Source: an uncultured delta proteobacterium (GTDB taxonomy: Bacteria > Myxococcota > UBA727 > VGSZ01). From it: DNA of 64,000 nt. The translations under genes were made by a program, and so were the position numbers. A model generated the notes under the pieces. It was given only the letters and a program-made list of their open reading frames with translations. It did not search any database and was not told the origin of the DNA. This document shows, piece after piece, positions 1 to 64,000 of the stretch. Numbering within the stretch: the stretch's first letter is position 1; every line of letters begins with the position of its first letter. The stretch is from positions 206,983 through 270,982 of the forward strand of contig CAVZJB010000003.1 in the NCBI GenBank assembly GCA_963775425.1. Reading direction: 5' to 3'.

Positions 1-1
1 C

Positions 2-181
2 GCCCACGCGGCCGCCAGCCTCGACGACGCCGTCGCGCGCGTCGCCGCCGTCCTTCAGCCCGGCGACGTGGTCATCACGCAGGGCGCCGGCGACGTGACC
101 AACGCCGGCCCCGAGCTCTTGCGCCGCCTCGAGCCCGGCGACTCCACCCCTCCCGCGCCCGCCGGCGAGGGGGGCGCGTGA
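2..181 (+). CDS. murC: UDP-N-acetylmuramate--L-alanine ligase MurC, C-terminal fragment (5' truncated by the window edge)
   Basis: Frame-2 ORF ending ...VITQGAGDVTNAGPELLRRLE, a MurC-type C-terminus (QGAGxI/V motif). Its stop overlaps the murB GTG start (GTGA). Position is upstream of murB in the dcw cluster. Confidence 0.6.
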   Translation, partial: AHAAASLDDAVARVAAVLQPGDVVITQGAGDVTNAGPELLRRLEPGDSTPPAPAGEGGA

Positions 182-1098
182 ACGCCGTCGCGCTCGACGA
201 CATGGCCGCCGCGCTCGGCGGCATCGAGCGCCAGCGCGACGCGCCGCTGTCGCGGCGGACCACCTTCGGCATCGGGGGCCCCGCGGACCTGCTCGTGGTC
301 GCCCGCGAGGAGGACGAGGTGGTGCGCACCCTCGCGCTCGCCGAGGAGCGGGACCTCCCGGTGTTCGTCCTCGGCGGTGGGTCGAACCTGTTGGTCGGCG
401 ACAAGGGCATCCGCGGCGTGGTGCTCACGCTCTCGGGGACGCTCGCGTCGCTGCAGGTCCTCGAGGACGGCCGCGCCATCGACACCGGCGCCGGCGTCAC
501 CTACCCGCGCCTCACGCGCACGGCGCTCGACCTCGGCTGGCCGCCCGCCGTCGGTTGGATGGGGACGCCCGGGCAAGTGGGAGGCGCGCTCATCATGAAC
601 GCCGGCACGCGCCACGGCGAGATTGGCGACGTCGTCGTCGAGGTGCGCGCGGCCGGCGCCCAGGGTCCGTTGCGGCTCGACCACGCCGCGTGCGGCTTCG
701 CGTATCGAAAAAGCGCATTTCCTCCCCGGGCGGTATTGACGGGAACACTTCTTCGATGTGACAGTCATCGAACTGAAGAATCTGGAGCGCTCGACGCGAT
801 GGCCAAAGACCTCTTGCACCGTCGCCACGCCTCGCAGCCGAAGCTCCGCAGCGCCGGGTCCATCTTCAAGAACCCGCCGGGCGACTTCGCCGGCCGCCTC
901 ATCGAGGCTGCGGGGCTCAAGGGCTTCCGTGTGGGCAACGCCCAGGTGAGCGACGTTCACGCCAACTTCGTCGTCAACGTGGGCGGCGCCAGCGCGGCCG
1001 ACGTCGTCGCCGTCGCCACGCACGCGCAGCGCGCCGTGCGCGAGCGGCTCGGCGTGGACCTCGAGTGGGAGGTTCGACGCGTGGGTGAGTTTGCGTGA
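178..1098 (+). CDS. murB: UDP-N-acetylenolpyruvoylglucosamine reductase MurB
   Basis: MNAVALDD...TTFGIGGPADLLV...VLGGGSNLLV is the FAD-binding MurB signature. The C-terminal region is MurB-like. 4-nt overlaps couple it to murC and ftsQ. Confidence 0.85.
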   Translation: MNAVALDDMAAALGGIERQRDAPLSRRTTFGIGGPADLLVVAREEDEVVRTLALAEERDLPVFVLGGGSNLLVGDKGIRGVVLTLSGTLASLQVLEDGRAIDTGAGVTYPRLTRTALDLGWPPAVGWMGTPGQVGGALIMNAGTRHGEIGDVVVEVRAAGAQGPLRLDHAACGFAYRKSAFPPRAVLTGTLLRCDSHRTEESGALDAMAKDLLHRRHASQPKLRSAGSIFKNPPGDFAGRLIEAAGLKGFRVGNAQVSDVHANFVVNVGGASAADVVAVATHAQRAVRERLGVDLEWEVRRVGEFA

Positions 1099-2033
1099 AG
1101 CAGCCGCCCCGCCCCCGCACGCCGCCCATCACCGGGTCGTGGCGCGTGCCGTCGCGTGACCCGCAGCGGCTCACCACCGACGTGCACACCAAGCGCCGCA
1201 CGTCGTCGCTGCCGCGCCGGCTCCTGTGGGGACGCCTCGCGCGCGGCATGGCGCTGTTCGGGCTGGCGGTCCTCGCCGCCGTCGGCGTCGTGCAGGTGGC
1301 GTCGTGGGCGGAGAAGACGCACGCGTTGCCGGTGCGCACCGTGGCCGTGCGCGCGGCGCCGGGGGCACCCGCCCTCGACGAGCAGCGGGCCGACGAGGTC
1401 CGCTCCTACGCAGGGGTCGTGAAGGGCCAGCCGCTGTTCTCCGTGGACCCCGACGCGGTCGCGGCGCGGGTGCTCGAGCACCCCTTCATCGCGTCCGCGG
1501 TCGTCCGCCGGGTGCCGCCGGACGGCGTCGAGATCACGGTGACGCCGCGCGCCCCCGTCGCTGCGCTCTCGGCCGCCGGCGCCGTCTACCTCGTCGACGC
1601 CCGCGGCGGCGTCATGAAGAGCGCCCGCGCGGGCGACGGCCTCGACCTGCCCGTGATCACCGGGCTCGCCGCCGCCGACGTCGCGTCCGGCGCGGCGGCG
1701 CCGGCGCTCTGTGGTGCCGTGGGCCTCCTGGCGGCGTTCGCGGCCGCGGGAGCGCCGGGTGGCCCCGCCGGTGAGGTGACCGCGCTGCCCGGCGGCGGCT
1801 TCGACCTCGTGCTCGAGGACGGGACGCGGGTTCGCCTGGGGCGCGACAAGCTGGAGGACAAGGTCGCCCGCCTCGACGCCGTGGTGCGGCGCCTGCAGAG
1901 CGCGGGGCGGACGGCGAGCTTCATCTATTTGGACGACGACCGCAGGCCCGAGAGGGCGGCGGTTCGTCTCCGGCCAGAGCGCGAGAGCGCGACGGCTGGT
2001 GGAGACAATCAGATTCCGCGAGAGCGGGGTTAG
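1095..2033 (+). CDS. ftsQ: cell division protein FtsQ (POTRA domain)
   Basis: GTG start overlaps the murB stop. Single N-terminal TM helix (LFGLAVLAAVGVV) followed by a periplasmic POTRA-like region. Position between murB and ftsA. Confidence 0.7.
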   Translation: MKQPPRPRTPPITGSWRVPSRDPQRLTTDVHTKRRTSSLPRRLLWGRLARGMALFGLAVLAAVGVVQVASWAEKTHALPVRTVAVRAAPGAPALDEQRADEVRSYAGVVKGQPLFSVDPDAVAARVLEHPFIASAVVRRVPPDGVEITVTPRAPVAALSAAGAVYLVDARGGVMKSARAGDGLDLPVITGLAAADVASGAAAPALCGAVGLLAAFAAAGAPGGPAGEVTALPGGGFDLVLEDGTRVRLGRDKLEDKVARLDAVVRRLQSAGRTASFIYLDDDRRPERAAVRLRPERESATAGGDNQIPRERG

Positions 2034-2076
2034 AGACAAGCGGCGCAGCGAGAGCGGCGTCGAGGGAGGCGTTTAC

Positions 2077-3321
2077 ATGGCCGGAAAACGAACAGTGAGG
2101 CGCGAGAACCTCGTGGTGGGCCTCGATATCGGCACCACGAAGATCTGCACCATCGTCGGAGAGGTGACGCCGGAGGGCATCGACATCGTCGGCATCGGGA
2201 CGGCGCCGTCGAAGGGCCTGCGCAAGGGCTGCGTCATCAACATCGAGTCCACGGTGGGCTCGATCAAGCGGGCCGTGGAAGAGGCCGAGCTGATGGCGGG
2301 CTGCGAGATCCACTCGGTGTACGCCGGCATCGCCGGCGGCCACATCCGTGGCTTCAATAGCCATGGAATTGTCGCAGTCAAGGATCGCGAGGTGATGGAG
2401 GCGGACATCGAGCGGGTCATCGACGCCGCCAAGGCCGTGGCCATCCCCGTGGACCGCGAGGTCATCCACATCCTGCCGCAGGAGTTCGTCATCGACGACC
2501 AGGACGGCATCCGCGAGCCGCTCGGCATGTCCGGCGTGCGCCTCGAGGCCAAGGTCCACATCGTCACCGGCGCCGTCACCAGCGCGCAGAACATCGTCAA
2601 GTGCGCCCAGAAGTGCGCGCTCAACGTGAGCGACATCGTGCTCGAGCAGCTCGCGTCGGCGCTGGCGGTGCTCTCGGAGGACGAAAAAGAGCTGGGCGTG
2701 GCCCTCGTCGACATCGGCGGCGGCACCACCGACATCGCCATCTTCCACGGGGGGAGCATCCAGCACACGAGCGTGGTGGCCATCGGCGGCCAGCACATGA
2801 CCAACGACATCGCCGTGGGGCTGCGCACGCCCCAGGAGGAGGCGGAGACCGTGAAGAAGAGGTGGGGGTGTGCCTCCACCAGGATGATCAAGGCCGGAGA
2901 GACCATCGAGGTCCCCTCCATCGGCGGGAGGAAGTCGCGCGAGCTGTCGCGCCAGATCCTCGGGGACATCCTCGAGCCGCGGGTGGTGGAGATCTTCGAG
3001 CTGGTCCAGCGCGAGATTGAAAAGATGAAGCTCACCGAGCTCCTCGCCTCGGGCGTGGTGCTCACCGGCGGCTCTACGCTGTTGCCGGGCATGGTGGAGG
3101 TCGCCGAGGAGGTCATCGGCTTGCCGGTGCGCCTGGGCGTCCCGCAGAACATCGGCGGCCTCGTCGACGTCGTCAGGAGCCCCATGTACGCCACGGGCGT
3201 CGGCCTCCTGATGTACGGCGCGCAGCAGCTCAACGATCCGCGCCACTTCCGCGCTCGCGACGAGAACATCTACACGAAGGTGAAGAAGCGCATGAGCGCG
3301 TGGCTCGACGACGTCTTGTGA
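2077..3321 (+). CDS. ftsA: cell division protein FtsA
   Basis: LVVGLDIGTTKICTIVGEV... is an actin-like ATPase fold. Internal ATG chosen at MAGKRTVRR. Directly upstream of ftsZ. Confidence 0.85.
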   Translation: MAGKRTVRRENLVVGLDIGTTKICTIVGEVTPEGIDIVGIGTAPSKGLRKGCVINIESTVGSIKRAVEEAELMAGCEIHSVYAGIAGGHIRGFNSHGIVAVKDREVMEADIERVIDAAKAVAIPVDREVIHILPQEFVIDDQDGIREPLGMSGVRLEAKVHIVTGAVTSAQNIVKCAQKCALNVSDIVLEQLASALAVLSEDEKELGVALVDIGGGTTDIAIFHGGSIQHTSVVAIGGQHMTNDIAVGLRTPQEEAETVKKRWGCASTRMIKAGETIEVPSIGGRKSRELSRQILGDILEPRVVEIFELVQREIEKMKLTELLASGVVLTGGSTLLPGMVEVAEEVIGLPVRLGVPQNIGGLVDVVRSPMYATGVGLLMYGAQQLNDPRHFRARDENIYTKVKKRMSAWLDDVL

Positions 3322-3388
3322 CGTGCCCGCGCGGCTCGCCGGGAGCGGGCCCGTTCCCCCTTCCTTTCACACTTCACGGAGCTTCAAC

Positions 3389-4837
3389 ATGATCGAGTTC
3401 GAGGACAACAGCAGCAAGGGCCCCCGCATCAAGGTCGCCGGCGTCGGCGGCGGGGGCGGCAACGCCATCAACAACATGATCGACCGCGGCATCGCCGGCG
3501 TCGACTTTCTCGTCGCCAACACCGACTGCCAGGCGCTCGAGATGTCCCACGCCCCGTCCAAGCTTCAGCTCGGCGCGGGCAGCACCAAGGGGCTCGGCGC
3601 CGGCGCCAAGCCCGACGTGGGCGCGTCGGCGGCCAAGGAGAGCATCGACCGCATCGAGGAGCTGCTCCACGGCGCCGACATGGTGTTCGTGGCCGCGGGC
3701 ATGGGCGGCGGCACCGGCACCGGCGCCGCGCCCATCATCGCCGACGTGGCGCGCCGCCAGGGCGCGCTCACGGTGGGCGTGGTGACCAAGCCGTTCACCT
3801 TCGAGGGCAACCGGAGGAAGAAGCAGGCGGAGCGCGGCATCGAGGCGCTCAAGCAGGCGGTGGACACGCTCATCATCGTTCCCAACGACCGCCTCTTGCA
3901 GCTCTGCTCGACGGAGACGTCGATGCTCGACGCGTTCAAGATGGCCGACCAGGTCCTCTTCAACGCGGTGAAGGGCATCTCGGACATCATCACGCAGCAA
4001 GGCGTCATCAACGTCGACTTCGCCGACGCCGTGAGCGTGATGAGCGCGCAGGGGCTGGCGCTCATGGGCATCGGCCGGGGCAACGGTGAGAAGCGGGCGC
4101 TGGACGCCGCGCACGCCGCCATCTCGAGCCCGCTCCTCGAGGAGGTCTCCGTCGACGGCGCCACCGGCATCCTGGTGAACGTCACCGGCGGCCCCACGCT
4201 GACGCTGCACGAGGTGAACGCGGCCATCGCGCTCATCACCGACGCGGCGCACGAGGACGCGAACATCATCTTCGGCTACGTCGTCGACGAGGCCATGGGC
4301 GAGGACGTGGCCATCACCGTCATCGCCACGGGCTTCGAGAAGATGCGGCGCGAGGGCGAGCACAATAGCGCCAACGTGGCGGCGTCGCCGCCGGCGGCGC
4401 AGCAGCGCGTCGACGCCGACGTCCCGACCTACATCCGAAACGGGTGGCGCGACGGCAAGCAGATGGGCCGCGGGGCGCTCCCGCAGGCCGAGCTGCCCAT
4501 GCCCATGCCCGAGCAGCAGGTGACGGACCCGGGGAGCGCGCGCTTCGAGGAGGTGCAGCCCGAAGCCGCGCCCGTCGAGCCCGAGCCGTACGACGAGCAG
4601 CCGCAGGCGCGCCGGCCCAACAGCAGCCTCGAGCCCGTGCCCTCGGCGCTCGTGGCGCAGGCGCCCGCGCCGGCGCCCACGCCGCGCCGCGGGATCATGG
4701 TCCTGCCGCCGGTGGAGGACGCGGTGCCGCGCCACAAGCGGAGCGTCCACCGCGAGGCGGCGCTCGCCATGAGCTCCGCGCTCGGCGAGGACGACGAGTA
4801 CGACATCCCCGCGTTCCTGCGCCGGAACGCCGAATAG
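3389..4837 (+). CDS. ftsZ: cell division GTPase FtsZ
   Basis: MIEFED...IKVAGVGGGGGNAINNM...GGGTGTGAAPIIA is the tubulin signature GGGTGTG. Long acidic/Pro-rich C-terminal linker ending DIPAFLRRN, the conserved C-terminal peptide. Confidence 0.95.
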   Translation: MIEFEDNSSKGPRIKVAGVGGGGGNAINNMIDRGIAGVDFLVANTDCQALEMSHAPSKLQLGAGSTKGLGAGAKPDVGASAAKESIDRIEELLHGADMVFVAAGMGGGTGTGAAPIIADVARRQGALTVGVVTKPFTFEGNRRKKQAERGIEALKQAVDTLIIVPNDRLLQLCSTETSMLDAFKMADQVLFNAVKGISDIITQQGVINVDFADAVSVMSAQGLALMGIGRGNGEKRALDAAHAAISSPLLEEVSVDGATGILVNVTGGPTLTLHEVNAAIALITDAAHEDANIIFGYVVDEAMGEDVAITVIATGFEKMRREGEHNSANVAASPPAAQQRVDADVPTYIRNGWRDGKQMGRGALPQAELPMPMPEQQVTDPGSARFEEVQPEAAPVEPEPYDEQPQARRPNSSLEPVPSALVAQAPAPAPTPRRGIMVLPPVEDAVPRHKRSVHREAALAMSSALGEDDEYDIPAFLRRNAE

Positions 4838-4856
4838 CTCAGGCACCCCTGCGGTT

Positions 4857-4911
4857 CCGTCGCGGCGGAGCGCTCCCTGGTGAGCGCTCCGCTGCGACGG
4901 ACCTTTTTTGG
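4857..4911 (+). terminator. rho-independent terminator downstream of ftsZ
   Basis: Perfect inverted repeat CCGTCGCGGCGGAGCGCTC / GAGCGCTCCGCTGCGACGG (19-bp stem, 6-nt loop) followed by ACCTTTTTTGG. Confidence 0.8.
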
Positions 4912-5155
4912 GCTACGCACGTGACCTTCGCGCTGCCACGAACGCGTGCCTCAATGGAACTTGTCGAGCATCCCGCCGAGATGGATCCGTGTGTTCTCGT
5001 GATGCATCCGGCGCCTGCTGCAACTTCGAGACCGCTGCCCGCCGACCGACGCCCCGTGACCAGCGATGGGCCGTCGCCCGGCGCCCGAAGCCCGTCGCCC
5101 GAGGCCGACGCCCGAAGGCCGCGCCCGCGCAAACCGATCTCCGTGAACCGACTCT

Positions 5156-8100
5156 TCAGCGCTCGTCGCAGCCGATGTCGGGGCGGTTGCCCTGCGGGCG
5201 CGGGTCACCGTCGATGTCGTCGGCCAGCGAGAGGGCGGCGTCGGCGGCGTCCGCGAGGGCGTTGTCGCCGGTGACGAGGTGGCCGGTGTCGTCGACGAGC
5301 GCACTCACATCTACGATCAGGCAAGCGTCACATTGAGGATCGAACGCCGCGAGATCGCCGTTGGACAGGGCGGTCACGGACGGCGTGACCACGAGCGTGG
5401 CCCCCGTGGAGAACGCGAGCGCCACGGCCTGCGTCCATGGCGCGTCGGTCGCCGCGTCGATGCCCGGATCGCCGCCCAGCACGCTGTTGGCGGCGTCGAG
5501 CGTCGCCTGCGCGTCGAGCGCGACCGCCGCGCCGCTCGACACGAGCGTCGCCTGTCGCAGCTCCACGGCGCCCGTGGCGTCGACGGCGGGCCCGCCGTCG
5601 ACGGAGACAAAGCTCGAGAGCAGTGACGCGTCACCGCAGGACAGGCCCGTGGCCGCGCCCGGGTCGGAGATCGCCCGCAGCGTGGAGCGCAGGAACGTGC
5701 TGGGCGCCGACACCTGCGCGGCCACCGCGTCGGCGCCGTGCACGTCCACGGTGCTGTCGCTGACGTCCGCGGACGCGGCGACGATGCCCGCCGTGCTCCC
5801 GGCGCCGTCCACCACCACGGTGCTGTCGACGACGGTGACGTCGACGCCGCCCGCGTCCACGCCCGTCACGCCCGCCGTGAGCGCGACGCCGGACAGCGAC
5901 AGCGTCGCCGTCCCCGACCCCGCGGCCGCGCGCCCGGCGGCGTCGATGGTGGTGTCGACGAGCTGCACGTCGCCGGCCCCGTCGGCGAGCATGCCGTCGC
6001 CGTTGCTCACGAGCGTGGCGCCGCTCGCGACGAGCACGCCCCCGCTCGCGCGCACCGCCAGCGCCGAGGCCACACCCTCGGCGATCACGTGCGCGCCCTC
6101 GAGGCTGACCTGCGCGCCGTCCGCGGCGAGGCCCACGGCGTCGTCGACGGCGGCGGCGTTGGCGGCGGCGAGCAGGGTGGCGCGCACCAGGGCGCTGCGG
6201 GCGTCGCCGGCGAAGGCGATGGCCTCGCCCGAGGACGCGTCGGCGGTGGCGCCCGCCACGGTGGTGTCGCCGTCGAGGGTGAGCAGGCTGTCGGTCACCT
6301 CGATGCCTACGGCCGCATCCGCCGCACCGCCGGAGATGGTGGACGCGGTGGCGTCGAGCGAGCACGCGGTGCCCTTCACGCCGGCCGCCGAGGTGGCGCC
6401 GGCGCCGCCGGTGATGTCTGCGCGCTCAAGCGCGAGCACCGCCGACGTGCACACCACGCCCACGGCGGCGTCGCCCGGAGCGCCGAGGACCGCGCTGTCG
6501 ACGAACGTGGCCACCGCGCCCGGCGACAACACCACGCTGCCGACGTCGTGGGCGCTCGTGGGCTCCACGACGCTGTCCTGCACCCGCACCGCCGCGCCGG
6601 GGGCCGCCACGAGCAGGGGCTCGTCGTGCACGGCGCCCTCGACGATGTGCACGCCGTCGAGGCTGCTGGTGCGCGTGAGCTGAACCGAGCCGCCGGCGAG
6701 AGAGAGCGTGAGCGTGGCGAGGTGCGCGTCGACGATGCTCACGCCTGTGCTGCCCACGGGCAGCGTGGTCTCGGCGCCGCCGTCGACGTACGCGCCGGCG
6801 ACGTCGTCGAAGTGGAGGCCGCCGCGCAAGGACAGCCGCTCGGGCAGCGCCCCGGTGAACACGGCGTGGCTCCCCTCGGCGAGCAGCAGCTCGGGCAGCT
6901 CGTGCCGCTCGGCCGTGTCCACGGCGGCGGCGACCGTGGCGAAGGGAGCGGCGGCGGTGCCGTTGCCGGCGTCGTCGTCGCCGCGGACGGGGTCGACGTA
7001 CGGGCCGGCCTCCTCGACGGTGACGGCCTGCTCCACGGTGACGCCGAGACCCTTGTCGTCGAACGCGCTGATGACGAAGTGGTAGACGTCGCCGGCCGCG
7101 ACTGCGGTGAGCTCGATGTGGTCGGCGTCGGTGGCCTCGGTGAGCAGCCGCACCGGATCGTCCGGCGCCTGCGAGATGGACGTGGAGGCGATGACGCCCG
7201 AGTCCGGGTCTTCGGCGCCGCGCGCGTCGACGACGAACACCTCGCCGGGGACGACGAAGCGCTCCGGCGGCAACGACAGCACCGGCGCCACGTTCTCGGC
7301 GCCGTTGGTGACCAGCACGCGCACGGTGTCCGGCGGCGAAATCACCAGGCCGTCGTCGGCGACCACGTGGAACAGCAGCGTGACGTCGGGGCCGTCGCCG
7401 GCGGGGGCGGTGAACAAGCCGGGGACGAGCGGGTCGGGCGCGGCGGTGGGGCCGAGCACCTGGGTGATGGTGACGACGAGCGGATCGCGGTCGACGTCGA
7501 AGGAGCGCGAGGTGTCCAGGCGGAAGCGCGAACCGGGGCCGACGATGCGATCGGGGCCGCCGTTCGCGGTGGGGGCGATGTCGCCGTTGGGCGGCCGCAC
7601 GTCGACGGGCGCCACCTGCACGCCGCCCGACGCGCCGCCGAGGCGCCGCTCGCCGGCGAGGAAGAGGTGTTGCTGGCGGCGGGGCGCGCTGAAGGCGATG
7701 TTGTCGCCCTCGACGCCGCCGGGGATGACGTCGGCGTTGCCGTCGGCGGACCACGCGCGCGCGGTGGAGCCGGTGTCGTCGCGCGGGCAGAAGGAGACGG
7801 AGACGCCGACGTTGGTGTCGACCTGGACCACGGGGCTCGCGCACGTGCCCACGGTGAGGCCCGTGTCCGCCGGGAGCGGCGTGCCCGCGGGCCAGAAGAC
7901 GCGCGCGGCGGGAGCGACGCCGCGGCCGGCGCCGTCCACACCGTCGACGACGACGATGCAGGGCAGGGTGGCGCCGAGGGTGACGTCGACGGTGGTGCCG
8001 TCGACCGTGACGCCGGCGCCCGTGCCGCAGCTTGCGGTGGCGGTGAGCGAGGCGACGTCGCCGACGCTGTCGACGTCGAAGACGTGGGAGGTGCCCGGCT

Positions 8101-8590
8101 CCACGACCGCGTCGGGCGGGAGCATGAGGAACGCGGGCTCGCCCTCGGGGGTGCTCGACACGGTGACCTTCACCTGGTCGGTGGCGACGGCGCCGTCGGC
8201 CTCCGCGCGCAGCTCGAAGGTGAGCGTGGCCGGCGCGAGCGGGGCCACGAACGCGGGCAGCGCCGACGACGGGTTGGTCAGGAGCACCGGCGCCCCGTCC
8301 ACCTGCGTCCACGACAGCGAGGCGTCGCCGGCGAGGCCGCGCGAGGCGCGCCCCGAGAGCACCACCCGCGAGCCCTCGAGGACGACGAGGTCGGGACCCG
8401 CGAGCGCGACGACGTCGACGCGCGGGGGCACCGTGATCGGTGTCGGCCCCGGGAAGAGCGTGTCCGGGCACCCCGCGCAGCCGACGACGAGCGCGACGAC
8501 GCCCGCGAGCGCGACCGCCTGCGACGCCGGGGAGGGCGCGGCATGGCGCGGCGGCGGGTGCGCCGACGGCGAGGGACGGGGGGGCGTCAC
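5156..8590 (-). CDS. large lipoprotein with parallel beta-helix / Ig-like repeats (secreted adhesin-like)
   Basis: N-terminus ...AVALAGVVALVVGCAGC has a lipobox. It is 1144 aa, Gly/Asp/Val/Thr-rich with repeated beta-helix-like segments. GC3 bias supports the minus strand, so the long plus-strand ORFs across this region are antisense artifacts. Confidence 0.7.
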   Translation of the reverse strand: MTPPRPSPSAHPPPRHAAPSPASQAVALAGVVALVVGCAGCPDTLFPGPTPITVPPRVDVVALAGPDLVVLEGSRVVLSGRASRGLAGDASLSWTQVDGAPVLLTNPSSALPAFVAPLAPATLTFELRAEADGAVATDQVKVTVSSTPEGEPAFLMLPPDAVVEPGTSHVFDVDSVGDVASLTATASCGTGAGVTVDGTTVDVTLGATLPCIVVVDGVDGAGRGVAPAARVFWPAGTPLPADTGLTVGTCASPVVQVDTNVGVSVSFCPRDDTGSTARAWSADGNADVIPGGVEGDNIAFSAPRRQQHLFLAGERRLGGASGGVQVAPVDVRPPNGDIAPTANGGPDRIVGPGSRFRLDTSRSFDVDRDPLVVTITQVLGPTAAPDPLVPGLFTAPAGDGPDVTLLFHVVADDGLVISPPDTVRVLVTNGAENVAPVLSLPPERFVVPGEVFVVDARGAEDPDSGVIASTSISQAPDDPVRLLTEATDADHIELTAVAAGDVYHFVISAFDDKGLGVTVEQAVTVEEAGPYVDPVRGDDDAGNGTAAAPFATVAAAVDTAERHELPELLLAEGSHAVFTGALPERLSLRGGLHFDDVAGAYVDGGAETTLPVGSTGVSIVDAHLATLTLSLAGGSVQLTRTSSLDGVHIVEGAVHDEPLLVAAPGAAVRVQDSVVEPTSAHDVGSVVLSPGAVATFVDSAVLGAPGDAAVGVVCTSAVLALERADITGGAGATSAAGVKGTACSLDATASTISGGAADAAVGIEVTDSLLTLDGDTTVAGATADASSGEAIAFAGDARSALVRATLLAAANAAAVDDAVGLAADGAQVSLEGAHVIAEGVASALAVRASGGVLVASGATLVSNGDGMLADGAGDVQLVDTTIDAAGRAAAGSGTATLSLSGVALTAGVTGVDAGGVDVTVVDSTVVVDGAGSTAGIVAASADVSDSTVDVHGADAVAAQVSAPSTFLRSTLRAISDPGAATGLSCGDASLLSSFVSVDGGPAVDATGAVELRQATLVSSGAAVALDAQATLDAANSVLGGDPGIDAATDAPWTQAVALAFSTGATLVVTPSVTALSNGDLAAFDPQCDACLIVDVSALVDDTGHLVTGDNALADAADAALSLADDIDGDPRPQGNRPDIGCDER

Positions 8591-8701
8591 GGCACGGAAT
8601 GGTACCCGGTTTTCACCGCGGCGCCCGTGGCCCCGCGCCCGTCCCCCCGGCCGGCGCGAGGGTGCGCTTCCCGGGCCGGGACCCGCGAGCTATCAGGCGC
8701 C

Positions 8702-9202
8702 ATGAGCGAAGGGCCGAGAGCGCCGCTGTGGGCCGTCGTCGTCGCCACCTGGTTCGGCGCGGGCAAGAGCCCCAAGGCGCCGGGCACGGTGGGGTCGGCG
8801 GCGTCGCTGATCCTGTGGGCGCCGATGGTCCTCCTCGAGACCCCCTGGTGGGCGCGCCTCGCCGTCACCGCGCTGGTGTTCGCCGTCGGCACCGTCGCCG
8901 CCGCCGCCATCGTGCGCGCGCGGGGGCAGGAGGATCCGCAGCTCGTCGTCGTAGACGAGGTCGCCGGCATGGGCGTCACGCTCGCGCTCGCGGCCCACGG
9001 GGCGTGGAGCCTCGGCCTCGGCTTCGCGCTGTTTCGCCTGTTCGACATCTGGAAGCCCTGGCCCGTGCGCCTCGCCGACCGCCGGGTGAAGGGCGGCTTC
9101 GGCGTCATGCTCGACGACGTCATCGCCGGCCTCTACGCGCTGCCGTGCCTGTGGCTCGTGGAGCGCTTCGTCCTCCCTCGCCTCCTCGAGGTCCTGTCAT
9201 GA
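8702..9202 (+). CDS. pgpA: phosphatidylglycerophosphatase A
   Basis: MSEGPRAPLWAVVVATWFGAGKSPKAPGTVGS...LFRLFDIWKPWPV...MLDDVIAGLYA is the PgpA family signature. Confidence 0.85.
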   Translation: MSEGPRAPLWAVVVATWFGAGKSPKAPGTVGSAASLILWAPMVLLETPWWARLAVTALVFAVGTVAAAAIVRARGQEDPQLVVVDEVAGMGVTLALAAHGAWSLGLGFALFRLFDIWKPWPVRLADRRVKGGFGVMLDDVIAGLYALPCLWLVERFVLPRLLEVLS

Positions 9203-10446
9203 AAGACACCCTGCGCATCGAGAGCGTCGCCGTCGGCGACGAGCTGCTCGACGGCCGCATCGCCGACAAGAACACCAAGGATCTCGGCGACGCCCTCGCC
9301 GTGCTCGGCCTCGAGCTGCGCGGCGCGCGCACCGTGCCCGACGACCACGACGCCATCGTGGGCGCCGTCAAAGAGGCCGCGGCCCGCGCCGACATCGTCG
9401 TCACCAGCGGGGGCCTCGGCCCCACGAGCGACGACATCACCGCCGCGTGCGTCGCGGACGCCGCCGGCGTCCCCATGCGCTTCGACGACGCCGCGTGGGC
9501 GCGCATCCAGGCCATGTTCGAGGCCCGGAAGCTCTCCATCCCCGAGAGCAACAAGCGCCAGGCCACGCTGCCGTCGACGTCGCGCACGCTCGAAAACGAG
9601 ATGGGCACGGCGCCGGGCTTCGTCACCCCCGTGGGCGCCTGCGAGGTCTGGAGCTTCCCGGGCGTGCCGCGCGAATACCGGCACCTCCTCGAGGACCGCC
9701 TGCTCCCCCACATCCGCGAGCGGGCCAAGGGCGGCGCCGCCCTCGTGCGGCGCACGCTGCGCTCGCTCGGCGTCGCCGAGAGCGCCGTGGGCGAGCGCCT
9801 CACCGCGCTCAGCAACGAAAACCCCGACGTGCGCGTGCAGTACCGCACCCTCTTCCCCGAGATCCTCGTGCGGCTGGTGCTCGACGACGGCGACGCCGGC
9901 CGCGCCGACGCCCTCGCCGCCCGCGCCCGCAATGACATCGGCCCGTCCGTCTACGGCGACGGCGACGACCCGCTCGAGGTGCGCCTGTTGAAGGCCCTCG
10001 ACGCCCGGAAGCAGACCGTGGCGGCGGCGGAGTCGTGCACCGGCGGCCTCGTCGCCAAGCGCGTGACCGACGTCCCCGGCTCGTCGAGCGCCATGCTCGG
10101 CGGCGTGGTGTCCTACGCGAACTCCGCCAAGGTCGACCTCCTCGAGGTGCCGCAGGCCGCGCTCGACGCGCACGGCGCCGTCTCCGAAGAGGTCGCGCGC
10201 GCCATGGCCGAGGGCGCGCGCAAGCGCTTCGGCGCCGACTTCGCCGTGTCGACGACGGGCGTGGCGGGGCCGGGCGGCGGCACGGCCGAAAAGCCCGTGG
10301 GCCTCGTGTGGTTCGCGGTGGCGGGCCCGCGCGGCACCAGCGCCAGGCGCTCGCGCTTCCCGGACTTCGGCCGCGAGCGCATCCGCGAGATGGCGGCGGC
10401 CACCGCGCTGCGCCTGCTCCTCGAGGCCGTCGAGGGCCCGCAGTGA
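9199..10446 (+). CDS. cinA: CinA family protein (competence/damage-inducible; NMN amidohydrolase PncC-like C-terminus)
   Basis: ATGA overlap with pgpA. N-terminal MoCF-biosynthesis-like domain (IESVAVGDELLDGRIADKNT...VVTSGGLGPTSDDIT) and C-terminal CinA domain (AAAESCTGGLVAKRVTDVPGSS...VSTTGVAGPGGG). Confidence 0.85.
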   Translation: MKDTLRIESVAVGDELLDGRIADKNTKDLGDALAVLGLELRGARTVPDDHDAIVGAVKEAAARADIVVTSGGLGPTSDDITAACVADAAGVPMRFDDAAWARIQAMFEARKLSIPESNKRQATLPSTSRTLENEMGTAPGFVTPVGACEVWSFPGVPREYRHLLEDRLLPHIRERAKGGAALVRRTLRSLGVAESAVGERLTALSNENPDVRVQYRTLFPEILVRLVLDDGDAGRADALAARARNDIGPSVYGDGDDPLEVRLLKALDARKQTVAAAESCTGGLVAKRVTDVPGSSSAMLGGVVSYANSAKVDLLEVPQAALDAHGAVSEEVARAMAEGARKRFGADFAVSTTGVAGPGGGTAEKPVGLVWFAVAGPRGTSARRSRFPDFGRERIREMAAATALRLLLEAVEGPQ

Positions 10447-10955
10447 AGCTCCACGTCGACACCCGCTTCGAGCGGGTGACGCTGCCGCGCTTCCTGGAGA
10501 TCTACTTCTCCGAGGAATTCAACAACGCCGTTGGCGCGGTTTCGGGGCTCAAGAGCCGCACGCTCGTCGAGGAGACGGTGAAGGACGACGGCGCGCGCGA
10601 GCGGCGCGTGCGCATGGAGCCGGCGGTGACGCTGCCGGGCCCCATCCAGAAGCTCGCCGACAGGCTCGCGGGCGACAAGGCCGTCATCACCTACGACGAG
10701 GTCTCCAGCTACGACCCCGCCGCCCGCACGTGCCGCTACTTCATCGACAGCCGCATCAAGGACAAGGCGCGGGTCGAGGGCACCATCCGCTTCCTCGAAG
10801 AAGGCGACGGCGTCCGCCGCGTCATCGACGGCCTCATCGAGGTGAAGGCGCCGCTCGGCGTCGGGGGCCTGATCGAGCGCTTCATCGAGAGCGAGACGCA
10901 GAAGGGCTACCTCAAGATCGGCGCCTTCCTGCAGGATTGGATCGACACGCGGTGA
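10443..10955 (+). CDS. hypothetical protein, SRPBCC/DUF2505-like
   Basis: GTG start overlaps the cinA stop (GTGA). 170 aa. Weak resemblance to DUF2505/polyketide-cyclase-like folds. Coding-like GC3. Confidence 0.5.
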   Translation: MKLHVDTRFERVTLPRFLEIYFSEEFNNAVGAVSGLKSRTLVEETVKDDGARERRVRMEPAVTLPGPIQKLADRLAGDKAVITYDEVSSYDPAARTCRYFIDSRIKDKARVEGTIRFLEEGDGVRRVIDGLIEVKAPLGVGGLIERFIESETQKGYLKIGAFLQDWIDTR

Positions 10956-11482
10956 GCCGCACGGCCTCGCACGCGACCGCCGCCGTCGTGACCCTCGCGC
11001 TCTGTACGCTCGGCGGCGCCTGCCGCACCCCGCACATCGAAGGCGCCGCCGACGACGGCGCGCTGCACCAGACGCTCGAGCGGCCGCCGCTCCAGCCGGG
11101 CGCGCCGCCCGACTGCGACGACGCCATCTTCGCGCGCACGTTCCACACGTGCCCGGCGCCGGCCGCGGCCTTCCCGCGCATCTGGGACGCGCTCGCGCCG
11201 TCTTTGACACCGGAGCGCGCCCGCGGCTTCGTCGCCGCCGAGGGACCGGCGCTCGACGCGTGCTGCGGCGCCGCCGACCTCGTCGTCGAGCTCGACCTCG
11301 TCGTCGCCTGTGACGGCCGGGTCGAGGACGCCGCCGCCAGCGTGGGCGGCGCCGGCGCCCCCCTCCTCGCCGGCGCGTGCCTCGAGGGCGTCGCGCGCGG
11401 GTGGACGCTCGATCGGCCCAACGGGCACGAGCAGGGCGTGCACGTGCTCGTCCCGTGCGGGACCCCGGGGGCGCGCCGATGA
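10952..11482 (+). CDS. hypothetical lipoprotein
   Basis: GTG start overlaps the upstream stop. N-terminus VSRTASHATAAVVTLALCTLGGAC has a lipobox. Cys-rich. Confidence 0.5.
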   Translation: MSRTASHATAAVVTLALCTLGGACRTPHIEGAADDGALHQTLERPPLQPGAPPDCDDAIFARTFHTCPAPAAAFPRIWDALAPSLTPERARGFVAAEGPALDACCGAADLVVELDLVVACDGRVEDAAASVGGAGAPLLAGACLEGVARGWTLDRPNGHEQGVHVLVPCGTPGARR

Positions 11483-12036
11483 GGGCCCGCGCGACCGCGC
11501 GCGGCCTGGCGCGCGGCCGCTCTCTCCGGTCGCTGATCGCCCTCGCGCTCGCGTCGTCGGCGCTCCCGGGCTGCGCCCACGTCGACGTGGGCCCCGAGGG
11601 CTCGCCCGCCGTCTGGAACCTGAGCCCGCGGCGCGACGTCGAGGTCGACCACGCCGCCTTGTGCTGCCCGCGCGAAGGCGGGCTGTTGTGGGTCTCCGCC
11701 GTCGTCTCCGAGCGCGGCGTCGTCGCCGACCTGCGCGTCGAGCGGCCGCCGGCGTGGGCGGCGCTGCTCGCCGGCGGCGCGTGCGGCCTCGCCGACGGAG
11801 TGTGGCTCGTGGCGCACGTCGCCGGCGACGACGGCGCCGCGCACCAGGCGGACGCGCTGTTGGCCTCGTGCGACGAGGGGAAGAAGAAGCTCGGCGGCTC
11901 CTGGCTGCCGCCGTCCGTCTCCGCGGTCGAGCGCCGCTGCTTCGAGGGCATGACGCAGGCGTGGGCCCGCGAGCACCCTGCGCCCTCGTCACCGGTGACG
12001 TTCACCCTGAGCTGCGTCAGCGATCCAGGCGCTTGA
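11479..12036 (+). CDS. hypothetical lipoprotein
   Basis: ATGA overlap with the upstream gene. N-terminus MRARATARGLARGRSLRSLIALALASSALPGC has a lipobox. Confidence 0.5.
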   Translation: MRARATARGLARGRSLRSLIALALASSALPGCAHVDVGPEGSPAVWNLSPRRDVEVDHAALCCPREGGLLWVSAVVSERGVVADLRVERPPAWAALLAGGACGLADGVWLVAHVAGDDGAAHQADALLASCDEGKKKLGGSWLPPSVSAVERRCFEGMTQAWAREHPAPSSPVTFTLSCVSDPGA

Positions 12037-13102
12037 TCTCCACCGTGTCGCCCTTGTTCTCGAGGGCGAAGCTGCGGTGCTCCGTGGCCCCGGTGCGCAC
12101 CTGGTGGGCGATGGCGTCGAAGGGGATGTCGAGCACGGCGACGGGGTCGATGAACTCGGGGCCGTCGGTGACGGCGAAGTGCAGGTGCGGACCCGTGCTC
12201 CGTCCGGTGGAGCCGGAGTACGCGATGACGTCGCCCTCGTTCACGGTCTGGCCGGCCTCGACGAGGATCCGGCTCAGGTGCGAGTAGTGCGTGCGCACGC
12301 CGTCGCCGTGGTCGAGGACGACCTGGTTGCCGTAGCCGCCCTGGCGCCCCGCGTACACGACGAGGCCGGAGGCGGCGGCCCAGACGTTGGTCCCCATGGG
12401 GACGTCGTAGTCGACGCCGTTGTGGAAGCGCCGCTGCTTGGTGAACGGATCGGCGCGAACGCCAAACGGCGACGAGATGATCATGGGTGAGACCGGCGCG
12501 CGCAGCACGAGCTCGCCGTCGCCGAGCCGCGGCGTCGGGGTGATGGTGCCGGGGGCGTTGGCCGCGCGCAGCTCTCCGACGCTCTCGTCGACGGCGCCGA
12601 GCACCGCGCGCAGACGCTTGTCGAGGTGGGCGGGCAGCACGATCCTGCGCTCGCGGTCGTGCTCGAGCTCGACCTCGAGCGTCACGCGCGCGCGCACGAA
12701 GGCGCCGAGGTCGGTGGCGCGCGGGGCGATCTCGCAGGCGGCGCCGACGTCGGCGAGCACGCGGTTCCACGCGTCCGCCCAGCCCACGCTGCTCTTCGGC
12801 GCGCCGCGCATGAGCGCGCGGTCACCGGTGAACTGCTGCAGGGCCCCGTCGATGAGGAGCCCCGCGGACACCGTCGTCGGCGCGCGCGGCGCGGGCGTGC
12901 GGCCCCCGAAGCCGGGCTCGCCGCGGGTCATCACCGCGAGCGCGGGTGCGCGCCGCGGCGCCATCCGCGCCACCCGCGCCGCCGCCCCCGGCCCGCCGCT
13001 CGCGGCGCTCGACGCCGCGCGCGGGGCGGCGTCGACGTCGGCCCAGGTGACGCGATCGGCGGCGCAGCCGGCGGCGGAGAGGAGCGCCGCCACCGCGGTC
13101 AT
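12017..13102 (-). CDS. M23 family (LytM-type) metallopeptidase lipoprotein
   Basis: N-terminus MTAVAALLSAAGC has a lipobox. C-terminal FGVRADPFTKQRRFHNGVDYDVPMGTNVWAAASGLVVYAG...GYGNQVVLDHGDGVRTHYSHL...TGRSTGPHLHF carries the M23 HxxxD and HxH motifs. The remainder of the 1590-aa minus ORF is antisense to the vWA gene and is discarded. Confidence 0.8.
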   Translation of the reverse strand: MTAVAALLSAAGCAADRVTWADVDAAPRAASSAASGGPGAAARVARMAPRRAPALAVMTRGEPGFGGRTPAPRAPTTVSAGLLIDGALQQFTGDRALMRGAPKSSVGWADAWNRVLADVGAACEIAPRATDLGAFVRARVTLEVELEHDRERRIVLPAHLDKRLRAVLGAVDESVGELRAANAPGTITPTPRLGDGELVLRAPVSPMIISSPFGVRADPFTKQRRFHNGVDYDVPMGTNVWAAASGLVVYAGRQGGYGNQVVLDHGDGVRTHYSHLSRILVEAGQTVNEGDVIAYSGSTGRSTGPHLHFAVTDGPEFIDPVAVLDIPFDAIAHQVRTGATEHRSFALENKGDTVEIKRLDR

Positions 13103-13312
13103 CGAGAACGTCGCCGCGCGCACGGGATCGAGGGTAGGGCGCGCGCCGCGCGCCGGCCAATCCCGCGCCGCCGGTGACGCAGAGCGGCACGCGCCCCCCG
13201 AAAACAGGCCTACCCCCTTTGACGGATGCGCTTTCACCGCGGAAAACGTGCTCCCGCGCGTCCCGGCGCGCATCTCGCGGCCGCTCCTTCCGGTCGCCAT
13301 CGCGAGGTCCCG

Positions 13313-16300
13313 ATGCAGGCTCATCGCCGGTCCGTCGTCCCGTTGCTCTTGGTCGTCGCCGCTCCCGTCGTCCTGGCCCGCTGCCAGTGCGGGGATCCGC
13401 TGCAGGGTCTGCCCGAGGCGCAGATCGAGATCCTCGATGACCAGGGCAACAGCCACCTCGACGCCGAGCCGTGGCTCGTGATCGACTTCGGCGACGCCGA
13501 CAGCGGCCAGAGCGTCACCCGCAACGTGACGCTCAAGGACAACGGCACCGGGCCGCTCCTCATCGAGAAGACGTGCCTGGTGAACGCCGCCGACCTCGAC
13601 ACGGCCAGGACGGCGCCGTGCATCACCGGCCAGACCACGGCCTTCACCTTCACGGACATCGGCGCCGCCCGGTTGAAGCCCGGCACCACCGTCGATGTGC
13701 CGGTGACGTTCGCGCCGCACGCGGGCGGGCCGGCCAACCTGTTCCTGCAGGTGACGAGCACCGCCGTCAAAGAGCCCGTGGCCGCCGTGCAGCTCGTCGG
13801 CCGGGGCACCGACGGGCGCCTGTGCGCGGAGCCGAGCGGCATCTTCGACTTCGGTGACGTCGACATCGGCGCCACGGCGCCCGGGCAGATCACCGTCCGC
13901 AACTGCGGCGTGAAGCCCGTGACCATCGACTCCTTCGCGTTGTCGCAGAACCCGGACGACGCCTTCACGTTCACCCCGCAGGGCGGGGACCCCACCGGGC
14001 GCACGCTGAACCAGGACGAGACCATCGTCCTCGATCTCACGTTCACGCCGGCGCAGCCGGGGCCCTACAGCGACAACCGCGCCGGTGACATCCACGTCGT
14101 CACCGCGGCGCCCTTCGCCGCCGAGTACGACCTCATCCTCATCGGCAACGGCGTCACGCCCCCGGCCTGCCACGTCCACGTCGTGCCGCAGGTGGTGAAC
14201 TACAACGCGGTGGCCTCGGGGACGGCGGCGACGCGCCAGCTCATCGTGCAGTCCGTCGGCCAGTGCGCCTGCACCCTCGACGCCATCAGCGATCCCTCCC
14301 CCGCGGACCAGGGCTTCACGCTCGGCACCGTGCCCGCGCTCCCCATGGTCTTGAAGGGCACCGTCGGCTGCGACGGGGATCCTGCGGGCGCGGCCGCCGC
14401 GCCGTCCTCCCTCACCGTCGACGTCACGTTCACCGCGCCCGTACAAAACGACGCCACGCCGTTCAACGCGTCGCTCGACGTCAGCACCAGCGACGCCGAC
14501 GCCCCCGTGCAGACGGTGAACCTCGAGGCCAACGGCGGCGGCGCCCCCTTCTGCCAGCTCGCCGTCTCGCCGCAGGAGTCGGGCGGCGGCGGCTTCTCGG
14601 TGCCCACGCAGGGGCGCTATGGCGTCGTCGAGTTCGGCCGCACGTCGGTGCACGTGCCCAAGCAGGAGCCCATCACCCTCGAGAACACCGGCAACATCGA
14701 CTGCCACGTCACCGGCGTCGCCTACGACGATGCGCAGAACACCGTGCAAAACGAGTTCTCCGTCGTCACCGAGGACGGCCAGCCGGCCAACGGCATGGCC
14801 GCGTTCGCCATCGCCCCCGGGGAGACGCGCACGCTCTTCGCCGTGTTCTCGCCCACCCACACGCTCCAGGCGGACGGCCTGTTCGGCAGCGCGTTCTCCT
14901 TCGGGTCCTACTCGGGCACGCTCTTCCAGACCGCCACCGGCTGCCACCTGCTGAACACCGCGGCCTGCAACGGCGTCACCTTCACCACCGACGACACCAC
15001 CACCGACGTGAGCGCCTCCGGGCAGAACCCGGGCGTGTACTCCATCGGCTTCAAGGGCACGCCCGTGGCGCCGTCCGTCGACGTCATCCCCGGCTCGCTC
15101 GACTTCGGCCTCGTCACCCTCGACTGCGGCTCGCCCACCCAGCGCGTGAGCGTCTACAACAACGGCGGCGCCGACCTCGTCGTCGATGAGCCCGTCGTCG
15201 ATCCCGCCGAGACCCCGGAGGTCTTCCGCGTCGAGGGCACCACCAACTTCTCCAACACCTGGCCCTTCACCATCCCCGCCGGCGGCAGCATGTCCATCGA
15301 GGTGCGCTACTTCGCGCGCCAGCTCGGCGTCCAGGCGGCCAACCTCATCATCCCCACCGTCGAGGGCGGCAGCGCCGGTCCGCCGGTGACCATCCCGCTG
15401 CGCGGCGAGGGCACCACGGACACCAGCCAGACGGACACGTTCGATCAGTTCGGCGATCCCAAGGTCGACGTGCTCTGGGTCGTCGACGACTCCGCGTCCA
15501 TGGATCCGTACCAGAACGAGATGGCCACGAACTTCTCGCAGTTCTTCGTGTCCTCCAACGTCTCCAACGCGGACTTCCACATCGGCGTCACCACCACGCT
15601 CACCGCCAAGGCCGACTGCATCGGCGGCCCCCCGTCGTGCCAGACCAACGCCGACTGCGGCGCCGGCGGCACCTGCGCGTTCCACCTGTGCACCGCGGGC
15701 AACGCCGTCAACTCGTGCGACGACGACCCGATGTGCGGCTGGTACACGTCCTGCTCGAACGAGCACTTCCTCTCGCCGTCGTCGCCCAACGTCGACAGCC
15801 AGTTCCAGTGCAACGTGCACACGTCGGGCGGGGCCAACCCGTCGCGTCCCGGGTCGGACAGCGCCGAGGGCGGCTTCCGCGCCGCCTACCGCTTCCTCAC
15901 CCCCGAGAACATCACGGACCCGAGCATCAACGGCGGCTTCATGCGCGACGACGCCAAGCTGCACGTCATCATGGTCTCGGACGAGCCCGAGCAGAGCAAG
16001 GGCAGCGTCGACGAGTACATCGACTTCTTCCGCAACCTGAAGGGCTTCCGGAACTCCAGCCTCGTCGCCGTCAGCGCCATCGCGCCGCCGGAGAACGGCT
16101 GCACGCTCGCGGACGGCACGCAGGTCTCGGGGGACTCGCGCTACAAGGCGCTCGTCGACGCGCTCAACGGCCGCTTCGAGTCCATCTGCAACCCGGACTG
16201 GACCACGATGATGTCGCAGCTCGGCCTCGACTCGCTCGGCCTCCGCGTCGAGTTCTTCCTGTCCCGCGCCGCCGAGGAGGCGTCCATCACGGTGTGCGTG

Positions 16301-16468
16301 AAGTCGAGCCCGTCGGCGTCGCAGTGCGTGCCGCAGACAAAGACCAGCGACGGCGCCGCGAACGGCTGGTTCTACGACCCCGTCGACAACTCCGTGGTCT
16401 TCAACGCGGGCTCGGTCCCGCCGCGTGGAAGCCAGATCGTCGTCGACTACGGCACGTTCTGCTTCTGA
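13313..16468 (+). CDS. large secreted protein: signal peptide, multiple ASH/choice-of-anchor-D-like Ig-fold repeats, C-terminal von Willebrand factor A domain
   Basis: MQAHRRSVVPLLLVVAAPVVLA is a signal peptide. Repeated ~100-aa segments of the type 'FDFGDVDIGATAPGQITVRNCGVKPVTI'. Near the C-terminus LWVVDDSASMDPYQ is a DxSxS MIDAS motif of a vWA domain. 1051 aa. GC3 supports the plus strand. Confidence 0.75.
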   Translation: MQAHRRSVVPLLLVVAAPVVLARCQCGDPLQGLPEAQIEILDDQGNSHLDAEPWLVIDFGDADSGQSVTRNVTLKDNGTGPLLIEKTCLVNAADLDTARTAPCITGQTTAFTFTDIGAARLKPGTTVDVPVTFAPHAGGPANLFLQVTSTAVKEPVAAVQLVGRGTDGRLCAEPSGIFDFGDVDIGATAPGQITVRNCGVKPVTIDSFALSQNPDDAFTFTPQGGDPTGRTLNQDETIVLDLTFTPAQPGPYSDNRAGDIHVVTAAPFAAEYDLILIGNGVTPPACHVHVVPQVVNYNAVASGTAATRQLIVQSVGQCACTLDAISDPSPADQGFTLGTVPALPMVLKGTVGCDGDPAGAAAAPSSLTVDVTFTAPVQNDATPFNASLDVSTSDADAPVQTVNLEANGGGAPFCQLAVSPQESGGGGFSVPTQGRYGVVEFGRTSVHVPKQEPITLENTGNIDCHVTGVAYDDAQNTVQNEFSVVTEDGQPANGMAAFAIAPGETRTLFAVFSPTHTLQADGLFGSAFSFGSYSGTLFQTATGCHLLNTAACNGVTFTTDDTTTDVSASGQNPGVYSIGFKGTPVAPSVDVIPGSLDFGLVTLDCGSPTQRVSVYNNGGADLVVDEPVVDPAETPEVFRVEGTTNFSNTWPFTIPAGGSMSIEVRYFARQLGVQAANLIIPTVEGGSAGPPVTIPLRGEGTTDTSQTDTFDQFGDPKVDVLWVVDDSASMDPYQNEMATNFSQFFVSSNVSNADFHIGVTTTLTAKADCIGGPPSCQTNADCGAGGTCAFHLCTAGNAVNSCDDDPMCGWYTSCSNEHFLSPSSPNVDSQFQCNVHTSGGANPSRPGSDSAEGGFRAAYRFLTPENITDPSINGGFMRDDAKLHVIMVSDEPEQSKGSVDEYIDFFRNLKGFRNSSLVAVSAIAPPENGCTLADGTQVSGDSRYKALVDALNGRFESICNPDWTTMMSQLGLDSLGLRVEFFLSRAAEEASITVCVKSSPSASQCVPQTKTSDGAANGWFYDPVDNSVVFNAGSVPPRGSQIVVDYGTFCF

Positions 16469-16478
16469 ACGGTTCGTG

Positions 16479-18266
<1,788 letters not shown>

Positions 18267-18285
18267 GGCGGTCCACGCTGGCGCC

Positions 18286-18462
18286 ATGGCACCGAAAACA
18301 CCTCCCGCCGCCCAAAAGAGCGACCGCGACGTCTTCTTCGCCGCCCTCAAGCTCTACGACCGTCCCGAGAACGAGCTGCGCCAGCGCCCGCTCGACGACG
18401 ACGTCGACGTCGACGCCTTCATCGACGCGGCCTTCGGCAACATCACGCTCCCGCCCGTTTGA
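18286..18462 (+). CDS. small hypothetical protein (58 aa)
   Basis: MAPKTPPAAQKSDRDVFFAALKLYDRPENELRQRPLDDDVDVDAFIDAAFGNITLPPV. Acidic, no recognisable domain. Lies in the short gap between convergent genes. Low support. Confidence 0.25.
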   Translation: MAPKTPPAAQKSDRDVFFAALKLYDRPENELRQRPLDDDVDVDAFIDAAFGNITLPPV

Positions 18463-18468
18463 CGACGC

Positions 18469-19107
18469 TCACGGCAACGGGGTGATGACGAGGTCGTCGT
18501 ACTGGACCTCGCTCTCCCACGACGTGAACGCGAGCTTGTCGTTGTGCGGGCCGTAGAGCGGCTCGGGGTCGTCGTAGGCGAGGACACGCTCGCCGTCGAT
18601 GTACAGCTCGAGCGTGTGCCCGTCGGTGCGCTGCACGGTCCAGTGATAGACGCGGTTTTGCTCCCAGTGCCGCCGGAGCTCCTTGCGGCCCCGCTGGTGC
18701 TCGTCCAGGCGCGCGATGGTCGTGATGGTGTCGTGCCAACCGCCGAGGATGACGATGTAGCCGGACTGGTGCCGGATGCCGTCGCCGAAGATCTCGATCT
18801 TGGTGTCGACGGCGGGGGAGTGCGAGATGGTGGTGAATTCCACCCGCGTGTTCTTCGCCAGGGGAACGTCGAGCCACAGCGGCAGGTTGTGGTCCCCGAG
18901 GGTGGACAGCTTGCCGTCGAGGACGCGCCACGAGCCGCCGGACTTCAGGTAGCGCGCGCCGAGCTCGCCGCGTTCGAAGTCGTCGTGGAAGGGCGCCGCC
19001 GGCGGCACCTTGTCGTGACACGCGGCGAGCAGCCCGGCGCAGGCGAGCGCGATCACCGACCGGAGGGAGCGGCCGCGATTGATCGGGGTGAAGGCGCGCC
19101 GGCTCAC
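18469..19107 (-). CDS. lipoprotein with DUF1080 / LamG-like (3-keto-disaccharide hydrolase-like) domain
   Basis: Putative GTG start. SLRSVIALACAGLLAAC has a lipobox. HDDFERGELGARYLKSGGSWRVLDGKL... resembles the DUF1080 concanavalin-like fold. Confidence 0.55.
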   Translation of the reverse strand: MSRRAFTPINRGRSLRSVIALACAGLLAACHDKVPPAAPFHDDFERGELGARYLKSGGSWRVLDGKLSTLGDHNLPLWLDVPLAKNTRVEFTTISHSPAVDTKIEIFGDGIRHQSGYIVILGGWHDTITTIARLDEHQRGRKELRRHWEQNRVYHWTVQRTDGHTLELYIDGERVLAYDDPEPLYGPHNDKLAFTSWESEVQYDDLVITPLP

Positions 19108-19643
19108 GCGAGCACCTCGGAGACCGCCTTCAACCTCGCCGTGGGCTCCGCGGCCGACGACAGCCGCAGGGTCCAAAAGCCGACGTCGTGGAAGCGGCCG
19201 AGCTTGAAGCCCACCTCGGCGAAGGTGCCGACGAACGAGAAGCCGAGGCCCTCGTGCAAGCGCACCGAGGCCTCGTTCGGCAGCGCGATGCCGGCGACGA
19301 GCACGTGGAACCCCTGCGCGCGGCAGACGTCGAACAGGCGCTCGTAGAGGGCGCGGGCCACGCCTTTGCGCTGGTGCTGTTCGTCGACGTAGACGCCGAT
19401 CTCAGCGGTCCACGCGTACGCGGCGCGCGAGCGAAACGGCATCGCCTTGGCGAAGCCCGCGATGCCCGGGTCACCCTCGGCGACGAGGTAGGCGTAGCGC
19501 TCGCGTGTCTGTTCCCACTCCGCGCGCAGGGAGTCGCCCGTGAGGGGCGCGGTGGCGAAGTGGATGGCGGTGCGCGCGATGTAGCCGTTGGTGAGCGCTG
19601 CGATGCGGTCGAAGTCACCGGCGTCGACGCTGCGCACCCGCAT
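19104..19643 (-). CDS. GNAT family N-acetyltransferase (PAT/Bar-like)
   Basis: FDRIAALTNGYIARTAIHF...QHQRKGVARALYERLFDVCRAQGFHVLVAGIA...NEASVRLHEGLGF is the phosphinothricin-acetyltransferase-like GNAT pattern. Confidence 0.8.
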   Translation of the reverse strand: MRVRSVDAGDFDRIAALTNGYIARTAIHFATAPLTGDSLRAEWEQTRERYAYLVAEGDPGIAGFAKAMPFRSRAAYAWTAEIGVYVDEQHQRKGVARALYERLFDVCRAQGFHVLVAGIALPNEASVRLHEGLGFSFVGTFAEVGFKLGRFHDVGFWTLRLSSAAEPTARLKAVSEVLA

Positions 19644-19682
19644 GCGCCAGTGCTAGCGCGTGGGGCGCGCGCTGTCATGCCG

Positions 19683-21020
19683 TCAGGGCGCGCAGGCGTC
19701 CGCGAGGCAGGAGAAAGCGCCGGTGCCGCCGTGCGCGGCGCAGCGCGGCGCGCACGACTGCTGCGCCGAGCCGTCGCATGTCGCCGTGCAGAACGACGCG
19801 TCCGTGCCGTCGGCGCACCCGCAGCGGGCGGCGGCGTCGCCGCGGGGTGCTGTGCCCTCGACGCAGCCGTCGTCGGACGGCAGGCAGCGCGCGCGCACGA
19901 GGTTGGCTCCCTCGCAGAGCTGGAGGCACGTCGCGTGGAACGTGGCGACGTCGTCGCAGGCGAGGTCGCTGCAGACGGCCACCGTCCCGGTGTCCTCGCA
20001 GTCGCACACGAGGGCGTTCACCCCGTGCGCGACGGCGCACGCGGGCGCGTCGTGCCGGCAGCGGACCGAAGCGCCGCCGCCGTGCCCGGCGCAGGCCTGC
20101 ACGCAGTCGTCGCCGCAGCCGACGGTGCACGCGTCGACGACGGCGCCGTCGTCGCAGACGCACGCGACCGCGTCGTTCCCCGAGGGGAGGCCCGCGCGGG
20201 CGCAGCCCTCGTCGGCGGCGCAGCTCGCGACCGCGCCGGGGGCGCCGCAGGCGTGGTCGCAGGCGGTCTGCGCGAGCGCGGGGTCCTCGCCGCAGTCGCG
20301 GCCGGTGCAGGTGGCGACGTCGATGCCGCCGGGGCAGCCGCAGACGACGGCGTTGTCGCCGGCGGCCCCGAAGGCGCAGGCGAGATCGGTCTCGACGCAC
20401 GCCTCGACGCCGGAGCTCGTGCCGCGGCAGGCGCGCGCGCAGACGGCGCCGGCGTCGTGCGCGCCGCCGCCACAGACGTCGGCGGTGCAGACGTCGACGA
20501 GGGAGCCGTCGCCGCAGCGGCACGACGTCTTGTCCGGGCCCGTGGGGACGTCGAACGACGCGCAGCCGGGATCGTGGGGCAGGCAGGTGGGCGCGGCGCC
20601 GTCGCCGCAGGCGGCGCGGCAGACGGCGTCGACGGTCGCGGCGTCGTCGTCGCAGTCGAGCTCCGCGCAGGCGCCGCCGCAGCCGCAGACGACGCCCGTG
20701 TCGCCGCCGACGGCGGCGCCGAGCACGCAGCCGACGTCGGCGCCGGCGCAGCGGCCCTCGACGGCGCCGCCGTGCTCGGCGCACGGCGCATCGCAGTCGA
20801 GGTGCGCGGGGCAGGCCTCGAAGCAGGACGACGACGACGTCCCGTCGGCGCATGTGCAGAGCGCCCGCACGCCCCGGGTGAGATCGAGCGCGGGCGTCGC
20901 CGGCGCGGCCGCCGGGTGCGGCTGCGCCTGTGGGCAAGCGGCGCCCGCGCAGAGGGCGAGGAGCGCGACGACGTCGAGGCGGGCGCGCGAGGGCTGACTG
21001 TGCGGCGTCGCGCGCGTCAC
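19683..21020 (-). CDS. Myxococcales-type cysteine-rich repeat lipoprotein
   Basis: GTG start overlaps the upstream stop. VTRATPHSQPSRARLDVVALLALCAGAAC has a lipobox. Then ~10 repeats of C-x-C/DG-rich ~40-aa units (e.g. CGDGSLVDVCTADVCGGGAHDAGAVCARAC). The antisense acidic/Arg-rich ORFs over the same DNA are artifacts. Confidence 0.7.
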   Translation of the reverse strand: MTRATPHSQPSRARLDVVALLALCAGAACPQAQPHPAAAPATPALDLTRGVRALCTCADGTSSSSCFEACPAHLDCDAPCAEHGGAVEGRCAGADVGCVLGAAVGGDTGVVCGCGGACAELDCDDDAATVDAVCRAACGDGAAPTCLPHDPGCASFDVPTGPDKTSCRCGDGSLVDVCTADVCGGGAHDAGAVCARACRGTSSGVEACVETDLACAFGAAGDNAVVCGCPGGIDVATCTGRDCGEDPALAQTACDHACGAPGAVASCAADEGCARAGLPSGNDAVACVCDDGAVVDACTVGCGDDCVQACAGHGGGASVRCRHDAPACAVAHGVNALVCDCEDTGTVAVCSDLACDDVATFHATCLQLCEGANLVRARCLPSDDGCVEGTAPRGDAAARCGCADGTDASFCTATCDGSAQQSCAPRCAAHGGTGAFSCLADACAP

Positions 21021-23284
21021 GGCGGGCCCAACGGCTTCTTCGGGAGGTCGACGCTGTAGACGACGAGGTCGGCGGGGCTCTGCGCGGACACGAGCAGGCG
21101 CCCGTCGGCGCTCATCGCCAAAGGCGCACCGCCGAGGACGCCGCCGGGGGCGAGCGCGCCCTGCGCGCGCCACAGGAAGCGCGTGGTGGACGACGCGTCC
21201 TGGATGGCCACGACGTCGCCCTCGAGGGAGAACACCGCGCGCAGCGCATGCTCGACGCCGACCTTGGGTCCCACGGTCATCTTGGCGGCCGCGACGTCGA
21301 CGGACACCGGCGTGCAGTCGACGGCGGTGCACAGGAGCGCCGCGCTCGCGTCGGGCGCGGCGGCGAGGGTCATGACGTTCGTGACGGCGGTGTCGACGCT
21401 CGCGCGCAGGGCGCCCGTCGTCGCGTCGAACAGCTCGAGCGTGCCTCCGCCGGCCGCCGTGAGCACCGACGCGGGCGCGCCGCCGATCGCGAGGAGGTCG
21501 CCCGTGATCTTCGAGGCCGGCGCGGCGTCACCGGCGGGGACCGGCGCGCCGGCCCCGGCGCCGGCGTCGGCGTCGGCGGCGGCGGCGGACGCGGCGGTGC
21601 CCCCGTCTGTCACGCCGGCGCCTCCCGCTCGATCGTCGGCGAGCGCGGCTCCCGCGTCCGCGGCGCCGGCGTTCGCGGCACCGGCGGCCGTGTCGACGGG
21701 CGCACCGGGGCGGCGCACCGCGACGCCGCCGCCCTCGACGCTGTAGGCGAGGAGCGAGCCGTCCTCGTTGAGCGCGAGGGCGCCGTCGTAGCGCAGCCCG
21801 GGGAAGCTCTCGATCACCGCCCCGGACGAGGTGTCGAGCACGCGCACCGAGCACGCGCCCGCGTCGAACGGCTTCTTGCGCTCGTCGAAGGTGCCGACCG
21901 CGAGGCGGCGCCCATCCTTGGAGAACACCGGGGCCCGATGCACCGCGAGCGTTGCGGAGCGCAGGGGCGTCGTCGACACGAGCCGGGCGTTCGCGCGTTT
22001 GCGGCGCACCAGCGCTTCGGCCGACGCCACCGACAGCGTCTCGCCGTCGGCGTCGAAGGCGGCGGCGAGCGGCCGATCGATCTGATCGTGAGCCGACGCG
22101 AACGACACCACCCGATCGCCCTCGAGCGGACCCTTGTAGTCCGCGCCGTACGGCGGCGACGCCGGCGGCTGCGCGCACGACGGCGGCTCCTCACCGGGCG
22201 GCGCGCCTTGCAGGTCGCCGGGCGCGGGCTTCGGCGGCGGCCAATTGGCGCCGTCGGGACGCATGTCGTCGAGCTCCTTCTTGAACTTCGGATCGTAGTC
22301 GCCGAGCACGCGATCGAGCGCGCGGCCGAGCACCGGCGCGCTGCCGTCGTCGAAGCGGCGCAGCCAGAAGCCGACGTCGAGGGGATCGAACCTGTTGCGG
22401 CACAGCCCGGCGTCGCGGTCGAGGTCGAGGGCCGCGCTGACGTCGCGGTAGAAGGTGCGGCGGTCGGCGGGGTCGCCGGAGAAGTCGTCGGTGAAGAACG
22501 TGGCGGCGCGGCCCGGGTGCGCGCCCGGGCCCATGCCCTTGTCGGCGAGCTCCTGGATGGCCGGCCGCTTGTCGTCGAGGACGCGGAACAAGCGCGCCTG
22601 CGCGCGCACGAAGGGACGAAACACAGTGTACACCGCGCGCGCGGTGCTCCCGAGGAGCGGCGCGTCGGGCGCGACGTAGGCGCCGTCGATGAGCTCTTGC
22701 AGCGCGCTCGGGTCGACCCTGTGCAGGTCGCCGTCGTAGACGACGGCGCCGATGGCGGCCTTGAGCTCCTTGTCGATGTCGGGGGCGAAGACGCCCACGC
22801 GCCCGCGCGCCATCCACGCGGAGTCGCGGTAGCGCCCGCGGGTCACCATGCGGACGTCGCCGGCGCGCAACGAGACCGGCGCGAGCGGCTCGGGGTCGGG
22901 GTAGCGCAGTTGCGGCTCCGCGGTGGAGGCGAGCGCGAAGAGGATGGTCTCCGCCGCCGGCGCGACCTTGTCGTGCAGCGCCTTTTGCTCGGCGGCGGCC
23001 TCGCCGCGGGCCTGCTGCTCGAGCAAGCCGTTGAGCGTCACCTGGGCTTCTTCGCCGTGTGGGTTCCCGAGCGGATCGTCCATCGGGTACTTCTTGAGGA
23101 AGGCCTCAAGCGCCTCGACGTCGTCGTCCTCGCCGGGCGTCTTGAGGGCGCCGTCCGCCACGGTCCGCCACGCCGCTTCGAGCTCCTCGAGGTGCTTGGT
23201 CTTCTTGGACTTGCACGCCGCGAGGGCGAGGGCGGCGGCGACGACGACGGTGAGCAGGCGCGCGCGGGAGCGGAGGCGGGTCAT
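21017..23284 (-). CDS. lipoprotein with C-terminal beta-propeller-like (WD40/PQQ-like) region
   Basis: MTRLRSRARLLTVVVAAALALAACK has a lipobox. N-terminal helical region. The C-terminal half has repeated 'DG..LAV/L.S.DG' beta-propeller-like blades. Coupled (overlapping stop/start) with the Cys-rich repeat gene. Confidence 0.6.
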   Translation of the reverse strand: MTRLRSRARLLTVVVAAALALAACKSKKTKHLEELEAAWRTVADGALKTPGEDDDVEALEAFLKKYPMDDPLGNPHGEEAQVTLNGLLEQQARGEAAAEQKALHDKVAPAAETILFALASTAEPQLRYPDPEPLAPVSLRAGDVRMVTRGRYRDSAWMARGRVGVFAPDIDKELKAAIGAVVYDGDLHRVDPSALQELIDGAYVAPDAPLLGSTARAVYTVFRPFVRAQARLFRVLDDKRPAIQELADKGMGPGAHPGRAATFFTDDFSGDPADRRTFYRDVSAALDLDRDAGLCRNRFDPLDVGFWLRRFDDGSAPVLGRALDRVLGDYDPKFKKELDDMRPDGANWPPPKPAPGDLQGAPPGEEPPSCAQPPASPPYGADYKGPLEGDRVVSFASAHDQIDRPLAAAFDADGETLSVASAEALVRRKRANARLVSTTPLRSATLAVHRAPVFSKDGRRLAVGTFDERKKPFDAGACSVRVLDTSSGAVIESFPGLRYDGALALNEDGSLLAYSVEGGGVAVRRPGAPVDTAAGAANAGAADAGAALADDRAGGAGVTDGGTAASAAAADADAGAGAGAPVPAGDAAPASKITGDLLAIGGAPASVLTAAGGGTLELFDATTGALRASVDTAVTNVMTLAAAPDASAALLCTAVDCTPVSVDVAAAKMTVGPKVGVEHALRAVFSLEGDVVAIQDASSTTRFLWRAQGALAPGGVLGGAPLAMSADGRLLVSAQSPADLVVYSVDLPKKPLGPP

Positions 23285-23373
23285 CGGGCAAGCGTATGGC
23301 CGCGCGCGGATCGGGAGCAACGCACTGTCGTCGAGGATTGACACCGCGGCGCCCGTGTTCCACGCACGGCGTC

Positions 23374-24249
23374 GTGCCCGACGGACCGCGCACCATCCGT
23401 GAGTTGTTGGCGGCCACCCGGCCGTGGCTCGAGAACAAGGGCGTGGACAGCCCGCGGCTCGACGCGGAGATCCTCGTGGCGCACGGCCTCGGCCTGCGGC
23501 GCCTCGACCTCTTCCTCGACCTCGACAAGCCGCTGAGCGACGACGAGATCGCCCGCTGCCGCGCGCTGGTGGTGCGCCGCGGGCAGCGCGAGCCGACGGC
23601 GCAGATCATCGGCGAGCGGGAGTTCTACGGCCTCGCGTTCAAGGTGACGCCGGACGTGCTGGTGCCGCGGCCGGAGACGGAGCACCTCGTGGAGCTGGCG
23701 CTGGCGCGCACGGCTCCGGCGGGCGGCGGTGACGCCGTCTTCGTGGACGCGTGCACCGGCAGCGGCTGCGTCGCCGTCGCCGTCCTCAAGCACCGCCCGC
23801 TGTTGCGCGCCGTCGCCACGGACCTCTCCGCGGCCGCCCTCGCGGTGGCGCGCGACAACGCCGAGCGACACGGCGTGGACGATCGGCTCGAGCTGCGCGA
23901 GGGCGATCTGCTCGCGCCGTGCGTGGACCTGAGGGGCGTGGCGTTCGTCGTCGCGAACCCGCCGTATGTGCGCCTCGACGAAAAGGGCGCGCTCGCGCCC
24001 GAGGTGCGCGATCACGAGCCCGCGCTCGCGCTGTTCGGTGAGGACGCCGACGGCCTCGGCCACCATCGGCGCATCCTCCGCCAGGCCGGCCCGCTGCTGC
24101 GCGACGACGGCTTCGTCGCCCTCGAGATCGGCGCGGGGCAGGGCGAAGCGTGCCGCGCGCTCGGCGCGACGATCGACAGGGACCTCGCCGGGCTCGACCG
24201 CGTCGCCGTGTGGGCGCGCGGGGCTCTGCCGACGCTCTCTGCGGCGTGA
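23374..24249 (+). CDS. prmC: release factor glutamine N5-methyltransferase PrmC/HemK
   Basis: TIRELLAATRPWLENKGVDSPRLDAEILVAHGLG...FYGLAFKVTPDVLVPRPETE...VFVDACTGSGCVAVA...FVVANPPYV carries the NPPY motif. The start codon is uncertain (GTG at 23374 chosen). Confidence 0.8.
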   Translation: MPDGPRTIRELLAATRPWLENKGVDSPRLDAEILVAHGLGLRRLDLFLDLDKPLSDDEIARCRALVVRRGQREPTAQIIGEREFYGLAFKVTPDVLVPRPETEHLVELALARTAPAGGGDAVFVDACTGSGCVAVAVLKHRPLLRAVATDLSAAALAVARDNAERHGVDDRLELREGDLLAPCVDLRGVAFVVANPPYVRLDEKGALAPEVRDHEPALALFGEDADGLGHHRRILRQAGPLLRDDGFVALEIGAGQGEACRALGATIDRDLAGLDRVAVWARGALPTLSAA

Positions 24250-24376
24250 CGCACCCGGCGCCCGACGGCGTGGACGACGACGCCCGGTCGGAACGACGGA
24301 AGCGTTCGGCGCTGCGCCGCCGTGTACGGAGAGGAACCGATGGTCGCGGCCTGCGCGTGGGGCACGGTGCGCCGCG

Positions 24377-25594
24377 ATGCGTACGACAGCCCTCGCTTCG
24401 CTCCTGTTCAGCGCGCTCGTCAGCGCGCTCGCGTTCGCCTGCGCACCCACGCACAGCGCCCCGCCCCCCGGGGAGGCGGGCACCGGGGGCGAAGGCGAAG
24501 GCGACGGCGGCGGGGAAGGCGGCGGTGAAGGCGGTGAAGGCGAAGGTGGCGGCGGCGGTGGCGGCGAAGGCGGTGGCGGCGAAGGCGAAGGCGAAGGCGG
24601 TGGCGGTGGCGGCGAAAGCGAAGGCGAAGGCGAAGGCGGCGGCGGCGAAGGCGAAGGCGAAGGCGGCGGTGGCGAAGGCGAAGGCGAAGGTGGCGAAGGC
24701 GAAGGCGAAGGCGGTGGCGGTGGCGGTGGCGAGGGCGACGGCGGCGCGTGCGCGCCGGGAGCCGTCGACGGCTGCACCCTGCGCGTCGACGGCGACTACG
24801 ACTGCACAATGACGTTCGACGGGCTCGATCGCACCTGGCTGATGCACGTCCCCCCGGGCGTCGGCGGGCGCGTGCCGCTCGTGTTCTCCTTCCACGGCCT
24901 GCGCACCACCGCGGCGCTCCAGCGCTACATCAGCGAGATGGACCCGGCCGCCGACGCGCACGGCTACGTCGTCGTCTACCCCGAGGGCACGGGCCCGTCC
25001 CTCGACGAGAGCTGGAACGCGGGCAACTGCTGTGAGTCCGCCGCGCAAAACGACGTCGACGACGTCGGCTTCACCCTCGCCATCCTCGACCGCCTGCGCG
25101 CGCCCTTGTGCGTCGACGCGCGCCGCGTCTACGCCGCCGGCCTCTCCAACGGCGGCCACATGGTCTACCGCCTCGCCTGCGAAGCGGCCGACACCTTCGC
25201 CGCCGTCGCCTCCGTCGCCGGCGTGGAGACCACGTTCCCGTGCACGCCGAGCCGGCCAATCTCGCTGTTGCACATCCACGGCGACGCCAATCCCGTCGTC
25301 AACTACACCTTCGGCATCGACGGCATCCACGGCGCCCATCGCTCCGTCAGCGACTTCGCGGGCTTCGACGGCTGCGGCGAGAGCACCTCGGTGGTCTACC
25401 AAAACGGCGTGGTCACCTGCACCACGCGCGCGGGCTGCGCCGGCGGCACCGACGTCGAGCTGTGCACCGTCGCGGGCGGCGGGCACCAGTGGCCCGGCGG
25501 CCACGACCTGCCCTCCACCTTCGGCGACAACACCACCGACCTCGACGCCACCGAGCACATCTCCAACTTCTTCCTCGCCCACGCCTTGCCCTGA
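24377..25594 (+). CDS. lipoprotein esterase / PHB-depolymerase-like alpha/beta hydrolase with (GE)n acidic linker
   Basis: MRTTALASLLFSALVSALAFAC has a lipobox. A ~100-aa G/E repeat linker (GEGEGDGGGEGG...) follows. The catalytic domain has GLSNGG (GxSxG nucleophile elbow) and LpqC/esterase_phb-like motifs (LVFSFHGL..., HIHGDANPVV). Confidence 0.75.
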   Translation: MRTTALASLLFSALVSALAFACAPTHSAPPPGEAGTGGEGEGDGGGEGGGEGGEGEGGGGGGGEGGGGEGEGEGGGGGGESEGEGEGGGGEGEGEGGGGEGEGEGGEGEGEGGGGGGGEGDGGACAPGAVDGCTLRVDGDYDCTMTFDGLDRTWLMHVPPGVGGRVPLVFSFHGLRTTAALQRYISEMDPAADAHGYVVVYPEGTGPSLDESWNAGNCCESAAQNDVDDVGFTLAILDRLRAPLCVDARRVYAAGLSNGGHMVYRLACEAADTFAAVASVAGVETTFPCTPSRPISLLHIHGDANPVVNYTFGIDGIHGAHRSVSDFAGFDGCGESTSVVYQNGVVTCTTRAGCAGGTDVELCTVAGGGHQWPGGHDLPSTFGDNTTDLDATEHISNFFLAHALP

Positions 25595-25600
25595 GCGGCG

Positions 25601-26257
25601 CTACGCGACCGGGAGCACCGTCTCGACGGAGCCCTCGAGCAGCCTCTGCACCTCGTCATCGTCGAGCCGGCGGAAGTCGTCGTAGTGGGCGCCGACGCTG
25701 CCGAGGAAGCCGAGCGGCCCGAGGCAGACGACGCCGTCGCACTCCTGCTCGATGCGCCGCATGACGTCGGTCGCGCCGACCGGCGTCGCAAAGATGACGC
25801 GCGCGGCGCCGCGACGCCTGATGTCGCGGACGGCGCAGCGCGCGGTGACGCCGTTTGCGACGCCGTCATCGACGACGATCACCGTGCGCCCCTCGAGGCG
25901 CGGCCGGGGGCGGCCGCCGCGCAGCCGCGCCACGCCGGCGGCCACCTCGGCTTGCCGCGCCGACACGGCGCGCTCGATGTCGTCGTCGGAGGCGCCGGCG
26001 GCGTGCGCGAGCACGCGATCCACGAGCACCTCGCCACCCTCCCCGACGGCGCCGACGCCGAGCTCGCCCGACAGCGGGGAGCCCACCTTGCGCACCACCC
26101 AGACGTCGAGGGGAGCGCCCAGGCGCATGGCCACCGGCGCGGCGACGGCGACGCCGCCGCGGGGAAGCGCGAGCACCAGCGGGTCGCGCGCGGGGAGCTG
26201 GGCGACGACGGCGGCGAGCCGCATGCCGGCGTCCTGGCGATCGGCGAAGATGATCAC
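25601..26257 (-). CDS. predicted phosphoribosyltransferase (PRTase type I domain, COG1926-like)
   Basis: FADRQDAGMRLAAVVAQL... matches the conserved N-terminus of these PRTases. VIVVDDGVANGVTA is the PRPP-binding loop. The start (GTG 26257 vs ATG 26224) is uncertain. Confidence 0.65.
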   Translation of the reverse strand: MIIFADRQDAGMRLAAVVAQLPARDPLVLALPRGGVAVAAPVAMRLGAPLDVWVVRKVGSPLSGELGVGAVGEGGEVLVDRVLAHAAGASDDDIERAVSARQAEVAAGVARLRGGRPRPRLEGRTVIVVDDGVANGVTARCAVRDIRRRGAARVIFATPVGATDVMRRIEQECDGVVCLGPLGFLGSVGAHYDDFRRLDDDEVQRLLEGSVETVLPVA

Positions 26258-26433
26258 GACGAGCCTCCGAGCCGCACCGGAGAATGCGCGGGGCAGGCCA
26301 ACGGACGACCCCGCACAAGGACGCGCGCCGGCCCACGGCGAGGCCCGGCACCGTGTGCGACCGCACGCATCGAACTGTGCAGCCGCGCGCGTCGCTTGAG
26401 GCCGCGGCGTCCTTTGCGTGAGACTCACATCCA

Positions 26434-27078
26434 TTGACGGCCCTCGTCCTCGACTACGCGCTCGCGCGCCCCCGCCGCCTCCTCGCAGCCCTCGCCGTCG
26501 CCGGCATCGACGCTCGCCTCTCCGAGACCCCTCTCATGGCCAAGAGCGCGGACCTGCTCATCGTCCCCGACGGCGACGACGCCGATGACGCCCTCGCCCG
26601 CGGCATCTCCAGCGGCGTCCTCGACGCCATCGCCGGCCACGTCGACCAGAAGAAGCCGCTTTTGTGCGTCGGCCTCGGCCTGCATTTCCTCCTCGAGGGG
26701 CGCACGCACCCGCAGATGCCGGCGGGGCTCGGCGTGTTCCGCGCGCAGGTGCAGCGCTTCAATCCGCGGCTCACCGACGAGGCCGAGCGGCCGCTCCTGT
26801 CGCCGCACGCGGGGCCTTCGCTCGTCGTCGGCCTCGACCGGCACCCGTTCTTGAACGTGCTCGTCGGCAAGGGCGAGCACGGCGTGTGGATGACCTTTCG
26901 CCATCGCCTGTGCGCGCCGTCCCGGGTGCCGCAGGCCGACGTCGCCGTCGGCCACCATGGGGTCCCGTTTGCCGGCGCCATCTGGCGCGACAACATCCTG
27001 GCCGTGCAGTTCCTGCCCGAGCACTCCGGCAAGGCCGGCGTCGATCTGTTGCGCTTGTGGCGCGAGGCGCACGCGTGA
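26434..27078 (+). CDS. HisH-like class I glutamine amidotransferase paralog (divergent, possibly non-catalytic)
   Basis: Overall HisH architecture is present (...KKPLLCVGLGLHFLLEG...VQFLPEHSGKAG...). The N-terminal GNxxS motif is missing. The HPE histidine appears replaced (FLPEH). The Cys motif is shifted (LLCVGLG vs GICLGMQ). Alignment was done by eye. Confidence 0.6.
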   Translation: MTALVLDYALARPRRLLAALAVAGIDARLSETPLMAKSADLLIVPDGDDADDALARGISSGVLDAIAGHVDQKKPLLCVGLGLHFLLEGRTHPQMPAGLGVFRAQVQRFNPRLTDEAERPLLSPHAGPSLVVGLDRHPFLNVLVGKGEHGVWMTFRHRLCAPSRVPQADVAVGHHGVPFAGAIWRDNILAVQFLPEHSGKAGVDLLRLWREAHA

Positions 27079-27863
27079 CGCTGGCGCGACGCCTGTGCGC
27101 CCTGGTCCCCTGCGACGACGGCGGCAAACCCAAACGGCGCTTCGACAAGGGCGGCCTCGAGGTCGACTTCGTCGAGGCCATCGCCCACCACCTCGCCAAC
27201 GACGGCGCCGACGAGGTGTGGCTGCGCCTCGACCCCGCCGCGGGCAACGCCGGCGCCCGCGGGCCGAACGCGCTGTACGGCCCGCTCGCCGTCCTCGAGC
27301 GGCGCACCTTCGTCCCCGTGGTGGCGTGGGCGCACGCGCCGACGCCCGCGGACGCGCGGCTGCTGCTCGGCTTCGGCGCCGACCGCGTCGTCGTCGACGT
27401 CAACCTGGGCCTGCCCAATCCGCTCGGCTTCGTGTCGCGCATCGTGCAGACCGCGGGGAGCGATCGCATCACCGCCGCCATCGCCGTGCGCCGCTTCGTC
27501 GGCGACAAGGGCGTGGTCTGGGAGCTCGTCGATCCGCAGGGGCAGGGCACGGGGCTCGACGCCATCGTGCTCGCCGAGCGGCTGCCGGCGGTGGGCGCGT
27601 GCGAGATCCTGCTCGTGCCGTCGGTGCAGGCGCCGCAGAGCGAGCGCTTCGTGCACGACGGCGAGCTCATCGAGCAGGTGTCGTCGCTGTCGAGCGTCCC
27701 CGTGCTCTCCGTCGGCGACGACCGCGAGATCGCCGACCTCGCCGCGCCGCTGTTGATGGGCGCCGACGGCGTGGTGAGCGACCTGTTCTCGTCGGGCAAG
27801 CCCGCGATCACCACCGCCAAGCTCGCCCTCGCCGCGTATGGCCTCCCCCTGCGCCCGCCGTAA
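27075..27863 (+). CDS. HisF/HisA-like TIM-barrel paralog (divergent)
   Basis: GTG start overlaps the hisH-like stop (GTGA). LVPCDDGG aligns to HisF IIPCLDV (Asp11 conserved). AIAVRRF aligns to AIDAKR (second catalytic Asp apparently Ala). The phosphate-binding glycine motifs are degenerate. Confidence 0.55.
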   Translation: MTLARRLCALVPCDDGGKPKRRFDKGGLEVDFVEAIAHHLANDGADEVWLRLDPAAGNAGARGPNALYGPLAVLERRTFVPVVAWAHAPTPADARLLLGFGADRVVVDVNLGLPNPLGFVSRIVQTAGSDRITAAIAVRRFVGDKGVVWELVDPQGQGTGLDAIVLAERLPAVGACEILLVPSVQAPQSERFVHDGELIEQVSSLSSVPVLSVGDDREIADLAAPLLMGADGVVSDLFSSGKPAITTAKLALAAYGLPLRPP

Positions 27864-27949
27864 GCTGAGCGCCGGCCGCCGTGGAGCCGCACGCGTGTTT
27901 CGGGCGCCGCCGATTTACCGTCGAAGTTGACCGTGTTAGCGCGCCCGCC

Positions 27950-30265
27950 ATGCGACGCCTCGCCTTGCGGCCCCTCGTGGTTGCTCTCGCGTCCCTCGCG
28001 CTCGGCGGCTGCGTCGTGCGCGGTCACCCCGGGGACGGCGCCGGCAGCGAGGCACCGGCGCCCAATCCCGGCGGCGGCGACCCCGGCGGCGGCGACCCCG
28101 GTGCCGTCGATGCGGGGCCCGACCATCCCGGCACCCAGACAGGCGCCCAGCTCTATGCCTCGCTGTGCGCGAGCTGCCACGGCGACGCCGGCGCCGGCAC
28201 CCCGAGCGCGCCCGCGCTGAACCGTTGGACCGCCCCGCGCGACGCGCTCGTGAGCACCATCCAGGCGCGCATGCCCCAGGGCGACCCGCAGGCGTGCACC
28301 GGCGACTGCGCGTCCCTCGTCGCCGACTTCATCCTGGACGAGCTTCAGGCGGCGACGCCGTCGTCGTGCGCGAGCGTCGACCTCACCGCCGCCGACGCGC
28401 TGCCGCCGCAGGCGCTGCGCCTGCTCACGCGCGACGAGTACCGCCGGAGCGTCAAGGATCTGCTCGGGCTCACCGAGACTCCGTGCGCCGCCACCACCGA
28501 CTGCCGCGTCGAGAGCGAGAGCTGCGTCGAGGGCGCCTGTCGCGCCGACGCGTGCGACGTCGTCACGTTCCTCTACAATCCGCCCGGGAGCGGGGCGGTC
28601 AACACCACCGTCCACGTCGCCGGCGACTTCAACGGCTGGGCGCCTCACGCCGCCGACGGGGTCGCCCTCGCCTGGAGCGACGCCCTGGGCCTGTGGTGGG
28701 GCAAGGCGCAGCTCCCTTCGGGCGCGCACGCGTACAAGCTGGTGCTCGACGACGCCACGTGGATCGCCGACCCGCGGGCGCAGCGCTCCGTGTCCGACGG
28801 CTTCGGTGGACAAAACTCCGTCGTCGACGTCGCGTGCGACGCCGGCAGCGGCGCCGCAGACGGCGGCGACTTCGCCGCGCGCATCCCGCCGGACAGCCAC
28901 CCGGAGACGTTCCCGTTCGCCAGCCACGCGGCCTCCGGCCTCGTCACGCCCACGCACGTCGACGAGTACCTCCAGGCGTCCGCGCGCGCCGTCGCCGCCG
29001 CGCACTTCGACACCGCCGCGTCCGCGCCGCGCCCGGGCGACGCCGCCTCCGTGCGCGCCTTCGGCCGCCGCGCGTTCCGCCGCCCGCTGACCGACGACGA
29101 GGTCACCCGCTACGCCGCGCTGCCGTCCACCACGGCCATCGCGCAGGCGATGCTGTCGTCGCCGGCCTTCCTGTACCGCAGCGAGATAGGCGCGCCCGTC
29201 GCGGGCGCCGCCGGCGACGGCGGGGTGTTCCACCTCGACCCGTACGAGACCGCCACGGCGCTCTCGTACCTGTTTTGGGGCACCACCCCCGACGACGCGC
29301 TCCTCGACGCCGCCGCGGCGGGCGCGCTCGACGGCGCCGACGGCGTCGAGGCGCAGGCGCGCCGTCTGCTCGCCGACCCGCGCGCGCAGGAGATCATGGG
29401 CGCGTTCGCGCTGCAGTGGCTCGGGGCCGACAAGGTCATCACCGTCGACAAGTCTCCGACGCTCTACCCGTCGTTCGACGCCGCCGTGCGCGCAGACCTC
29501 GCGCGCGAGACCGAGCTGTACTTCTCGCACGTGATGTTCGAGGGCACCGGCCGCTACGACGAGCTGCTCACCGGCACGCGCTCGTACGTCACGCCGCGCA
29601 CCGCTGCGCTGTACGGCCTCGGCGCGCCCGCCGGCGGCGCCGACGCCCCTGCGCTCGTCGACATGCCCGCCGATCGGCGCGGCGTGCTCTCGCAGGCGAG
29701 CGTCATGGCGGCCACGGCGCACTCCGAGCAGACGAGCCCCATCCACCGTGGCCTCTTCGTGCGCCGCCGCTTGCTGTGCCAGGACCTCGGCACGCCGCCG
29801 CCGAACGCGGGCAGCGTCCCCGACGTCGACCCCAGCGCCACCACGCGCGAGCGCTTCGCCCAGCACACGGCCAATCCGTTCTGCGCGAGCTGCCACGGGT
29901 ACATCGACCCCGTCGGCTTCGGCTTCGAGGGCTACGACCCCGTGGGTGCGCGGCGCAGCACCGAAAACGGCCTCCCCGTCGACGACAGCGGCGACATGAA
30001 CGACGTCGAGGGCCTCGGCACCGACACCCACGCGCCGTTTCATTCGATGGACGAGCTCGCCGCCATCCTCGCCGGCAGCGCGTCGTCGAAGCGGTGTTTC
30101 GTCCGCCAGGTGGTGCGCTTCGCCCAGGGCCGCGACCCGTCGACCTCGACGGGCGAGACCTGCGCCCTCGACGCGCTCGACCAGAGCTTCGCCGGCGGCG
30201 ACCTCAAGCAGCTCTTCATCGACGTGGTGCGCGCCCCGTCGTTCGTGATGCGGAGGGCCCCGTGA
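27950..30265 (+). CDS. DUF1592/DUF1588/DUF1587-family lipoprotein with cytochrome-c-like CxxCH motifs and an E-set/CBM48-like domain
   Basis: MRRLALRPLVVALASLALGGC has a lipobox. CASCHG near the N-terminus and CASCHG near the C-terminus (PSCyt-type). VTFLYNPPGSG...VHVAGDFNGWAPH...AYKLVLDDATWIADP resembles the AMPK-beta/CBM48 glycogen-binding fold. The overall layout matches the partner of DUF1552 proteins. Confidence 0.65.
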   Translation: MRRLALRPLVVALASLALGGCVVRGHPGDGAGSEAPAPNPGGGDPGGGDPGAVDAGPDHPGTQTGAQLYASLCASCHGDAGAGTPSAPALNRWTAPRDALVSTIQARMPQGDPQACTGDCASLVADFILDELQAATPSSCASVDLTAADALPPQALRLLTRDEYRRSVKDLLGLTETPCAATTDCRVESESCVEGACRADACDVVTFLYNPPGSGAVNTTVHVAGDFNGWAPHAADGVALAWSDALGLWWGKAQLPSGAHAYKLVLDDATWIADPRAQRSVSDGFGGQNSVVDVACDAGSGAADGGDFAARIPPDSHPETFPFASHAASGLVTPTHVDEYLQASARAVAAAHFDTAASAPRPGDAASVRAFGRRAFRRPLTDDEVTRYAALPSTTAIAQAMLSSPAFLYRSEIGAPVAGAAGDGGVFHLDPYETATALSYLFWGTTPDDALLDAAAAGALDGADGVEAQARRLLADPRAQEIMGAFALQWLGADKVITVDKSPTLYPSFDAAVRADLARETELYFSHVMFEGTGRYDELLTGTRSYVTPRTAALYGLGAPAGGADAPALVDMPADRRGVLSQASVMAATAHSEQTSPIHRGLFVRRRLLCQDLGTPPPNAGSVPDVDPSATTRERFAQHTANPFCASCHGYIDPVGFGFEGYDPVGARRSTENGLPVDDSGDMNDVEGLGTDTHAPFHSMDELAAILAGSASSKRCFVRQVVRFAQGRDPSTSTGETCALDALDQSFAGGDLKQLFIDVVRAPSFVMRRAP

Positions 30266-31695
30266 AGCACCCGTCCCCTCCGCGCCGCCCGAGCGTCGCG
30301 GCACCGTCGTCGTCACCGTTGCGCTTCCGGCGGCGCAGCGTGCTCCAGGCGCTCGGCGGCGCCGCGCTCGCGCTCCCCTTCGTCGACCTGCTGCGCGCTG
30401 GCCGCGCGCGCGCCGACGGCAACGGCTTCGCCCAACGCGCGATCTTCATGTACTTCCCCGACGGCGTCAGCGGCCCGTCACAGAGCGGCGAGCCCTCGGA
30501 GTGGCACTGCACCGGCAGCGAGCACGACTTCACGCTGCAAAGCCAGCTCCAGCCGCTCAGCGCCCACAAGGGCGACTGCGTGTTCCTGAACGGCGTGTCC
30601 TCGGGGCCCACCGACAGCGGCAGCCACCCCGGCGGCGCCAAGAAGCTGCTCACCGCCGTCGACGGCGGGTACGGCCAGTCCCTCGATCAATACCTCGCGT
30701 CCACCGTGTTCTCGGCGTCGCCGTGGCGCCACCTCTACCTCGGCGCCATGGCCACGCAAAACGGCGCGTCGGGCGACAAGCACATCTCGTATCCGACCGC
30801 GGGCGAGAGCGTCGCGCCCGAGGACAACCCGCGCGTCGCGTTCCAGCGCCTCTTCGGCGCCTCGTCCCCGTCGAGCGGCGCGAGCGACCCCGGCGCCGTC
30901 GGGGGCGCGGTCGGCGCCCCCGATCCGCGCGTCAGCATCCTCGACGTCGTGCAGGCCGACCTCGCCGACCTCCGCGGGCGGCTCGGCGGCGTCGAGCAGC
31001 AGAAGCTCGACGTCCACCTCGAGAGCGTCCGCGAGATCGAGCAGCGCATCCAGGCCACGCCGCCGCCGGCGCCGGCGTCGTGCGCGAGCCCGTCGCTCGA
31101 CTACGCCGTCGACGACGCGTCGCTGTACGACCCGGGCCGCTTCCCCGAGGTGTGGAAGGCGCAGATCGACGTCTGCGTGCTCGCCATGTCCTGCGGCGTG
31201 ACCCGCTGCGCCACGCTCCAGGCGTCGCACCACACGAGCGAGCTCATCATGAGCCGCTTCCCCGCCACCGAGATGTACGACCAGAGCTTCGACATGCGCA
31301 GCCACCAGGCGTCGCATTACGGGGCCACCCACGATCCCTCGCACCTCGAGTACGCGCGCTTCGTGCAGCAGCGGCGCTGGTTCGTCTCTCAGCTCTCCTA
31401 CCTCCTCGACCAGCTCCAGGCGCGGCCCGACCCCGGCGTGCCCGGCGCCAGCCTGCTCGACACGTCGGTGGTCCTCCTGTGCTCGGAGATCTCCGACGGC
31501 AACACGCACTCGCACGACAACCTGCCTTTCCTCCTCGCCGGCCGCGCCGGCGGGAAATTCTCGACGGGGCGGCTGCTCGACGTCGGCTACGAGCGGCACC
31601 ACAAGCTGTTGACGTCCATCGCGCGCGCGTGCGGCAGCGACATCGACGGCTTCGGGCAGGACTCCGGCGGCACGCTCCCCGGTCTGCCGGTCTGA
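30262..31695 (+). CDS. DUF1552 family protein (Tat-signal), partner of the DUF1592-family protein
   Basis: GTG start overlaps the upstream stop. RRRSVLQALGGAALALPFVDLLRA is a twin-arginine signal. Conserved DUF1552-like blocks (FMYFPDGV..., LLCSEISDGNTHSHDNLPFLLAG). Confidence 0.65.
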   Translation: MKHPSPPRRPSVAAPSSSPLRFRRRSVLQALGGAALALPFVDLLRAGRARADGNGFAQRAIFMYFPDGVSGPSQSGEPSEWHCTGSEHDFTLQSQLQPLSAHKGDCVFLNGVSSGPTDSGSHPGGAKKLLTAVDGGYGQSLDQYLASTVFSASPWRHLYLGAMATQNGASGDKHISYPTAGESVAPEDNPRVAFQRLFGASSPSSGASDPGAVGGAVGAPDPRVSILDVVQADLADLRGRLGGVEQQKLDVHLESVREIEQRIQATPPPAPASCASPSLDYAVDDASLYDPGRFPEVWKAQIDVCVLAMSCGVTRCATLQASHHTSELIMSRFPATEMYDQSFDMRSHQASHYGATHDPSHLEYARFVQQRRWFVSQLSYLLDQLQARPDPGVPGASLLDTSVVLLCSEISDGNTHSHDNLPFLLAGRAGGKFSTGRLLDVGYERHHKLLTSIARACGSDIDGFGQDSGGTLPGLPV

Positions 31696-31737
31696 GTCTT
31701 TGCTGGCGCGGCGGGTGCGGCGGCGGTAGGAGGGCGC

Positions 31738-32196
31738 ATGGGGCTGTACAGCGACATCGGCACGGCGTGGAAAGAGGCGATGAAGGCGCGCGATCCCAAG
31801 AAGGACGTGCTCAGCGCCATCCGCACCGAGGTGAAGAACAAGGTCATCAACACCCGCTCCTCCGGCGGCGGCGAGATCGACCCGCCCGACGACGTCGTCC
31901 TCGACGTGCTCAAGAAGATGGCCAAGCAGCGCAAGGAGTCCGTCGAGGAGTACACCAAGGGCGGGCGCCAGGACCTCGTCGACAAGGAGCAGTTCGAGCT
32001 CTCCGTCATCGAGAAGTTCCTCCCCGCCGGCCTCGCGCCCGACGCCCTCGCCGCGCTCGTGAAGGAGGCCGTCGCCGAAAGCGGCGCGAGCGGGCCCAAG
32101 GACATGGGCAAGGCGATGAAGGCGGCCATGGCCAAGGTCGCCGGCCGCGCCGACGGCAAGGACGTGCAGGCCGCCGTCAAGGCCGCGCTCGGCTGA
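31738..32196 (+). CDS. GatB/YqeY domain protein
   Basis: MGLYSDIGTAWKEAMKARDPKKDVLSAIR...FLPAGLAPDALAALVKEAVAESGASGPKDMGKAMKAAMAK is the YqeY signature. Confidence 0.8.
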   Translation: MGLYSDIGTAWKEAMKARDPKKDVLSAIRTEVKNKVINTRSSGGGEIDPPDDVVLDVLKKMAKQRKESVEEYTKGGRQDLVDKEQFELSVIEKFLPAGLAPDALAALVKEAVAESGASGPKDMGKAMKAAMAKVAGRADGKDVQAAVKAALG

Positions 32197-32236
32197 CTCA
32201 GCGCGGCCGCTCCCTCCGGTCGGTGATCGGCGTCAG

Positions 32237-34069
32237 CTACGCCGCGCGCCGGTCGAGGAGGTCGTGCTGGTCCTGCGCGTCGGCGTCGGCGCCCAGGGGG
32301 AGACGCACGAAGAACGACGTGCCCGTCCCGGGTGACGACTGCACCTCGAGGCTGCCTTCGTGTTTGTCCACCACGACGGACCACACGATGGCCAGGCCCT
32401 GGCCGGTGCCCTTGCCCACGGGCTTGGTGGTGAAGAACGGGTCGAAGATGCGGTTCTTGATGGCGTTGGGGATGCCCGCGCCGTCGTCGTTGAATTCGAT
32501 CTCGGCGAAGTCGCCGCGGCGCCGGGCGTGGATGCGGATGTGCCCGCGGTCGCCGCAGGTGGCGTGCCGCTCCCCGATGGCGTGGGCCGCGTTCACGATC
32601 ATGTTCAGGAACGCCTGAGAGAGCTCGTCGCGCAGCGCGGGCACGCGCGGGAGGTCGTCGTCGACGACGATGTCGAGGTCGGCCACGTACTTCCACTCGT
32701 TGCGCGCGATGACCGCGGTGGTCTCGAGCACCTCGCGCATGCCGACGTTCTCCTTCACCCCGCGGCTCGGGTGCGAGAAGTCCTTCATCGCGCGCACGAT
32801 GGCGGTGACCCGTTGGATGCCCTCGAGCGCCTCGGCGACGGCCTTCGGCACCTCCTCCCGGAGGTACGCGACGTCGCCCTTCTGCTCGATGAGCTTCGTG
32901 AAGCTGCGCTCGACGAAGAGCGTGTTGTCGGAGATGTACTGCATCGGCGTGTTGATCTCGTGGGCGATGCCCGCCGCGAGCTGACCGATGGCGGCGAGCT
33001 TCTCGCTTTGCAGGAGCTGCGTGCGCGAGAGCGCGAGCTTGTTGATCATCGTGTTGAAGCTCACCGCGAGGCTCGCGAGCTCGAGGTCGCCGGTGACGGG
33101 CACGCGTGCGTTGAGGTCGCCCTCGGCGATGGCGCGCGCGGCGGTCTCCACGTCGGCGAGCGGTCGCAGTTGGCGCTTGATCAGCCGGTCTGCGAAGAAG
33201 GCGAACAGCACGAGCGCCGCCAGCATGAGGGCGATGCTCGCGCCGGTGGCCAAGCGCGAAAACAGCATCATGATGCTCACCGGCACGAGCATCGCCACGG
33301 TGGCCTCGCTCCCCTCACCCAGCGGGCGCTGCAGCACGAACATGGACACGCTCTTGTTGCCGCGCTCCGGCCAGTTCTCGCGCGTCATCGTCGAGGTGGC
33401 GTAGCCGCCGTACGGGCGCGCGAGCTTCAGGTCGACGGCGCTGAACGAGTCCCCCGCCGCGCGCGGGAGCGCCGGCTCGAGGCGCTTGCCCTCGATGTCG
33501 CGCAGCGTGGAGGCGACGTCGGCGTCGGAGAGCACCATGACGTCGACCGCGGCCGCGCGGGAGATGGTGTCGGCGTAGTCCTCGTCGACGCGGTGCGCCG
33601 CCCAGACCTCGACGCCGGCGTGCTCCTGCCGCGCCGCCAGCCAGGGGGTGCCCGCGCACGACAAGAAGCCCCGTGAGCGGACCGCGGCGAGCCGCGACAG
33701 GTCGCAGGGCAGGCCGCCGGCGACGGTGTGGCCGGCGGCGCGCACCATGTACGCGTCGTCCGGGTCGCGCGCCGGCCAGGCGGAGTCGACGGCGGCGCGC
33801 GCGGCGCCCCCGTCGCCGGAGACGGCGGCGCGGCGCAGCACGTCGCTGGCGGCGAGGGCCGCGGCCTCGTGGCCGAGCTCCGTCAGCATCGTGTCGTTTT
33901 CGACGCTGGTGGCGTTTTCGATGTTGGCGTGCAGCCAGGAGTCGGCGCCGACGCGGCCGGCGTAGTAGTTCACGGCCGCGGACGCGGTCACCTGCGCCAC
34001 GCCGCACACCGCCACGAGCGCCACCACCGTGGTGAGCCATCGACGCCGGGCGGAGCGGGGGTGTGCCAC
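32237..34069 (-). CDS. sensor histidine kinase (periplasmic sensor, HAMP, HisKA, HATPase_c)
   Basis: N-terminal TM, large periplasmic region, second TM, HAMP. Then QSEKLAAIGQLAAGIAHEINTPMQ (H-box), NMIVNAAHAI (N box), FNDDGAGIPN (D box), GKGTGQGLAIV (G box). Confidence 0.9.
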   Translation of the reverse strand: MAHPRSARRRWLTTVVALVAVCGVAQVTASAAVNYYAGRVGADSWLHANIENATSVENDTMLTELGHEAAALAASDVLRRAAVSGDGGAARAAVDSAWPARDPDDAYMVRAAGHTVAGGLPCDLSRLAAVRSRGFLSCAGTPWLAARQEHAGVEVWAAHRVDEDYADTISRAAAVDVMVLSDADVASTLRDIEGKRLEPALPRAAGDSFSAVDLKLARPYGGYATSTMTRENWPERGNKSVSMFVLQRPLGEGSEATVAMLVPVSIMMLFSRLATGASIALMLAALVLFAFFADRLIKRQLRPLADVETAARAIAEGDLNARVPVTGDLELASLAVSFNTMINKLALSRTQLLQSEKLAAIGQLAAGIAHEINTPMQYISDNTLFVERSFTKLIEQKGDVAYLREEVPKAVAEALEGIQRVTAIVRAMKDFSHPSRGVKENVGMREVLETTAVIARNEWKYVADLDIVVDDDLPRVPALRDELSQAFLNMIVNAAHAIGERHATCGDRGHIRIHARRRGDFAEIEFNDDGAGIPNAIKNRIFDPFFTTKPVGKGTGQGLAIVWSVVVDKHEGSLEVQSSPGTGTSFFVRLPLGADADAQDQHDLLDRRAA

Positions 34070-34106
34070 ACCCCTCGAATCGGCGGGGCCCGAACAACCT
34101 TGAGCG

Positions 34107-35297
34107 TCAGGCGCCCGTGATCCATCGGGCGGTCATGAAGACGAGGGAGGCCGCGAACGCGGCGACCAGCAGCGCCGCCGTCAGCGAGACGGCCTTCCCC
34201 CTCACGAGCGCGGGCGCGCGCACCGGGCCGCCGGCGGCGCCGGCCCGGAGCCGCGGCGCCAGCAGCGCACACAGGCCCGCGCCGGCGAGGGCGCCGCCGA
34301 GGTGTGCGACGCCGTCGACGCCGGGCAGGAGCGAGATGACCACGTTCACCCCGATGAGCCCGATCCAGGAGCGCACCGGCAGCCGGGGGCCCGCCAACGG
34401 CTGGGTCCGGTAGCGCAGCGTAGAGACCCCCAGGGCCCCGACCAGCCCGAAGATCCCACCCGACAGCCCCACGGTGGCGACGTCGTGCGCGGACACCGAG
34501 AGCACCGCGCCGAACAGGGCGCTGCCGAGGAGGATGACGAGGAAGCCGGCGCGGCCGAGCCAGCGCTCGAACACGGGTCCCACCGACAGCAGGGCCGCCC
34601 CGTTCAACAGCAGGTGCAGCTCGCCCATGTGGAGAAACGGCGCGGTGAACAGGCGCCAGAACCCGCCGTGGATGACGAGGTCGCGGTTGGCGGCGCCGAG
34701 GTCGATGATGGCGTTCCCACCCGCGCGCACGGCCGCGATGCGCTCGAGGATCAACACCGCGACCATCACGCCGCCGACGGCGTAGACCGCCGCCGGCCGC
34801 TTGTCGTTCACCTCGGCGGCGCGCGCGTTGCGCGCGAGGACGCCCGACAGCCGCGGGCCGAGCCGCGCGTGCACCGCCGCTGCGGCCGCGTCCGCGCCGC
34901 CGTCGACGAAGCTCCGCTTCGGGATGACGCGCGCGACGCCGGCGCCCGCGACGACCAGGCCGATCTTGCCGTTGAACGCGAGCGTGACGGCGTCGAGCGG
35001 GATGTCCGCGGGCGGGGCGCCGCCGAGCGCCGGCACCGAGATGCCGGCGTCGTCGACGACGAGCGCGCCGGGCGTCCGCCGTCGAAGGCGTCGCACGAGC
35101 GCCACGGCGACGGGCCAGCCGAACACCGCCACCGGCACCAGCAGCAGCGGCGGCACCGCCTGGGCGGCGGCGCGCAGCATCACGGCGGCCGCGACGGACA
35201 CGAGCAGGACCACGACGGCCGTGACGACGAGGAGCAGGGGCGGCGGTGGCTCGCGCAGTCGAAACCGCGCCTGCGCCGGGACGTCCGAGAGCTCCAT
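34107..35297 (-). CDS. rhomboid family intramembrane serine protease with N-terminal extension
   Basis: GGFWRLFTAPFLHMGELHLLLN, GLSGGIFGLVGA (catalytic Ser) and AHLGGALAG (catalytic His). ATG chosen at MELSDVP. The upstream part of the 548-aa ORF looks non-coding. Confidence 0.75.
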   Translation of the reverse strand: MELSDVPAQARFRLREPPPPLLLVVTAVVVLLVSVAAAVMLRAAAQAVPPLLLVPVAVFGWPVAVALVRRLRRRTPGALVVDDAGISVPALGGAPPADIPLDAVTLAFNGKIGLVVAGAGVARVIPKRSFVDGGADAAAAAVHARLGPRLSGVLARNARAAEVNDKRPAAVYAVGGVMVAVLILERIAAVRAGGNAIIDLGAANRDLVIHGGFWRLFTAPFLHMGELHLLLNGAALLSVGPVFERWLGRAGFLVILLGSALFGAVLSVSAHDVATVGLSGGIFGLVGALGVSTLRYRTQPLAGPRLPVRSWIGLIGVNVVISLLPGVDGVAHLGGALAGAGLCALLAPRLRAGAAGGPVRAPALVRGKAVSLTAALLVAAFAASLVFMTARWITGA

Positions 35298-35555
35298 GGG
35301 CGAAGCATGGCGTCCGGCGCCCGCGTCGCCAACCCACGTGTGCGTCGCGCGCGGCGGAGCCCGGCGGGCCCGCGTCGTGCTTGGCGCGCACGGTGTCAGG
35401 TGGACGGCGCGTCCTGACGCGACAGCGATGTCGCTCTTCGCGGCGCGAGCGCAGCGCGACGGCGCGAGGCGACGCCACGCGCGAGCTTGGCGCGCGGGAT
35501 GCTGAGGTCGCGGCCACATCCGCGGCGCTGCGGCGGCGGACAAAGGGGAGGTTTC

Positions 35556-37853
35556 ATGAGGCGAGCCCTTCTGGCGCTCGCCGGCGGAGCGTTCACGCTC
35601 TTGCCGGCGTACACGTGCGGCGCTCCCGCGGGCGATGACTTCGTGAGCACGCCGGATGGCGACGGGGTTCCGTTCGACGGAGATCCCGGACCGGCGCCCA
35701 CGGGCCAGCGCTTCGACGACGTCGAGGTCGTCGACGGCTGCGGCCGCACGCACCTCGCGTTCCGCCTCGTCGACGAGATCTGCGGCGCCGACGGCGCGCT
35801 GCCCTCACCCGCGGACCTCGCCGCGCCGATGATCCGCGACGGCGCATTCGTGGACGACACGTTGTACGCCGTCGACGGCTCCGCCCTCTGGGTGCTCGGC
35901 GCCTCCAATCCCACGGCGCTCGTGCGGCGCTCGCTCACCGCCGGCGTCGGCGAGGCGCTCGCGGTGGCCGCCGCCGGCGACCGCGTGTGGCTCGCGGAGG
36001 GCGACGCCGGCCTGGTCGCTGTGTCCACCGCCGACCCCGCGCGCCCGGCGATCGTCGACGAGCTCGCCCTGCCGGGGCCCGCCTTCGATGTCGCCGTGGA
36101 CGGCGACACCGGCGTCATCGCCGCGGCCCTCGGCGCCGCGGGCCTCGCGCTCGTCGATCAGGCGCTCCCTCCGGTCCCCGACCCGAACGACCCGGGCGCC
36201 GACGGGGAGCGCTTCTCAATCGTCGACGTCGGCGGCCCGGCCGTCTCCGTCACGCTCGACGGCGGCCGCGCATACGTCGCCACCTGCGACGGCCTCGTGA
36301 TCGTCGACGTCGCCGGCCGCGAGGTGCTCGGCGCCGCGCGCGGCGACGCGTTCGTCCCCGGCGCCGTCGTCGACGGGGTCAATGAGGCGCCGGCCAAGGA
36401 CGTCGCCGTGGTCGGCTCGCTGGCCTTCGTGGCCGCGGGCCGCGCCGGCGTGGTCGCCGTCGACGTCGGCGACGCCGCGAGCCCGCGCGCCGTCGGCCAG
36501 TGCACCGACGCGCACGCGCTCGATCACTACGTGAACGGCGTGAAGGTCGACGACGGGCGCCTGGTGGTGGCCGCCGGCGAAGCCGGCGTCGACGTCGTCG
36601 AGGACCCGCTGGCCACCTGCGGCGACGGCTTCGCGGCCTCCGTCGACGTCTCGCCGCCCCTGCCGGTGGTGGACGCCGCGTGCCGTCCGGTCCCGCCGTG
36701 GTCCATCCTCGACGTCGTGTCGTGGGAGCCGCCGCCGCTCTTCTTCGACCCGGTGCAGCTCGTCGTGCACGACGGCCACGCGTGGTCCTTCGGCGACGCC
36801 CGCCGAAACGGCGTCCGCGCCGTCGACGTGTGGACGCTCCCCGACGTCACCCACGCGGGTCGCTATCAGGAGCCGCGCCGCGTGAGCGGCATCGCCGCGC
36901 GCGACGGCGTCGTCGCGCTGGCGGGGGTGCCCGCGCCCGACGGCGGCGCCGGATCGCCGGGCAGCCTGTGGATCGAGACCGACGACGATCGGCTGCTCGT
37001 GAAAGACACGCTCGCGGACACCCCGTGGCTGCAGGGGACACCGGGCTTGCTCAGGGACGGCACGCCGGTGTCGGTCGCCCGCGGCACGCTCCTCGTCGGC
37101 CACACCGACGACCACGGCCTCGACACCATCGACGGCAAGTACGCGTCCCCGTACGCGATCCCGTTGCCTGAGCAGGTGTCGCCGCGGCACCTCGTCATCG
37201 AGGACGACGGGCGGCTCGACGTCGCGGTCCCCGACGGCGTCGCCTCGGTGAGCCCCGGCGCCATCGCCACCGGCAGCGCCACCGGCCAACGCCTCGACGC
37301 CCTCGGCCGCACCGCCGCGCTCGCGCCCGACATCGCCGGCACCGGCGACGACGTCGTCGTCGCGGCGCCGGAGTGGGCGAACGCGCTCGGCTTGAGCGGC
37401 GCCGCCTACGCGGCCCCCGGCGCGTTCACCGCCGACGAGATCCTCGACGTCGCGCTGTGGCGCACCGGCCCGCCGCGGCGCGTGCTCGCCGCCGACCCCG
37501 AGCAGCTCGGCGTGGTGCTCGAGGCCGCCGCCATCGCCGACCGCGGCGCGCTCATCGTGCACGGCGGCGTCTGCGCGGGCGCGGTGCCGCCGGCGCCCTA
37601 CGTCGACGCCGTGCTGCGCGGCGATCGCGCGTACCTGCTCGCCGCGGACGTCGGGCGCATGCGCAGCGAGCTCGTGCGCGTCGACGTCGGCGGCGCCCGG
37701 CCGCTGGTGCTCGGCGTGAACGCGTTCACCGGCTCCGCCGTGGGCATGACGACGACGGCGGACCGGCTCTACGTCGCCGACGCCGACGGCGCCATCCGCG
37801 TGTATGCGCTGCCCGGGGCCACGTTGCTCGGCGTCGTCGGCGGTGCCCCATGA
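35556..37853 (+). CDS. LVIVD-repeat beta-propeller lipoprotein
   Basis: MRRALLALAGGAFTLLPAYTC has a lipobox. Repeated units ending LAVVD/LVIVDV/VVAVDV are characteristic of the LVIVD repeat family. Confidence 0.65.
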   Translation: MRRALLALAGGAFTLLPAYTCGAPAGDDFVSTPDGDGVPFDGDPGPAPTGQRFDDVEVVDGCGRTHLAFRLVDEICGADGALPSPADLAAPMIRDGAFVDDTLYAVDGSALWVLGASNPTALVRRSLTAGVGEALAVAAAGDRVWLAEGDAGLVAVSTADPARPAIVDELALPGPAFDVAVDGDTGVIAAALGAAGLALVDQALPPVPDPNDPGADGERFSIVDVGGPAVSVTLDGGRAYVATCDGLVIVDVAGREVLGAARGDAFVPGAVVDGVNEAPAKDVAVVGSLAFVAAGRAGVVAVDVGDAASPRAVGQCTDAHALDHYVNGVKVDDGRLVVAAGEAGVDVVEDPLATCGDGFAASVDVSPPLPVVDAACRPVPPWSILDVVSWEPPPLFFDPVQLVVHDGHAWSFGDARRNGVRAVDVWTLPDVTHAGRYQEPRRVSGIAARDGVVALAGVPAPDGGAGSPGSLWIETDDDRLLVKDTLADTPWLQGTPGLLRDGTPVSVARGTLLVGHTDDHGLDTIDGKYASPYAIPLPEQVSPRHLVIEDDGRLDVAVPDGVASVSPGAIATGSATGQRLDALGRTAALAPDIAGTGDDVVVAAPEWANALGLSGAAYAAPGAFTADEILDVALWRTGPPRRVLAADPEQLGVVLEAAAIADRGALIVHGGVCAGAVPPAPYVDAVLRGDRAYLLAADVGRMRSELVRVDVGGARPLVLGVNAFTGSAVGMTTTADRLYVADADGAIRVYALPGATLLGVVGGAP

Positions 37854-38809
37854 GGGCGCTCGTCGTCGTCAGGGCCGGCCTGGCGTTCGCCGCCGTCGCG
37901 CTCGCGGGCTGCACGTTCGACCCCGGCCCGCTCGACTTCAACCTCTTCCCCGACCTCCCGCAGGAGGACTTCGTCAAGGACAATCCGCCGTCCGTCGACG
38001 TCACCCTCCTCGCCGACGAGAGCGCCATCGGGCCCGACGGCGAGGTGCAGATCGACACGTGGGACGATCTGTCGAGCAGCGTCAGGCTCGACGTCACCTT
38101 CGCCAACACCGTGTCGATGGACGTGCCGCTCGGGACCGTCACGCTCACCGGCGCGGAGCTCGGCGAGGGCTACGGCGACATCCGCGCCGTCGCCCACGAC
38201 GACGACGGCGGCCACACCGACGTCGTCACCGGGCGCGTCCTCGTCGACCTCACGCCGCCCGAGATCGATCTTTCGCCCTGCATCGTCGGCGGCGACGGCG
38301 CGTTGTCGGCGGCCGTGGGCGACGCGTGGGCCCTCGGCTCCATCGACCTCACCGTCGGCGACGCCAACTTCCACGAGGACTTCCCGCAGTGGCCCGCCAC
38401 GCTCGGCAGCGACTGGGACTGGACGCTCTTCGAGGTCCCCGCGGCGCAGCTCCCGGCGGGGGCGACCACCGCGACCCTCATCGCCATCGACCACGTCGGC
38501 AACGAGACCGACGCCACCTGCGATCTGCTCGTCGACACGTCGGCGCCGGAGGTGACGCTCACCGCCAGCCTCGACGACGACGGCGTCATCCACGCCATCG
38601 TCTCCGCCTCCGACGACGACACCGGGGCCGAGCCGTCGCTCGAGGTCGCGTCCCGCGGCGCGGTGCTCGCGGAGGGCAGCGGCCCGTCCACCGGCTTCAC
38701 GCTCACGGCGGCCGACTTCCCGGCGGGCCCGCTGCCGCTCGAGGGCCGCGCGATCGACCGCGCGGGCAACGTGGGGGTGTCGGCGCCGGTGGTGCTCGAG
38801 ATCCGCTGA
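37850..38809 (+). CDS. lipoprotein with bacterial Ig-like domains
   Basis: ATGA overlap with the upstream gene. MRALVVVRAGLAFAAVALAGC has a lipobox. Repeated '...VDLTPPEI...' and '...VDTSAPEVTLTA...' Big-type segments. Confidence 0.55.
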   Translation: MRALVVVRAGLAFAAVALAGCTFDPGPLDFNLFPDLPQEDFVKDNPPSVDVTLLADESAIGPDGEVQIDTWDDLSSSVRLDVTFANTVSMDVPLGTVTLTGAELGEGYGDIRAVAHDDDGGHTDVVTGRVLVDLTPPEIDLSPCIVGGDGALSAAVGDAWALGSIDLTVGDANFHEDFPQWPATLGSDWDWTLFEVPAAQLPAGATTATLIAIDHVGNETDATCDLLVDTSAPEVTLTASLDDDGVIHAIVSASDDDTGAEPSLEVASRGAVLAEGSGPSTGFTLTAADFPAGPLPLEGRAIDRAGNVGVSAPVVLEIR

Positions 38810-38854
38810 GCGCGGGCGTGGCGGCCGGGCGCCCGGCGCGCTAGGTCCCGGGGC

Positions 38855-41005
38855 GTGATTCCCGAGGACGTGATCAACGAGATCAAGCGGCGGGCGGACC
38901 TCGCCGCCGTCGTCGGGCGCACCGTCAAGCTGAAGAAGAGCGGGCGCAACCTCGTCGGGTTGTGCCCGTTTCACCAGGAAAAGACCCCCTCGTTCAACGT
39001 CCGCCCCGACGAGGGCTTCTTCTACTGCTTCGGCTGCAAGGCCGCCGGCGACGTCGTCGAGTTCCTGGTGCGCACCACGGGCCGCGGCTTCCTCGACGTC
39101 ATCAGCGAGCTCGCGGAGCAGACCGGCGTCGAGATCCCCAAGGCCGACGTCGACCCCGCCGAGGAGGAGCGGCAGCGCGAGCGCAAGCGTCTGCTGCGCG
39201 TCCTCGAGCTGACGCAGGTGTTCTTCCGCACCCGCCTGGCCGCCGACGAGGGCAAGGCCGCGCGCGCCTACCTCAACGACGTCCGCAAGATCGACGAGGC
39301 CACCGTCGACCAGTTCGGCCTCGGCTTCGCCGGCGTGCGCGACGACGGCCTCGCCTCGTTCCTCAAGGAGCAGGGCGTCTCCGTCGAGGACGGCGTCGCC
39401 GCCGGCGTCATCGGCAACAGCGAGCGCGGCCCGTACGACTTCTTCCGCCACCGCATCACCATCCCCATCCGCAACGCGCGCGGGCAGGTGGTCTCCTTCC
39501 AGGGCCGCATCTTCGGCGAGCGCGACCAGATGCCCGACGGCCGGAAGCGGCCCAAGTACGTGAACGGCCACAACTCACCGGTCTACGACAAGTCCGCGGT
39601 GCTCTTCGGCCTGTTCGAGGCGCAGCAGGGGCTCCGCCAGAAGATGCCCGCGGTCCTCGTCGAGGGGCCGCTCGACGCCATCGCGGTCGCCCGCGCCGGC
39701 GTCCCCACCGCGGTCGCCCCCTGCGGCACCGGGCTCACGCCCCGGCACATCGACGAGGTGGCGGCCAAGACCGAGCGCGTGGTGGTGTGCACCGACGCCG
39801 ACAAGGCCGGCCGGGACGCCGCCACCCGCGCCGTCTTGATGTTCCTGCAGCGCGGCCTCGACGTCGGGCTGGTCGCGCTCCCCGACAAGGACCCCGACGC
39901 CATGGCCAAGGAGGGCCGCCTCGACGAGCTCCGCGGCATCGTCCTCGGGGCGCCCTCCGCGCTCGACGCCCTCATCGCGCGCGCGAGAGAGAAGGCGACC
40001 GGCAACATGGGCGCGCGCGTGCAGGCCCTCGACGAGCTGCTGCCGTTCCTCGCGGCGCCGGCGCGGGAGCTGGTGCGGGCGGAAGCCGCGCGGGCGGTGG
40101 CGCGCGCGTTCAACGAGGACCCCGCCGTCATCCGCCACGAGGTCGAGCAGCGCGGTCGCCGGCTGCTCTCGGACAGGCTGCGCGGCTCGTCGACGGGGGG
40201 CGCGCGGCGGCCGGCCCCCCGGTCGGCGTCGCCGGCGCGCGCGGGCGCAGAGGGCGGCTCGGGGGATCCCCGCGCGGGCGGCGCCGAGCCCCGGCCGGCG
40301 GCGCGCCGGGCGCCCCGGCCTTCGCGGCCGCTGTCGGAGCCGGAGATCATGCTCGTGGAGGCCTTGCTCACGCACCCGCACCTCGCGGCGCGGTGCGGCG
40401 TGCTGGTGCCCGCGCTGCGCAACGAGGAGCTCAAGGCGTTCATCGAGCGGCTCATCGAGCTCCTCGTGCGCTTCCACGACGAGGACGCGCGCGCCGTGCT
40501 GCTCGACGACAAGCGCGGCGTCCCCATCCGACCCAGCGGCCAGATCCGCGGCGTGGTCCTCAAGGTGCAGCAGGGCGGCGGCTTCGCGCGGCCCGACGAC
40601 TACCTCGCGGAGGGCGCCGCCGCGCGCATCGTCGAGGACGCCATCCTGACGCTCGACAAGCGCGTCCTCGAGGTCCGCCTGGGCGAATTGCAGCGCCTGC
40701 TCGCCGAGGCGGACGAGCGCGACGACGACGGCGAGCGCAAGCGGCTCCTCGAGGAGCAGGCGGCGCTCGTGGAGGCGCTCAAGGCCCTCGTGGAGCCGCC
40801 GCGGAGAGCCCCGCTCGCGGCGGCGGTGGCCCGCGCGCTGCCGGCGCCGCGCGCCGCCAACGTCGACGAGGAGGGGCCGGCGGGGCAGGGCGAGGCCCCC
40901 AGCGGGCCGCCCGACGAGGCGGGCGAGGGGGCGCCCGACGAGGGCGTCATCGAGGGCGAGGTGCCCTACGCAGGAGATCCCGACGACGACCCCTGGGCGG
41001 TCTGA
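38855..41005 (+). CDS. dnaG: DNA primase DnaG
   Basis: MIPEDVINEIKRRADLAAVVGRTVKLKKSGRNLVGLCPFHQEKTPSFNV is a zinc-binding CHC2 finger. TOPRIM region (VLVEGPLDAIAV...VVCTDADKAGRDAA). Followed by rpoD as in the conserved operon. Confidence 0.95.
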   Translation: MIPEDVINEIKRRADLAAVVGRTVKLKKSGRNLVGLCPFHQEKTPSFNVRPDEGFFYCFGCKAAGDVVEFLVRTTGRGFLDVISELAEQTGVEIPKADVDPAEEERQRERKRLLRVLELTQVFFRTRLAADEGKAARAYLNDVRKIDEATVDQFGLGFAGVRDDGLASFLKEQGVSVEDGVAAGVIGNSERGPYDFFRHRITIPIRNARGQVVSFQGRIFGERDQMPDGRKRPKYVNGHNSPVYDKSAVLFGLFEAQQGLRQKMPAVLVEGPLDAIAVARAGVPTAVAPCGTGLTPRHIDEVAAKTERVVVCTDADKAGRDAATRAVLMFLQRGLDVGLVALPDKDPDAMAKEGRLDELRGIVLGAPSALDALIARAREKATGNMGARVQALDELLPFLAAPARELVRAEAARAVARAFNEDPAVIRHEVEQRGRRLLSDRLRGSSTGGARRPAPRSASPARAGAEGGSGDPRAGGAEPRPAARRAPRPSRPLSEPEIMLVEALLTHPHLAARCGVLVPALRNEELKAFIERLIELLVRFHDEDARAVLLDDKRGVPIRPSGQIRGVVLKVQQGGGFARPDDYLAEGAAARIVEDAILTLDKRVLEVRLGELQRLLAEADERDDDGERKRLLEEQAALVEALKALVEPPRRAPLAAAVARALPAPRAANVDEEGPAGQGEAPSGPPDEAGEGAPDEGVIEGEVPYAGDPDDDPWAV

Positions 41006-41096
41006 GATGTTGTGATTTTGTCCGGGGTTGATACACCCTTCGGTCACCGCTCCCCTATTCGCGATCCCCGTCGAACACCTCCCCCACAGGTAGAGA

Positions 41097-43334
<2,238 letters not shown>

Positions 43335-43624
43335 TCCTGGGGCGCGCTGCGCGCGCCGGGGCCTCCGGCCCCCCCGCGCTTCGCGCGGGCCCCCCCGGGC
43401 TTGACCGTGCTTCCTTGCGGAGCCGCGCGCGGAGCTCGCGCTCGCGCGGCTTCGGGGCTCATTGCCGGATGACGCGGTCCCGAAGTCGCGGCGAACGCGG
43501 CCTCCGGAGCCGTCGCGTTCCGGCCTCACGCGCCCTCCACGACGGCTCCGACCGGCCGCCTTCGCCGCGTCCCCCAATTTTCGGGTCGCCCCGCGCCTGC
43601 GCCGCACGCCCGTGGCGCGCGCCG

Positions 43625-43900
43625 CGTCGGCGCGGGCTCTCCCCGGCGTAGGGCGCGGGCTTGCCCCGACGTAGGGCGCGGGCTTGCCCCGACGGAGGGC
43701 GCGCGCTTGCCCCGACGTAGGGCGCGGGCTTGCCCCGACGTAGGGCGCGGGCTTGCCCCGACGGAGGGCGCGGGCTTGCCCCGACGGAGGGCGCGGGCTT
43801 GCCCCGACGCAGGGCGCGGGCTTGCCCCGACGCAGGGCGCGGGCTTGCCCCGACGCAGGGCGCGGGCTTGCCCCGACGTAGGGCGCGGGCTTGTCCCGCG
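43625..43900. repeat. tandem array of ~12 x 23-bp REP-like units (GTAGGGCGCGGGCTTGCCCCGAC; variants GGAG/GCAG heads)
   Basis: Directly visible perfect 23-bp periodicity at 43648, 43671, 43694 ... 43878. Each unit carries the GGGC-TT-GCCC mini-palindrome. No spacers, so it is not CRISPR. Confidence 0.85.
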
Positions 43901-44031
43901 CCTCGGAGCCCCCGCGCGCGTCGGCGTCACCCGCCGTCGTACGGCGTGGGCTTGCCCCGCGCCGCCCTCGTGCCCTCGCGAGCTGCGGGCCGGTATCGTC
44001 GACAACGCTGGCGCGGCCTACAGTCCCGGCC

Positions 44032-44466
44032 ATGTTGACGAACCGCTCGGCCCCGCCCGTGACCGTCACCCCGGTCCTCGTCTATCCCGATGTCCGCGCG
44101 GCGGTGACGTTTCTCGCCACGGCCTTCGGCTTCGAGGAGCGCGTGCGCATAGGCGACGCACACCGCGCGCAGTTGCGGGTGGGCGAGGACGGCGCCGTCG
44201 TCGTCGCCGACGTCGGCCGCGATCGCGTCGCCCCGAGCGCCGGCGTGGTCACGCACGTCCTCAAGGTCCGGGTTCCCGACGTCGACGCCGCCTTCGCTCG
44301 CGCCCGCGACGCCGGCGCGCGCGTCGTCGAGGATCTCACCACGCACGCGTACGGCGAACGCTCCGGCATGCTCGAAGACCCCGCCGGCCACCGCTGGGAG
44401 CTCACGCAATCCGTGCGCGACGTCGCGCCCGAGGAGTGGGGCGGCGTCGCCGTCGGTCGGTGGTGA
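44032..44466 (+). CDS. VOC family protein (glyoxalase/bleomycin-resistance/PhnB-like)
   Basis: MLTNRSAPPVTVTPVLVYPDVRAAVTFLATAFGFEERVRIGD...VTHVLKVRVPDVDAAFARARDAGARVVEDLTTHAYGERSGMLEDPAGHRWEL is the typical PhnB/VOC pattern. Confidence 0.75.
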   Translation: MLTNRSAPPVTVTPVLVYPDVRAAVTFLATAFGFEERVRIGDAHRAQLRVGEDGAVVVADVGRDRVAPSAGVVTHVLKVRVPDVDAAFARARDAGARVVEDLTTHAYGERSGMLEDPAGHRWELTQSVRDVAPEEWGGVAVGRW

Positions 44467-44514
44467 ACGGCTCCGGGGTGGCCTCGCCGCGGATGCGGCG
44501 ATACACCGCGTCCG

Positions 44515-44587
44515 GGCCCGTAGCTCAGCGGTAGAGCAGTCGGCTCATAACCGATCGTGTCGCAGGTTCGAATCCTGCCGGGCCCAC
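44515..44587 (+). tRNA. tRNA-Met (anticodon CAT; elongator-type, could alternatively be tRNA-Ile2/lysidine)
   Basis: Cloverleaf: acceptor GGGCCCG/CGGGCCC, D-arm GCTC-AGCGGTA-GAGC, anticodon stem GTCGG/CCGAT with loop CTCATAA, T-arm GCAGG-TTCGAAT-CCTGC, discriminator A. No initiator features (G1:C72; no 3xGC in the anticodon stem). Confidence 0.85.
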
Positions 44588-44688
44588 AGTTCAAGCGCTC
44601 CTCCGCCGCGCGGCCGCTCCGGATAGGCCCAAGCACCGTCGGCGCGGGTGCGGATCGTCGTGCAGGGCGGTTCGAATCCTGCCGGGCG
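44566..44688 (+). repeat. attL-type direct repeat: 104-bp unit beginning with the tRNA-Met 3' end (GGTTCGAATCCTGCCGGGCCCACAG...), 1 full plus 1 partial copy
   Basis: GGTTCGAATCCTGCCGGGC occurs at 44566 (inside the tRNA) and again at 44670. The same 104-bp unit recurs 4.5x at 54184-54650. Confidence 0.8.
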
Positions 44689-44689
44689 C

Positions 44690-46223
44690 GCCAATCGTTG
44701 CCCTTCGTCATTTCCGCGAGGATGGCGAAGGGCTTTTTCATGTCGTAACGCACGGTTACGCCCTCGAGGCGTGGGTTCGAAAGCACCATTTCGAGCAGTT
44801 GGCGCTTCTCCGAGGGAGTGCGCTGGTTCCACAACGATCTCGCCTGCTTGGCCAGTTCGAAAATGCGATCCGCGGTGACGAGGTACTTGTCGTCGAGCTC
44901 CTCGCTCGCGGCGCTGAGCCGGTCGAGCGCCGCGTGCTTCTCGCTGAGCAGAATCTCACGCTGGCGCTGGTACGTGACGTCGTCGAGCTTCCCGTCGACA
45001 TACATCGCCACGATCTTGTCCTCGCGGGCTTGCACGTCGTCCACCGTCCGCTTGAGGACGGCGATCTCGCGGCGGCGCTCGGTGCGCACGACCTCGTGGG
45101 TCTCGCGGAGCACGCGCGAGATCTCGTCGGCGAGCGCGTGCGGCAGCTCGATGTTGGCGATCGCGACCTCGAATTGCGCGAGGAGCTGCGCCTCCGTCAC
45201 GTGGACGCGCTTGGCGTGAACCCGGTGGCCGTTCGCGCACCGGTAGTAGTCGTACCGCTTGCCGCCGGTCTTGATCTTCGGGTCGTAGGTGATGCGGCAA
45301 CCGCACTCGGCGCAGACCAGGAAGCCGGAGAGGGCGCCGGCCGCGCCGAGGGGCGAGCCGTACGCGCCGCGGGTGAAGGTCGCCTGGAGCCGCTCCCACT
45401 CGTTGGTGGTGAACACAGGTTCGTGCTTCCCGCGGTAGCGCTCGTCGCGCCACGTGAACCAGCCCGCGTAGAACTCGTGCTTGAGGATCGCCTCGACGTC
45501 GCCCGCGCGGAGTACGCGGTTCTTGCGGCCGAGCCCCGCCCAGAGCCCTTCGTTCACGATGGACTTGCCGACGCTCTCGAGCGATGCGCCGGCTACGCGC
45601 AGCTCGTACATGCGGCGGATGAGGGCGCGCCCCGCGGGCAACAGCTCGATGGTGCCGCCACGGTCTCGCACGACCCCATTCGCGCCGACGAGCTTGGCGT
45701 TGCGGTAGCCGATGGGCGGGCGCGTCGGGTACCAGCCGTCCTTCGCCTTCGCGTCCTGCGACTCCTTGGCGCGGCGCGAGAGCTGCCGCGAATAGGTCTT
45801 CGCGACGAGCGTATTCATCTCGGCCTTGAGCCAGTCGCCTTCGTCGCTGCCCGCGTGAAGCTGCCAGCGCTCATGCGCGACGTGCAACACGAGCTCGTCG
45901 CGGCGGATGAGATCTTCGAGCAGCTCGTAGTCGGTGAAGTTGCGGGTGGTGCGGTCCCAGACCCAAAAGACGAGGTGCCGCACCTTCTCCTTCTTCGCGC
46001 GCGCGAGCGCCGCGTGAAACATGACGCGGGCCTCGGACGACTTCGCGCTCTCCTCGAGCACGATGACGTCCACGAGGTTGAGGCCGTGCGCCTTCGCGTG
46101 CGCGGTGATCCCCTCGCGCTGCACGCCGGGGCTGTTGTTGTCGCCCTGCTTCTTCGAGGACACCCGCACGACGCCGATCGCGCGGTCCGACTTTCCGAGC
46201 CACCGAGCAGCATTCACCTTCAT
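44690..46223 (-). CDS. large serine recombinase (resolvase catalytic domain + recombinase domain + zinc ribbon). 3' boundary unresolved.
   Basis: MKVNAARWLGKSDRAIGVVRVSSKKQGDNNSPGVQ (catalytic Ser region). Central recombinase domain. CAECGCRITYDPKIKTGGKRYDYYRCANGH (Zn ribbon). The coiled-coil C-terminus ends about ...KPFAILAEMTKGND. The ORF has no stop until 44082 and runs through the att repeat, the tRNA and the VOC gene, so the true 3' end is likely near 44690 or was replaced on integration. Confidence 0.7.
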
Positions 46224-47048
46224 GGTCCACCTCGCGGAGAAAGATCAGATCATGACGGAGAGCGGACGTCACCGGTCGCGCTCACCGTGGCGTCCTCCTG
46301 CGCCCACCGATCGAGCAACTCGAAGACGTTGGCGATCGTTTGGATGTCGGCGCGGGTGAACCGGACGGCGGCCTCCGGGTTCGCGGGCGAGAACATGCGC
46401 AGGTTCCCGCTCGACGTCTCTTCCAGCAGCATGAGCACCTCCAGCAGACACGTCGGCGATCGAGGCGAGCGCGCTCGCCGCATCCTTTCGTGTCGCCGTC
46501 GCCGTCGCCCTGCACTTCGCGGGCGGCGGTGACGGCATATCACCGTGTTGCTTGAGCCTGAGCCCCCTCCGCGCGCCGTGCGGCACCTCGTTCACGAGAT
46601 CGATGGATCAGCCAGCGACCTCCCGCCGCCCGTCGCGCAGCGACACGCGAAGCGTGCGGCGAGCGCTGACGAGATCGCCGTTGCGAACCTCGACAGCGCG
46701 GCCGGCCCGTCGCGCCTCAGCGCGACACGCGGAGCGTGCCGGCAGACGAAACCCCTTGTTGGGGGTGAGTCTGGAGGTCGCTGGCGCCACGTCAGTACGT
46801 GTCAAATGCTTTGGATTCGGCGGGGTAGCTCACCGGAAACTGTCACATGTACCTCCCCATTGTCCTGACACCAATTGACACGCATTGACGGGGCGCCGGC
46901 GGCCGGCGCGCCGGGCGGCGTCAAGATGGGAGCGCCTCGATGCCAAGATGCCACGTTTGGGACGCTGGCGTCCCGGCGTGGACAGTTGTTCGTTCGACGC
47001 ACGCCTGTCGTCTTGCGCTGAGGCCACGCGCTCGACACGATCACTTCG

Positions 47049-48195
47049 ATGCAACCGGGCCTCCTCTTCGATAAGTCCGCCTTTCAGGCGCTCAACGAGG
47101 ATGAGCATCGGTCGGTGCAAACGCTCTTCAAGGTCGGCCTCCCGCCAGTGCTAGCGAGCGAGGTCATCGCCGACCTTGCGAAGTACCCGCACGACAAGAA
47201 CGGGGAGGCGAAGGTCGCGACCCTCGCGGCCAAGTTTGGAGGTTCCGGACCGCCGCTCGTAGTCGGCCACGTTACCGCCACGCTGCGCTCGCTACTGGGC
47301 GCTGAGCCACCGCGGCGCGGCGACCTTTGGTACGCAACCCCTCGTCGCGCGGTGAATGCTGACGGAGAGCCGGGCATCGTGGTCGACACCGCGCCGATCA
47401 ATCACGCCATCTTTCGGTGGCGCGATGGCGAGTTCATCGACGCGGAACGGGACTACGCGCGCCGGTGGCGCGAAATGCTCGGTGAGCTGCAGTCGGGAAC
47501 GTTTTCGCCGCGTGCTGAAGTCGCAACACGTCGTCTTCCCCAAAGCGAAGAACGCAGTGGACGCACTTCGCATCGCCGACGCTGAACTCGTCGATCCCGC
47601 TCTGCAGCCCGCATGGCTCGAGTGGCTCTTGGATTCGCTCGCGCCCACGCCCCAGGTTGCAGGCGCTGTGCGCCAGCGATGGGACGTTGCAGATTTACCC
47701 CTTGTCGCGTTCGCTCCGTTCGCCGCGTTCTGTGTCCGCACGATGCTGTTCTTCGAGATCCTCACGCGCGGAAAGCACATCGTCGATCGCGAGACGAACC
47801 TGATCGACCTTCGCTATCTCTACTACCTACCCATGTGCCGCGTATTCGTCTCAGACGACAAGATGCACCGCGCGATGGCGCCTCTGCTCGCCCCAGGCGA
47901 TCGCTTCATCCCGTTGTCCGTGTTCCGCGCCGACTTGAAGGCCCTCGTCGAGGTTGGTGGCGGAGAGCACTTCCTCTTTCTCGGAGACGCGCTCGACGCA
48001 CTCAAGAAGCACCACGCGACGACGCCGACGTCGGTCATCGGGAAGATTGAGACATCGTGGGGTTGGGATCCGAACCGCGAACTCACGTCCTCAATGCCGC
48101 GGGAAGAGGTCCAAGCAATCCTTGAGAGGAAGTTCCCGCAACTTTTCAGCAAGAACCGGCGAGACGAGGGAGACAGTGACGAGCAATCGAGGTGA
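47049..48195 (+). pseudogene. hypothetical island protein, apparent -1 frameshift near 47510 (ORF 47049-47585 continues in the frame of ORF 47356-48195)
   Basis: Protein-like sequence switches frame at ...WREMLGELQSG / ERFRRVLKSQHVVFPKAKNAV...; the tails of each frame beyond the junction are junk-like. No recognisable domain. Confidence 0.4.
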
Positions 48196-48395
48196 GGGAG
48201 CCTGGCGCCGAACGGCGATGTCGCGTCACCGGTCACGAGTCACCTGGCGATGCTCATAGATTGCTTGCAAGACCGGCCGGCTAGCCGCCCTCAAGTACCG
48301 CAACGTTCGCGAGTCGGAGCGCCGCGGCTCCGGGCGTCGCGACCTTTTCGTGTGTCGCAACTTGCTCGCCTGGACTAGAAAGGCAGCGCAAGCCG

Positions 48396-49478
48396 ATGCC
48401 TTCGATCTTCGCCCGGGCAACCGTCAAGCGCGTCACTCCCGGCGCGCTCATGAACGAGGAGGACGTCAAGGTCCACCTCGTTATGCCGCGGTTACAGGAA
48501 TGCGGCTTCACGCAGGAAGAGCTGCACCTCGAGGCGACGTTCACGCTCCGCGCCGGCCGCTACACCTTGAATGTCGGCGGCAAGGGCGCTCCCCGCGCGC
48601 ACCACGTGCGGGCCGACATCCTCGTCCTGCGGGCGGGCAAGCCGCTCATGATCGTGGAGGTAAAAGCCGACCACGTCGATCTGTCGGCGGACGACGATCG
48701 GGACCAAGCGGTGTCCTATGCACGGCTTCATGATCCGATGTGCCCGGTCGCAGCGTTGACAAACGGCAAGCGGTGGCGGTTTTTTGACACGGTCTCAAAG
48801 AAGGAGATTTCCGCCGATGATGTGAAGGCGTCGACAGCACTGACCATCACGCTCGAGGACGAGCTTCGGAGGGAAGCCCTCATACAATTTGTCGGTTACT
48901 CGAAGGAGAACCTCGCGGCTTTCTGCGCCGAGCAGGTTCGTACCGCTGTCGCACCGTATCTCGCCGGTCTCGATGGCACGCTGCCGCTGTTTATTCCGTC
49001 GCTCTACGTCCTGCCCGGAGCGATGCGTGACGCCTGGGCGAAGTTTGTCGAGGGGTCACAGCGGGGGTTGCTCGTCAGCGGAGGGAACGGGTCTGGGAAG
49101 TCGGCATGGATGGTTCATGCGTCGACGTCGCTGACCGGTCAGGGAAGACCTTGTCTCTTCTACCGCGCGCATCTCTTGAGCGACGGATTCATCGCCCGCC
49201 TCGCTTCTGACCTCGCCTGGGCCTTGAGTCCGAACCTCTCGAGCGATGCCGCCGGTCGCCGCTTCGCGAACACCCTGAGGGGCGCGCAGCTTGTTGTCTT
49301 CATCGACAGCGCTGACGAGGCGAGCGAGGAGCTCACGAGAGCTGCGCTGAACGAGCTCGTCGAGAGATTTCCGGCTAACGTGCGCTTCGTCGTTGCGTGC
49401 AAGTCGACGCGGGTCGCGCCGCTCGGTCGCGACCCCGATGGATTAGACGCGGCGTGGTTCCAAAGCCTGGGAGATTGA
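48396..49478 (+). CDS. HsdR_N-type PD-(D/E)xK nuclease domain fused to a P-loop NTPase (Walker A/B)
   Basis: N-terminus EEDVKVHLVMPRLQECGFTQEELHLE...RADILVLRAGKPLMIVEVKADHVDL matches the type I restriction enzyme R-protein N-terminal (Mrr-like) nuclease fold (D...EVK). C-terminal VSGGNGSGKS (Walker A) and LVVFIDSADE (Walker B). Confidence 0.65.
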   Translation: MPSIFARATVKRVTPGALMNEEDVKVHLVMPRLQECGFTQEELHLEATFTLRAGRYTLNVGGKGAPRAHHVRADILVLRAGKPLMIVEVKADHVDLSADDDRDQAVSYARLHDPMCPVAALTNGKRWRFFDTVSKKEISADDVKASTALTITLEDELRREALIQFVGYSKENLAAFCAEQVRTAVAPYLAGLDGTLPLFIPSLYVLPGAMRDAWAKFVEGSQRGLLVSGGNGSGKSAWMVHASTSLTGQGRPCLFYRAHLLSDGFIARLASDLAWALSPNLSSDAAGRRFANTLRGAQLVVFIDSADEASEELTRAALNELVERFPANVRFVVACKSTRVAPLGRDPDGLDAAWFQSLGD

Positions 49479-49484
49479 GAAGGC

Positions 49485-51424
49485 GTGGACCCGAGCCTCC
49501 TCGACGAGACGGAGTTTTGGACGCTCGTGCAGCGGCACCAACGTCACTTCGGGGTGTTTCCGCTGTTCAGCGGCCGGCTCCGAGCCGAAGCACGACGGCA
49601 GCCGAGCCTTCTGCGCCTCATCTTCGAGGTCTCCGCACAGAGCCGCAATGACTTGGCCGCTCACAACTCCCGTGAGTTCTTCAAACGATACGTCGACAAG
49701 CGCTTCGAAAGGTTCCAGCACAGCGCCGACGCGCTGCGACGTCTGACGGACCTCGCCATGAAGATGTTCGACGAGAACACGGAGATGGTCGACGCCCAAG
49801 ATGCTATGAAGACAGTGGATGAACCGACTCTCCGACGTGCGGCGGACGTCGGGCTGGTCGAGCAAGTCCACGGCCAAGACGGGCGCCCACAGGTGCGCTT
49901 CCGCGAGTCGCGAGTGCGGAACTACCTCGTCATCTCAGAGGGCCATCGCTGGCTCTCGAAGACGGCGGATGTGCTTGAGACCGATGAGGTCCTTCTTAAG
50001 ATCACGGGCGGCGTGCAGCTTGAAGCGATGGAGCTTCTGTACCTGCTTGCGGACGAGGCGCAGAAGGTCGTCTTCGACGGGGATGCACGCAAGAACGCGC
50101 GCAAGGCTCTCTCGATCTTCGATGGCGCTGTTCGCGCCGTCTGTCCCGATCTCGGTGATCGTTTTGTCCCACCCCTCGGAAAGCGCGCGTTCGTGGGCTA
50201 CATCGACGTGCGGCGTGGGGCGCTTTTCGCGGTCGGCTTCATTCCGCGGGAAGGCGACGACGTGTTCTTCTGGCCGCGGACCCGCGGAATCTTTGAGGAC
50301 CGAACCGCGATGTTTCTCGGCGCGCGCAAGTTCTCGTCAAGGGCAGATGGCTTCCTCGATGAGGCAAAGGCTGCACATTTCGCGTTCTGGGAGACGTTCA
50401 AGGCAGAGCTGCACGGAAGTGGTCGAAAACGGCCGGCTCGACGAGTCAAAGTGTGCGCCCATGCTCTCGGAGCTCGCGACGGTGCTTGCGGCCGCGCTCG
50501 AGCTCGTTGAGCCCGCGCAGCGCGGTTTCCCGACCGTCGCAAAGACCGATATTGGCGCTATTCGCGTCGCTCTCTGGCGGAAGCGCGCGTATGAGAACTA
50601 CTTGGCCGAACACATGCCGCGGGACGAGACCCGCAGCGGCAGCTCTGTCGTCGTCACACGCCATCTGACGCCTGATGTTCACAGCGCGGCTCTAGCGCAC
50701 GCTGAATCGCTACCACTTGACTTCAGCGAGCTGCCCCCCGCTGAGGATCGGACGACCGCGACAGCGATGGAGGACGAGCTGCAGAGCGACGCTCGCTCAC
50801 CTTGAAGCGCTCGGCGAAACGAGCATCGAGAGCATCTTGCCGGCGTCGGATCAGAACGGTGCTCACATCTGGGAGCTTTGGAAGGAGCCGACGTTCAAAG
50901 CGGCCGCGGTACGGTTGACGCAGCTGCGCATTGAGTGCGTGGAGAATATCGTTCATGCGAGCTTCTCTCCCGACATCGCCAAGCGCATCCTCGGTGCCAC
51001 GACGACGGCCCTTTGCAGGCAGGACTATCGTGAAGGAACAGTTGAAGAGCTGCGTGTAACAACAAGCGCTGCGCTTCCCCGCGTAGTGGCGTTCGACGAG
51101 CGCCAAGAGGTCAAGCTGGCTCCCGACGGACGGACCGGAACCTTCCGGGGCGTGGAGATTCGCGACGTCGAATATTCATCAGCGACCTTTGCATTCGTTG
51201 CGAACGCGCGGAGCGCGTTTCTTCCGCAATCCTGGCGCTTCAAGCGTGAGCTCTGCCCGCTTCGAGCAGCGGTGTACCGCTTCATCGTCGACCGCTTGCC
51301 GTCCGCGCTCGCGCCGATCGGCAAGTCGCTTGGCGCTCCACCAACAAAGCGCTTGCGACTGACGTTGACGGGGCGACCGATTCCGCAGGATGTTGATGAT
51401 GCCGATGACGACGAAGAAACGTAG
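49485..51424 (+). pseudogene. large hypothetical island ORF, probably one ~640-aa gene broken by two frameshifts (segments 49485-50510, ~50461-50805, 50717-51424). May be the continuation of the upstream NTPase.
   Basis: GTG 49485 lies 6 nt after the upstream TGA. Protein-like text passes from frame 3 to frame 1 near 50430 (…FWETFKAEL / TEVVENGRLDES…) and to frame 2 near 50790 (…MEDELQS / ATLAHLEALGETS…). No recognisable domains. Confidence 0.35.
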
Positions 51425-52100
51425 CCGCGTTATCGAGGAAGTTCTGCTTCAGATCGCTGCATCGCGAGAAACCGAGGCGCCGGGGCCTCGCTCCTGCGTC
51501 CGTAGCCGCACTGCAACAGATTGCGGGGGAGGAGCGGGCCGGCTCAGTCCCCGTAGCCATCGCTTCCCGCCGGCTCAGTGCAGCAATCGCGTCATCTGTC
51601 TCGAGGTCCTCCTTCGAGAGATCAGATGTCGCCTTCGTGTTGGTGAGACGCGCCTTCAGGAACTTCACCAGATAGGTTTCGCCCGCGACCGCGTCGACTT
51701 TGGCGCGCTGGGCCACCTCAACGTTGCTGAAGTCCTGCTTTCCTTCGCGAAACAGCTCCATGACTGCGATGTAGACCCGCATGCCCTTGTTTGGCTGCTT
51801 CAGACCCTTCGAAGCCTTCGCGCGGTTGCACGCCATGCAAAGGACTTGCAGGTTCTCGAGGGCGTGGTTCTTGGCGTTCCCATCAACATGGTCAAAAGTG
51901 ATGCGTCGGTGCGAGCCGCACTTGCTACAGCGGAAGTCAGCATCGACAACGAGTTTCCAGAGTTCCTTTGTCGTCGGCGCGGACTTTCCGTAGGTTTCGC
52001 TCTTGAGCCAAGATCCCCGAACCGCGCCTGGCTGCGGAGGGCCGAACGCAGACAGTAGCGCCGCGAGCACGTCGTCTTCATTGAGCTCAAGCAGCTTCAT
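51282..52100 (-). CDS. HNH endonuclease
   Basis: CSKCGSHRRITFDHVDGNAKNHALENLQVLCMACN is the canonical HNH motif with a Zn-binding CxxC...CxxC. Start chosen at MKLLELNEDDV, because the upstream part of the ORF overlaps the rayT region. The 3' end overlaps the convergent ORF ending 51424. Confidence 0.7.
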   Translation of the reverse strand: MKLLELNEDDVLAALLSAFGPPQPGAVRGSWLKSETYGKSAPTTKELWKLVVDADFRCSKCGSHRRITFDHVDGNAKNHALENLQVLCMACNRAKASKGLKQPNKGMRVYIAVMELFREGKQDFSNVEVAQRAKVDAVAGETYLVKFLKARLTNTKATSDLSKEDLETDDAIAALSRREAMATGTEPARSSPAICCSAATDAGARPRRLGFSRCSDLKQNFLDNAATFLRRHRHHQHPAESVAPSTSVASALLVERQATCRSARARTASGRR

Positions 52101-52420
52101 GAATTCGAGTGACTCGTTCCACGGTGTCCTCGCTTTCTTCGGCCGCGACCGATGACGATGCTCTACGTTGGGTATCACGCAGGCGACGACGTCGCACTCA
52201 GCTCGCGACGGATCGCGGCACGCAGTTCGAAAAACCTCAAGCCGGGCGCGTTCGTGTTCTTCTGCGCGCGCAAAGCGCTTGGGGAGAAACGCCGTTTCTC
52301 CCCCGTCGCGGGCGGAGCCCGACGACGGCTCCCCCTCTTCCCCCGTCGCTGTGGCTCCTGCCTCCCTCCGGTCGGCCTCGTTCAGGGGCGGAGGCTCGTT
52401 CGAGCTTCGCCGTCGCGACC

Positions 52421-53078
52421 CTGGTCTGAGGGGGGCAGGCGTCCCGCCTGTCACGGGCGTCCCATGCGGATCAGGCGAGATCTCGCGCAAGAAGATCGAG
52501 CTCGGTCGGATGTTCATTGTGGACACAGACGCGCGCCGCCCAACCCTACATCGACGACGGCTCCCTCACTTCGTCCCGCCGCAGACCGAGCGCGGACAGA
52601 CTTACACTTCGTCACATGGCGCGTGCGCCGAGGCGTGGCACATCTCAGTCCTGACGAACGAGGCCGCGTCCGCGCGGCCATCAATCATTGCGATGCCATG
52701 CGCTACGAAGTCCACGCAGCCGTCGTCATGGACGATCACGTGCACGTGCTGTTGACGCTACTCGCTGACCACACGCTGAGCCGCGTGCTCCACACCTGGA
52801 AGTCGTTCACGGCGCACGAGCTTCAGAAGCTCGGCCGTCGCGGGAGCGTTTGGCAGGATGAGTCCTTCGACCGCACGATCTTCAGCGCGGCGGAGCCTCG
52901 AGCAGAAGGCAAGGTACATCGCGGCGAATCCGACGAAACGATGGCCCACCTTGTCCGGCTATCTGTGGGTGCAGTGTGTGGTCATGTTCACCAACGATCC
53001 GTGACAGGCGGGACGCCTGCCCCCCTCAGACGAACGATCAGTGACACGCGGGACGCGTGGCCCCCCTCAGACGAGAGC
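52421..53078 (+). mobile_element. REPtron-like unit: REP-associated tyrosine (Y1, IS200/IS605-like) transposase flanked by inverted hairpin repeats
   Basis: Left CTGGTCTGAGGGGGGCAGGCGTCCCGCCTGTCACGG (52421-52462) is the reverse complement of right CCGTGACAGGCGGGACGCCTGCCCCCCTCAGACG (52999-53036), with a second partial right copy at 53041-53078. Each contains the CAGGCG-TCC-CGCCTG hairpin. Confidence 0.6.
52464..53004 (+). pseudogene. rayT: REP-associated tyrosine transposase RayT (TnpA_REP), frameshifted near 52900
   Basis: DLHFVTWRV...HAAVVMDDHVHVLLT is the HuH motif. The conserved C-terminal ...ARYIAANPTKRWPTLSGYLW (YIxxNP motif) lies in the +1 frame ending at TGA 53002-53004. Confidence 0.55.
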
Positions 53079-53102
53079 TTCCGGCGTCATCAGGCGCAGC
53101 TC

Positions 53103-53280
53103 GGTTCGAAAATCCTCCATCCGGGCGCGCGTTTCGAGCCCATTCGCGACGTCGGCTACGTCGACGACCCGTAGGGCGGGGGCTCGTCCCCCGCCTTTTC
53201 CGTCGGCGGGCGCGCGTGGGGATACGGGGGACAAGCCCCCGCCCTACGCACCGCGGTTCGCAAATCGTCACACCGGGCGC
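53103..53280. repeat. 178-bp BIME-like repeat copy 1 (two inverted GTAG-headed REP hairpins GTAGGGCGGGGGCTCGTCCCCCGCC)
   Basis: Near-identical to 53992-54170. Begins with tRNA-T-loop-like GGTTCGAAAA. Contains GGCGGGGG-CTCGT-CCCCCGCC hairpins in inverted orientation. Confidence 0.75.
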
Positions 53281-53376
53281 GCTCTCCGATTTCGCCAACG
53301 ACGTCGAGGGCTTGGCCGACCCACGTGTCGACGCTTTCGAACTGAAGCCCGACGCGCAGCTTGCTAAGCTGATGGC

Positions 53377-53622
53377 GTGGCGAACGTAGAGCTTCTGAAG
53401 CGCATCAGCGTCGACCCTGCCGTCTGCGGTGGCCGGCCTTGTATCCGGGGGCACCGCATCTGGGTGTCGCTGGTGCTCGACTTCCTCGCCGACGGCGAGT
53501 CCGTCGACCAGATCGTCGCGAACTATCCCGGCATCGAGGCTGCGGACGTCCTCGCGTGCATCGCGTACGGCGCCGAGATGAGCCGGCTGCGCGAGGTCCC
53601 GCCGCGCCCCGCAGCAGGATGA
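53377..53622 (+). CDS. DUF433 domain protein (antitoxin-like)
   Basis: MANVELLKRISVDPAVCGGRPCIRGHRIWVSLVLDFLADGESVDQIVANYPGIEAADVLACIAYGAE is the DUF433 signature. ATGA overlap with the downstream DUF5615 gene. Confidence 0.75.
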   Translation: MANVELLKRISVDPAVCGGRPCIRGHRIWVSLVLDFLADGESVDQIVANYPGIEAADVLACIAYGAEMSRLREVPPRPAAG

Positions 53623-53984
53623 AGATCAAGCTCGACGAGAACCTCGGGCGACGTGGAGGGGCGGTCTTCCGCGTTGCGGGTCACGACGTCGACAGCGTCG
53701 TCGACGAAGGTCTCGCGAGCGCCGCCGACGATGCGGTGCGCGCGGCTGCGACGAGGGCGGAGCGCGTTCTCGTCACGCTCGACCTCGACTTCGCCAACCC
53801 GCTCCGGCATCCGCCGGCCGGGACGCCGGGGATCGCCGTGCTGCGGCTGCCGGAACCGCTTACGCCGTCCCTCATCGACGGCGCTGTCGTCGTGCTGCTC
53901 GGCGAGCTCGGCCGTGAACCGATCGATGGCCGACTCTGGATCGTCGAGGTGGATCGCATCCGCATCTACGATCCCGAGAGCTGA
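53619..53984 (+). CDS. DUF5615 (PIN-like) domain protein, putative toxin partner of DUF433
   Basis: MKIKLDENLG...VLVTLDLDFANPLRHPP...IAVLRLPEP is the DUF5615 pattern. A conserved two-gene DUF433/DUF5615 arrangement. Confidence 0.7.
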   Translation: MKIKLDENLGRRGGAVFRVAGHDVDSVVDEGLASAADDAVRAAATRAERVLVTLDLDFANPLRHPPAGTPGIAVLRLPEPLTPSLIDGAVVVLLGELGREPIDGRLWIVEVDRIRIYDPES

Positions 53985-53991
53985 AGGACAG

Positions 53992-54170
53992 CGGTTCGAA
54001 AAGCGTCAAGCCGGGCGCGCGTTTCGAGCCATTCGCGACGTCGGCTACGTCGACGACCCGTAGGGCGGGGGCTCGTCCCCCGCCTTTTCCGTCGGCGGGC
54101 GCGCGTGGGGATGCGGGGGACAAGCCCCCGCCCTACGCACCGCGGTTCGCAAATCGTCACACCGGGCGCA
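53992..54170. repeat. 178-bp BIME-like repeat copy 2
   Basis: Same sequence as 53103-53280 with a few substitutions (GGGGATGCGGGGGACAAGCCCCCGCCCTACG). Confidence 0.75.
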
Positions 54171-54183
54171 CAGCTCAAGCGGC

Positions 54184-54650
54184 GGTTCGAATCCTGCCGG
54201 GCCCACAGCTCAAGCGCTCCTCGGCCGCGCGCCCGCTCCGGATAGGCCCAAGCACCGTCGGCGCGGGTGCGGATCGTCGTGCAGGGCGGTTCGAATCCTG
54301 CCGGGCCCACAGTTCAAGCGCTCCTTCGCCGCGCGCCCGCTCCGGATAGGCCCAAGCACCGTCGGCGCGGGTGCGGATCGTCGTGCAGGGCGGTTCGAAT
54401 CCTGCCGGGCCCACAGTTCAAGCGCTCCTTCGCCGCGCGCCCGCTCCGGATAGGCCCAAGCACCGTCGGCGCGGGTGCGGATTGTCGTGCAGGGCGGTTC
54501 GAATCCTGCCGGGCCCACAGTTCAAGCGCTCCTTCGCCGCGCGCCCGCTCCGGATAGGCCCAAGCACCGTCGGCGCGGGTGCGGATTGTCGTGCAGGGCG
54601 GTTCGAATCCTGTCGGGCCCACAGTTCAAGCGCTCCTCCGCCGCACGCCA
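54184..54650 (+). repeat. attR-type tandem array: 4 full plus 1 partial copies of the 104-bp tRNA-3'-end-containing unit
   Basis: GGTTCGAATCCTG(C/T)CGGGCCCACAG recurs at 54184, 54288, 54392, 54496, 54600 (exact 104-bp spacing). The last copy diverges after ~50 bp. Confidence 0.85.
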
Positions 54651-54992
54651 CCGTCGGCGAATGCGTGGCACATCGCGGCCGATCGGTGTGGCGGCCGTCG
54701 CCTCGAAAAGGAGCCGCGGCGTCGGCGGCCGGTCGGAGCCGTCGGCTCTGACGACGGGGCCCGGCACGCGACGGCTCCGGAGGCCGTCGACGCCGCGACT
54801 CTGGTGCCGCGTCATCCGGCAACATGTTCCGCGTGACGCAAGCGCGAGCTCCGCGAGCGGGCCCACGAAGGCGAAACGCCGAAGGGGGGGACCCGCGCGA
54901 AGCGCGGGGGGGCCGGAGGCCCGGCTGTTCGCGCGCGTCAGCGCGCAAGAGAGCGGCTTGACCACGTGGACGTCGTGCGCCAAGAGGCCTTC

Positions 54993-55735
54993 ATGCCCGA
55001 GATTCCCATCGCCGAGCAGTTGGTCCTGCTGGCCGAGCTCGCGAACGTCGACGCCAAGCACCGCGCCATCAGCGACAAGCTCGAGATGCTCCCCGCCGCC
55101 GCCAAGAAGGCGGACGCCGCCGTCGCCGCGCTCAAGAAGCAGGCGGACGACGCCGACGCGCGCAAAGACGCGGCGGACAGAGCGAAGAAGCAGGTCGAGG
55201 GCGAGATCCAGGACGAGAAGCTCAAGATCAAGAGGTGGGAGGCGCGCGCGCACGAGATTCGCGGCGAGCGCGAGCACGCGGCGCTCCTGTCCGAGATCAA
55301 CACCGCCAAGCGCGTCATCCACCGCCTCGAGGACACGCAGCTCGAGCACATGGAGGTCATCGAGGCGCAGACCGGCGCCGCCACGCAGGCCATGGCCAAG
55401 CTCGAGACGGCGTCCGCCGAGGCCAAGGAGGAGTGGCAGAAGGTCGAAGGCGACCTCGCCACCCTGCGCGGCGAGGGCGACGTCCTCGACGCCGCGCGCA
55501 AGGCGCTCCTCGAGAAGCTCCCCGCGCCCCTCGTCAAGCGCTACGACACCATCGCCGCCAAGCGACACGGCGTCGGCGTCAGCGTCATCTCGGGCGAGGT
55601 CTGCAGCATGTGCAAGCGCACGCTGCCGCCGCAGCTCTGCATCCAGGTCCGCAAGGGAGCCGTCCTCGAGCAGTGCCCGTCGTGCTCGCGGCTCCTCGTC
55701 CACGAAGAGATGATGAAGGCGCAGGAGCCCGCGTG

Positions 55736-55736
<1 letters not shown>
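54993..55736 (+). CDS. COG1579-type coiled-coil protein with C-terminal C4 zinc ribbon
   Basis: [34 protein letters not shown]... is a long coiled coil, then [11 protein letters not shown]...CPSCSRLL (CxxC...CxxC). Confidence 0.7.
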
Positions 55737-57001
<1,265 letters not shown>

Positions 57002-57035
57002 CGGTTCGCCCCGGCCGCCGCTCACCGGCCGCCGC

Positions 57036-57362
57036 TCACATCAGGGTCGTGTCGAGGAACGCGCGCAAGGACGGCGCCCGCTCGTCGTCGACGGCCTCGC
57101 GGCACGCGGCGCTCGCCCGCTCGGCGAGCGCCCGCAGCTCGGCCCACGGCACGCGAAGCACGTGCACGAGATCGGGGAACAGCTCGGACACCTCGCTGCG
57201 CCACTCGGGCGCCGACGCGTCGAGGTGGTCCGGCCGCTGCAGATAGAGGTCGACGAAGCCGCCGTCGACGTCGACGACGGCCGCGGCCGACGCGACGTCC
57301 TCCGCGTACGCGGCGGGATGGCGCGGCGGCGAGCCCTTGGCAACGCCGCCCGCGTCGCGCAT
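57036..57362 (-). CDS. hypothetical protein (108 aa)
   Basis: The only ORF filling the glyA-nrdR gap on the minus strand. No domain recognised. Could be antisense noise. Confidence 0.2.
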
Positions 57363-57371
57363 ACAGGCGCC

Positions 57372-57836
57372 ATGAAGTGCCCCTTCTGCAACTCCGGTGA
57401 CAACGGCGTCGTCGATTCGCGGGAGACGGAAGACGGGCGCGCCATCCGCCGCCGCCGCTCGTGCAGCGCCTGCGCCCGGCGGTTCACCACCTACGAGCGC
57501 ATCGAGGAGCAGCTCCTCACCGTCGTCAAGAAGGACGGCAGCCGCACCGCGTTCGACCGCAACAAGCTCACCGCCGGGATGAAGCGCGCCTGCGAGAAGC
57601 GGCCGGTTCCCACGCCCCGGATCGAGAAGGTCGCCGCCGACATCGAGCGGCGGGCGCAGGAGCTCGGCGAGCGCGAGATCTCGTCGCGCTGGTTCGGCGA
57701 GCAGGTGATGATCGCGCTGCGCGAGCTCGACGAGGTCGCCTACGTGCGCTTCGCCAGCGTCTATCGTTCGTTCCGCGACGTCGACGAGTTCGCCCGCGAG
57801 CTCGAGGCGCTGCGCCGGCCCGCGCCCGAGGCATGA
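57372..57836 (+). CDS. nrdR: transcriptional repressor NrdR
   Basis: [46 protein letters not shown] is the zinc ribbon, followed by the ATP-cone region. Confidence 0.95.
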
Positions 57837-58963
57837 CGCTCCCGTCGGCGTTCGCGCATCTGCTGGACGGCGCCGCGTCGCCGGCGGGCGCCGCGCACGG
57901 CGAGCCGAACGCGGCGTCGCGCGGCGGCGGCGACGAGGCGCTGCTGTGGCGCGCGCTCGACAACGCCGCGCGCGGTGTCGGGCGCACGGCGCCGAACCCG
58001 CCCGTGGGCGCCGTCGTCGTGAAGGACGGCTTCGTCCTCGGCGACGGCCACCACGCGAGAGCCGGCGATCGCCACGCCGAGGTCGTCGCCCTCGACGCCG
58101 TGCTCGCGGCGCACGGGGCGGGCGCCGCGCGCGGGTCCACGATGTTCGTCACGCTCGAGCCGTGCGTGCACCACGGGCGCACGCCGCCGTGCAGCGAGCG
58201 CGTCATCGCCGAGGGCGTCGCGCGCGTCGTCGTCGGCGCGCTCGATCCGAACCCCGCGGTGCACGGCAAGGGCGTCGCGCGCTTGAGGCAGGCCGGCGTC
58301 GCCGTCGCCGTCGCCGCCGGCGCGGTCGCCGATCGCTGCGCGGCGCTCATCGCGCCGTTTTCGCGCGCGCTCGTCGACGGGCGCGTGTACGTCGTCCTCA
58401 AGATCGCCGCCTCGCTCGACGGCCGCGTGGCGACGGCTAACGGCGCGTCGCGGTGGATCACCGGCGCCCCCGCGCGCGCGCTCGTGCACCGGCTGCGCGA
58501 CGCCTGCGACGCCGTCGTCGTCGGCGCCGGCACCGTCCTCGCCGACGACCCCGCGCTCACGGTGCGAGACGTCCCCGGCCGCGATCCCCTGCGGGTGATC
58601 CTCGACGGCCGCGGCCGCGTCCCCGCGTCGGCGCGCGCCCTCGCGGGTGCCGTCCATGTGCGGGCCGAGCCGGGCCGCGACCACGTCGACCTCCGCGCGG
58701 CGCTCGCGGACCTGGCCCGCGGCCGCGGCCTCGCCGCAGCGCTCGTCGAGGCCGGCCCCGGGCTCGCCACCGCGCTCCTCGAGCAGGACCTCGTCGACGA
58801 GCTGTGGTGGATGACCGCGCCTGTGGTCCTCGGCGGCGACGCGCTCCCCGCGGTCGGCGCCCTCGGCCTCGCCGCCCCCGCCGACGGCCCGCGCTTCTCG
58901 GTGCTCCACCGCGCCGCCCTCGGCGACGACGCGGTCGCGGTGCTGCGCCGGATCGGCTCGTGA
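57833..58963 (+). CDS. ribD: bifunctional riboflavin biosynthesis protein RibD (deaminase/reductase)
   Basis: ATGA overlap with nrd[10 protein letters not shown]...[18 protein letters not shown] is the CMP/dCMP deaminase zinc motif. C-terminal reductase domain ([15 protein letters not shown]...). Confidence 0.9.
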
Positions 58964-59305
58964 GCGCGCGCGGCGTGGTGATCGACCGGCGCGCTGCCGT
59001 TGCGACCGGCCTGCACGAGGATCTGCGCGCGGCTCATGATCCGCGTCCCCGCCGCGATCGCCGCAGGCGCGGTGACTCCCTCCACGGCGGAACGCGCCGA
59101 CGTCGTTCGGCGCGGCGCGGGGGAGGGCCACCGCCGCGTGCCGACGTCGTTCGCCGGCCGATCGAGGGAGCGCATGAAATTCTTTCGTCGGGGCTGGCGC
59201 GCGCGCATCACCCGTGGCACACGGCGGGTGATCGCGGCGCGCTTCCTGCACCGCGAGTGCCGAAGTGTGCGTGAGCCGCACACCCCGTTGTGAAGGAGTG
59301 CCTGT

Positions 59306-60778
59306 ATGTGTCGGATGGTCATGACCCCTGTCCTCGTTGCCAGCCTCGCCGTGGCTGTCGCTGCATTCACCGCTTGCCCCGGCGAAGGCGAAGGCGAAGG
59401 TGAGGGCGAGGGCGAAGGCGAAGGCGAGGGCGACACCCAGTGCGGCGCGCGCGACCTCCCCTGCCACCCGGACGGCACCCCCAACTCGCAGTCCGACTGC
59501 TGCGACGCCACCGACGTCTGCGTGCCGCTCGACGGCAACGCCACCGTCGGCGCCTGCCGCCAGAAGTGCGGCGACCTCACCATCCAGAACGGCCAGGTCG
59601 CGAACGCCACCAAGGACCCCAGCGTCACCTGCACGGGGACGCGCACCTGCCAGACCGTCACCACCACCCCGGCGCTCGACATCGTCGCCGAGGCGTGCAT
59701 CGAGCCGGCTGACGGCATCGACGGCCTCTGCCACGACCTCTTCGACGTCGAGCTCCAGGACGCGGCGTGCCCCGACGGCCTCGACTGCGAGATCACGGCC
59801 ACCGACGCCAACGGCGACCCGTCGTCGTTGAACTGCAAGCAGCCGTGCGACCCCTTCGACGACACCAGCGTCGCCGTCTGCACGGACCAGGGCCTCGAGT
59901 GCCTCCAGGCGCCGCTGCAGTTCGCGAACATCCAGGACGACGGCAACGGCGGCCAGGTCCGCTGCGACGACGGCGCCACGCCCGACGGCAACGAGCTCGC
60001 GGCCTGCCAGGCCGGCGGCAACGCCGCGGACTGCCCGTGTGACACGGCCAACGGCTTCACCTGCGCGCAGTTCGGCCTCACCGGCGGCGGCAGCGGCTTC
60101 TTCTGCAACAAGGCCACCACCAACTGCGCCACCAACGTCCCGGCCACCACCCAGGCCGTCCTCGACGCGGATCCGGCGCACGCGATCAATGACCCGAACT
60201 TCCTCTGCAACGGCGTCGACGCCAGCCGCTACTGCGACCCGTCGATGTTCGACGGCGTGCCGGCCGAGAACGCGGGCAGCGACATCTGCATCTCCATCAG
60301 CCGCACCAGCAACGACGGCGTCTGCTTCGCGTTCTGCGGGTCGCCCGACGTCGACGACAACAACAACGGCACCATCGAGGACACCGAGAAGGGCCAGACC
60401 TTCCAGTGCGCCGACGGCTTCACCTGCGAGCCGAAGTTCGGTGTCAGCATCGGCATCTGGGTCGACATCCTCGACGCCCAGGGCAACCAGCAGACCTGCG
60501 CCTGCGACGGCGACGCCCAGTTCTGCGACGGCGGCACCCAGTGCGGCGCCAGCTCGCCGACCTTCTGCGTGAACAACCAGGGCTTCCACTGCGAGGCCCC
60601 CTTCAGCAGCTGCGAGCCCAACGCCGGCGAAGGCGAGGGCGAAGGCGAAGGCGAAGGCGAAGGCGAAGGCGAAGGCGAAGGCGAAGGCGAAGGCGAAGGC
60701 GAAGGCGAAGGCGAAGGTGAGGGCGAAGGCGAAGGCGAAGGCGAGGGCGAAGGCGAGGGCGAGGGCGAGGGCGAGTAG
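59306..60778 (+). CDS. cysteine-rich secreted lipoprotein with (GE)n repeats at both termini
   Basis: MCRMVMTPVLVASLAVAVAAFTAC has a lipobox, then (GE)10. About 60 Cys in a ~400-aa core. A C-terminal (GE)~27 tail, encoded by (GGCGAA)n. Confidence 0.7.
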   Translation: MCRMVMTPVLVASLAVAVAAFTACPGEGEGEGEGEGEGEGEGDTQCGARDLPCHPDGTPNSQSDCCDATDVCVPLDGNATVGACRQKCGDLTIQNGQVANATKDPSVTCTGTRTCQTVTTTPALDIVAEACIEPADGIDGLCHDLFDVELQDAACPDGLDCEITATDANGDPSSLNCKQPCDPFDDTSVAVCTDQGLECLQAPLQFANIQDDGNGGQVRCDDGATPDGNELAACQAGGNAADCPCDTANGFTCAQFGLTGGGSGFFCNKATTNCATNVPATTQAVLDADPAHAINDPNFLCNGVDASRYCDPSMFDGVPAENAGSDICISISRTSNDGVCFAFCGSPDVDDNNNGTIEDTEKGQTFQCADGFTCEPKFGVSIGIWVDILDAQGNQQTCACDGDAQFCDGGTQCGASSPTFCVNNQGFHCEAPFSSCEPNAGEGEGEGEGEGEGEGEGEGEGEGEGEGEGEGEGEGEGEGEGEGEGEGEGE

Positions 60779-60909
60779 CCCGCGTCCCCAGCTCCGCTGA
60801 CCGAGAGCGCCGGCTTCCCGCCGGCGCTCTTCTTTTGTGGCTCTCACGGCGCGACGCCCCGCCGGATCCTCGGGTGGCAACGAGGACCGGCATCGCCGAC
60901 AATAGGGGC

Positions 60910-62025
60910 ATGAAGCGCGTGGTCCTCGTCGCCCTCCTCGCCTTCCCCACACTCGGGGTGAGCTGCGACGGCGTCGGCACCTTCGACGGCGGTGTGGGTG
61001 TCGACGCCGGCCCCATCGGCCCCGGCACGGTGCCGCTCAGCTCCATCGGCAAGACGTGCTCGTATGACCCCAACGACCCGAACGCGCCCAACCCGACCAA
61101 CGACTGCGACACCGGCCTCGAGTGCCTGATCTTCACCCGCGACGGCGTCTACACCTCGGGGCTCGCGCTGTCGGCCTGGGAGGATCAGTTCACCATCTAC
61201 CAGTCAAACCCCGACGTCGACGTCGGGTACTGCACGCCGGCGGGCGTCCTCGGTCAAACCTTCGCCTGTCCGGCGGGGAGCGCGCCGAAGCTGTTGTCCC
61301 CCAACATTCTCGTGTGCCTCAAGCTCTGCAACACGCCCGCGGACTGCGGCCGCTCCGATTACACCTGCGACGTCCGCTACTTCGACGTCGTCGACAACCA
61401 GGGCAACGAGCTGCCCACGTGCGTGCGCAAGTGCGACTTCGACGTCCCCACCTGCGTGCGCTCGGGCGTCGTCCAGAGCGCACAGAACGCCGCCGTCCTC
61501 GAGCCCGAGCTCGTGTTCGAGGACCTCGCGGGCGGCGCCGAGTGCGGCGGCGACGGCATCTGCCAGGCCGTCACCCAACACGGCGTCGCCAAGCCCGGCG
61601 AGCCGTGCACGAGAACGGAGGACTGCTCCGTCGGCTCGGCCTGCATCCAGGCGCCCATCCTCAACGCGGTGCTCGGCGCGGGCAACGAGGCCAGTACCGG
61701 CTTCTGCGCGTCGCCGTGCAAGCCCGACACCACGGGCCAGACCCCGCAGGGCACGTGCACCGATGGCTTCATCTGCCAGAGCGCGGGTGCGTTGAACCTC
61801 GGCTTCGCCGACCCGGCAAACGGGATCCCCGGGCCCATCGTCCGCAGCCTCGCCTCGGGCGGCGTCGACACCGTCGGCGGCTTCTGCTTCCACCAGTGTC
61901 AGCTCGGGGTCCAGGCCGACTGCAGCCCCTTCGCCGGCACCGTCTGCGGCTCCCTCGACGAGGCCCGCGTCGGCGACACCTGGAACCAGGTGCCGCAGTG
62001 CCTCCCGGACGCCCTCGCCAACTGA
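60910..62025 (+). CDS. cysteine-rich lipoprotein
   Basis: MKRVVLVALLAFPTLGVSC has a lipobox. Cys-rich throughout. Paralogous in style to the upstream gene. Confidence 0.6.
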   Translation: MKRVVLVALLAFPTLGVSCDGVGTFDGGVGVDAGPIGPGTVPLSSIGKTCSYDPNDPNAPNPTNDCDTGLECLIFTRDGVYTSGLALSAWEDQFTIYQSNPDVDVGYCTPAGVLGQTFACPAGSAPKLLSPNILVCLKLCNTPADCGRSDYTCDVRYFDVVDNQGNELPTCVRKCDFDVPTCVRSGVVQSAQNAAVLEPELVFEDLAGGAECGGDGICQAVTQHGVAKPGEPCTRTEDCSVGSACIQAPILNAVLGAGNEASTGFCASPCKPDTTGQTPQGTCTDGFICQSAGALNLGFADPANGIPGPIVRSLASGGVDTVGGFCFHQCQLGVQADCSPFAGTVCGSLDEARVGDTWNQVPQCLPDALAN

Positions 62026-62071
62026 AGCGCGGCGTTGACCAATCGATCACCGACGGGAGAGACTCGCGCGC

Positions 62072-62443
62072 ATGCGTGCTCTCATCGTGGACGATTCGCC
62101 GACGGCCCGGGCGCAGGCCTGCGCGGCGCTCGAGGACGCGCAGGAGAGGCTCGGCCTCGCGTTCGAGGTCGAGGAGGCCGGCAACGGCGTCGAGGCCTTG
62201 CGCGCCTTGGCGTCCGAGGTCGTCGACCTTCTCATCGTCGACCTGCACATGCCCGACATGACGGGCCTCGAGGTGCTCGCGTTCTGGCGCACGCGCGGCA
62301 CCGGCAAGCGCGCCGTCGTCGTCAGCACCGACGTGTCGAGCCGCGACAAGGACAAGGCGCTCGAGAGCGGCGCGTGGCGCTTCCTCGAAAAGCCCGTCAC
62401 CGTCGACGCCCTCGCCGAGGCGCTCGAAGGGCTCCGCGCGTGA
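62072..62443 (+). CDS. CheY-like response regulator (receiver only)
   Basis: MRALIVDDSPTARAQ...LLIVDLHMPDMTGLEV...VVVST...K is a receiver domain with the conserved Asp pocket. Confidence 0.85.
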   Translation: MRALIVDDSPTARAQACAALEDAQERLGLAFEVEEAGNGVEALRALASEVVDLLIVDLHMPDMTGLEVLAFWRTRGTGKRAVVVSTDVSSRDKDKALESGAWRFLEKPVTVDALAEALEGLRA

Positions 62444-64000
62444 CGCTGGATTGGTCGCAGCGGGAGTTCCTGGCCGAGGCCACGGAGATCGTCGATCACC
62501 TCGGCGCGGGCCTCGCCGCCATCGACGCCGAGCGCAAGAAGGGGCCGCCGTCTCCGTCGCGCTTGAACGAGGTGTTCCGGCAGGCCCACTCGCTCAAGGG
62601 CCTGGCCGGCATGTTCGGCGTCGAGGGCATGAGCAAGATCGCGCACCACATGGAGACGCTCCTGGACGGGATGCGCCTCGGCCGGCTCGACCTCGACGAC
62701 CGCTTGATGGAGACCCTCTACGGCTGCACCGACGCCTTCGGCAGGCTCCTCACCGACGTCAAGGCCGGCCGTCCCCTCGACGAGGCCGTGGTCGCCCAGC
62801 TCACCAAGCGGCTCGAGGAGGCGTCGCAAAAGCGCGACGCAGGCGCCGGCGGGACCCTCGGGCACCTGCGGCTGCCGCCGGAGGCGCTGTCGGCCCTCAC
62901 CGAATACGAGGAGCACCGGCTCCACGAGAACCTCCGCTCGGGGACGCCCGTCTACAAGCTGCACGCGCCGCTGCCTTTGTCGTCGTTCGAGAAGGATTTC
63001 ACGGCGGTGACGGCGGCGCTCAACGAGCTCGGCGAGGTGGTGACCACGCTGCCGTCCACCGATGAGAGCGGCAAGCTCATCATCTTCGACATCGTCTTCG
63101 CCTCGAGCCTCGACCCGAGCGGCGTGCGCACGCGCCTGGCGCCCATCGGGGACTACGCCGTCGAGCGCATCGACGACGGCGCGCCTCCCGTCACCGCCGC
63201 GGGCCGAGGCGGCGGCGAGACCCAGTTGCCGAACGCCGTCGTCGTCGGTGACGACGAGCAGGCCACGCTGCGCCAGGTGGCAGAGACGGTGCGGGTGGAC
63301 ATCAGGAAGCTCGACGAGCTCATGGGCATCGTCGGCGAGCTCGTGCTCGCGCGCGGCGGCCTGTCGCGCGTCACTGCCGAGCTCAAGGCCGAGACCGGCT
63401 ACCGCGGCCTCGCCGTCGACCTCCACCGGCTGGTGCGCACCCTCGAGCGCCGCATCGTGGACCTGCAGACGGCCATCATGCAGGTGCGCATGGTCCCCCT
63501 CGGCCAGGTGTTCGAGCGGCTGTCGCGCACGGTGCGGCGCATCTCCAGCCAGCTCGGCAAGGAGATCGAGCTCGAGCTGCACGGCGAGGAGACCGAGCTC
63601 GATAAGCTCATCGTCGAGGACCTCGTCGACCCGCTGATGCACCTGGTGCGAAACGCCGTCGACCACGGCATCGAGTCCATGGAGGCGCGGCGGGCGGCGG
63701 GGAAACCGGCGGCGGGCAAGCTCGAGCTGCGGGCCTACCCGCGAGGCAACCACGTCATCATCGACATCATCGACGACGGCCGCGGCATCGACGAGGTCGC
63801 CGTCAAGCGCACCGCGCTCGAGCGCGGCATCGTCGACGACGAGCACATCGGGCAGCTCTCGCGGCGCGACGTGTGGAACCTCATTTTCTCGCCGGGCTTC
63901 TCCACGAGGAAGGACGTCACCGAGACCAGCGGCCGCGGCGTCGGCCTCGACGTGGTCAAGACCAACGTCGCCCGCCTGAGCGGCCTCATCGACGTCGAGA
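62440..64000 (+). CDS. cheA: CheA-like chemotaxis histidine kinase (HPt, dimerisation and HATPase domains), 3' truncated by the window end
   Basis: GTG overlapping the response-regulator stop. HPt HSLKGLAGMFG. LRQVAETVRVDIRKLDELMGIVGELV (dimerisation). HATPase LVRNAVDHGIE...IIDDGRGID...GRGVGLDVV. Confidence 0.85.
   Translation, partial: MTLDWSQREFLAEATEIVDHLGAGLAAIDAERKKGPPSPSRLNEVFRQAHSLKGLAGMFGVEGMSKIAHHMETLLDGMRLGRLDLDDRLMETLYGCTDAFGRLLTDVKAGRPLDEAVVAQLTKRLEEASQKRDAGAGGTLGHLRLPPEALSALTEYEEHRLHENLRSGTPVYKLHAPLPLSSFEKDFTAVTAALNELGEVVTTLPSTDESGKLIIFDIVFASSLDPSGVRTRLAPIGDYAVERIDDGAPPVTAAGRGGGETQLPNAVVVGDDEQATLRQVAETVRVDIRKLDELMGIVGELVLARGGLSRVTAELKAETGYRGLAVDLHRLVRTLERRIVDLQTAIMQVRMVPLGQVFERLSRTVRRISSQLGKEIELELHGEETELDKLIVEDLVDPLMHLVRNAVDHGIESMEARRAAGKPAAGKLELRAYPRGNHVIIDIIDDGRGIDEVAVKRTALERGIVDDEHIGQLSRRDVWNLIFSPGFSTRKDVTETSGRGVGLDVVKTNVARLSGLIDVE

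What the first reader, a model, noticed from the sequence alone, without database searches (positions are those of the whole stretch)
44515..54650. Integrated island at tRNA-Met bounded by a 104-bp tRNA-derived direct repeat, amplified 4.5x at the right end
A 104-bp unit starts with the last 22 nt of the tRNA-Met gene (GGTTCGAATCCTGCCGGGCCCA). It occurs 1.2x at the tRNA (44566, 44670) and 4.5x in perfect tandem at 54184-54650. Between the two sites lie a large serine recombinase gene (abutting attL), lower-GC cargo genes, a REPtron and a TA pair; core housekeeping genes resume immediately outside. Direct repeats containing a tRNA 3' end are the classic att footprint of integrative elements. 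A tandemly amplified att, and a serine rather than tyrosine recombinase at a tRNA site, are unusual. The pattern suggests repeated integration/excision cycles or tandem accretion of elements at one hotspot.
Basis: partly seen in the sequence, partly recalled or inferred. Interest (0 to 1): 0.8.

Follow-up and report, generated by a model that had tools for sequence, protein, structure and literature searches.

The report
Serine-integrase island splitting a tRNA-tail array
A 9.5-kb mobile island, moved by a serine integrase from a little-studied group that aims at the 3' ends of tRNA genes, has landed in one copy of a tandem array of tRNA-Met tail repeats, so the 104-bp repeats are its target and not its footprint.

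Summary
tRNA-Met lies at 44514-44587. A 104-bp unit starting with the last 22 nt of the tRNA occurs 1.2x there and 4.5x at 54184-54649 (98% identical, no indels). A lower-GC island with a large serine recombinase (LSR) lies between the two sites.

Comparison with about 25 homologous LSR loci puts the island's junctions in an 8-bp block, CCGGGCGC, at 44682-44689 and 54162-54169. The right junction lies 15 bp outside the array. The island is 9,480 bp.

The LSR clade sits with its 3' end overlapping the 3' end of an opposite-strand tRNA, mostly tRNA-Arg, in 21 of 24 other loci. attP lies in the last codons of the integrase gene. Its T-loop-like TTCGAA motif sits 5 bp further from the crossover than in the tRNA, as the serine-integrase att-site model predicts.

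A 99%-identical integration module sits in tRNA-Arg(TCG) elsewhere. That comparison narrows the crossover to the GC of CCGGGCGC. The tRNA-Met gene and every other array copy carry CC there.

So the island entered the one variant copy of an array that already existed. The array's origin is unresolved. Signs of accretion exist, but as five internal attP-type half-sites, not in the 104-bp repeats.

The parts
44514..44587 (+). tRNA-Met(CAT) gene. It is intact and is not split by the island.
   Evidence: ARAGORN. Rfam tRNA 69.7 bits. The same tRNA follows rpoD in relatives L011 and L013.
44565..44668 (+). First 104-bp unit: the last 23 nt of the tRNA, a 27-nt trailer and a 55-nt interior.
   Evidence: 98.1% identical to a right-hand unit. 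Alignment A1.
44669..44689 (+). Core of the second unit. It forms the B arm of attL. CCGGGCGC lies at 44682-44689 and the inferred crossover GC at 44688-44689.
   Evidence: Sequence. T-loop spacing is tRNA-like. The junction was mapped against L004, L010 and L045.
44082..46223 (-). Large serine recombinase ORF as it stands (713 aa). The conserved protein ends near 44679 (...WRARQDSN). The remaining ~200 codons read through antisense unit, antisense tRNA and antisense glyoxalase gene.
   Evidence: Pfam PF00239, PF07508 and PF13408. PHROG integrase 2e-61. Homologues are 511-573 aa and diverge after WRARxDSN. R20, S22, D90, R91 and R94 are invariant.
46250..46432 (-). Conserved 60-aa ORF just upstream of the LSR gene. 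It is a candidate regulator or directionality factor of unknown family.
   Evidence: 61-92% identical in L001, L004 and L010. No Pfam, PHROG or NCBIfam hit.
46433..46900 (.). Conserved non-coding region of the integration module.
   Evidence: DNA homology with L001, L004, L027 and L045 stops at about 46890-46908.
48396..50510 (+). Cargo: a protein with an HSDR_N-type nuclease N-terminus and an AAA/STAND-like NTPase (48396-49478), and an unknown 341-aa ORF (49485-50510).
   Evidence: Pfam, PADLOC REase_I N-terminus only, GC3 frames.
51282..52526 (-). Cargo: 414-aa HNH endonuclease-domain protein.
   Evidence: Pfam HNH. PHROG HNH families.
52224..52249 (+). Internal attP-type half-site a (AGTTCGAAAAACCTCAAGCCGGGCGC).
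   Evidence: (family D4).
52617..53174 (+). RAYT-like Y1 transposase gene (start uncertain). It is bracketed by a perfect 33-nt inverted repeat at 52424-52456 / 52999-53031.
   Evidence: Pfam Y1_Tnp 28.6-28.8 bits, above the cut-off of 23. NCBIfam REP_Tyr_transpos 47.8 bits, below the cut-off of 80. Inverted repeat I3.
53103..53280 (+). Block 1: P-type site b (53103-53128), a REP hairpin pair (53170-53248) and P-type site c (53255-53280).
   Evidence: (D3, D4, I6-I9).
53377..53984 (+). DUF433 (53377-53622) and DUF5615 (53619-53984) gene pair, toxin-antitoxin-like.
   Evidence: Pfam 1.1e-24 and 5.8e-17. A homologous cassette lies between P-type sites in L018.
53993..54143 (+). Block 2: P-type site d (53993-54018) and a REP hairpin pair (54059-54137). 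54029-54169 is 99% identical to 53140-53280.
54144..54169 (+). P arm of attR (GGTTCGCAAATCGTCACACCGGGCGC). CCGGGCGC lies at 54162-54169 and the inferred crossover GC at 54168-54169. This is the right end of the island.
   Evidence: Same arm as in L004, L010 and L016. It is followed directly by unit-type trailer.
54170..54183 (+). B' remnant ACAGCTCAAGCGGC. This is the trailer start of the unit copy that was hit. That copy is truncated to about 35 bp.
   Evidence: Sequence. It carries the CAGCTC variant shared with unit R1.
54184..54649 (+). Tandem array: four full 104-bp units plus a final 49-nt part (tRNA tail and trailer) that runs into unique flank.
   Evidence: TRF, alignment A1, blastn, alignment of the flank.
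54993..55736 (+). CT398/COG1579-like zinc-ribbon gene, the first native gene on the right.
   Evidence: Pfam. 100% match to P0051, on a 726-kb contig. Synteny in relatives.

Best explanation
Window 44690-54169 (9,480 bp) is a small integrative island with no phage or conjugation genes. It was inserted by its own large serine recombinase.

The clade. The recombinase belongs to an uncharacterised clade whose natural target is the 3' end of a tRNA gene, mostly tRNA-Arg. The element's attachment site (attP) overlaps the last codons of the recombinase gene. The conserved C-terminal W-R-A-R is the antisense reading of a tRNA acceptor 3' strand plus CCA. The following D-S-N is the antisense of the T-loop.

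How the sites are read (inferred). The enzyme reads TTCGAA of the T-loop 12-17 nt from the crossover in the host site. It reads a TTCGAA copy 5 bp further out in the element's P arm. It exchanges strands at or beside the GC of CCGGGCGC.

What happened here. The host site was not the tRNA-Met gene. It was one copy of a tandem array of 104-bp units lying downstream of the gene. Each unit holds the last 22 nt of tRNA-Met, 27 nt of trailer and 55 nt of interior. The copy that was hit reads CCGGGCGC. The gene and all other copies read CCGGGCCC, which mismatches the crossover dinucleotide. The insertion split the array into 1.2 copies on the left and a 35-bp stump plus 4.5 copies on the right. The tRNA stayed intact. 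The recombinase ORF lost its usual stop and now reads on for about 200 extra codons.

Origin of the array (unresolved). I lean (about 0.45) towards a tandem duplication of the whole tRNA-Met gene plus trailer, with the 5' parts since decayed. The alternative (about 0.35) is a displaced T-loop-bounded tRNA fragment left by an older element and then amplified by unequal recombination.

Shown: the repeats, the gene content, the junction sequences, the clade-wide tRNA overlap and the +5 spacing. Inferred: the crossover position, that the array came before the insertion, and present mobility.
For: 1. Junctions. The P arm GGTTCG(A/C)AAATC(C/G)TC(A/G)CACCGGGCGC is shared by the window (54144-54169), L004, L010 and L016. 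The P' arm GCCAATCGTTGCCCTTCGTCAT is the LSR 3' end in all close relatives. L004 is a complete 5.8-kb element in tRNA-Arg(ACG), bounded by the 13-bp repeat TTGGCGCGCCCGG.

2. Clade behaviour. An opposite-strand tRNA overlaps the LSR 3' end in 10 of 11 genome loci, in 9 of 10 testable metagenome loci, and in L004 and L045. The remaining loci (L001, L010/L017, L043) abut tRNA 3' fragments. Identity to the window LSR ranges from 27% to 99%.

3. Spacing. TTCGAA is 5 bp further from the crossover in P arms than in tRNAs. Rutherford et al. 2013 describe this shift for attP against attB (PMC3783163).

4. Crossover. In L045 the integration module is about 99% identical, but attL reads CCGGGTGC, with the T matching that tRNA's own 5' acceptor strand GCACCCG. 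In the window's attR the tRNA-Met discriminator A follows CCGGGCGC. Together these leave only the GC.

5. The array is the target. The left unit is 98% identical to the right-hand units. Joining attL-left to attR-right rebuilds a unit core plus trailer with one C-to-G change. No other locus has an array.

6. Foreignness. The GC dip. The synteny rpoD...tRNA-Met...COG1579-glyA-nrdR holds in relatives, one of them with an empty-site arrangement.

7. Unit interior. It aligns colinearly with the 5' 52 nt of tRNA-Met (34 of 5000 shuffles when anchored, 115-155 of 5000 for a local alignment).
Against: - No close relative of the host was found. The next COG1579 homologue is 72-74% identical. The empty site therefore comes from a distant relative, and no array without the island was seen.
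- No excised (attP) form was found.
- A GC crossover is palindromic. In studied serine integrases the central dinucleotide sets orientation (PMC3783163). Either this clade is unusual or the assumption that the window and L045 elements share one attP is wrong.
- The B' half of the site used here shows no clear motif, and dyad symmetry of the inferred sites is weak.
- The tRNA-like nature of the unit interior is statistically marginal, and the Rfam tRNA model does not see it.
- The source of the contig is unknown. The copy number of a 104-bp array could be wrong if the assembly is from short reads.
Confidence: 0.8

Rival explanations
1. One reading: the 104-bp repeats are the att duplication made by the island's own integration, and they were amplified by repeated integration and excision cycles or by tandem accretion at this hotspot.
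For: The repeats contain the tRNA 3' end and flank the island on both sides. Accretion does seem to occur in this element family, as internal att-like sites show.
Against: The junctions mapped with L004, L010, L016 and L045 lie in an 8-bp block. The right junction is 15 bp outside the array. The units contain neither P nor P' arm sequence. Serine-recombinase exchange is conservative and duplicates nothing (PMC3783163). None of the 24 other loci of the clade has an array.
Confidence: 0.07
2. The array is a scar of an older, unrelated element, for example a tyrosine-integrase island with a T-loop crossover. That element displaced a 49-nt tRNA tail with trailer, was then deleted down to 55 bp, and the remnant was amplified by unequal recombination between the 49-nt repeats. 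This differs from the best explanation only on the origin of the array.
For: Identity to the tRNA starts sharply at the T-loop and runs 49 nt into the trailer. The last copy is exactly this 49 nt. T-stem-region att sites are common: 1836 of 3919 Islander islands (PMC4383910). L043 abuts a longer tRNA-Arg 3' fragment that runs to the anticodon loop, and L001 and L010 abut fragments bounded near the T-loop.
Against: No integrase remnant or other element sequence is recognisable in the 55 nt. The 55 nt aligns colinearly with the tRNA 5' part, which fits a whole-gene duplication better. Amplification to 6 or more copies needs extra steps.
Confidence: 0.3
3. The island is now an immobile relic. The integrase is disabled by the ~200-codon read-through tail and by the poor B' half-site, so the junctions are only historical.
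For: The ORF is 713 aa, against 511-573 aa in homologues. No motif is recognisable in B'. No excised form was found.
Against: The reading frame and all conserved catalytic positions are intact. The integration module is about 99% identical to one in another genome at a different tRNA, which implies recent movement. attL and attR both keep CCGGGCGC.
Confidence: 0.3
4. The array, or its copy number, is an assembly artefact.
For: Tandem 104-bp repeats are hard to assemble from short reads. The source data could not be inspected.
Against: The units carry distinct substitutions in an ordered pattern. The repeat occurs at two separate places that join consistently through the mapped junctions. The contig is 726 kb.
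Confidence: 0.05

Closest known systems
Phage-type large serine integrases (A118/LI, phiC31, Bxb1)
   Same: Same domain set: Resolvase, Recombinase and zinc ribbon. Short att sites. The outer motif is shifted 5 bp between attP and attB (PMC3783163).
   Different: At most 28% identical to any phage integrase in the collection. Only the A118 C-terminal domain is hit in the PDB, at E = 2e-6. The target is a tRNA 3' end, not a protein gene. attP lies inside the integrase's own 3' end. The inferred crossover dinucleotide is palindromic.
Myxophage Mx8 integrase (tyrosine recombinase)
   Same: attP lies within the int coding sequence, so integration gives int a new 3' end (PMC6070905; PMC4383910). 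Myxobacterial host range. From memory, its attB sites are in tRNA-Asp genes.
   Different: Unrelated enzyme family and chemistry (tyrosine against serine).
SSV-type archaeal integrases
   Same: The att site lies inside the int gene, which is interrupted on integration (PMC5861418).
   Different: Tyrosine recombinases of archaeal viruses. There the gene is split in two. Here only the C-terminal tail changes.
Reported serine recombinases at tRNA genes: Mycobacterium AICEs at tRNA-Leu, phiRSM at tRNA-Ser, and 14 of 297 S-Int islands at t(m)RNA genes
   Same: A serine recombinase uses a tRNA gene as attB. The literature describes this as rare and, for the 14 islands, as needing proof (PMC3218068; PMC7192596).
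   Different: Whether any of those belong to this clade was not tested. phiRSM uses a small serine recombinase. No att mapping, int overlap or tRNA-Arg preference was found in the papers read.
Islander-type tRNA islands with displaced tDNA fragments and tandem island arrays
   Same: The integrase gene lies at the tRNA end. tRNA 3' fragments mark the history of the locus (PMC4383910).
   Different: Those are defined for tyrosine integrases. The fragment is made by the integration itself, one per island. Here the fragments are 104-bp tandem units without islands between them, and they are the target.
Accretion of att-flanked elements (ICE/CIME accretion-mobilisation in streptococci; from memory)
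   Same: Internal att-like sites bracket modules inside a composite element.
   Different: That system uses tyrosine recombinases. Canonical serine-integrase chemistry does not join attP to attR or attL, so the mechanism here is open.

Membership tests
Large serine recombinase (serine integrase) | N-terminal resolvase-type catalytic domain with the catalytic Ser and conserved Arg/Asp | tested here: met
   PF00239 E = 2.6e-15. R20, S22, D90, R91 and R94 are invariant across homologues. Their spacing matches the Bxb1 residues R8/S10/D81/R82/R85 listed in PMC12884075.
Large serine recombinase (serine integrase) | Recombinase domain and zinc-ribbon domain C-terminal to the catalytic domain | tested here: met
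   PF07508 (8.2e-10) and PF13408 (1e-09). A118 integrase C-terminal domain in the PDB, E = 2e-6.
Large serine recombinase (serine integrase) | Short att sites with minimal attP/attB identity around a 2-bp crossover and no long duplication | tested here: met
   8-bp shared block in the window, 13 bp in L004, 12 bp in L010.
Large serine recombinase (serine integrase) | Outer (zinc-ribbon) motif 5 bp closer to the centre in attB than in attP | tested here: met
   TTCGAA lies at -17..-12 in tRNA-type sites and at -22..-17 in P arms. Model from PMC3783163. Shown for the left half-sites only. The right halves are unclear.
Large serine recombinase (serine integrase) | Non-palindromic central dinucleotide that sets polarity | tested here: inconclusive
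   The window attR together with the L045 attL leaves only GC, which is palindromic. This rests on the two sister elements having the same attP.
Large serine recombinase (serine integrase) | Recombination activity and a directionality factor for excision | not testable with these tools
   A conserved 60-aa ORF upstream is only a candidate.
tRNA-targeting integrative island (Islander type) | Integrase gene at the tRNA-proximal end, with the island restoring the tRNA 3' end | tested here: not met
   Met in relatives: tRNAs are called intact in L004, L016, L018-L027 and L045, and the acceptor pairs in L045. In the window the tRNA gene itself is not the site. The island lies 104 bp downstream, in a repeat copy.
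tRNA-targeting integrative island (Islander type) | A displaced tRNA fragment made by the integration marks the distal end | tested here: not met
   The distal junction shares only CCGGGCGC. The tRNA-tail copies to its right are uninterrupted target copies.
Prophage, or conjugative/mobilisable element (ICE/IME) | Phage structural or replication genes, or relaxase, coupling-protein or T4SS genes | tested here: not met
   None found by Pfam, PHROGs or NCBIfam among the island ORFs. Three ORFs remain unknown.
REP/RAYT system ('REPtron') | Y1 (HUH) transposase of the REP-associated type | tested here: inconclusive
   Pfam Y1_Tnp 28.8 bits, above the cut-off of 23. NCBIfam REP_Tyr_transpos 47.8 bits, below the cut-off of 80.
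REP/RAYT system ('REPtron') | Gene flanked by inverted REP hairpins of the family spread in the genome | tested here: met
   A perfect 33-nt inverted repeat brackets the gene (I3). GTAG-type hairpin pairs lie at 53170-53248 and 54059-54137 (I6-I9). Related hairpins occur outside the island at 43646-43919 (I2, I14, I15).
DUF433/DUF5615 two-gene module (type II toxin-antitoxin-like) | Adjacent, overlapping DUF433 and DUF5615 genes | tested here: met
   PF04255 1.1e-24. PF18480 5.8e-17. The two genes overlap by 4 nt. Toxicity cannot be tested here.

The most novel reading that the evidence does not exclude
The clade may be a general 'tRNA-end' serine integrase system. It would use the near-universal T-loop TTCGAA as its zinc-ribbon-domain motif and a palindromic GC crossover. 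In this reading the tandem array of tRNA-tail pseudo-sites is not a passive accident. It would be either produced by the recombinase through non-canonical exchange between att-like copies, or kept by selection as a decoy landing pad that lets such elements insert without damaging an essential tRNA. The element supplies a tRNA-Arg-type acceptor end that would mispair in tRNA-Met.
Probability: 0.1. Interest if true: 0.75.

Novelty: new variant of a known kind. Interest (0 to 1): 0.55.

Why it matters
1. It corrects the island's borders and the meaning of the repeats. Tools that take tRNA-fragment repeats as island ends would misplace this island.

2. It gives comparative, base-level evidence that a whole clade of large serine recombinases uses tRNA 3' ends as attB. 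The clade is found in Myxococcota-like, Bdellovibrionota, Pseudomonadota and Thermotogae MAGs. The literature calls this behaviour rare and, in one survey, still in need of proof (PMC7192596, PMC3218068).

3. The attP and attB sequences, the 5-bp motif shift and the crossover are predicted precisely enough to be tested at the bench. An integrase that reads the T-loop and acceptor end of tRNA-Arg would have natural landing sites in very many bacteria.

4. It shows that duplicated or displaced tRNA tails can act as harmless secondary landing sites.

5. It shows that one base at the crossover may decide which copy is used.

Tried and rejected
- Empty site in close relatives. A genome-contig scan with the COG1579 protein found nothing. 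Exact look-ups of glyA and of P0051 found no record. Only distant relatives were reached, through a homologue search.
- 104-bp unit elsewhere. No match to a 22-nt piece of the unit interior in metagenome contigs. No other copy in the window.
- Excised attP form. No match in viral contigs, and none among the fetched loci.
- Unit tail against the native flank after the array: not significant (1848 of 2000 shuffles).
- Unit interior against the host-side flanks of L001, L010 and L043: not significant. An apparent peptide resemblance with P0129 (L049) turned out to be a REP-like repeat and not the unit.
- Units as tRNAs. The Rfam tRNA model finds nothing in the array even at E <= 10.
- Dyad symmetry of the inferred att sites is weak, 10-12 of 24 positions, so it does not fix the centre.
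- Defence-system assignment of the cargo. PADLOC gives only a nuclease N-terminus and weak HNH hits, with no system.
- The three viral-contig homologues (35% identical) have no tRNA at the LSR 3' end and were not pursued.
- A single mechanism for the five internal P-type sites was sought but not found.

Full report
**1.
The window has one tRNA, tRNA-Met(CAT), at 44514-44587 (Rfam tRNA 69.7 bits). TRF reports a 104-bp period at 54181-54649: 4.5 copies, 98% matches, no indels. The 19-nt core GGTTCGAATCCTGCCGGGC occurs seven times in 64 kb, against 0.08 expected. All seven lie at the tRNA (44565, 44669) or in the right-hand array. The left unit is 98% identical to the right-hand units. GC falls from about 0.72-0.79 in the flanks to 0.60-0.66 between about 46000 and 53000.

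**2. Gene content.**
Frames were chosen by third-position GC and scanned against Pfam, NCBIfam, PADLOC and PHROGs.
- Left flank: dnaG, rpoD, a glyoxalase-family gene, then the tRNA.
- Island, minus strand: an LSR gene (Resolvase + Recombinase + Zn_ribbon_recom) and a conserved 60-aa ORF.
- Island, cargo: unknown ORFs, a nuclease-NTPase protein, an HNH protein, a RAYT-like Y1 transposase with REP hairpins, and a DUF433/DUF5615 pair.
- Right flank: a CT398/COG1579-like gene, glyA and nrdR.
- No phage or conjugation genes were found.

**3. The recombinase gene runs into the att site.**
The LSR ORF has no stop where homologues end. It reads through the second core copy, the antisense unit, the antisense tRNA and on to 44082, giving 713 aa. 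Fifty homologues were found, 24-93% identical. The 18 full-length homologues aligned, 47-93% identical and 511-573 aa long, share ...KKPFAILAEMTKGNDWRAR-x-DSN in all but two and then diverge. WRAR is the antisense of CCGGGCGCGCCA, a tRNA acceptor 3' strand plus CCA. DSN is the antisense of GGTTCGAATC, the T-loop.

**4. The clade targets tRNA 3' ends.**
- In L004 the LSR 3' end overlaps tRNA-Arg(ACG) by 44 nt on the opposite strand.
- A scan of one genome per species with an LSR alignment gave 11 loci from Myxococcota-like 'Deltaproteobacteria', Polyangiaceae, Bdellovibrionota, Pseudomonadota and Thermotogae MAGs, 27-86% identical. Ten of them have such a tRNA: Arg x7, Gln x2, Glu.
- Of 10 testable metagenome loci, nine do: Arg x7, Asp, Ile.
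- L045 sits in tRNA-Arg(TCG).
- The exceptions L001, L010/L017 and L043 abut tRNA 3' fragments.
- Published surveys call serine recombinases at tRNA genes rare. One survey found 14 of 297 and stated that experimental proof will be required (PMC7192596). Another reported Mycobacterium AICEs at tRNA-Leu and phiRSM at tRNA-Ser (PMC3218068).
- The enzyme is far from characterised integrases: at most 28% identical to phage integrases, with only the A118 C-terminal domain hit in the PDB.

**5. Where the island really ends.**
L004 is a complete 5.8-kb element bounded by the 13-bp repeat TTGGCGCGCCCGG. Its far end carries GGTTCGAAAATCCTCGCACCGGGCGC. The same arm is found in L010 and L016, and in the window at 54144-54169 as GGTTCGCAAATCGTCACACCGGGCGC. 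The near end, GCCAATCGTTGCCCTTCGTCAT, is the LSR 3' end in every close relative.

In the window the two junctions therefore share only CCGGGCGC, at 44682-44689 and 54162-54169. The right junction is 15 bp left of the array. The island is 9,480 bp (44690-54169).

In the P arms TTCGAA lies 5 bp further from the crossover than in the tRNAs. This matches the shift of the zinc-ribbon-domain motif between attP and attB described for A118-type integrases (PMC3783163).

**6. The crossover, and why this copy.**
L045 carries an integration module about 99% identical to window 44690-46760. Its attL reads CCGGGTGC, and the T pairs with that tRNA's own 5' acceptor strand GCACCCG. Host sequence therefore reaches position 6 of the block. 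In the window's attR the tRNA-Met discriminator A follows CCGGGCGC at position 9. Only the GC at positions 7-8 is left.

Joining the host-side halves rebuilds GGTTCGAATCCTGCCGGGCGCACAGCTCAAGCG. This is a unit core and trailer with one C-to-G change. The real tRNA and all other copies have CC at that point. Serine integrases need matching central dinucleotides (PMC3783163). On that basis the variant copy was the only usable one. This is an inference.

Two caveats apply. A GC centre is palindromic, which is unusual for this enzyme family. And the inference assumes that the two sister elements have the same attP.

The element also supplies a tRNA-Arg-type acceptor end (CGGGCGC-G-CCA). That end would mispair with the tRNA-Met 5' strand GGGCCCG, so an insertion into the gene itself would probably be harmful.

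**7. The array is the target, not the footprint.**
- The units contain neither P nor P' sequence.
- Serine-recombinase exchange is conservative.
- No other locus of the clade has an array.
- The inferred structure before insertion is: tRNA, unit, 35-bp truncated unit, four units, then a final 49 nt.

**8. Origin of the array (open).**
The final copy is exactly the tRNA tail plus 27 nt of trailer. The 55-nt interior aligns colinearly with the tRNA's 5' part, through blocks that correspond to the acceptor strand, D-stem, D-loop, anticodon stem and variable region. The support is 34 of 5000 shuffles when anchored and 115-155 of 5000 for a local alignment. The Rfam tRNA model sees nothing in the array.

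This favours, weakly, a tandem duplication of tRNA plus trailer with decayed 5' parts. In that register the array is a whole number of units. The sharp switch from perfect identity to near-noise at the T-loop fits the rival better: a displaced fragment from an older T-loop-type island, later amplified. T-stem-region sites are common (PMC4383910).

**9. Signs of accretion lie elsewhere.**
Five P-type half-sites lie in direct orientation at 52224, 53103, 53255, 53993 and 54144. No other match was found in the window. Each is followed by G and a different trailer, except the last, which meets the tRNA-Met-type trailer. The sites bracket the RAYT module and the DUF433/DUF5615 module. A 141-nt block is duplicated at 99% identity (53140-53280 and 54029-54169).

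L018 has four such sites with similar spacings and a homologous DUF433/DUF5615 cassette. They look like fossil attR junctions carried inside a composite element. Canonical serine-integrase chemistry does not explain how they were joined.

**10. Context and limits.**
The source is a 726-kb contig. It has no close relatives in the collections. A relative with a 72%-identical COG1579 protein has rpoD...tRNA-Met, then 133 nt, then COG1579-glyA-nrdR, with no island or array. Another has other genes between the tRNA and COG1579. No excised form was found. Mobility, polarity and the role of the read-through tail remain to be tested.

**11. Closest analogues.**
For the overlap of integrase gene and attP, the closest cases are myxophage Mx8, where integration gives int a new 3' end (PMC6070905), and SSV-type integrases (PMC5861418). 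Both are tyrosine recombinases.

**12. Verdict.**
This is a real island of a known general kind, with an unusual and poorly documented target class and gene-att arrangement. It inserted into an unusual tandem array of tRNA tails.

Noticed in passing
window 43629-43898: A 23-bp unit (GGCGCGGGCTTGCCCCGACGTAG) is repeated 11.7 times at 95% identity between rpoD and the glyoxalase gene. It resembles the GTAG-type REP hairpins inside the island (53170-53248, 54059-54137), so this REP family also occurs outside the island.
   Followed up: partly
window 43423-43583 and 54704-54860: A ~160-nt inverted repeat (76-79% identical) brackets the whole block between rpoD and the COG1579 gene: the 23-bp array, glyoxalase gene, tRNA, island and 104-bp array. 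No other copy exists in the window. Its meaning is unknown.
   Followed up: partly
window 52224, 53103, 53255, 53993, 54144; L018 185, 1059, 1214, 1953: Multiple attP-type half-sites in direct orientation bracket a RAYT module and a DUF433/DUF5615 module. Spacings are similar in the two elements (879/152/738/151 against 874/155/739). How they accreted is unexplained.
   Followed up: partly
window 52424-52456 / 52999-53031 and 52993-53074: A perfect 33-nt inverted repeat flanks the RAYT-like gene, and a 40-nt x2 tandem repeat lies at its 3' side. The arrangement looks like a self-contained REP/RAYT or IS200-like unit inside the island.
   Followed up: no
window 52263-52403; L010 11552-11695; L018 1063-1158; L049 1749-2081: A REP-like repeat (GCCGAGCGGAGCGAGGCAGGAGCCGC...GGCGGGCTACGCCCGCC...) recurs next to LSR junctions in other genomes and inside the window island, just after internal site a.
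   Followed up: partly
window 46600-46900 (minus-strand upstream region of the 60-aa ORF): The conserved non-coding part of the integration module carries several TGTCA/TGACA motifs (for example GTCAATGCGTGTCAATTGGTGTCAGGACA). They may be operator sites.
   Followed up: no
L001 5040-5763: Downstream of the closest LSR relative, a ~690-bp segment is bracketed by two tRNA-like 3' fragments (5040-5068 and 5733-5763). No whole tRNA lies within 10 kb. The ORFs inside it were not checked against any family library.
   Followed up: no
proteins P0001, P0003, P0007, P0009, P0011, P0129: Many of the closest LSR relatives have C-terminal tails that leave the tRNA-antisense reading right after DSN. This implies insertion next to T-loop-bounded tRNA fragments, as in the window, rather than whole tRNAs.
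   Followed up: partly
window 24484-24746, 59381-59433, 60626-60774: There are long GGCGAA hexamer arrays (up to 43.7 copies) far from the finding. They are probably low-complexity coding repeats.
   Followed up: no
window 48396-50510 and 51282-52526: The cargo holds a protein with a restriction-enzyme-type N-terminal nuclease domain and an AAA/STAND-like NTPase, an adjacent unknown ORF and a 414-aa HNH protein. This may be an undescribed defence module. PADLOC recognises no system.
   Followed up: partly
window 44514-44587 (minus strand): An Rfam 'Plastid-ycf2 5UTR' hit (34.8 bits, below the gathering score of 65.7) lies antisense to the tRNA. It is almost certainly spurious.
   Followed up: no

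What the first reader, a model, noticed from the sequence alone, without database searches (positions are those of the whole stretch)
48396..52100. Candidate uncharacterised defense-type locus: HsdR_N/Mrr-like PD-(D/E)xK nuclease fused to a P-loop NTPase, a large unknown ORF, and a convergent HNH endonuclease
ORF 48396-49478 combines the type-I-restriction R-subunit N-terminal nuclease fold (ADILVLRAGKPLMIVEVK) with a Walker A (GNGSGKS) and a Walker B (VVFIDSADE) motif. It is followed 6 nt later by ~640 aa of unannotatable protein sequence, and then by an HNH nuclease on the opposite strand. Everything sits inside a mobile island next to a TA pair and a recombinase, a context typical of anti-phage defense systems. 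The nuclease-NTPase-plus-HNH combination loosely recalls Septu (PtuA ATPase + PtuB HNH), but the nuclease fusion and convergent orientation do not match described systems as far as I can tell.
Basis: partly seen in the sequence, partly recalled or inferred. Interest (0 to 1): 0.75.

Follow-up and report, generated by a model that had tools for sequence, protein, structure and literature searches.

The report
Broken nuclease-STAND (Avs-like) defence gene
The "nuclease-ATPase ORF plus large unknown ORF" is one gene for a roughly 1,000-residue NLR/Avs-type anti-phage protein that has been disrupted by a stop codon and two frameshifts, and the neighbouring HNH gene is not part of it.

Summary
ORF 48396-49478 carries an HsdR-type PD-(D/E)xK nuclease plus a P-loop with the NACHT Walker-B signature DSADE.

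It is not a separate gene, though. Its TGA stop (49476-49478) is in frame with the next ORF. The coding signal then continues through two +1 frame changes, near 50415 and 50791, to a stop at 51424.

Intact relatives are single ORFs of about 980-1080 aa and are collinear with all four window pieces. About 100 such clusters were found in soil and sediment bacteria.

A structure model of the closest intact relative matches Avs4, Avs5, NLRC4/NOD2 and an HsdR nuclease fragment. Its C-terminal 400 residues match no solved fold.

Two relatives lie among other defence genes: CBASS-like, AbiU2, type I/III restriction-modification and McrBC.

The locus is therefore a pseudogenised single-protein nuclease-STAND (Avs/bNACHT-like) defence gene, carried in a decaying ~10-kb tRNA-Met island.

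The convergent HNH gene is a generic HNH and is never found next to any relative. The Septu analogy fails.

This is a new, dead member of a known kind, and interest is low to moderate.

The parts
48396..49478 (+). Piece 1 of the ancestral gene (frame 0): HsdR-type PD-(D/E)xK nuclease plus the nucleotide-binding core of a NACHT-like STAND NTPase. The likely native start is the ATG at 48450 (M19).
   Evidence: Pfam HSDR_N/HSDR_N_2 on residues 21-137, and AAA_16/nSTAND5/NACHT below threshold on residues 211-343. The family profile (A3) matches positions 3-329, E 2e-113. Identity to intact P0005 is 50%. Relatives start at the equivalent of 'LMNEEDVK'.
48615..48719 (+). Nuclease catalytic core: D74, E88-x-K90 and Q104xxxY108.
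49080..49103 (+). Walker A motif, GGNGSGKS (residues 229-236).
   Evidence: Read directly from the sequence. G and K are invariant in the family.
49293..49319 (+). Walker B motif with the NACHT signature: VVFID-S-A-D-E (residues 300-308).
   Evidence: Read directly from the sequence. It fits D[GAS]hDE as defined in Kibby et al.. The Asp is invariant in the family.
49476..49478 (+). In-frame TGA nonsense codon (lesion 1) in the linker between the nucleotide-binding domain and the helical arm.
   Evidence: The translation reads ...SLGD*EGVDPSLLDETEF... in one frame. tblastn of P0005 runs straight through it at 45% identity over 669 residues.
49479..50414 (+). Piece 2 (frame 0): helical and winged-helix arm of the STAND module and the start of the C-terminal region.
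   Evidence: Family profile positions 354-665, E 8e-56. phmmer finds 102 clusters, mostly 980-1030 aa, with the match starting near residue 355-360. Identity to P0005 is 41%.
50415..50415 (+). Frameshift 1 (lesion 2). One extra base restores ...KAELH|EVVENGRLDE..., but its exact position is uncertain by a few bases.
   Evidence: The GC-by-codon-position signal switches phase here. See also the three-frame translation and the alignment to P0005 'KKELLDLIEVGGLDE'.
50416..50790 (+). Piece 3 (frame +1): middle of the C-terminal domain.
50791..50791 (+). Frameshift 2 (lesion 3). One extra base restores ...MEDELQSD|LAHLEALGE....
   Evidence: The tblastn segment for P0006 starts at 50792 in frame +2.
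50792..51424 (+). Piece 4 (frame +2): end of the C-terminal (putative sensor) domain, including the native stop codon.
   Evidence: Family profile positions 792-992, E 5e-10. tblastn aligns P0005 residues 776-980, E 2e-13.
51282..52526 (-). Convergent HNH endonuclease ORF. It is not part of the STAND gene. The likely real coding part is about 52178/52100 to about 51561, and the HNH motif lies at 51810-51929.
   Evidence: Pfam HNH 1.8e-5 and PHROG HNH 3e-9. Coding-like composition is confined to 52178-51561. No relative occurs near any STAND homologue. There are no matches in plasmids or phages.
44458..54700 (.). Context: a roughly 10-kb integrated island at tRNA-Met, bounded by att-like 104-nt repeats. 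It contains the serine recombinase ORF 44082-46223(-), another frameshifted gene 47049-48195(+), an IS200-like Y1 transposase at about 52590-53174(+), and a DUF433/DUF5615 pair at 53377-53984(+).

Best explanation
Positions 48396-51424 are the remains of one gene. It encoded a single-chain protein of about 1,000 residues belonging to the antiviral STAND / bacterial NLR-like kind.

The protein had three parts:
- an N-terminal HsdR-type PD-(D/E)xK DNase as effector;
- a central NACHT-like STAND NTPase (nucleotide-binding domain, helical domain, winged helix) as switch;
- a C-terminal alpha/beta domain of about 400 residues as presumed sensor.

By analogy with Avs3/4/7 and bNACHT25, intact relatives probably work as follows (inferred, not shown). 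The protein is autoinhibited until the C-terminal domain detects an infection cue. NTP-dependent oligomerisation then brings the nuclease domains together, and DNA is cut indiscriminately, aborting the infection.

In this genome the gene is inactivated by a TGA at 49476 and by single-base insertions near 50415 and 50791. At most a 360-residue nuclease plus half-NTPase fragment could be made. The gene lies in a decaying tRNA-Met island, where a neighbouring gene is also frameshifted. The convergent HNH gene is an unrelated island passenger.
For: One gene, shown:
- The stop codon is in frame with the downstream ORF.
- The codon-position GC signal runs continuously through frame 0, then +1, then +2.
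- Intact relatives are single ORFs of 1001-1082 aa in five genomes.
- phmmer with the downstream ORF finds 102 clusters, mostly 980-1030 aa, matching from residue ~355-360.
- tblastn with P0005 passes through the stop at 45% identity.
- A family profile hits the four pieces collinearly: positions 3-329, 354-665, 664-801 and 792-992.
- Segment identities to P0005 are 50, 41, 28 and 29%.

STAND/NLR kind:
- Walker A and the DSADE NACHT signature are present.
- The AlphaFold2 model of P0005 has pLDDT 83.9.
- Foldseek matches NAIP/NLRC4, NOD2, NLRP3 and Avs4.
- All 10 members scanned carry HSDR_N.

Defence role, by context:
- P0005 lies beside SMODS, DUF6602, HEPN_AbiU2, type III restriction-modification and SLFN_AlbA_2 genes.
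- P0003 lies beside type I restriction-modification and McrBC genes.

Real decay rather than sequencing error:
- Host ORFs of up to 1,178 aa in the same window are intact.
- A second island gene is also frameshifted.

Published precedent: nuclease activity is required for defence by bNACHT25/32 and Avs7.
Against: - No read data were available. Assembly errors cannot be formally excluded, and all three island frameshifts are single-base insertions.
- Family membership rests on sub-threshold HMM hits to NACHT/nSTAND5/Avs2 together with fold similarity.
- No member of this family has been tested.
- Contexts of L006-L008 are not obviously defence islands.
Confidence: 0.82

Rival explanations
1. 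The gene is intact in the organism. The stop codon and the two frameshifts would then be sequencing or assembly errors in a draft contig.
For: All three frameshifts in the island (about 47500, 50415 and 50791) are explained by single extra bases. The source is a single 726-kb contig of unknown sequencing technology.
Against: The first lesion is a substitution-type nonsense codon, not an indel. None of the sites lies in a long homopolymer. About 50 kb of flanking host sequence at 73% GC carries intact ORFs of 700-1,180 aa. Lesions cluster in the foreign, low-GC island.
Confidence: 0.1
2. This is a functional split system. ORF1 (nuclease plus nucleotide-binding core) and ORF2 (helical arm plus sensor) would be made as separate subunits by translational coupling, or the TGA would be read through.
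For: A GTG start lies 6 nt after the stop, preceded by GGAG...GAAGG. An independent relative, L001/P0002, also ends at 360 aa, with a stop about 10 codons away from the equivalent site.
Against: The downstream part is itself broken by two frameshifts. In L001 the TAA replaces a conserved Glu that is present in its close intact relative P0045 ('DDQELL' against 'DGQ*LL'), and no start codon follows for 24 codons. Full-length relatives are single ORFs. Shorter database entries begin inside the NTPase and look like contig-edge fragments.
Confidence: 0.05
3. One reading: a multi-gene, Septu-like defence system in which the nuclease-NTPase works together with the convergent HNH nuclease.
For: The two genes are physically adjacent within a mobile island. 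The HNH ORF gives weak HNH-level hits to ZorE (about 1e-3) and PtuB (0.031) models.
Against: There is no PtuA-type match for the NTPase. No relative of the HNH occurs in the 12 homologous loci (tblastn), and no HNH family is listed among the genes of P0005's contig. Neighbours of the relatives are not conserved. The orientation is convergent and the ORFs overlap at their 3' ends. The HNH hits cover only the generic 40-60-residue motif.
Confidence: 0.03

Closest known systems
bNACHT25/bNACHT32 (bacterial NLR-related proteins, clade 6; Kibby et al. 2023; PMC12169576)
   Same: Single chain with an N-terminal PD-(D/E)xK (REase-type) DNase followed by a NACHT-type NTPase carrying the D[GAS]hDE signature and then a C-terminal domain. 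In bNACHT25 the nuclease is required for defence.
   Different: bNACHT25 has the helical NCH1 C-terminal domain, whereas this family has a roughly 400-residue alpha/beta domain with no PDB counterpart. The nuclease here is specifically HsdR-N-like. The window copy is a pseudogene.
Avs (antiviral STAND) proteins, e.g. Avs4 (PDB 8dgf), Avs3/Avs7 with Cap4 nuclease, Avs5
   Different: There are only sub-threshold hits to Avs2 models and none to Avs1, 3, 4 or 5. The protein is much shorter (about 1,000 aa against 1,300-2,000). The sensor is not TPR-like. The effector is HsdR-N-type rather than Cap4 or Mrr. The trigger is unknown.
Type I restriction enzyme HsdR subunit (N-terminal nuclease domain)
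   Same: The nuclease domain matches HSDR_N/HSDR_N_2 above Pfam thresholds. It has D...ExK plus a QxxxY motif and resembles HsdR fragment 3h1t. That QxxxY is typical of HsdR is from my own knowledge.
   Different: There is no SF2 helicase/translocase motor (no ResIII or DEAD), and no adjacent HsdM/HsdS genes in the window.
Septu (PtuA ATPase + PtuB HNH)
   Same: An NTPase gene lies next to an HNH gene.
   Different: There is no PtuA homology, and the PtuB hit is insignificant (E = 0.031). The orientation is convergent, and the pair does not co-occur in relatives.

Membership tests
STAND NTPase, NACHT-like | Walker A P-loop GxxxxGK[ST] | tested here: met
   GGNGSGKS at residues 229-236. G and K are invariant in 52 relatives.
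STAND NTPase, NACHT-like | Walker B followed by the NACHT signature D[GAS]hDE (definition quoted from Kibby et al.) | tested here: met
   VVFID-S-A-D-E at residues 300-308. The family consensus is VDxxDEW.
STAND NTPase, NACHT-like | Helical and winged-helix extension C-terminal to the P-loop core | tested here: met
STAND NTPase, NACHT-like | Match to Pfam NACHT / nSTAND_NTPase5 / NPHP3_N above the gathering score | tested here: not met
   All hits are below cut-off: for example nSTAND5 21.6 bits against 34, and NACHT 14-19 bits against 26.7.
Avs (antiviral STAND) defence proteins | Effector - STAND NTPase - large C-terminal sensor in one polypeptide | tested here: met
   Nuclease at residues 1-140, NTPase and arm at about 200-590, and a C-terminal domain of about 400 residues in P0005 and relatives. 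In L008 the C-terminal domain is swapped for HEAT repeats.
Avs (antiviral STAND) defence proteins | Match to a named Avs model (PADLOC Avs1-5, NCBIfam Avs2/Avs3a) | tested here: not met
   The best hit is Avs2, E 2e-7 at 27 bits, over the P-loop region only. NCBIfam Avs2 scores 17-18 bits against a cut-off of 1000.
Avs (antiviral STAND) defence proteins | Enrichment next to known defence genes | tested here: inconclusive
   Clear for P0005 (SMODS, AbiU2, type III restriction-modification, Schlafen-like) and for P0003 (type I restriction-modification, McrBC). Not evident for L006-L008. Too few loci were examined for statistics.
Avs (antiviral STAND) defence proteins | Experimentally shown phage protection and a defined trigger | not testable with these tools
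   No member of this family was found in PDB by sequence or in the literature read.
Functional gene (any family) | Uninterrupted reading frame over the full family length | tested here: not met
   TGA at 49476-49478 and frame changes near 50415 and 50791.
Septu | PtuA-type ATPase | tested here: not met
   No PtuA model hit for any piece of the gene in PADLOC.
Septu | PtuB HNH partner conserved in an operon with the ATPase | tested here: not met
   PtuB1 E = 0.031. The orientation is convergent. No HNH relative occurs in the 12 homologous loci or in the gene list of P0005's contig.
Type I restriction enzyme HsdR | HSDR_N nuclease domain | tested here: met
   PF04313 31.9 bits and PF13588 31.2 bits, both above cut-off. 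PADLOC REase_I 8e-9 over the N-terminus only.
Type I restriction enzyme HsdR | SF2 helicase/translocase motor (ResIII/DEAD) and HsdM/HsdS partners | tested here: not met
   No such domains in the window gene or in 10 relatives. NCBIfam EcoAI scores 40 bits against a cut-off of 550.

The most novel reading that the evidence does not exclude
Two independent lineages carry a premature stop within about 10 codons of each other, exactly at the junction between the nucleotide-binding core and the helical arm. These are the window (TGA) and soil contig L001 (TAA), and both leave a 360-residue nuclease-plus-P-loop product. This could reflect selection for a truncated or readthrough-regulated form, such as a decoy, a dominant-negative regulator or a constitutive toxin kept at low level, rather than random decay. 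Separately, the intact family may be a distinct Avs-type lineage whose non-repeat alpha/beta sensor, with no solved counterpart, recognises a new kind of trigger.
Probability: 0.05. Interest if true: 0.55.

Novelty: new member of a known kind. Interest (0 to 1): 0.25.

Why it matters
For this genome, it corrects the annotation. Two database "proteins" (P0001 and P0004) and a stretch of unassigned sequence are really one dead defence gene, and no new multi-gene system is present.

More broadly, it points to a small uncharacterised family of about 100 clusters at 50% identity, found in Acidobacteriota, Gemmatimonadota, Verrucomicrobiota, Aminicenantes and this high-GC genome. The family joins an HsdR-type nuclease to a NACHT-like switch and a C-terminal domain with no solved counterpart.

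Intact members such as P0005 would be reasonable candidates for trigger-finding screens of the kind reported for Avs7-21. The pseudogenes, one here and one in L001, fit the expected rapid turnover of costly abortive-infection genes.

Tried and rejected
- Word-indexed protein search with the repaired 649-aa downstream part found nothing. With a 10-sequence profile it found only P0005, P0006 and two weak hits. The exhaustive phmmer search was needed.
- PADLOC and NCBIfam on the window pieces and on eight or nine intact relatives gave no named defence model, only type I REase N-terminus hits and weak Avs2, EruA-NACHT and PDC-M16A/M54A P-loop hits.
- I looked for a conserved upstream partner, since an Mrr_N gene precedes the homologue in L001. 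The upstream genes differ in L006-L008 (none, none, T5orf172), so this was rejected.
- I looked for a conserved downstream partner or HNH. The downstream genes are RNase E/G, alcohol dehydrogenase, Pta and unknowns, so this was rejected.
- The HNH protein has no match in plasmids or phages. It has only motif-level matches in two metagenome contigs and no significant PDB sequence match (only 3g74, E 0.63).
- A PDB sequence search with the family profile gave only P-loop-level hits.
- The source organism could not be identified. ORF1, ORF2 and RpoD are singleton clusters from one 726-kb NCBI/ENA contig, and the genome is not among the species representatives scanned.
- The promoter/terminator scan did not exceed the shuffled expectation.
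- Rfam found only the tRNA.
- Database proteins of about 700-775 aa were considered as natural 'split' forms. They start inside the NTPase, just before Walker B, and look like contig-edge fragments, so this was rejected.
Full report
**1. What is in the sequence**

The window is about 73% GC. Between about 44.5 and 54.7 kb, GC falls to about 62% and third-position GC falls from 0.91-0.97 to about 0.75.

This stretch begins at a tRNA-Met gene (44514-44587). It is bounded by att-like repeats of the tRNA 3' end plus downstream sequence. One copy lies at 44458-44769, and 4.5 tandem 104-nt copies lie at 54181-54649.

The stretch carries:
- a large serine recombinase (Resolvase, Recombinase and Zn_ribbon_recom domains);
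- an unknown gene broken by a frameshift near 47500;
- the locus under study;
- an HNH ORF on the minus strand;
- an IS200-like Y1 transposase;
- a DUF433/DUF5615 pair.

**2. The observation**

ORF 48396-49478 (360 aa) contains the quoted motifs. Pfam places HSDR_N and HSDR_N_2 on residues 21-137, above threshold. It places AAA_16, nSTAND_NTPase5, NPHP3_N and NACHT on residues 211-343, below threshold.

The nuclease triad D74/E88/K90, a QxxxY motif (Q104-Y108), the Walker A G/K and the Walker B Asp all fall in columns that are invariant or at least 90% conserved across 52 relatives. The Walker B reads D-S-A-D-E, which fits the NACHT signature D[GAS]hDE as defined by Kibby et al..

The '~640 aa ORF' is not one ORF. 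Only 49485-50510 is open.

**3. One gene, three lesions**

The TGA at 49476-49478 is in the same frame as the next ORF. The translation reads ...WFQSLGD*EGVDPSLLDETEFWTLV....

GC by codon position shows an uninterrupted coding signal. It runs in frame 0 to about 50400, in frame +1 to about 50790, and in frame +2 to the stop at 51424.

Several comparisons with relatives agree:
- A pattern scan of species-representative genomes found relatives that are single ORFs of 1045, 1001, 1082 and 1074 codons (L006, L007, L008, L010).
- An exhaustive phmmer search with the downstream ORF alone found 102 clusters. Most are 980-1030 aa, and the match begins at residue ~355-360.
- The closest intact relative is P0005 (984 aa). 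By tblastn it aligns to 48444-50411 at 45% identity straight through the stop codon, and again to the region around 50792-51340 in frame +2.
- A profile built from 52 relatives hits the four window pieces in collinear order, at profile positions 3-329, 354-665, 664-801 and 792-992. The E values are 2e-113, 8e-56, 0.023 and 5e-10.
- A repaired translation is collinear with P0005 and P0006 end to end, at 50, 41, 28 and 29% identity per segment to P0005.

Each frameshift is explained by one extra base:
- ...CTG CAC [G] GAA GTG..., at 50415;
- ...AGC GAC [G] CTC GCT..., at 50791.

**4. Real decay or assembly error?**

I could not see reads. Three points argue against error:
- the first lesion is a substitution;
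- no site lies in a long homopolymer;
- roughly 50 kb of flanking host sequence carries intact ORFs of up to 1,178 codons.

Lesions are confined to the foreign island, where the upstream gene is also frameshifted. I rate true pseudogenisation far more likely than error, at about 0.1 for the latter.

**5. A second truncated relative**

Soil contig L001 encodes a 360-aa relative, P0002 (37% identity), that also ends prematurely. Its TAA replaces a conserved Glu: the close intact relative P0045 reads 'DDQELL' where L001 reads 'DGQ*LL'. Homology continues in frame after the stop, and no start codon follows for 24 codons.

This is an independent nonsense mutation about 10 codons from the window's. 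I read it as turnover of a costly gene. The alternative, a selected truncation, is kept as the low-probability novel case.

**6. What the family is**

All 10 members scanned carry HSDR_N. AlphaFold2 modelled P0005 with a 52-sequence alignment at pLDDT 83.9 and pTM 0.74.

Structural matches to the full model:
- Foldseek against PDB returns NAIP/NLRC4, NOD2, NLRP3, NLRP7/14, Avs4, ZAR1 and MalT.

No PADLOC, NCBIfam or PDB-sequence entry matches specifically.

Two relatives lie among defence genes:
- P0005 lies next to SMODS, DUF6602, HEPN_AbiU2, a type III restriction-modification system and a Schlafen-like gene.
- P0003 lies next to a type I restriction-modification system and McrBC.

**7. Mechanism (inferred)**

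The architecture matches bNACHT25/32, which combine a PD-(D/E)xK DNase, a NACHT module and a C-terminal domain, and in which nuclease activity is required for defence. It also matches nuclease-bearing Avs proteins, where target binding relieves autoinhibition and ATP-dependent tetramerisation assembles the nuclease.

The most likely mechanism for intact members is trigger sensing by the C-terminal domain, followed by NTP-dependent oligomerisation and then DNA cleavage. None of these steps has been shown for this family.

The window copy can at best make the nuclease plus the nucleotide-binding core, without the helical/winged-helix arm or the sensor.

**8. The HNH gene**

The HNH domain is generic (Pfam 1.8e-5; PHROG HNH families; weak ZorE hits and an insignificant PtuB hit).

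Coding-like composition covers only about 52178-51561. The ORF's N-terminal 116 codons and last ~90 codons look non-coding, and the tail overlaps the 3' end of the STAND gene.

No relative of the HNH, or of any other island gene, occurs in the 12 loci holding STAND relatives or among the listed neighbours. It is an independent passenger, and the Septu analogy is rejected.

**9. Verdict**

This is a new, pseudogenised member of a known kind, the nuclease-STAND / Avs / bacterial NLR-like proteins. Lee et al. 2026 describe 198 defence-associated STAND clades and 684 sensor clusters. This family may already be among them, but I could not map it without accessions.

Noticed in passing
window 43629-43898: 11.7 tandem copies of a 23-nt unit (GGCGCGGGCTTGCCCCGACGTAG, 95% matches) lie between rpoD and tRNA-Met. 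Their function is unknown.
   Followed up: no
window 54181-54649 and 44458-44769: 4.5 tandem copies of a 104-nt unit, made of the 3' part of tRNA-Met plus downstream sequence, sit at the far end of the island. They suggest repeated integration or excision at this att site.
   Followed up: partly
window 47049-48195: A second island gene of about 382 codons is broken by a +1 frameshift near 47500. It has no Pfam, PHROG, PADLOC or NCBIfam match and no relative near the STAND homologues.
   Followed up: partly
window 52223-54181: An IS200-like Y1 transposase (about 52590-53174, PF01797 1.5e-6) is accompanied by five copies of a 39-nt repeat. A 141-nt repeat (53140-53280 and 54029-54169) brackets the DUF433/DUF5615 pair. 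The layout looks like a REP/RAYT-type arrangement.
   Followed up: no
window 44082-46223 (-): The serine recombinase ORF has no stop before 44082. It therefore reads through the tRNA-Met gene on the opposite strand, and its C-terminal ~190 codons are probably not native.
   Followed up: no
L001 1921-1923 (JGI soil metagenome 3300012199): An independent relative of the STAND gene carries a TAA in place of a conserved Glu. The truncated product is again 360 aa.
   Followed up: yes
L002-L005 (ENA ERZ136929xx), gene end 11386: Four separate assemblies all break 9 nt after a 461-aa relative (P0003) that stops early in the helical arm. This may reflect strain variation or a repeat just downstream.
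   Followed up: no
window 59306-60778: A Cys-rich ORF of 490 aa is flanked at both ends by long (Gly-Glu)n repeats. The same repeats are read as (Ala-Phe)n on the opposite strand.
   Followed up: no

What the first reader, a model, noticed from the sequence alone, without database searches (positions are those of the whole stretch)
52421..53078. REPtron: RayT-type Y1 transposase flanked by inverted hairpin-forming repeats
The HuH transposase (HVHVLL motif, YIAANP tail) is bracketed by a ~34-bp sequence and its reverse complement (GGGGGGCAGGCGTCCCGCCTGTCAC). Each carries an internal 6-bp-stem hairpin, and there is an extra partial copy on the right. This is the organisation described for REP-associated tyrosine transposases and their REP/BIME substrates. 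Other GTAG-headed REP-like sequences lie nearby (53.1-54.2 kb and the 23-bp array at 43.6 kb). The transposase itself appears frameshifted.
Basis: partly seen in the sequence, partly recalled or inferred. Interest (0 to 1): 0.55.

Follow-up and report, generated by a model that had tools for sequence, protein, structure and literature searches.

The report
Decayed REPtron inside a tRNA-Met island
A broken copy of a REP-associated (RayT-type) single-strand-DNA transposase gene, still bracketed by its hairpin repeats, sits as one of several short passenger modules at the far end of a serine-recombinase island next to a tRNA-Met gene; it is a known kind of element in an unusual and possibly mobile package.

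Summary
A perfect 33-nt inverted repeat (52424-52456 / 52999-53031), plus a second right-hand copy (53041-75), brackets a Y1 HUH transposase gene of the RayT/TnpA_REP class. The gene is dead, with two frameshifts relative to intact relatives that are 81-83% identical.

The hairpin core is a real REP sequence. The same 21-mer, headed by GTAG or GTGG, is dispersed in MAGs of many phyla. A 60%-identical RayT is flanked by the GTAG version.

In this 64-kb window the hairpin occurs nowhere else, so a local REP family is not shown. The source genome could not be retrieved.

The context changes the reading. The unit lies inside a ~9.5-kb island integrated by a large serine recombinase beside tRNA-Met. 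It sits in a 2-kb stack of four short modules: the RayT gene, a GTAG-REP doublet, a DUF433/DUF5615 toxin-antitoxin pair, and the doublet again. Each module is preceded by a copy of the island's distal att arm.

The nearest intact relatives assemble as 756/757-bp closed loops holding one att arm, the gene and both hairpins.

Verdict: a decayed REPtron-like unit, a new member of a known kind. The hint that such units travel as att-bounded modules is inferred, not shown.

The parts
52424..52456 (+). Left REP-A hairpin (GGGG head, stem GGCAGGCG/CGCCTGTC, loop TCC), which forms the left arm of the perfect 33-nt inverted repeat
   Evidence: (I1)
52510..53004 (+). RayT/TnpA_REP-class Y1 HUH transposase pseudogene. 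HVHVLL is at 52737-52754 and the catalytic-Tyr motif YIAANP at 52915-52932. There is a +2 frameshift at 52603-52604 and a +1 frameshift near 52896. The stop codon TGA (53002-53004) lies inside the right REP.
52999..53031 (-). Right REP-A hairpin, first copy (inverted), which forms the right arm of the 33-nt inverted repeat
53041..53075 (-). Right REP-A hairpin, second copy. It is part of a 40-bp tandem duplication, has 3 mismatches, and keeps its stem through a compensatory change.
   Evidence: (I7, D6)
52224..52250 (+). att-arm copy 1 (P-arm-like motif AGTTCGAAAAACCTCAAGCCGGGCGCG). It marks the end of the LSR-bearing part of the island and the start of the RayT module. An inverted partner GTTCGAGCT lies at 52398-52406.
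   Evidence: (D3)
53103..53129 (+). att-arm copy 2. Homology between the window and the closed-loop RayT contigs ends exactly at its 3' end.
53171..53248 (.). REP-B doublet: GTAGGGCGGGGGCTCGTCCCCCGCC and its inverted copy, REPIN-like, folding with z -3.4. It is part of a 180-bp unit, 53102-53281.
   Evidence: (I4, D2)
53255..53281 (+). att-arm copy 3. With its flank it is homologous to the att arm and flank of the RayT loops. Its partner TTTCGAACT lies at 53335-53343.
53377..53984 (+). Toxin-antitoxin module: DUF433 antitoxin-like gene (53377-53622) and DUF5615 PIN-like gene (53619-53984)
53993..54170 (+). Second copy of the 180-bp unit: att-arm copy 4 (53993-54019), REP-B doublet (54060-54137) and att-arm copy 5 (54144-54170). 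Copy 5 is joined to tRNA-Met downstream sequence ACAGCTCAAGCG, which makes it the island's attR.
   Evidence: (D2, I3)
44514..44587 (+). tRNA-Met (CAT) gene, whose 3' end supplies the attB-type arm GGTTCGAATCCTGCCGGGC
44669..44710 (+). attL: a duplicate tRNA-3'-end arm joined to the element arm GCGCCAATCGTTGCCC. The same junction is found in three related islands.
44690..46223 (-). Large serine recombinase gene (Resolvase + Recombinase + Zn_ribbon_recom). The ORF reads across attL.
54181..54649 (+). 4.5 tandem copies of a 104-bp unit, each made of the tRNA-Met 3' end plus downstream sequence. Together these give spare attB-like sites. One more unit lies at 44588-44690.
   Evidence: (D1)

Best explanation
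The locus is a decayed REPtron-like unit: the gene for a RayT/TnpA_REP-class Y1 HUH enzyme, together with its cognate REP hairpins. One hairpin lies upstream in the REP orientation. Two lie downstream, inverted, and the first of these contains the stop codon.

From established knowledge of E. coli TnpA_REP, an intact enzyme of this class binds the folded REP on single-stranded DNA through the hairpin and its 5' tetranucleotide. It then cuts and rejoins nearby, which spreads or amplifies REPs in trans.

Here the gene is inactivated by a +2 and a +1 frameshift. Its 3' end has also been remodelled by a 40-bp REP duplication. It can therefore no longer act.

The unit is not a resident chromosomal REPtron. 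It is one of four short modules stacked at the distal end of a ~9.5-kb island that a large serine recombinase (LSR) integrated into a duplicate tRNA-Met 3' end. Each module is preceded by a copy of the island's distal att arm.

The most likely origin of the stack is serial site-specific accretion of small modules that carry an att arm but no recombinase, with the LSR-bearing element arriving last. This would resemble SCC composite islands. This step is inferred, not shown.
For: Class of the gene (shown):
- Pfam Y1_Tnp scores 34 bits against a cutoff of 23.
- NCBIfam REP_Tyr_transpos scores 79.6 bits, against 30.6 for transpos_IS200.
- Intact relatives score 79-87 bits on the same model.
- The only PDB hit is E. 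coli TnpA_REP, 4ER8.
- The motifs DHVH / WQ / YIAANP fit class 2 of Quentin et al. 2018 (PMC6006769).

Pseudogene (shown):
- The protein alignment with P0001 and P0002 (81-83% identity) needs three reading frames.
- The DNA alignment places the indels.

Flanks are REPs (shown):
- The 33-nt inverted repeat is perfect.
- The hairpins fold.
- The same 21-mer occurs 23 times in 22 stretches of MAGs from about 8 phyla, mostly headed by GTAG or GTGG. One Sumerlaeales MAG has 10 copies on 9 contigs.
- The 21-mer also occurs in IMG/VR contigs.
- The 60%-identical RayT on L005 is flanked by GTAG-headed copies in REP/iREP orientation.

Island (shown):
- tRNA-Met is present and the LSR has all three domains.
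- G+C drops across the island.
- The attL junction is identical in form in four islands.
- The att-arm motif marks the far end of three related islands, once each. In L056 the other end is a tRNA-Arg gene that overlaps the LSR 3' end.
- The window has five such arms, all on the + strand, against 0.06 expected.

Module boundaries (shown):
- Homology to the loop contig L004 (85% over 745 nt) stops exactly at the 3' end of an att arm.
- L002 and L004 are closed k141 loops of 757 and 756 bp.
Against: - The window's REP copies carry GGGG where the family-defining GT[AG]G tetranucleotide should be. In E. coli that tetranucleotide is essential for binding (PMC3333891).
- No dispersed copies are seen in 64 kb of the window or in about 105 kb of related contigs. 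REP status in this genome therefore rests on other genomes.
- The NCBIfam score is just under the curated cutoff (79.6 against 80).
- The frameshifts cannot be checked against reads. They are not in homopolymer runs, which argues against simple sequencing error, but this is not proof.
- The sequences to the right of the internal att arms do not resemble the LSR's own P' arm, by my own comparison of the sequences.
- A TA homologue elsewhere (L068) has no att arm downstream.
- For these last two reasons the accretion mechanism is unproven.
Confidence: 0.8

Rival explanations
1. This is a resident, functional or recently functional REPtron that seeds a genome-wide REP/REPIN family in this organism.
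For: - The architecture is right: a RayT-class gene with REP and iREP flanks.
- The hairpin core is a dispersed REP in other genomes.
- Other GTAG-headed hairpins lie nearby.
Against: - The gene carries two frameshifts.
- There are no extra REP-A copies in the window or in related contigs.
- The unit lies inside a horizontally acquired LSR island with lower G+C.
- The nearby GTAG hairpins have a different stem, so they belong to another family.
Confidence: 0.1
2. This is an autonomous IS200/IS605-type insertion sequence that transposes through single-stranded circles, with the two hairpins as its left and right ends.
For: - The size is small (about 600 bp from hairpin to hairpin) and only a Y1 gene is present.
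- Close relatives assemble as roughly 756-bp closed loops in three samples.
- An almost identical copy (1 mismatch in about 715 nt) lies in a different flank on L001.
Against: - The IS200 model scores only 30.6 bits against a cutoff of 55.
- The Tyr motif is YIxxNP, not Y...Q.
- The hairpins are inverted and form a 33-40-nt terminal inverted repeat. From my own knowledge, and consistent, IS200/IS605 ends are not inverted repeats.
- The loops contain about 150 nt beyond both hairpins, including an LSR att arm, so the hairpins are not the ends of the repeated unit.
Confidence: 0.07
3. The stack of att arms is not a product of site-specific accretion. On this view it arose by local duplication and deletion or homologous recombination, and the metagenomic loops are simply tandem duplications. 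The RayT unit would then be ordinary island cargo or former host flank.
For: - The 180-bp unit is duplicated at 99% identity around the TA pair, which could be a 1.2-copy tandem duplication with an 889-bp period (D2).
- The attB region itself is a 104-bp tandem array.
- The flanks to the right of the att arms do not look like the LSR P' arm.
- E. coli TnpA_REP is proposed to amplify BIMEs locally (PMC3333891).
Against: - Four of the five arms differ from one another (64-90% identity, D3), so they are not recent copies of one arm.
- Each arm precedes unrelated cargo.
- Homology with independent contigs breaks exactly at the arms.
- Related islands carry exactly one arm.
Confidence: 0.3

Closest known systems
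E. coli REPtron (tnpA_REP/yafM flanked by BIMEs; Ton-Hoang et al. 2012, PMC3333891) and Pseudomonas RAYT/REPIN systems (Bertels and Rainey 2011)
   Same: - A Y1 HUH gene of the TnpA_REP class.
- Hairpin repeats on both sides in inverted orientation.
- A local tandem duplication of a flanking REP.
- A toxin-antitoxin pair next door. In some E. coli strains the REPtron is replaced by hicAB.
   Different: - The gene is dead.
- The head tetranucleotide is GGGG here, not GT[AG]G.
- No dispersed family is visible locally.
- The unit sits in a mobile island, and relatives form closed 756-bp loops. REPtrons are described as not transposing as a unit.
- The host is a high-G+C deltaproteobacterium-like organism, judged from the names of LSR relatives.
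IS200/IS605 insertion sequences (IS608, ISDra2)
   Same: A small Y1 HUH transposase, DNA hairpins near the ends, and possible circular forms.
   Different: - The IS200 HMM is not met (30.6 bits against 55).
- The Tyr motif is of class 2.
- The hairpins are inverted rather than co-oriented.
- There is no tnpB.
Composite islands built by serine or tyrosine recombinases: SCCmec/pseudo-SCC arrays (CcrAB), ICE/CIME accretion, and tycheposon arrays at tRNA genes (comparison from my own knowledge)
   Same: - A large serine recombinase sits at the target-proximal end.
- Repeated att-derived sequences separate modules that lack their own recombinase.
- The target is the 3' end of a conserved gene, here a tRNA.
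   Different: - The modules here are tiny (150-880 bp).
- One is a REP doublet and one is a RayT gene.
- The repeated arm is the attP-type arm, whose spacer is 5 bp longer than in the tRNA arm.
- Recombination at the internal arms is untested.
Integron gene-cassette arrays
   Same: - Short, mostly single-gene modules in one orientation.
- Each is associated with an imperfect palindrome of variable length (36-180 nt, from GGTTCGAAA to TTTCGARC).
- Circular or looped forms carry one site each.
   Different: - The core sequences do not fit the attC R''/R' consensus RYYYAAC/GTTRRRY (read directly from the sequence).
- The associated recombinase is a serine recombinase, and no IntI was seen in the island.
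- The site precedes the cargo and mimics a tRNA 3' end.

Membership tests
REPtron / RAYT (TnpA_REP) system | Y1 HUH nuclease of the TnpA_REP class (HuH motif, WQ/WE, Y-x-x-x-NP), distinct from IS200 TnpA | tested here: met
   - Pfam PF01797 scores 34 bits.
- NCBIfam NF047646 scores 79.6 bits (cutoff 80), against 30.6 for NF033573 (cutoff 55).
- Intact relatives score 79-87 bits.
- The only PDB hit is 4ER8.
- The motifs are DHVH, VWQ and YIAANP.
REPtron / RAYT (TnpA_REP) system | Intact, expressible gene | tested here: not met
   +2 nt at 52603-52604 and +1 nt near 52896 relative to L004. The 3' coding end has been replaced by a REP duplication.
REPtron / RAYT (TnpA_REP) system | Gene flanked by REP hairpins in inverted orientation | tested here: met
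   A 33-nt perfect inverted repeat plus a second right copy. The same arrangement is seen in L001-L005.
REPtron / RAYT (TnpA_REP) system | REP = imperfect palindrome with a conserved 5' GT[AG]G tetranucleotide | tested here: inconclusive
   The window and its closest relatives have GGGG at that position. The same hairpin in 22 genome stretches and in L005 is mostly headed by GTAG or GTGG. The stem contains one G.T pair.
REPtron / RAYT (TnpA_REP) system | Cognate REP family dispersed at high copy number in the same genome | not testable with these tools
   The source genome is not retrievable. Within reach, there are 0 extra copies in 64 kb of the window or in about 105 kb of related contigs.
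REPtron / RAYT (TnpA_REP) system | Single chromosomal copy, vertically inherited, not moving as a unit | tested here: not met
   The unit lies inside an LSR island with reduced G+C. A near-identical unit is found in a different flank and as closed loops.
IS200/IS605 insertion sequence | TnpA_IS200-type transposase (Y...Q motif) | tested here: not met
   NF033573 scores 30.6 bits against a cutoff of 55. The motif is YIAANP. No IS608 or ISDra2 chains are hit in the PDB at E<=1.
IS200/IS605 insertion sequence | Co-oriented subterminal hairpins with no terminal inverted repeat | tested here: not met
   The hairpins are inverted and form a 33-40-nt inverted repeat.
Large-serine-recombinase integrative island | Recombinase with Resolvase, Recombinase and zinc-ribbon domains next to one junction | tested here: met
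   PF00239, PF07508 and PF13408 all match. Relatives are 85-94% identical.
Large-serine-recombinase integrative island | Hybrid attL and attR sites whose arms recur in independent islands at different targets | tested here: met
   attL is a tRNA-like arm joined to GCGCCAATCG in the window, L056 (tRNA-Arg), L063 and L064. The P-arm motif marks the far end of L056, L063 and L064. In the window, attR at 54144 is joined to tRNA-Met downstream sequence.
Large-serine-recombinase integrative island | attP-type half-site longer than the attB-type half-site by about 5 bp between the inner and outer motifs (from my knowledge of LSR-att structures) | tested here: met
   The spacing is GTTCGAA-N5-CCGGGC in all four B arms and GTTCGAA-N10-CCGGGC in all P arms. 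Actual binding was not tested.
Integron cassette array | attC sites with R''/R' cores RYYYAAC...GTTRRRY, and an IntI integrase | tested here: not met
   The cores are GGTTCGAAA...TTTCGARC. The only recombinase in the island is a serine recombinase. The rest of the window was not scanned for IntI.

The most novel reading that the evidence does not exclude
The RayT gene, its two REP hairpins and one copy of a tRNA-mimicking att arm together form a self-contained mobile mini-element of about 756 bp. It would exist as a circle or as a tandem array. It would enter and leave serine-recombinase islands by using their att system in trans, or replicate as an HUH-driven rolling-circle minicircle.

This would make it a vehicle that carries REP/RAYT systems between phyla, and it would explain why the same REP 21-mer is found from Sumerlaeota to Acidobacteriota. 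The four-module stack in the window would then be a cassette array built by a serine recombinase.
Probability: 0.25. Interest if true: 0.7.

Novelty: new member of a known kind. Interest (0 to 1): 0.38.

Why it matters
RAYT/REP systems are usually described as single-copy, vertically inherited and immobile as a unit. Yet their patchy distribution across phyla implies horizontal transfer by unknown means.

This locus shows a RayT-plus-REP unit riding in a recombinase island. Near-identical relatives occur as closed 756-bp loops and in another flank. The hairpin core is conserved to the base in many phyla.

If the att-bounded module is truly mobile, it would be a concrete transfer vehicle for REP systems. 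It would also be an example of a cassette-like array built on serine-recombinase att arms.

As it stands, the copy in this window is an inactive relic. It has no evident current function beyond possible hairpin effects on transcription.

Tried and rejected
- **Source genome.** Exact-protein look-ups for DUF433, GlyA and the toxin found no retrievable record. The toxin does match a 726-kb NCBI/ENA contig, but no accession is given. Genome-wide REP counts were therefore impossible.
- **Metagenome scan for the att arm.** It gave 14 stretches. Twelve are chance matches inside genes, and only L033 and L036 are relevant.
- **Viral scan for the att arm.** Nothing found.
- **Plasmid DNA and protein searches.** Nothing found.
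- **Rfam on 43-56 kb.** Only the tRNA was found.
- **Cleavage-site idea.** I considered that the right junction of L001, inside the right hairpin, marks a RayT cleavage site. I rejected this because it is not at a C|T dinucleotide. The downstream sequence also looks like a diverged REP copy.
- **att arms as a high-copy REP or MITE.** Rejected. There is one per related island and none elsewhere in the window.
- **Integron attC identity.** Rejected on the core consensus.
- **The 23-bp array as a REP array.** Rejected, because it does not fold.
- **TA cassette elsewhere with att arms.** The one context I could fetch (L068) has none downstream, and a group II intron RT lies there instead. This is inconclusive.
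- **k-mer repeat census of the window.** Uninformative because of G+C-rich low-complexity sequence.
Full report
**1. What is in the sequence**

The region 52.4-53.1 kb contains a perfect 33-nt inverted repeat. The left arm is 52424-52456 (GTCTGAGGGGGGCAGGCGTCCCGCCTGTCACGG) and its reverse complement is 52999-53031 (I1). A third, diverged copy lies at 53041-53075, and the two right-hand copies form a 40-bp tandem duplication. The 25-mer core occurs three times in the window against 0.00 expected from shuffles, and nowhere else in the 64 kb.

Each copy folds as a stem of 6-8 bp with a 3-nt loop. The diverged copy preserves its stem by a change on both sides (CAGGCG/CGCCTG to CACGCG/CGCGTG). I call this hairpin REP-A.

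**2. The gene**

Between the arms, three reading frames together encode a 163-aa Y1 HUH protein.
- The reconstructed protein matches Pfam Y1_Tnp at 34 bits, cutoff 23.
- It matches NCBIfam REP_Tyr_transpos at 79.6 bits, cutoff 80. The IS200/IS605 transposase model scores only 30.6 bits against a cutoff of 55.
- Intact relatives score 79-87 bits on the REP model.
- The only solved structure hit at E<=1 is E. coli TnpA_REP, 4ER8.
- The motifs DHVH, VWQ and YIAANP fit class 2, the TnpA_REP-like class, in the scheme of Quentin et al. 2018. They are closest to subclasses 2.5 and 2.7 (PMC6006769).

A database search gave 998 relatives. The best two, P0001 and P0002, are intact and 81-83% identical.

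DNA alignment with the P0002 contig shows three lesions:
- a 2-nt insertion at 52603-52604;
- a 1-nt insertion near 52896;
- replacement of about 30 nt of the 3' coding end by the REP duplication.

The stop codon (53002-53004) lies inside the first right-hand hairpin. The gene (52510-53004) is therefore a pseudogene, unless the assembly is wrong. Neither indel is in a homopolymer run.

**3. Are the flanks REPs?**

They are in kind, but this is not shown for this genome.

An exact scan of one genome per species for the 21-mer GGCASGCGTCCCGCSTGTCAC found 22 stretches. They come from MAGs of Sumerlaeota (10 copies on 9 contigs of one MAG), Verrucomicrobiota, Planctomycetota, Acidobacteriota, Gemmatimonadota, Armatimonadota, Actinomycetota and a deltaproteobacterium. 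In nearly all of them the hairpin is immediately preceded by GTAG or GTGG. That is the tetranucleotide that defines classical REPs and is needed for TnpA_REP binding in E. coli (PMC3333891).

None of these 8-kb stretches holds a RayT gene, so they are dispersed copies. IMG/VR contigs show the same hairpin with the same heads.

A 60%-identical RayT (P0003, contig L005) has GTAGGACAGGCGTCCCGCCTGTCAC upstream and inverted copies downstream. The association between this gene clade and this hairpin is therefore conserved.

In the window and its closest relatives the head is GGGG instead. No further copy, even with five mismatches, exists in the window or in about 105 kb of contigs from related organisms.

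The source genome is not in the searchable genome set, and exact-protein look-ups failed. The toxin next door matches a 726-kb NCBI/ENA contig exactly, but that contig could not be fetched.

**4. The other GTAG sequences**

The hairpins at 53171-53195 / 53224-53248 and 54060-54084 / 54113-54137 belong to a different family, which I call REP-B.
- The sequence is GTAG followed by GGCGGGGG-CTCGT-CCCCCGCC, with an 8-bp stem (z -4.1).
- They are arranged as inverted doublets, REPIN-like (z -3.4).
- The exact 25-mer recurs, with at least four more copies, in a 5.5-kb high-G+C IMG/VR contig. REP-B is therefore also a real dispersed family, presumably served by another RayT.

The 23-bp array at 43629-43898 shares the GTAGGGCG head, but its units do not fold better than shuffles (z +0.86). 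I do not count it as REP-like.

**5. Context**

A tRNA-Met gene lies at 44514-44587. Its 3' end plus 80 bp of downstream sequence forms a 104-bp unit. The unit is present once more at 44588-44690 and 4.5 times at 54181-54649.

Between these lies 9.5 kb of lower G+C, 60-68% against 70-80% outside. It contains:
- a large serine recombinase with all three domains, next to the tRNA side;
- a nuclease-NTPase gene (HSDR_N plus STAND/AAA);
- an HNH gene.

The left junction joins the tRNA-type arm GGTTCGAATCCTGCCGGGC to GCGCCAATCGTTGCCC. The same junction form occurs in three islands with recombinases that are 85-94% identical. One of these is at a tRNA-Arg gene that overlaps the recombinase 3' end.

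In those three islands the far end is marked, once each, by the motif GGTTCGAAAATCCTCnnnCCGGGCGCG. This motif is the tRNA-type arm with a spacer 5 bp longer: N10 instead of N5 between GTTCGAA and CCGGGC. From my knowledge of serine-integrase structures, this is the geometry that distinguishes attP from attB half-sites. I therefore read the motif as the island's P arm.

**6. The stack of modules**

The window has five P arms, all on the + strand, at 52224, 53103, 53255, 53993 and 54144, against 0.06 expected. The last is joined to tRNA-Met downstream sequence and is the island's attR.

The other four each precede a short module:
- the RayT unit (52250-53102);
- a REP-B doublet (53130-53254);
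- a DUF433/DUF5615 toxin-antitoxin pair (53282-53992);
- the REP-B doublet again (54020-54143).

The relevant results are. Four of the five arms have an inverted partner (TTTCGARC) 20-170 nt downstream. This gives an imperfect palindrome of variable length.

Homology between the window and the P0002 contig (85% over 745 nt) ends exactly at the 3' end of the arm at 53103-53129.

The contigs that carry P0001 and P0002, from different samples, have exact 141-nt terminal overlaps. They are closed loops in a k=141 assembly graph, of 757 and 756 bp. Each holds one P arm, both hairpins and the gene. A third sample gives the same cycle broken at the hairpin. A fourth contig, L001, has the same element behind an unrelated gene, with 1 mismatch in about 715 nt.

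**7. Interpretation**

Shown:
- a RayT-class pseudogene with cognate inverted REP hairpins;
- its location inside a serine-recombinase island at tRNA-Met;
- a stack of P-arm-preceded modules that related islands lack;
- a closed-loop form of the closest relatives.

Inferred: the modules were added one after another by site-specific recombination at the att arm, with the recombinase supplied in trans. The recombinase-bearing element would have arrived last, on the tRNA side. This would resemble SCC composite islands or ICE/CIME accretion.

Against this inference:
- the sequences to the right of the internal arms do not resemble the recombinase's own P' arm;
- one TA homologue elsewhere lacks an arm downstream;
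- local duplication is clearly active here, as shown by the 104-bp array, the 180-bp unit duplicated at 99% identity, and the 40-bp REP duplication.

E. coli TnpA_REP is itself proposed to amplify REP arrays locally.

**8. Comparison and verdict**

By architecture and enzyme class this is a REPtron-like unit. It fails three of the features usually given for REPtrons: an intact gene, a GT[AG]G head, and immobile chromosomal residence. A fourth feature, a dispersed family in the same genome, could not be tested.

It is not an IS200/IS605 element. The HMM, the Tyr motif and the hairpin orientation all fail.

I rate it a new member of a known kind with modest interest. The more novel reading is an att-bounded 756-bp RayT mini-element that carries REP systems between genomes. 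The evidence does not exclude it, and I give it a probability of about 0.25.

Noticed in passing
window 44588-44690 and 54181-54649: A 104-bp unit made of the tRNA-Met 3' end (GGTTCGAATCCTGCCGGGCCCACA) plus 80 bp of downstream sequence is repeated about 5.5 times in all. This gives a row of spare attB-like sites. The island sits in the first duplicate, which leaves the tRNA gene intact.
   Followed up: partly
window 52224, 53103, 53255, 53993, 54144 (all + strand): Five copies of a tRNA-3'-end-like motif (GGTTCGMAAAnCnTCnnnCCGGGCGC). Related islands carry this motif once, at their far end. Its spacer is 5 bp longer than in the tRNA arm. Four copies have an inverted partner TTTCGARC 20-170 nt downstream.
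   Followed up: yes
L002 (898 nt) and L004 (897 nt); also L003 and L001: The closest intact RayT relatives lie on metagenome contigs with exact 141-nt terminal overlaps, which are closed k141 loops of 757 and 756 bp. A near-identical copy (1 mismatch in about 715 nt) lies in a different flank on L001.
   Followed up: partly
L006-L027 (genome MAGs) and L042-L052 (IMG/VR): The REP-A core 21-mer is conserved to the base in MAGs of about 8 phyla, usually with a GTAG or GTGG head. There are 10 copies in one Sumerlaeales MAG and 6 in one 37-kb IMG/VR contig. Some occur as direct tandem copies about 41 nt apart, like the 40-bp duplication in the window.
   Followed up: partly
window 53102-53281 and 53992-54170; L067: A 180-bp unit (att arm, REP-B doublet, att arm) flanks the DUF433/DUF5615 toxin-antitoxin pair as direct repeats, 99% identical over 141 nt. 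The REP-B 25-mer recurs at least 5 times in a 5.5-kb high-G+C viral contig.
   Followed up: partly
window 43629-43898: A 23-bp minisatellite (GGCGCGGGCTTGCCCCGACGTAG, 11.7 copies, 95% matches) lies in the intergenic region upstream of the gene that precedes tRNA-Met. Its head resembles REP-B, but the units have no hairpin potential.
   Followed up: partly
window 46223-44082 (- strand): The serine recombinase ORF runs across attL and on through the tRNA-Met gene without a stop, giving 713 aa against 514-573 aa in relatives. Integration therefore changes the C-terminus. In L056 the ORF ends inside tRNA-Arg.
   Followed up: no
window 48396-49478 and 51282-52110: The island cargo looks defence-like: an HSDR_N nuclease domain fused to a STAND/AAA NTPase, and an HNH endonuclease. 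Several neighbouring ORFs have no Pfam match.
   Followed up: no
L066 5358-6866 and L068 691-1122: Reverse-transcriptase ORFs lie next to a related recombinase's att end (L066, where Pfam reports RVT_1) and just after a related toxin-antitoxin pair (L068). I read both as group II intron RTs, but I did not run a family search on the L068 ORF. They may be targeting the hairpin-rich att regions.
   Followed up: no
window 24484-24746, 59381-59433, 60626-60774: Long GGCGAA hexamer arrays (up to 44 copies) at three places in the window. I did not examine them.
   Followed up: no

What the first reader, a model, noticed from the sequence alone, without database searches (positions are those of the whole stretch)
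53103..54175. DUF433/DUF5615 TA-like pair framed by two 178-bp BIME-like direct repeats that begin with a tRNA-T-loop-like sequence
Copies at 53103-53280 and 53992-54170 are ~97% identical. Each contains two inverted GTAG-headed REP hairpins (GTAGGGCGGGGGCTCGTCCCCCGCC and its inverse). Each starts with GGTTCGAAAA..CCGGGCGCG, which resembles the att/tRNA 3' end (GGTTCGAATCCTGCCGGGCCC). This looks like a mini-cassette, a TA module between degenerate att copies nested inside the larger island, consistent with serial accretion at the tRNA-Met hotspot. Alternatively the TA pair is being mobilised by REP/BIME-mediated recombination.
Basis: seen in the sequence. Interest (0 to 1): 0.6.

Follow-up and report, generated by a model that had tools for sequence, protein, structure and literature searches.

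The report
Toxin-antitoxin mini-cassette between serine-integrase att sites
The toxin-antitoxin gene pair is one small module in a row of mobile DNA modules stacked next to a tRNA-Met gene, and the "tRNA-like" sequence at each module boundary is the phage-type half of the attachment site of the island's large serine integrase.

Summary
Positions 53102-53280 and 53992-54169 are 96.6% identical. Each copy holds an inverted pair of GTAG-headed REPs, and together they frame an intact DUF433/DUF5615 pair.

The key feature is a 26-nt motif, "M" (GGTTCGnAAAnnnTCnnnCCGGGCGC). It occurs five times, all on the + strand. Each repeat both starts and ends with it.

M is the P arm of the attP of the island's large serine recombinase (LSR, 44690-46223, minus strand):
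- The LSR gene runs across the att site.
- Integrated homologues end by reading a tRNA 3' end backwards.
- Phage-borne homologues end by reading M backwards.
- In three genomes attL is tRNA-like plus the LSR gene end, and attR is M plus host flank.
- GTTCGA-to-CCGGGC spacing is 6 nt in tRNA-type sites and 11 nt in M. This is the 5-bp shift known for serine-integrase attB versus attP.

The repeat is therefore a 152-bp module present twice. Its 99% identity starts and stops at the CCGGGC cores. The TA pair is a separate 0.74-kb module, found M-bounded with different neighbours in other Myxococcota-like contigs.

This is a new variant of tandem-accretion arrays, and recombination activity is untested.

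The parts
44514..44587 (+). tRNA-Met (CAT). Its 3' 22 nt, GGTTCGAATCCTGCCGGGCCCA, is the B-type (attB-like) sequence.
44565..44668 (+). First 104-bp unit (tRNA 3' 22 nt plus 82 nt). The same unit is repeated 4.5 times at 54181-54649.
44669..44700 (+). attL: B arm GGTTCGAATCCTGCCGGGC joined to GCGCCAATCGTTGCCC, which is the P' arm and the 3' end of the LSR gene. Homology to the 90%-identical LSR module of L066 stops at 44666.
44085..46223 (-). Large serine recombinase with Resolvase, Recombinase and Zn-ribbon domains. The conserved protein ends near 44690 (...GNDW-RAR). In the integrated state the open frame runs on through the att site and the tRNA to 44085.
46224..52223 (.). Cargo of the LSR element, at lower G+C (61-69%). 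It includes an HSDR_N/AAA protein (48396-49478) and an HNH protein (minus strand, within 51282-52526). No M-like site lies inside it.
52224..52249 (+). M0: AGTTCGAAAAACCTCAAGCCGGGCGC, the P arm that closes the LSR element.
52250..52403 (+). Non-coding 'class C' module with a GGGGAGAAACGCCGTTTCTCCCC hairpin. It is 76-91% identical to modules in L001, L027 (two copies), L036, L044, L056 and L061. In other genomes it ends in a B-type site; here that site is degenerate (about 52396-52423).
52424..53074 (+). RAYT (IS200-like Y1 transposase) pseudogene with two frameshifts. It is flanked by perfect 33-nt inverted REPs (52424-52456 and 52999-53031, plus a second copy at 53041-53065) of a different REP type.
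53103..53128 (+). M1: GGTTCGAAAATCCTCCATCCGGGCGC.
53121..53280 (+). 152-bp 'class B' module, copy 1, measured core to core. Its cargo is an inverted REP pair (REPIN) at 53170-53248. It ends with M2.
53255..53280 (+). M2: GGTTCGCAAATCGTCACACCGGGCGC.
53281..53376 (+). 'Class A' leader of the TA module. It is conserved upstream of different TA cassettes in L003 (two copies), L004, L027, L036 and L056. Read on the minus strand it resembles the LSR C-terminus (...WRAR), so it is probably a relic P' arm.
   Evidence: the similarity to the LSR tail is my reading of the sequences
53377..53622 (+). DUF433 antitoxin-like gene (81 aa).
53619..53984 (+). DUF5615 PIN-like toxin-like gene (121 aa).
53993..54018 (+). 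M3: GGTTCGAAAAGCGTCAAGCCGGGCGC, the P arm that closes the TA module. Homology to TA modules of other genomes stops here.
54011..54169 (+). Class B module, copy 2, with the REPIN at 54059-54137. It ends with M4.
54144..54181 (+). attR: M4 (GGTTCGCAAATCGTCACACCGGGCGC) joined to ACAGCTCAAGCG, the sequence that follows the tRNA 3' end in the 104-bp unit.
54181..54649 (+). 4.5 tandem 104-bp units (98% identical). Each carries an intact B-type site, so this is an array of spare attB copies.

Best explanation
Positions 44.67-54.18 kb hold a tandem array of integrative modules inserted into a repeated copy of the tRNA-Met 3' end. A large serine recombinase (LSR) encoded at the tRNA-proximal end built the array, or at least delimits it.

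The LSR gene spans its own attP. The part of attP downstream of the gene (the P arm) is motif M. M resembles the tRNA T-arm/acceptor because the enzyme reads the same two sub-motifs, GGTTCGAA and CCGGGCGC, in phage and host sites. In attP they sit 5 bp further apart.

Order of the array:
- tRNA, then one 104-bp unit, then attL
- the 7.6-kb LSR element, closed by M0
- a non-coding class C module with a RAYT insertion, closed by M1
- a 152-bp REP-pair module, closed by M2
- a 0.74-kb DUF433/DUF5615 module, closed by M3
- the same 152-bp module again, closed by M4
- host flank, then spare attB copies

The '178-bp direct repeats' are thus two copies of one tiny non-autonomous module. The TA pair is another such module with no recombinase of its own. 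It most likely stabilises the array by post-segregational killing.

Shown here: the sequence anatomy, the identity of M as the attP arm, the modular boundaries, and purifying selection on the TA genes. Inferred: that the small modules were inserted or duplicated by LSR-mediated exchange at M, that they can still move, and that the TA pair is toxic and neutralising.
For: (1) Of 50 LSR homologues (25-94% identity), nearly all end '...W-R-A-R-x-D-S-N...', the reverse reading of a tRNA 3' end. Three end '...WRARVEDFWT', '...WRSRVDDFLT' and '...WRPHVEEFRT', the reverse reading of M. Two of these three lie on contigs with phage-type gene content (tail, wedge and lysis genes in L058/L059), and their DNA shows M-type sites at the gene end.
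(2) attL is tRNA-type arm plus LSR gene end, and attR is M plus host flank, in the window, in L006 and in L061. Other family members abut tRNA genes: a complete tRNA-Arg (L063), another complete tRNA sequence read by eye and not checked with ARAGORN (L062), and a tRNA 3' fragment (L065).
(3) GTTCGA-to-CCGGGCG spacers are 6 nt in 10 sites and 11 nt in 31 sites, with 7 and 8 nt absent and 9-10 nt seen only 3 times. About 0.3 per length is expected by chance. Rutherford et al. 2013 (PMC3783163) describe a 5-bp inward shift of the zinc-ribbon-domain motif in attB relative to attP. The RD-ZD region of this LSR matches that A118 integrase (4KIS, E=2e-6).
(4) The 99% identity of the two copies begins and ends at the CCGGGC cores.
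(5) TA modules with 76-87% protein identity (76-79% at the DNA level) occur in L001, L002, L003, L004, L034, L036 and L056. M follows the TA genes directly in L001, L034, L036 and L056. In L002 and L003 one extra ORF lies between, and L004 ends too early to tell. Homology to the window ends at M, and the neighbours differ: class C in L001, L036 and L056, class B in the window and L034, another TA in L003.
(6) M or B-type arrays start directly after tRNA-Arg in L009 and L027.
(7) An LSR module 90% identical in DNA sits in a different site in L066, and homology breaks exactly at attL.
(8) TA dN/dS is 0.09-0.28 at dS 0.65-1.0.
Against: Serine integrases are normally strictly directional (attP x attB only; PMC3783163). 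The internal junctions (P arm plus relic P' arm) imply exchange between non-canonical partners, or else deletion or homologous events.

A 152-bp double-stranded circle is an unlikely integration substrate. The second copy may therefore have arisen by unequal crossing-over, or by re-insertion of an 889-bp circle (module B plus TA).

The intact attB copies read CCGGGC-CC-ACAG where attL and attR read CCGGGC-GC. The exact crossover dinucleotide is therefore unresolved.

I could not find convincing symmetry in the right half-sites. No excision product, recombination directionality factor or activity was observed. The source genome outside the 64-kb window was not available.
Confidence: 0.75

Rival explanations
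1. REP/BIME (RAYT)-driven rearrangement. The GTAG REP pairs are the active elements, and recombination or transposition between them duplicated the flank and mobilises the TA pair.
For: Genuine inverted REP pairs lie in both copies. A RAYT-type Y1 transposase gene lies 100 bp upstream. A related REP-like 23-bp tandem array lies at 43629-43898.
Against: The RAYT has two frameshifts and is flanked by a different REP sequence. The identity breakpoints of the repeat lie at the M cores, 40-50 nt outside the REPs. TA modules in seven other contigs have M or B-type sites but no such REPs. Class B modules elsewhere carry unrelated hairpins.
Confidence: 0.05
2. Plain segmental duplication by homologous or unequal recombination within an old, now immobile scar array. 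On this view the M sites are only relics of past integrations, and the LSR plays no part in the present B-TA-B arrangement.
For: The copies are 99% identical over 160 nt and 889 bp apart, which fits a recent tandem duplication followed by loss. Canonical LSR directionality argues against P x P exchanges (PMC3783163). The neighbouring 104-bp array shows that tandem duplication occurs at this locus.
Against: The breakpoints coincide to the nucleotide with the presumed crossover core. The same modules are found in other orders and with other neighbours in unrelated contigs, always cut at M. M is conserved although the adjacent TA genes have dS of about 0.65-1.0. Homologous exchange between 26-nt M sites would give the same breakpoints, so this rival is not excluded for the last step.
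Confidence: 0.15
3. An integron-like cassette array served by a tyrosine integrase, with M as part of an attC site.
For: The array consists of small, mostly promoter-proximal cassettes rich in TA pairs, separated by a conserved site in one orientation.
Against: None of the 10 largest ORFs between 44.1 and 52.5 kb that were scanned against Pfam is a tyrosine recombinase. No R''/R' core-site pair (RYYYAAC...GTTRRRY) occurs in 51.5-54.7 kb on either strand. The sites do not fold better than shuffled sequence, with z from +0.4 to +1.3. M is explained by the LSR.
Confidence: 0.03

Closest known systems
Dehalococcoides ssrA genomic islands (McMurdie et al. 2011, PMC3146451)
   Same: A CcrB-like large serine recombinase lies on the reverse strand next to attL. 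Insertion is in the T-loop region of a tRNA-like gene end. Several islands stand in tandem, separated by repeats of the gene's 3' end. Recombinase-less members are interpreted as cis-mobilizable elements.
   Different: The target here is a true tRNA gene (Met; Arg in relatives), not tmRNA. The repeated boundary is the attP-type arm with a 5-bp insertion rather than a plain 20-bp direct repeat. Modules can be as small as 152 bp or non-coding. No second small serine recombinase was seen.
SCCmec / SCC composite islands (CcrAB large serine recombinases). Compared from my own knowledge and from the summary in PMC3146451.
   Same: Serine recombinase elements and recombinase-less 'pseudo-SCC' cassettes are stacked in tandem at one chromosomal site, separated by repeated integration-site sequences.
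   Different: SCC elements integrate in the 3' end of rlmH (orfX), are far larger (tens of kb, from my own knowledge) and use two recombinases. There is no tRNA mimicry.
CIMEs and accretion of ICESt1/ICESt3-type elements (Pavlovic et al. 2004, cited in PMC3146451; review PMC5704250, retrieved but not read)
   Same: Non-autonomous modules flanked by att sites of a resident integrative element accumulate by site-specific accretion.
   Different: Those systems use tyrosine integrases with identical direct-repeat cores. Here the recombinase is a serine integrase with hybrid sites.
A118/LI serine integrase att-site architecture (Rutherford et al. 2013, PMC3783163)
   Same: The zinc-ribbon-domain motif lies 5 bp closer to the crossover in attB than in attP. 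This is seen here as 6-nt versus 11-nt spacers. The RD-ZD region is detectably similar.
   Different: The similarity is only distant. The target is a tRNA gene. The integrase ORF crosses attP, so its C-terminal tail changes on integration. Phage Mx8 IntP, a tyrosine integrase, also extends across attP (PMC4383910).
PIN-COG2442 (DUF433) predicted type II toxin-antitoxin pairs (Makarova et al. 2009, PMC2701414)
   Same: A DUF433 three-helix DNA-binding protein lies upstream of a PIN-like nuclease as a two-gene module.
   Different: The toxin here belongs to the DUF5615 PIN-like family. Neither protein of this pair has been tested.
REPINs / BIMEs with RAYT transposases
   Same: The module contains an inverted pair of GTAG-headed REPs forming a long hairpin.
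   Different: Here the REP pair is passenger DNA inside an att-bounded module. It is not the agent of the duplication.

Membership tests
Large serine recombinase integrative element | Recombinase with Resolvase catalytic domain, Recombinase domain and zinc-ribbon domain | tested here: met
   PF00239, PF07508 and PF13408 all score above their cut-offs. Residues 247-336 match the A118 integrase structures 4KIS and 6DNW.
Large serine recombinase integrative element | Hybrid attL/attR made of one host arm and one element arm around a short shared core | tested here: met
   In the window, attL is tRNA-type arm plus LSR gene end, and attR is M plus tRNA-downstream sequence. L006 and L061 have the same design.
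Large serine recombinase integrative element | Outer (zinc-ribbon-domain) motif 5 bp further from the crossover in attP than in attB | tested here: met
   Spacers are 11 nt (31 sites) against 6 nt (10 sites), with 7 and 8 nt absent. The rule comes from PMC3783163. The P-type count is inflated because loci were fetched with an M pattern; the B-type sites were not selected that way.
Large serine recombinase integrative element | attP form present in free (phage or circular) genomes | tested here: met
   P0167 (12 contigs, with tail, wedge and endolysin genes) and P0165 carry M-type sites at the end of the integrase gene.
Large serine recombinase integrative element | Demonstrated recombination between the sites | not testable with these tools
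   This needs an in vivo or in vitro assay.
Cis-mobilizable / accreted module array | Recombinase-less modules bounded by att sites of a co-resident element, all in one orientation, next to the target gene | tested here: met
   Five M sites on the + strand between the LSR element and attR. Module homology breaks at M.
Cis-mobilizable / accreted module array | Independent presence or absence of modules in different genomes | tested here: met
   The TA module has different neighbours in L001, L003, L034 and L036. The class C module is present in seven loci. The LSR module sits at another site in L066.
Type II toxin-antitoxin (DUF433 / PIN-like DUF5615) | Domain membership and two-gene overlapping operon with the antitoxin first | tested here: met
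   PF04255 at 86 bits and PF18480 at 62 bits, with an ATGA overlap. The pairing is conserved in L001-L004, L034 and L036.
Type II toxin-antitoxin (DUF433 / PIN-like DUF5615) | Both genes under purifying selection | tested here: met
   dN/dS is 0.09-0.28 in five pairwise comparisons.
Type II toxin-antitoxin (DUF433 / PIN-like DUF5615) | Toxicity of the toxin and neutralisation by the antitoxin | not testable with these tools
   No experimental report for this pair turned up: no paper in the library mentions DUF5615.
REP / REPIN / BIME | Short GTAG-headed imperfect palindromes in inverted pairs | tested here: met
REP / REPIN / BIME | Many dispersed intergenic copies in the genome and a cognate intact RAYT | tested here: inconclusive
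   Only 64 kb of the genome is available. A related 23-bp array lies at 43629-43898. The adjacent RAYT is a pseudogene with a different REP.
Integron cassette / attC | R''/R' core sites, a stable attC hairpin and an IntI integrase | tested here: not met
   No core-site pairs. Folds are no better than shuffles. No tyrosine recombinase among the 10 island ORFs scanned.

The most novel reading that the evidence does not exclude
These arrays may be a working, integron-like cassette platform run by a large serine recombinase rather than a tyrosine IntI. On this reading, small modules (TA pairs, hairpin-only units, attB-bearing 'class C' landing pads) each carry one attP-type site. They are captured, duplicated and shuffled at tRNA 3' ends across Myxococcota-like bacteria, with phage-borne relatives of the same enzyme. 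This would also establish a serine-integrase lineage specialised on tRNA genes, which a 2015 survey said was unknown (PMC4383910).
Probability: 0.25. Interest if true: 0.8.

Novelty: new variant of a known kind. Interest (0 to 1): 0.5.

Why it matters
The work turns an odd repeat into a readable system. It defines the attP and attB arms of an uncharacterised serine-integrase family that targets the 3' ends of tRNA-Met and tRNA-Arg genes, and it gives a natural illustration of the 5-bp attP/attB rule.

It also shows that toxin-antitoxin pairs, and even 152-bp non-coding units, can exist as att-bounded modules stacked behind a tRNA gene.

If the small modules are still mobile, this would be a serine-recombinase counterpart of integron cassettes or SCC arrays in soil and groundwater Myxococcota. 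It could also supply new, compact, tRNA-directed integrase/att pairs for genome engineering. If they are not mobile, this is a well-resolved example of island decay and accretion.

Tried and rejected
- **Source contig look-ups.** Exact-sequence look-ups for the DUF5615 protein, its 100% match P0001 and glyA returned nothing. The rest of the source genome could not be read, and REP and M copy numbers genome-wide remain unknown.
- **Collection scans with M.** The genome and metagenome scans gave few true hits: about 9 of 37 stretches and about 9 of 16. This is enough for comparison but not for statistics on array length.
- **attC-like hairpins.** Folding M-containing sites as attC-like hairpins gave no excess stability, so that idea was rejected.
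- **Integron core sites.** None found.
- **Rfam.** No family matched in 52.0-54.8 kb, even at E<=1.
- **Promoters and terminators.** The sigma-70 and terminator scan found nothing. This is uninformative for this phylum.
- **Plasmids and deposited phages.** No similar DNA in the plasmid collection. Only 22-28% identical serine integrases in deposited phages.
- **IMG/VR scan.** It added one distant integrated relative.
- **Right half-sites and crossover.** I tried to find dyad symmetry and to fix the crossover dinucleotide by eye. The results were inconsistent. The centre could be GG, GC or CG within CCGGGCGC, so I make no claim.
- **M as coding sequence only.** I considered that M might be conserved only as coding sequence (the LSR tail). 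I set this aside because M is conserved at module ends that have no LSR gene.
- **Defence-system scan of the cargo.** It gave only weak partial hits.
Full report
**1. The observation**

The two copies exist as described. Positions 53102-53280 and 53992-54169 align over 179 nt at 96.6% identity (alignment). Each contains two GTAG-headed REPs in inverted orientation, with arms of 24-25 nt, 96% complementary and 29-31 nt apart.

Between the copies lie two intact ORFs that overlap by ATGA. They are DUF433 (53377-53622, E=1e-24) and DUF5615 (53619-53984, E=6e-17). Five pairwise comparisons with homologues give dN/dS of 0.09-0.28 at dS of 0.65-1.0, so both are functional genes.

DUF433 (COG2442) next to a PIN-type nuclease is a predicted type II toxin-antitoxin pair (PMC2701414). 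The only solved relative is the DUF433 protein 2GA1.

**2. The surroundings**

- A tRNA-Met gene lies at 44514-44587.
- Its last 22 nt plus the next 82 nt form a 104-bp unit. The unit occurs once after the tRNA, begins a second time at 44669, and is interrupted there. A further 4.5 copies follow at 54181-54649.
- The interrupting DNA (44.69-54.17 kb) has 61-69% G+C, against about 73% outside.
- It starts with a large serine recombinase (LSR) on the minus strand, with Resolvase, Recombinase and zinc-ribbon domains.
- The LSR reading frame runs out of the island, through the att junction and the tRNA.
- Just upstream of the finding lies an IS200-like Y1 (RAYT) transposase gene with two frameshifts. 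It is flanked by perfect 33-nt inverted REPs of another sequence type.

**3. The motif**

The T-loop-like start of the repeat belongs to a 26-nt motif that I call M: GGTTCGnAAAnnnTCnnnCCGGGCGC. It occurs five times, all on the + strand, at 52224, 53103, 53255, 53993 and 54144. Chance expectation is 0.1. A profile search finds no further copy in the window apart from the attL hybrid.

Each '178-bp repeat' therefore starts with one M and ends with another. The alignment shows only 2 differences in the 160 nt from the CCGGGC of the first M to the CCGGGCGC of the second. There are 4 differences in the 18 nt before that core, and no similarity further left. The repeated entity is a 152/151-bp unit cut at the M cores.

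**4. M in other genomes**

Homologues of the toxin with 76-82% identity exist only in metagenomes and MAGs. The contigs fetched for three of them carry the same TA pair with the same motif nearby. L003 has the order M, TA plus one ORF, M, another TA-like cassette, M.

Scans of representative genomes and of metagenomes with M returned few but clear true hits, in Myxococcota-like, Bdellovibrionota and one Pseudomonadota MAG.

The sequence to the right of M falls into recurring classes:
- **Class A** is a roughly 95-nt leader before TA cassettes.
- **Class B** starts GCGCGTTTCGAAC and is followed by a hairpin. The window's REP-pair unit belongs here.
- **Class C** is a roughly 150-nt non-coding unit. 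Window 52250-52403 is 76-91% identical to copies in seven loci.

BLAST blocks between the window and these loci begin and end at M. Neighbouring modules differ between genomes.

In L009 and L027 the arrays start directly after a tRNA-Arg gene. Cassette cargo elsewhere includes a PIN-domain protein with a small upstream ORF (a likely VapBC pair) and another addiction-module pair.

**5. What M is**

The LSR has 50 homologues at 25-94% identity. Their C-termini sort them into two groups.

- Almost all end '...W-R-A-R-x-D-S-N...', which is a tRNA 3' end read on the opposite strand. This is the integrated form.
- Three end '...WRARVEDFWT', '...WRSRVDDFLT' and '...WRPHVEEFRT'. This is M read on the opposite strand. 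The corresponding window readings are RARMEDFRT, RARLDAFRT, RARCDDLRT and RARLEVFRT.

Two of these three lie on contigs with phage-type gene content. L058/L059 (31-52 kb) carry tail, wedge and lysis genes; L060 is a 39-kb contig with less telling content. Their DNA shows M-type sites at the end of the integrase gene.

In the window, L006 and L061, the junction next to the LSR gene is a tRNA-type arm plus the gene end. The far junction is M plus host flank. Other relatives overlap a complete tRNA-Arg (L063), abut another complete tRNA sequence read by eye (L062), or abut a tRNA fragment (L065).

An LSR module 90% identical in DNA sits in a different site in L066, and homology stops exactly at 44666.

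M is therefore the P arm of attP, and the integrase gene spans attP.

**6. Why M looks like a tRNA end**

The sub-motifs GTTCGA and CCGGGCG are 6 nt apart in tRNA-type sites (10 cases) and 11 nt apart in M (31 cases). Spacers of 7 and 8 nt are absent, and 9-10 nt occur only 3 times. About 0.3 per length is expected by chance.

For serine integrases, the motif bound by the zinc-ribbon domain lies 5 bp closer to the crossover in attB than in attP (Rutherford et al. 2013, PMC3783163). The RD-ZD region of this LSR is detectably similar to that A118 integrase.

**7. Model**

The array reads as follows:
- tRNA-Met, then one attB unit, then attL
- the LSR element (7.6 kb), closed by M0
- the class C module with the RAYT insertion, closed by M1
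- the 152-bp REP-pair module, closed by M2
- the TA module (class A leader, DUF433, DUF5615), closed by M3
- the 152-bp module again, closed by M4
- host flank, then 4.5 spare attB units

The class A leader, read on the minus strand, resembles the end of the LSR protein (...WRAR). It is probably a relic P' arm, so the TA module keeps both attP arms but has no recombinase.

I infer that modules were added or duplicated by exchange at M, and that the TA pair stabilises the array. Neither point is shown.

Several facts count against a simple version of the model:
- Serine integrases are normally restricted to attP x attB.
- A 152-bp circle is a poor substrate.
- The intact attB copies read CC where attL and attR read GC, so the crossover dinucleotide is unresolved.
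- Homologous exchange between M sites would leave the same breakpoints.

**8. Rivals**

- REP/RAYT-driven mobilisation fails on the breakpoints, on the pseudogene, and on the absence of REPs around TA modules elsewhere.
- An integron reading fails on core sites, hairpin stability and integrase type.
- A purely homologous duplication in a fossil array remains possible for the last step.

**9. Comparison with known systems**

The closest described systems are the Dehalococcoides ssrA islands. They have a CcrB-like serine recombinase next to attL, tandem islands, and recombinase-less members seen as cis-mobilizable elements (PMC3146451). SCC composite islands and accretion of CIMEs with ICESt1-type elements are also close.

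This case differs in four respects:
- the target is a true tRNA gene;
- the boundary site is a 5-bp-expanded tRNA mimic;
- the integrase ORF spans attP, as known for the tyrosine integrase of phage Mx8 (PMC4383910);
- the modules are very small and recur across genomes.

[quoted passage not shown] I did not find a later description of this family, but the search was limited.

**10. Verdict**

This is a new variant of a known kind of system, of moderate interest. It would become more interesting if the small modules prove to be mobile.

Noticed in passing
window 54181-54649 and 44565-44668; also L006 and L009: Tandem arrays of the att-bearing unit recur near this LSR family's sites in three unrelated genomes. 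The units are 104 bp (5.5 copies in the window), about 86 bp (3 copies in L006) and about 90 bp (3 copies in L009, where the later units carry M-type rather than tRNA-type arms). How these arrays arise is unexplained. After M4 the host flank is cut after 12 nt (ACAGCTCAAGCG) and a new unit starts.
   Followed up: partly
window 43486-43590 and 54700-54810: An inverted repeat of about 100 nt (84% identity) brackets the whole block: REP-like array, small ORF, tRNA-Met, island and attB array. Its meaning is unknown.
   Followed up: partly
window 43629-43898: There are 11.7 tandem copies of a 23-bp unit, GGCGCGGGCTTGCCCCGACGTAG (95% matches). The unit is related to the GTAG REP inside the 152-bp module but lies outside the island, upstream of the tRNA.
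   Followed up: no
window 52250-52403; L001 781-940; L027 (two copies); L036; L044; L056; L061 11552-11695: The non-coding 'class C' unit is conserved (76-91%) across seven loci. It contains a GGGGAGAAAC.CCGTTTCTCCCC hairpin and a GGCTCCTGCCTC(G/C)CTCCG stretch. In L027, L044 and L061 it ends in a tRNA-type (B-type) site. In L061 an LSR element has inserted into that site, so the unit may act as a portable landing pad. It has no Rfam match.
   Followed up: partly
window 52424-53074: A RAYT (IS200-like Y1 transposase) pseudogene with two frameshifts lies between perfect 33-nt inverted REPs (GTCTGAGGGGGGCAGGCGTCCCGCCTGTCACGG). A second, 88% complementary REP copy lies at 53041-53065.
   Followed up: partly
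window 44085-44690 (minus strand): In the integrated state the LSR frame stays open for about 200 extra codons, through the tRNA-Met gene and antisense to the upstream ORF, giving 713 aa against 511-573 aa in homologues. Integration therefore replaces the attP-encoded tail. Whether this changes the enzyme's stability or activity is unknown.
   Followed up: no
window 53129-53160; L027, L043, L045, L046, L053: Class B modules begin with a second, weaker M-like sequence directly after M, for example GTTTCGAACTTCGTCGTGCCGGGCG in L027. This makes two P-type arms 28 nt apart. In other genomes this is followed by unrelated strong hairpins rather than the GTAG REP pair.
   Followed up: no
window 48396-49478 and 51282-52526 (minus strand): The LSR element's cargo includes a protein with a type I restriction-enzyme N-terminal nuclease-like domain plus an AAA/STAND-like NTPase, and an HNH protein with weak similarity to ZorE. 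This may be a defence-type cargo, but no PADLOC system was recognised.
   Followed up: partly
L058/L059 13535-13780 and L060 5621-5899: The contigs that carry the attP-form integrase also encode Acb2/Tad1-hairpin-like proteins, which are an anti-defence family.
   Followed up: no
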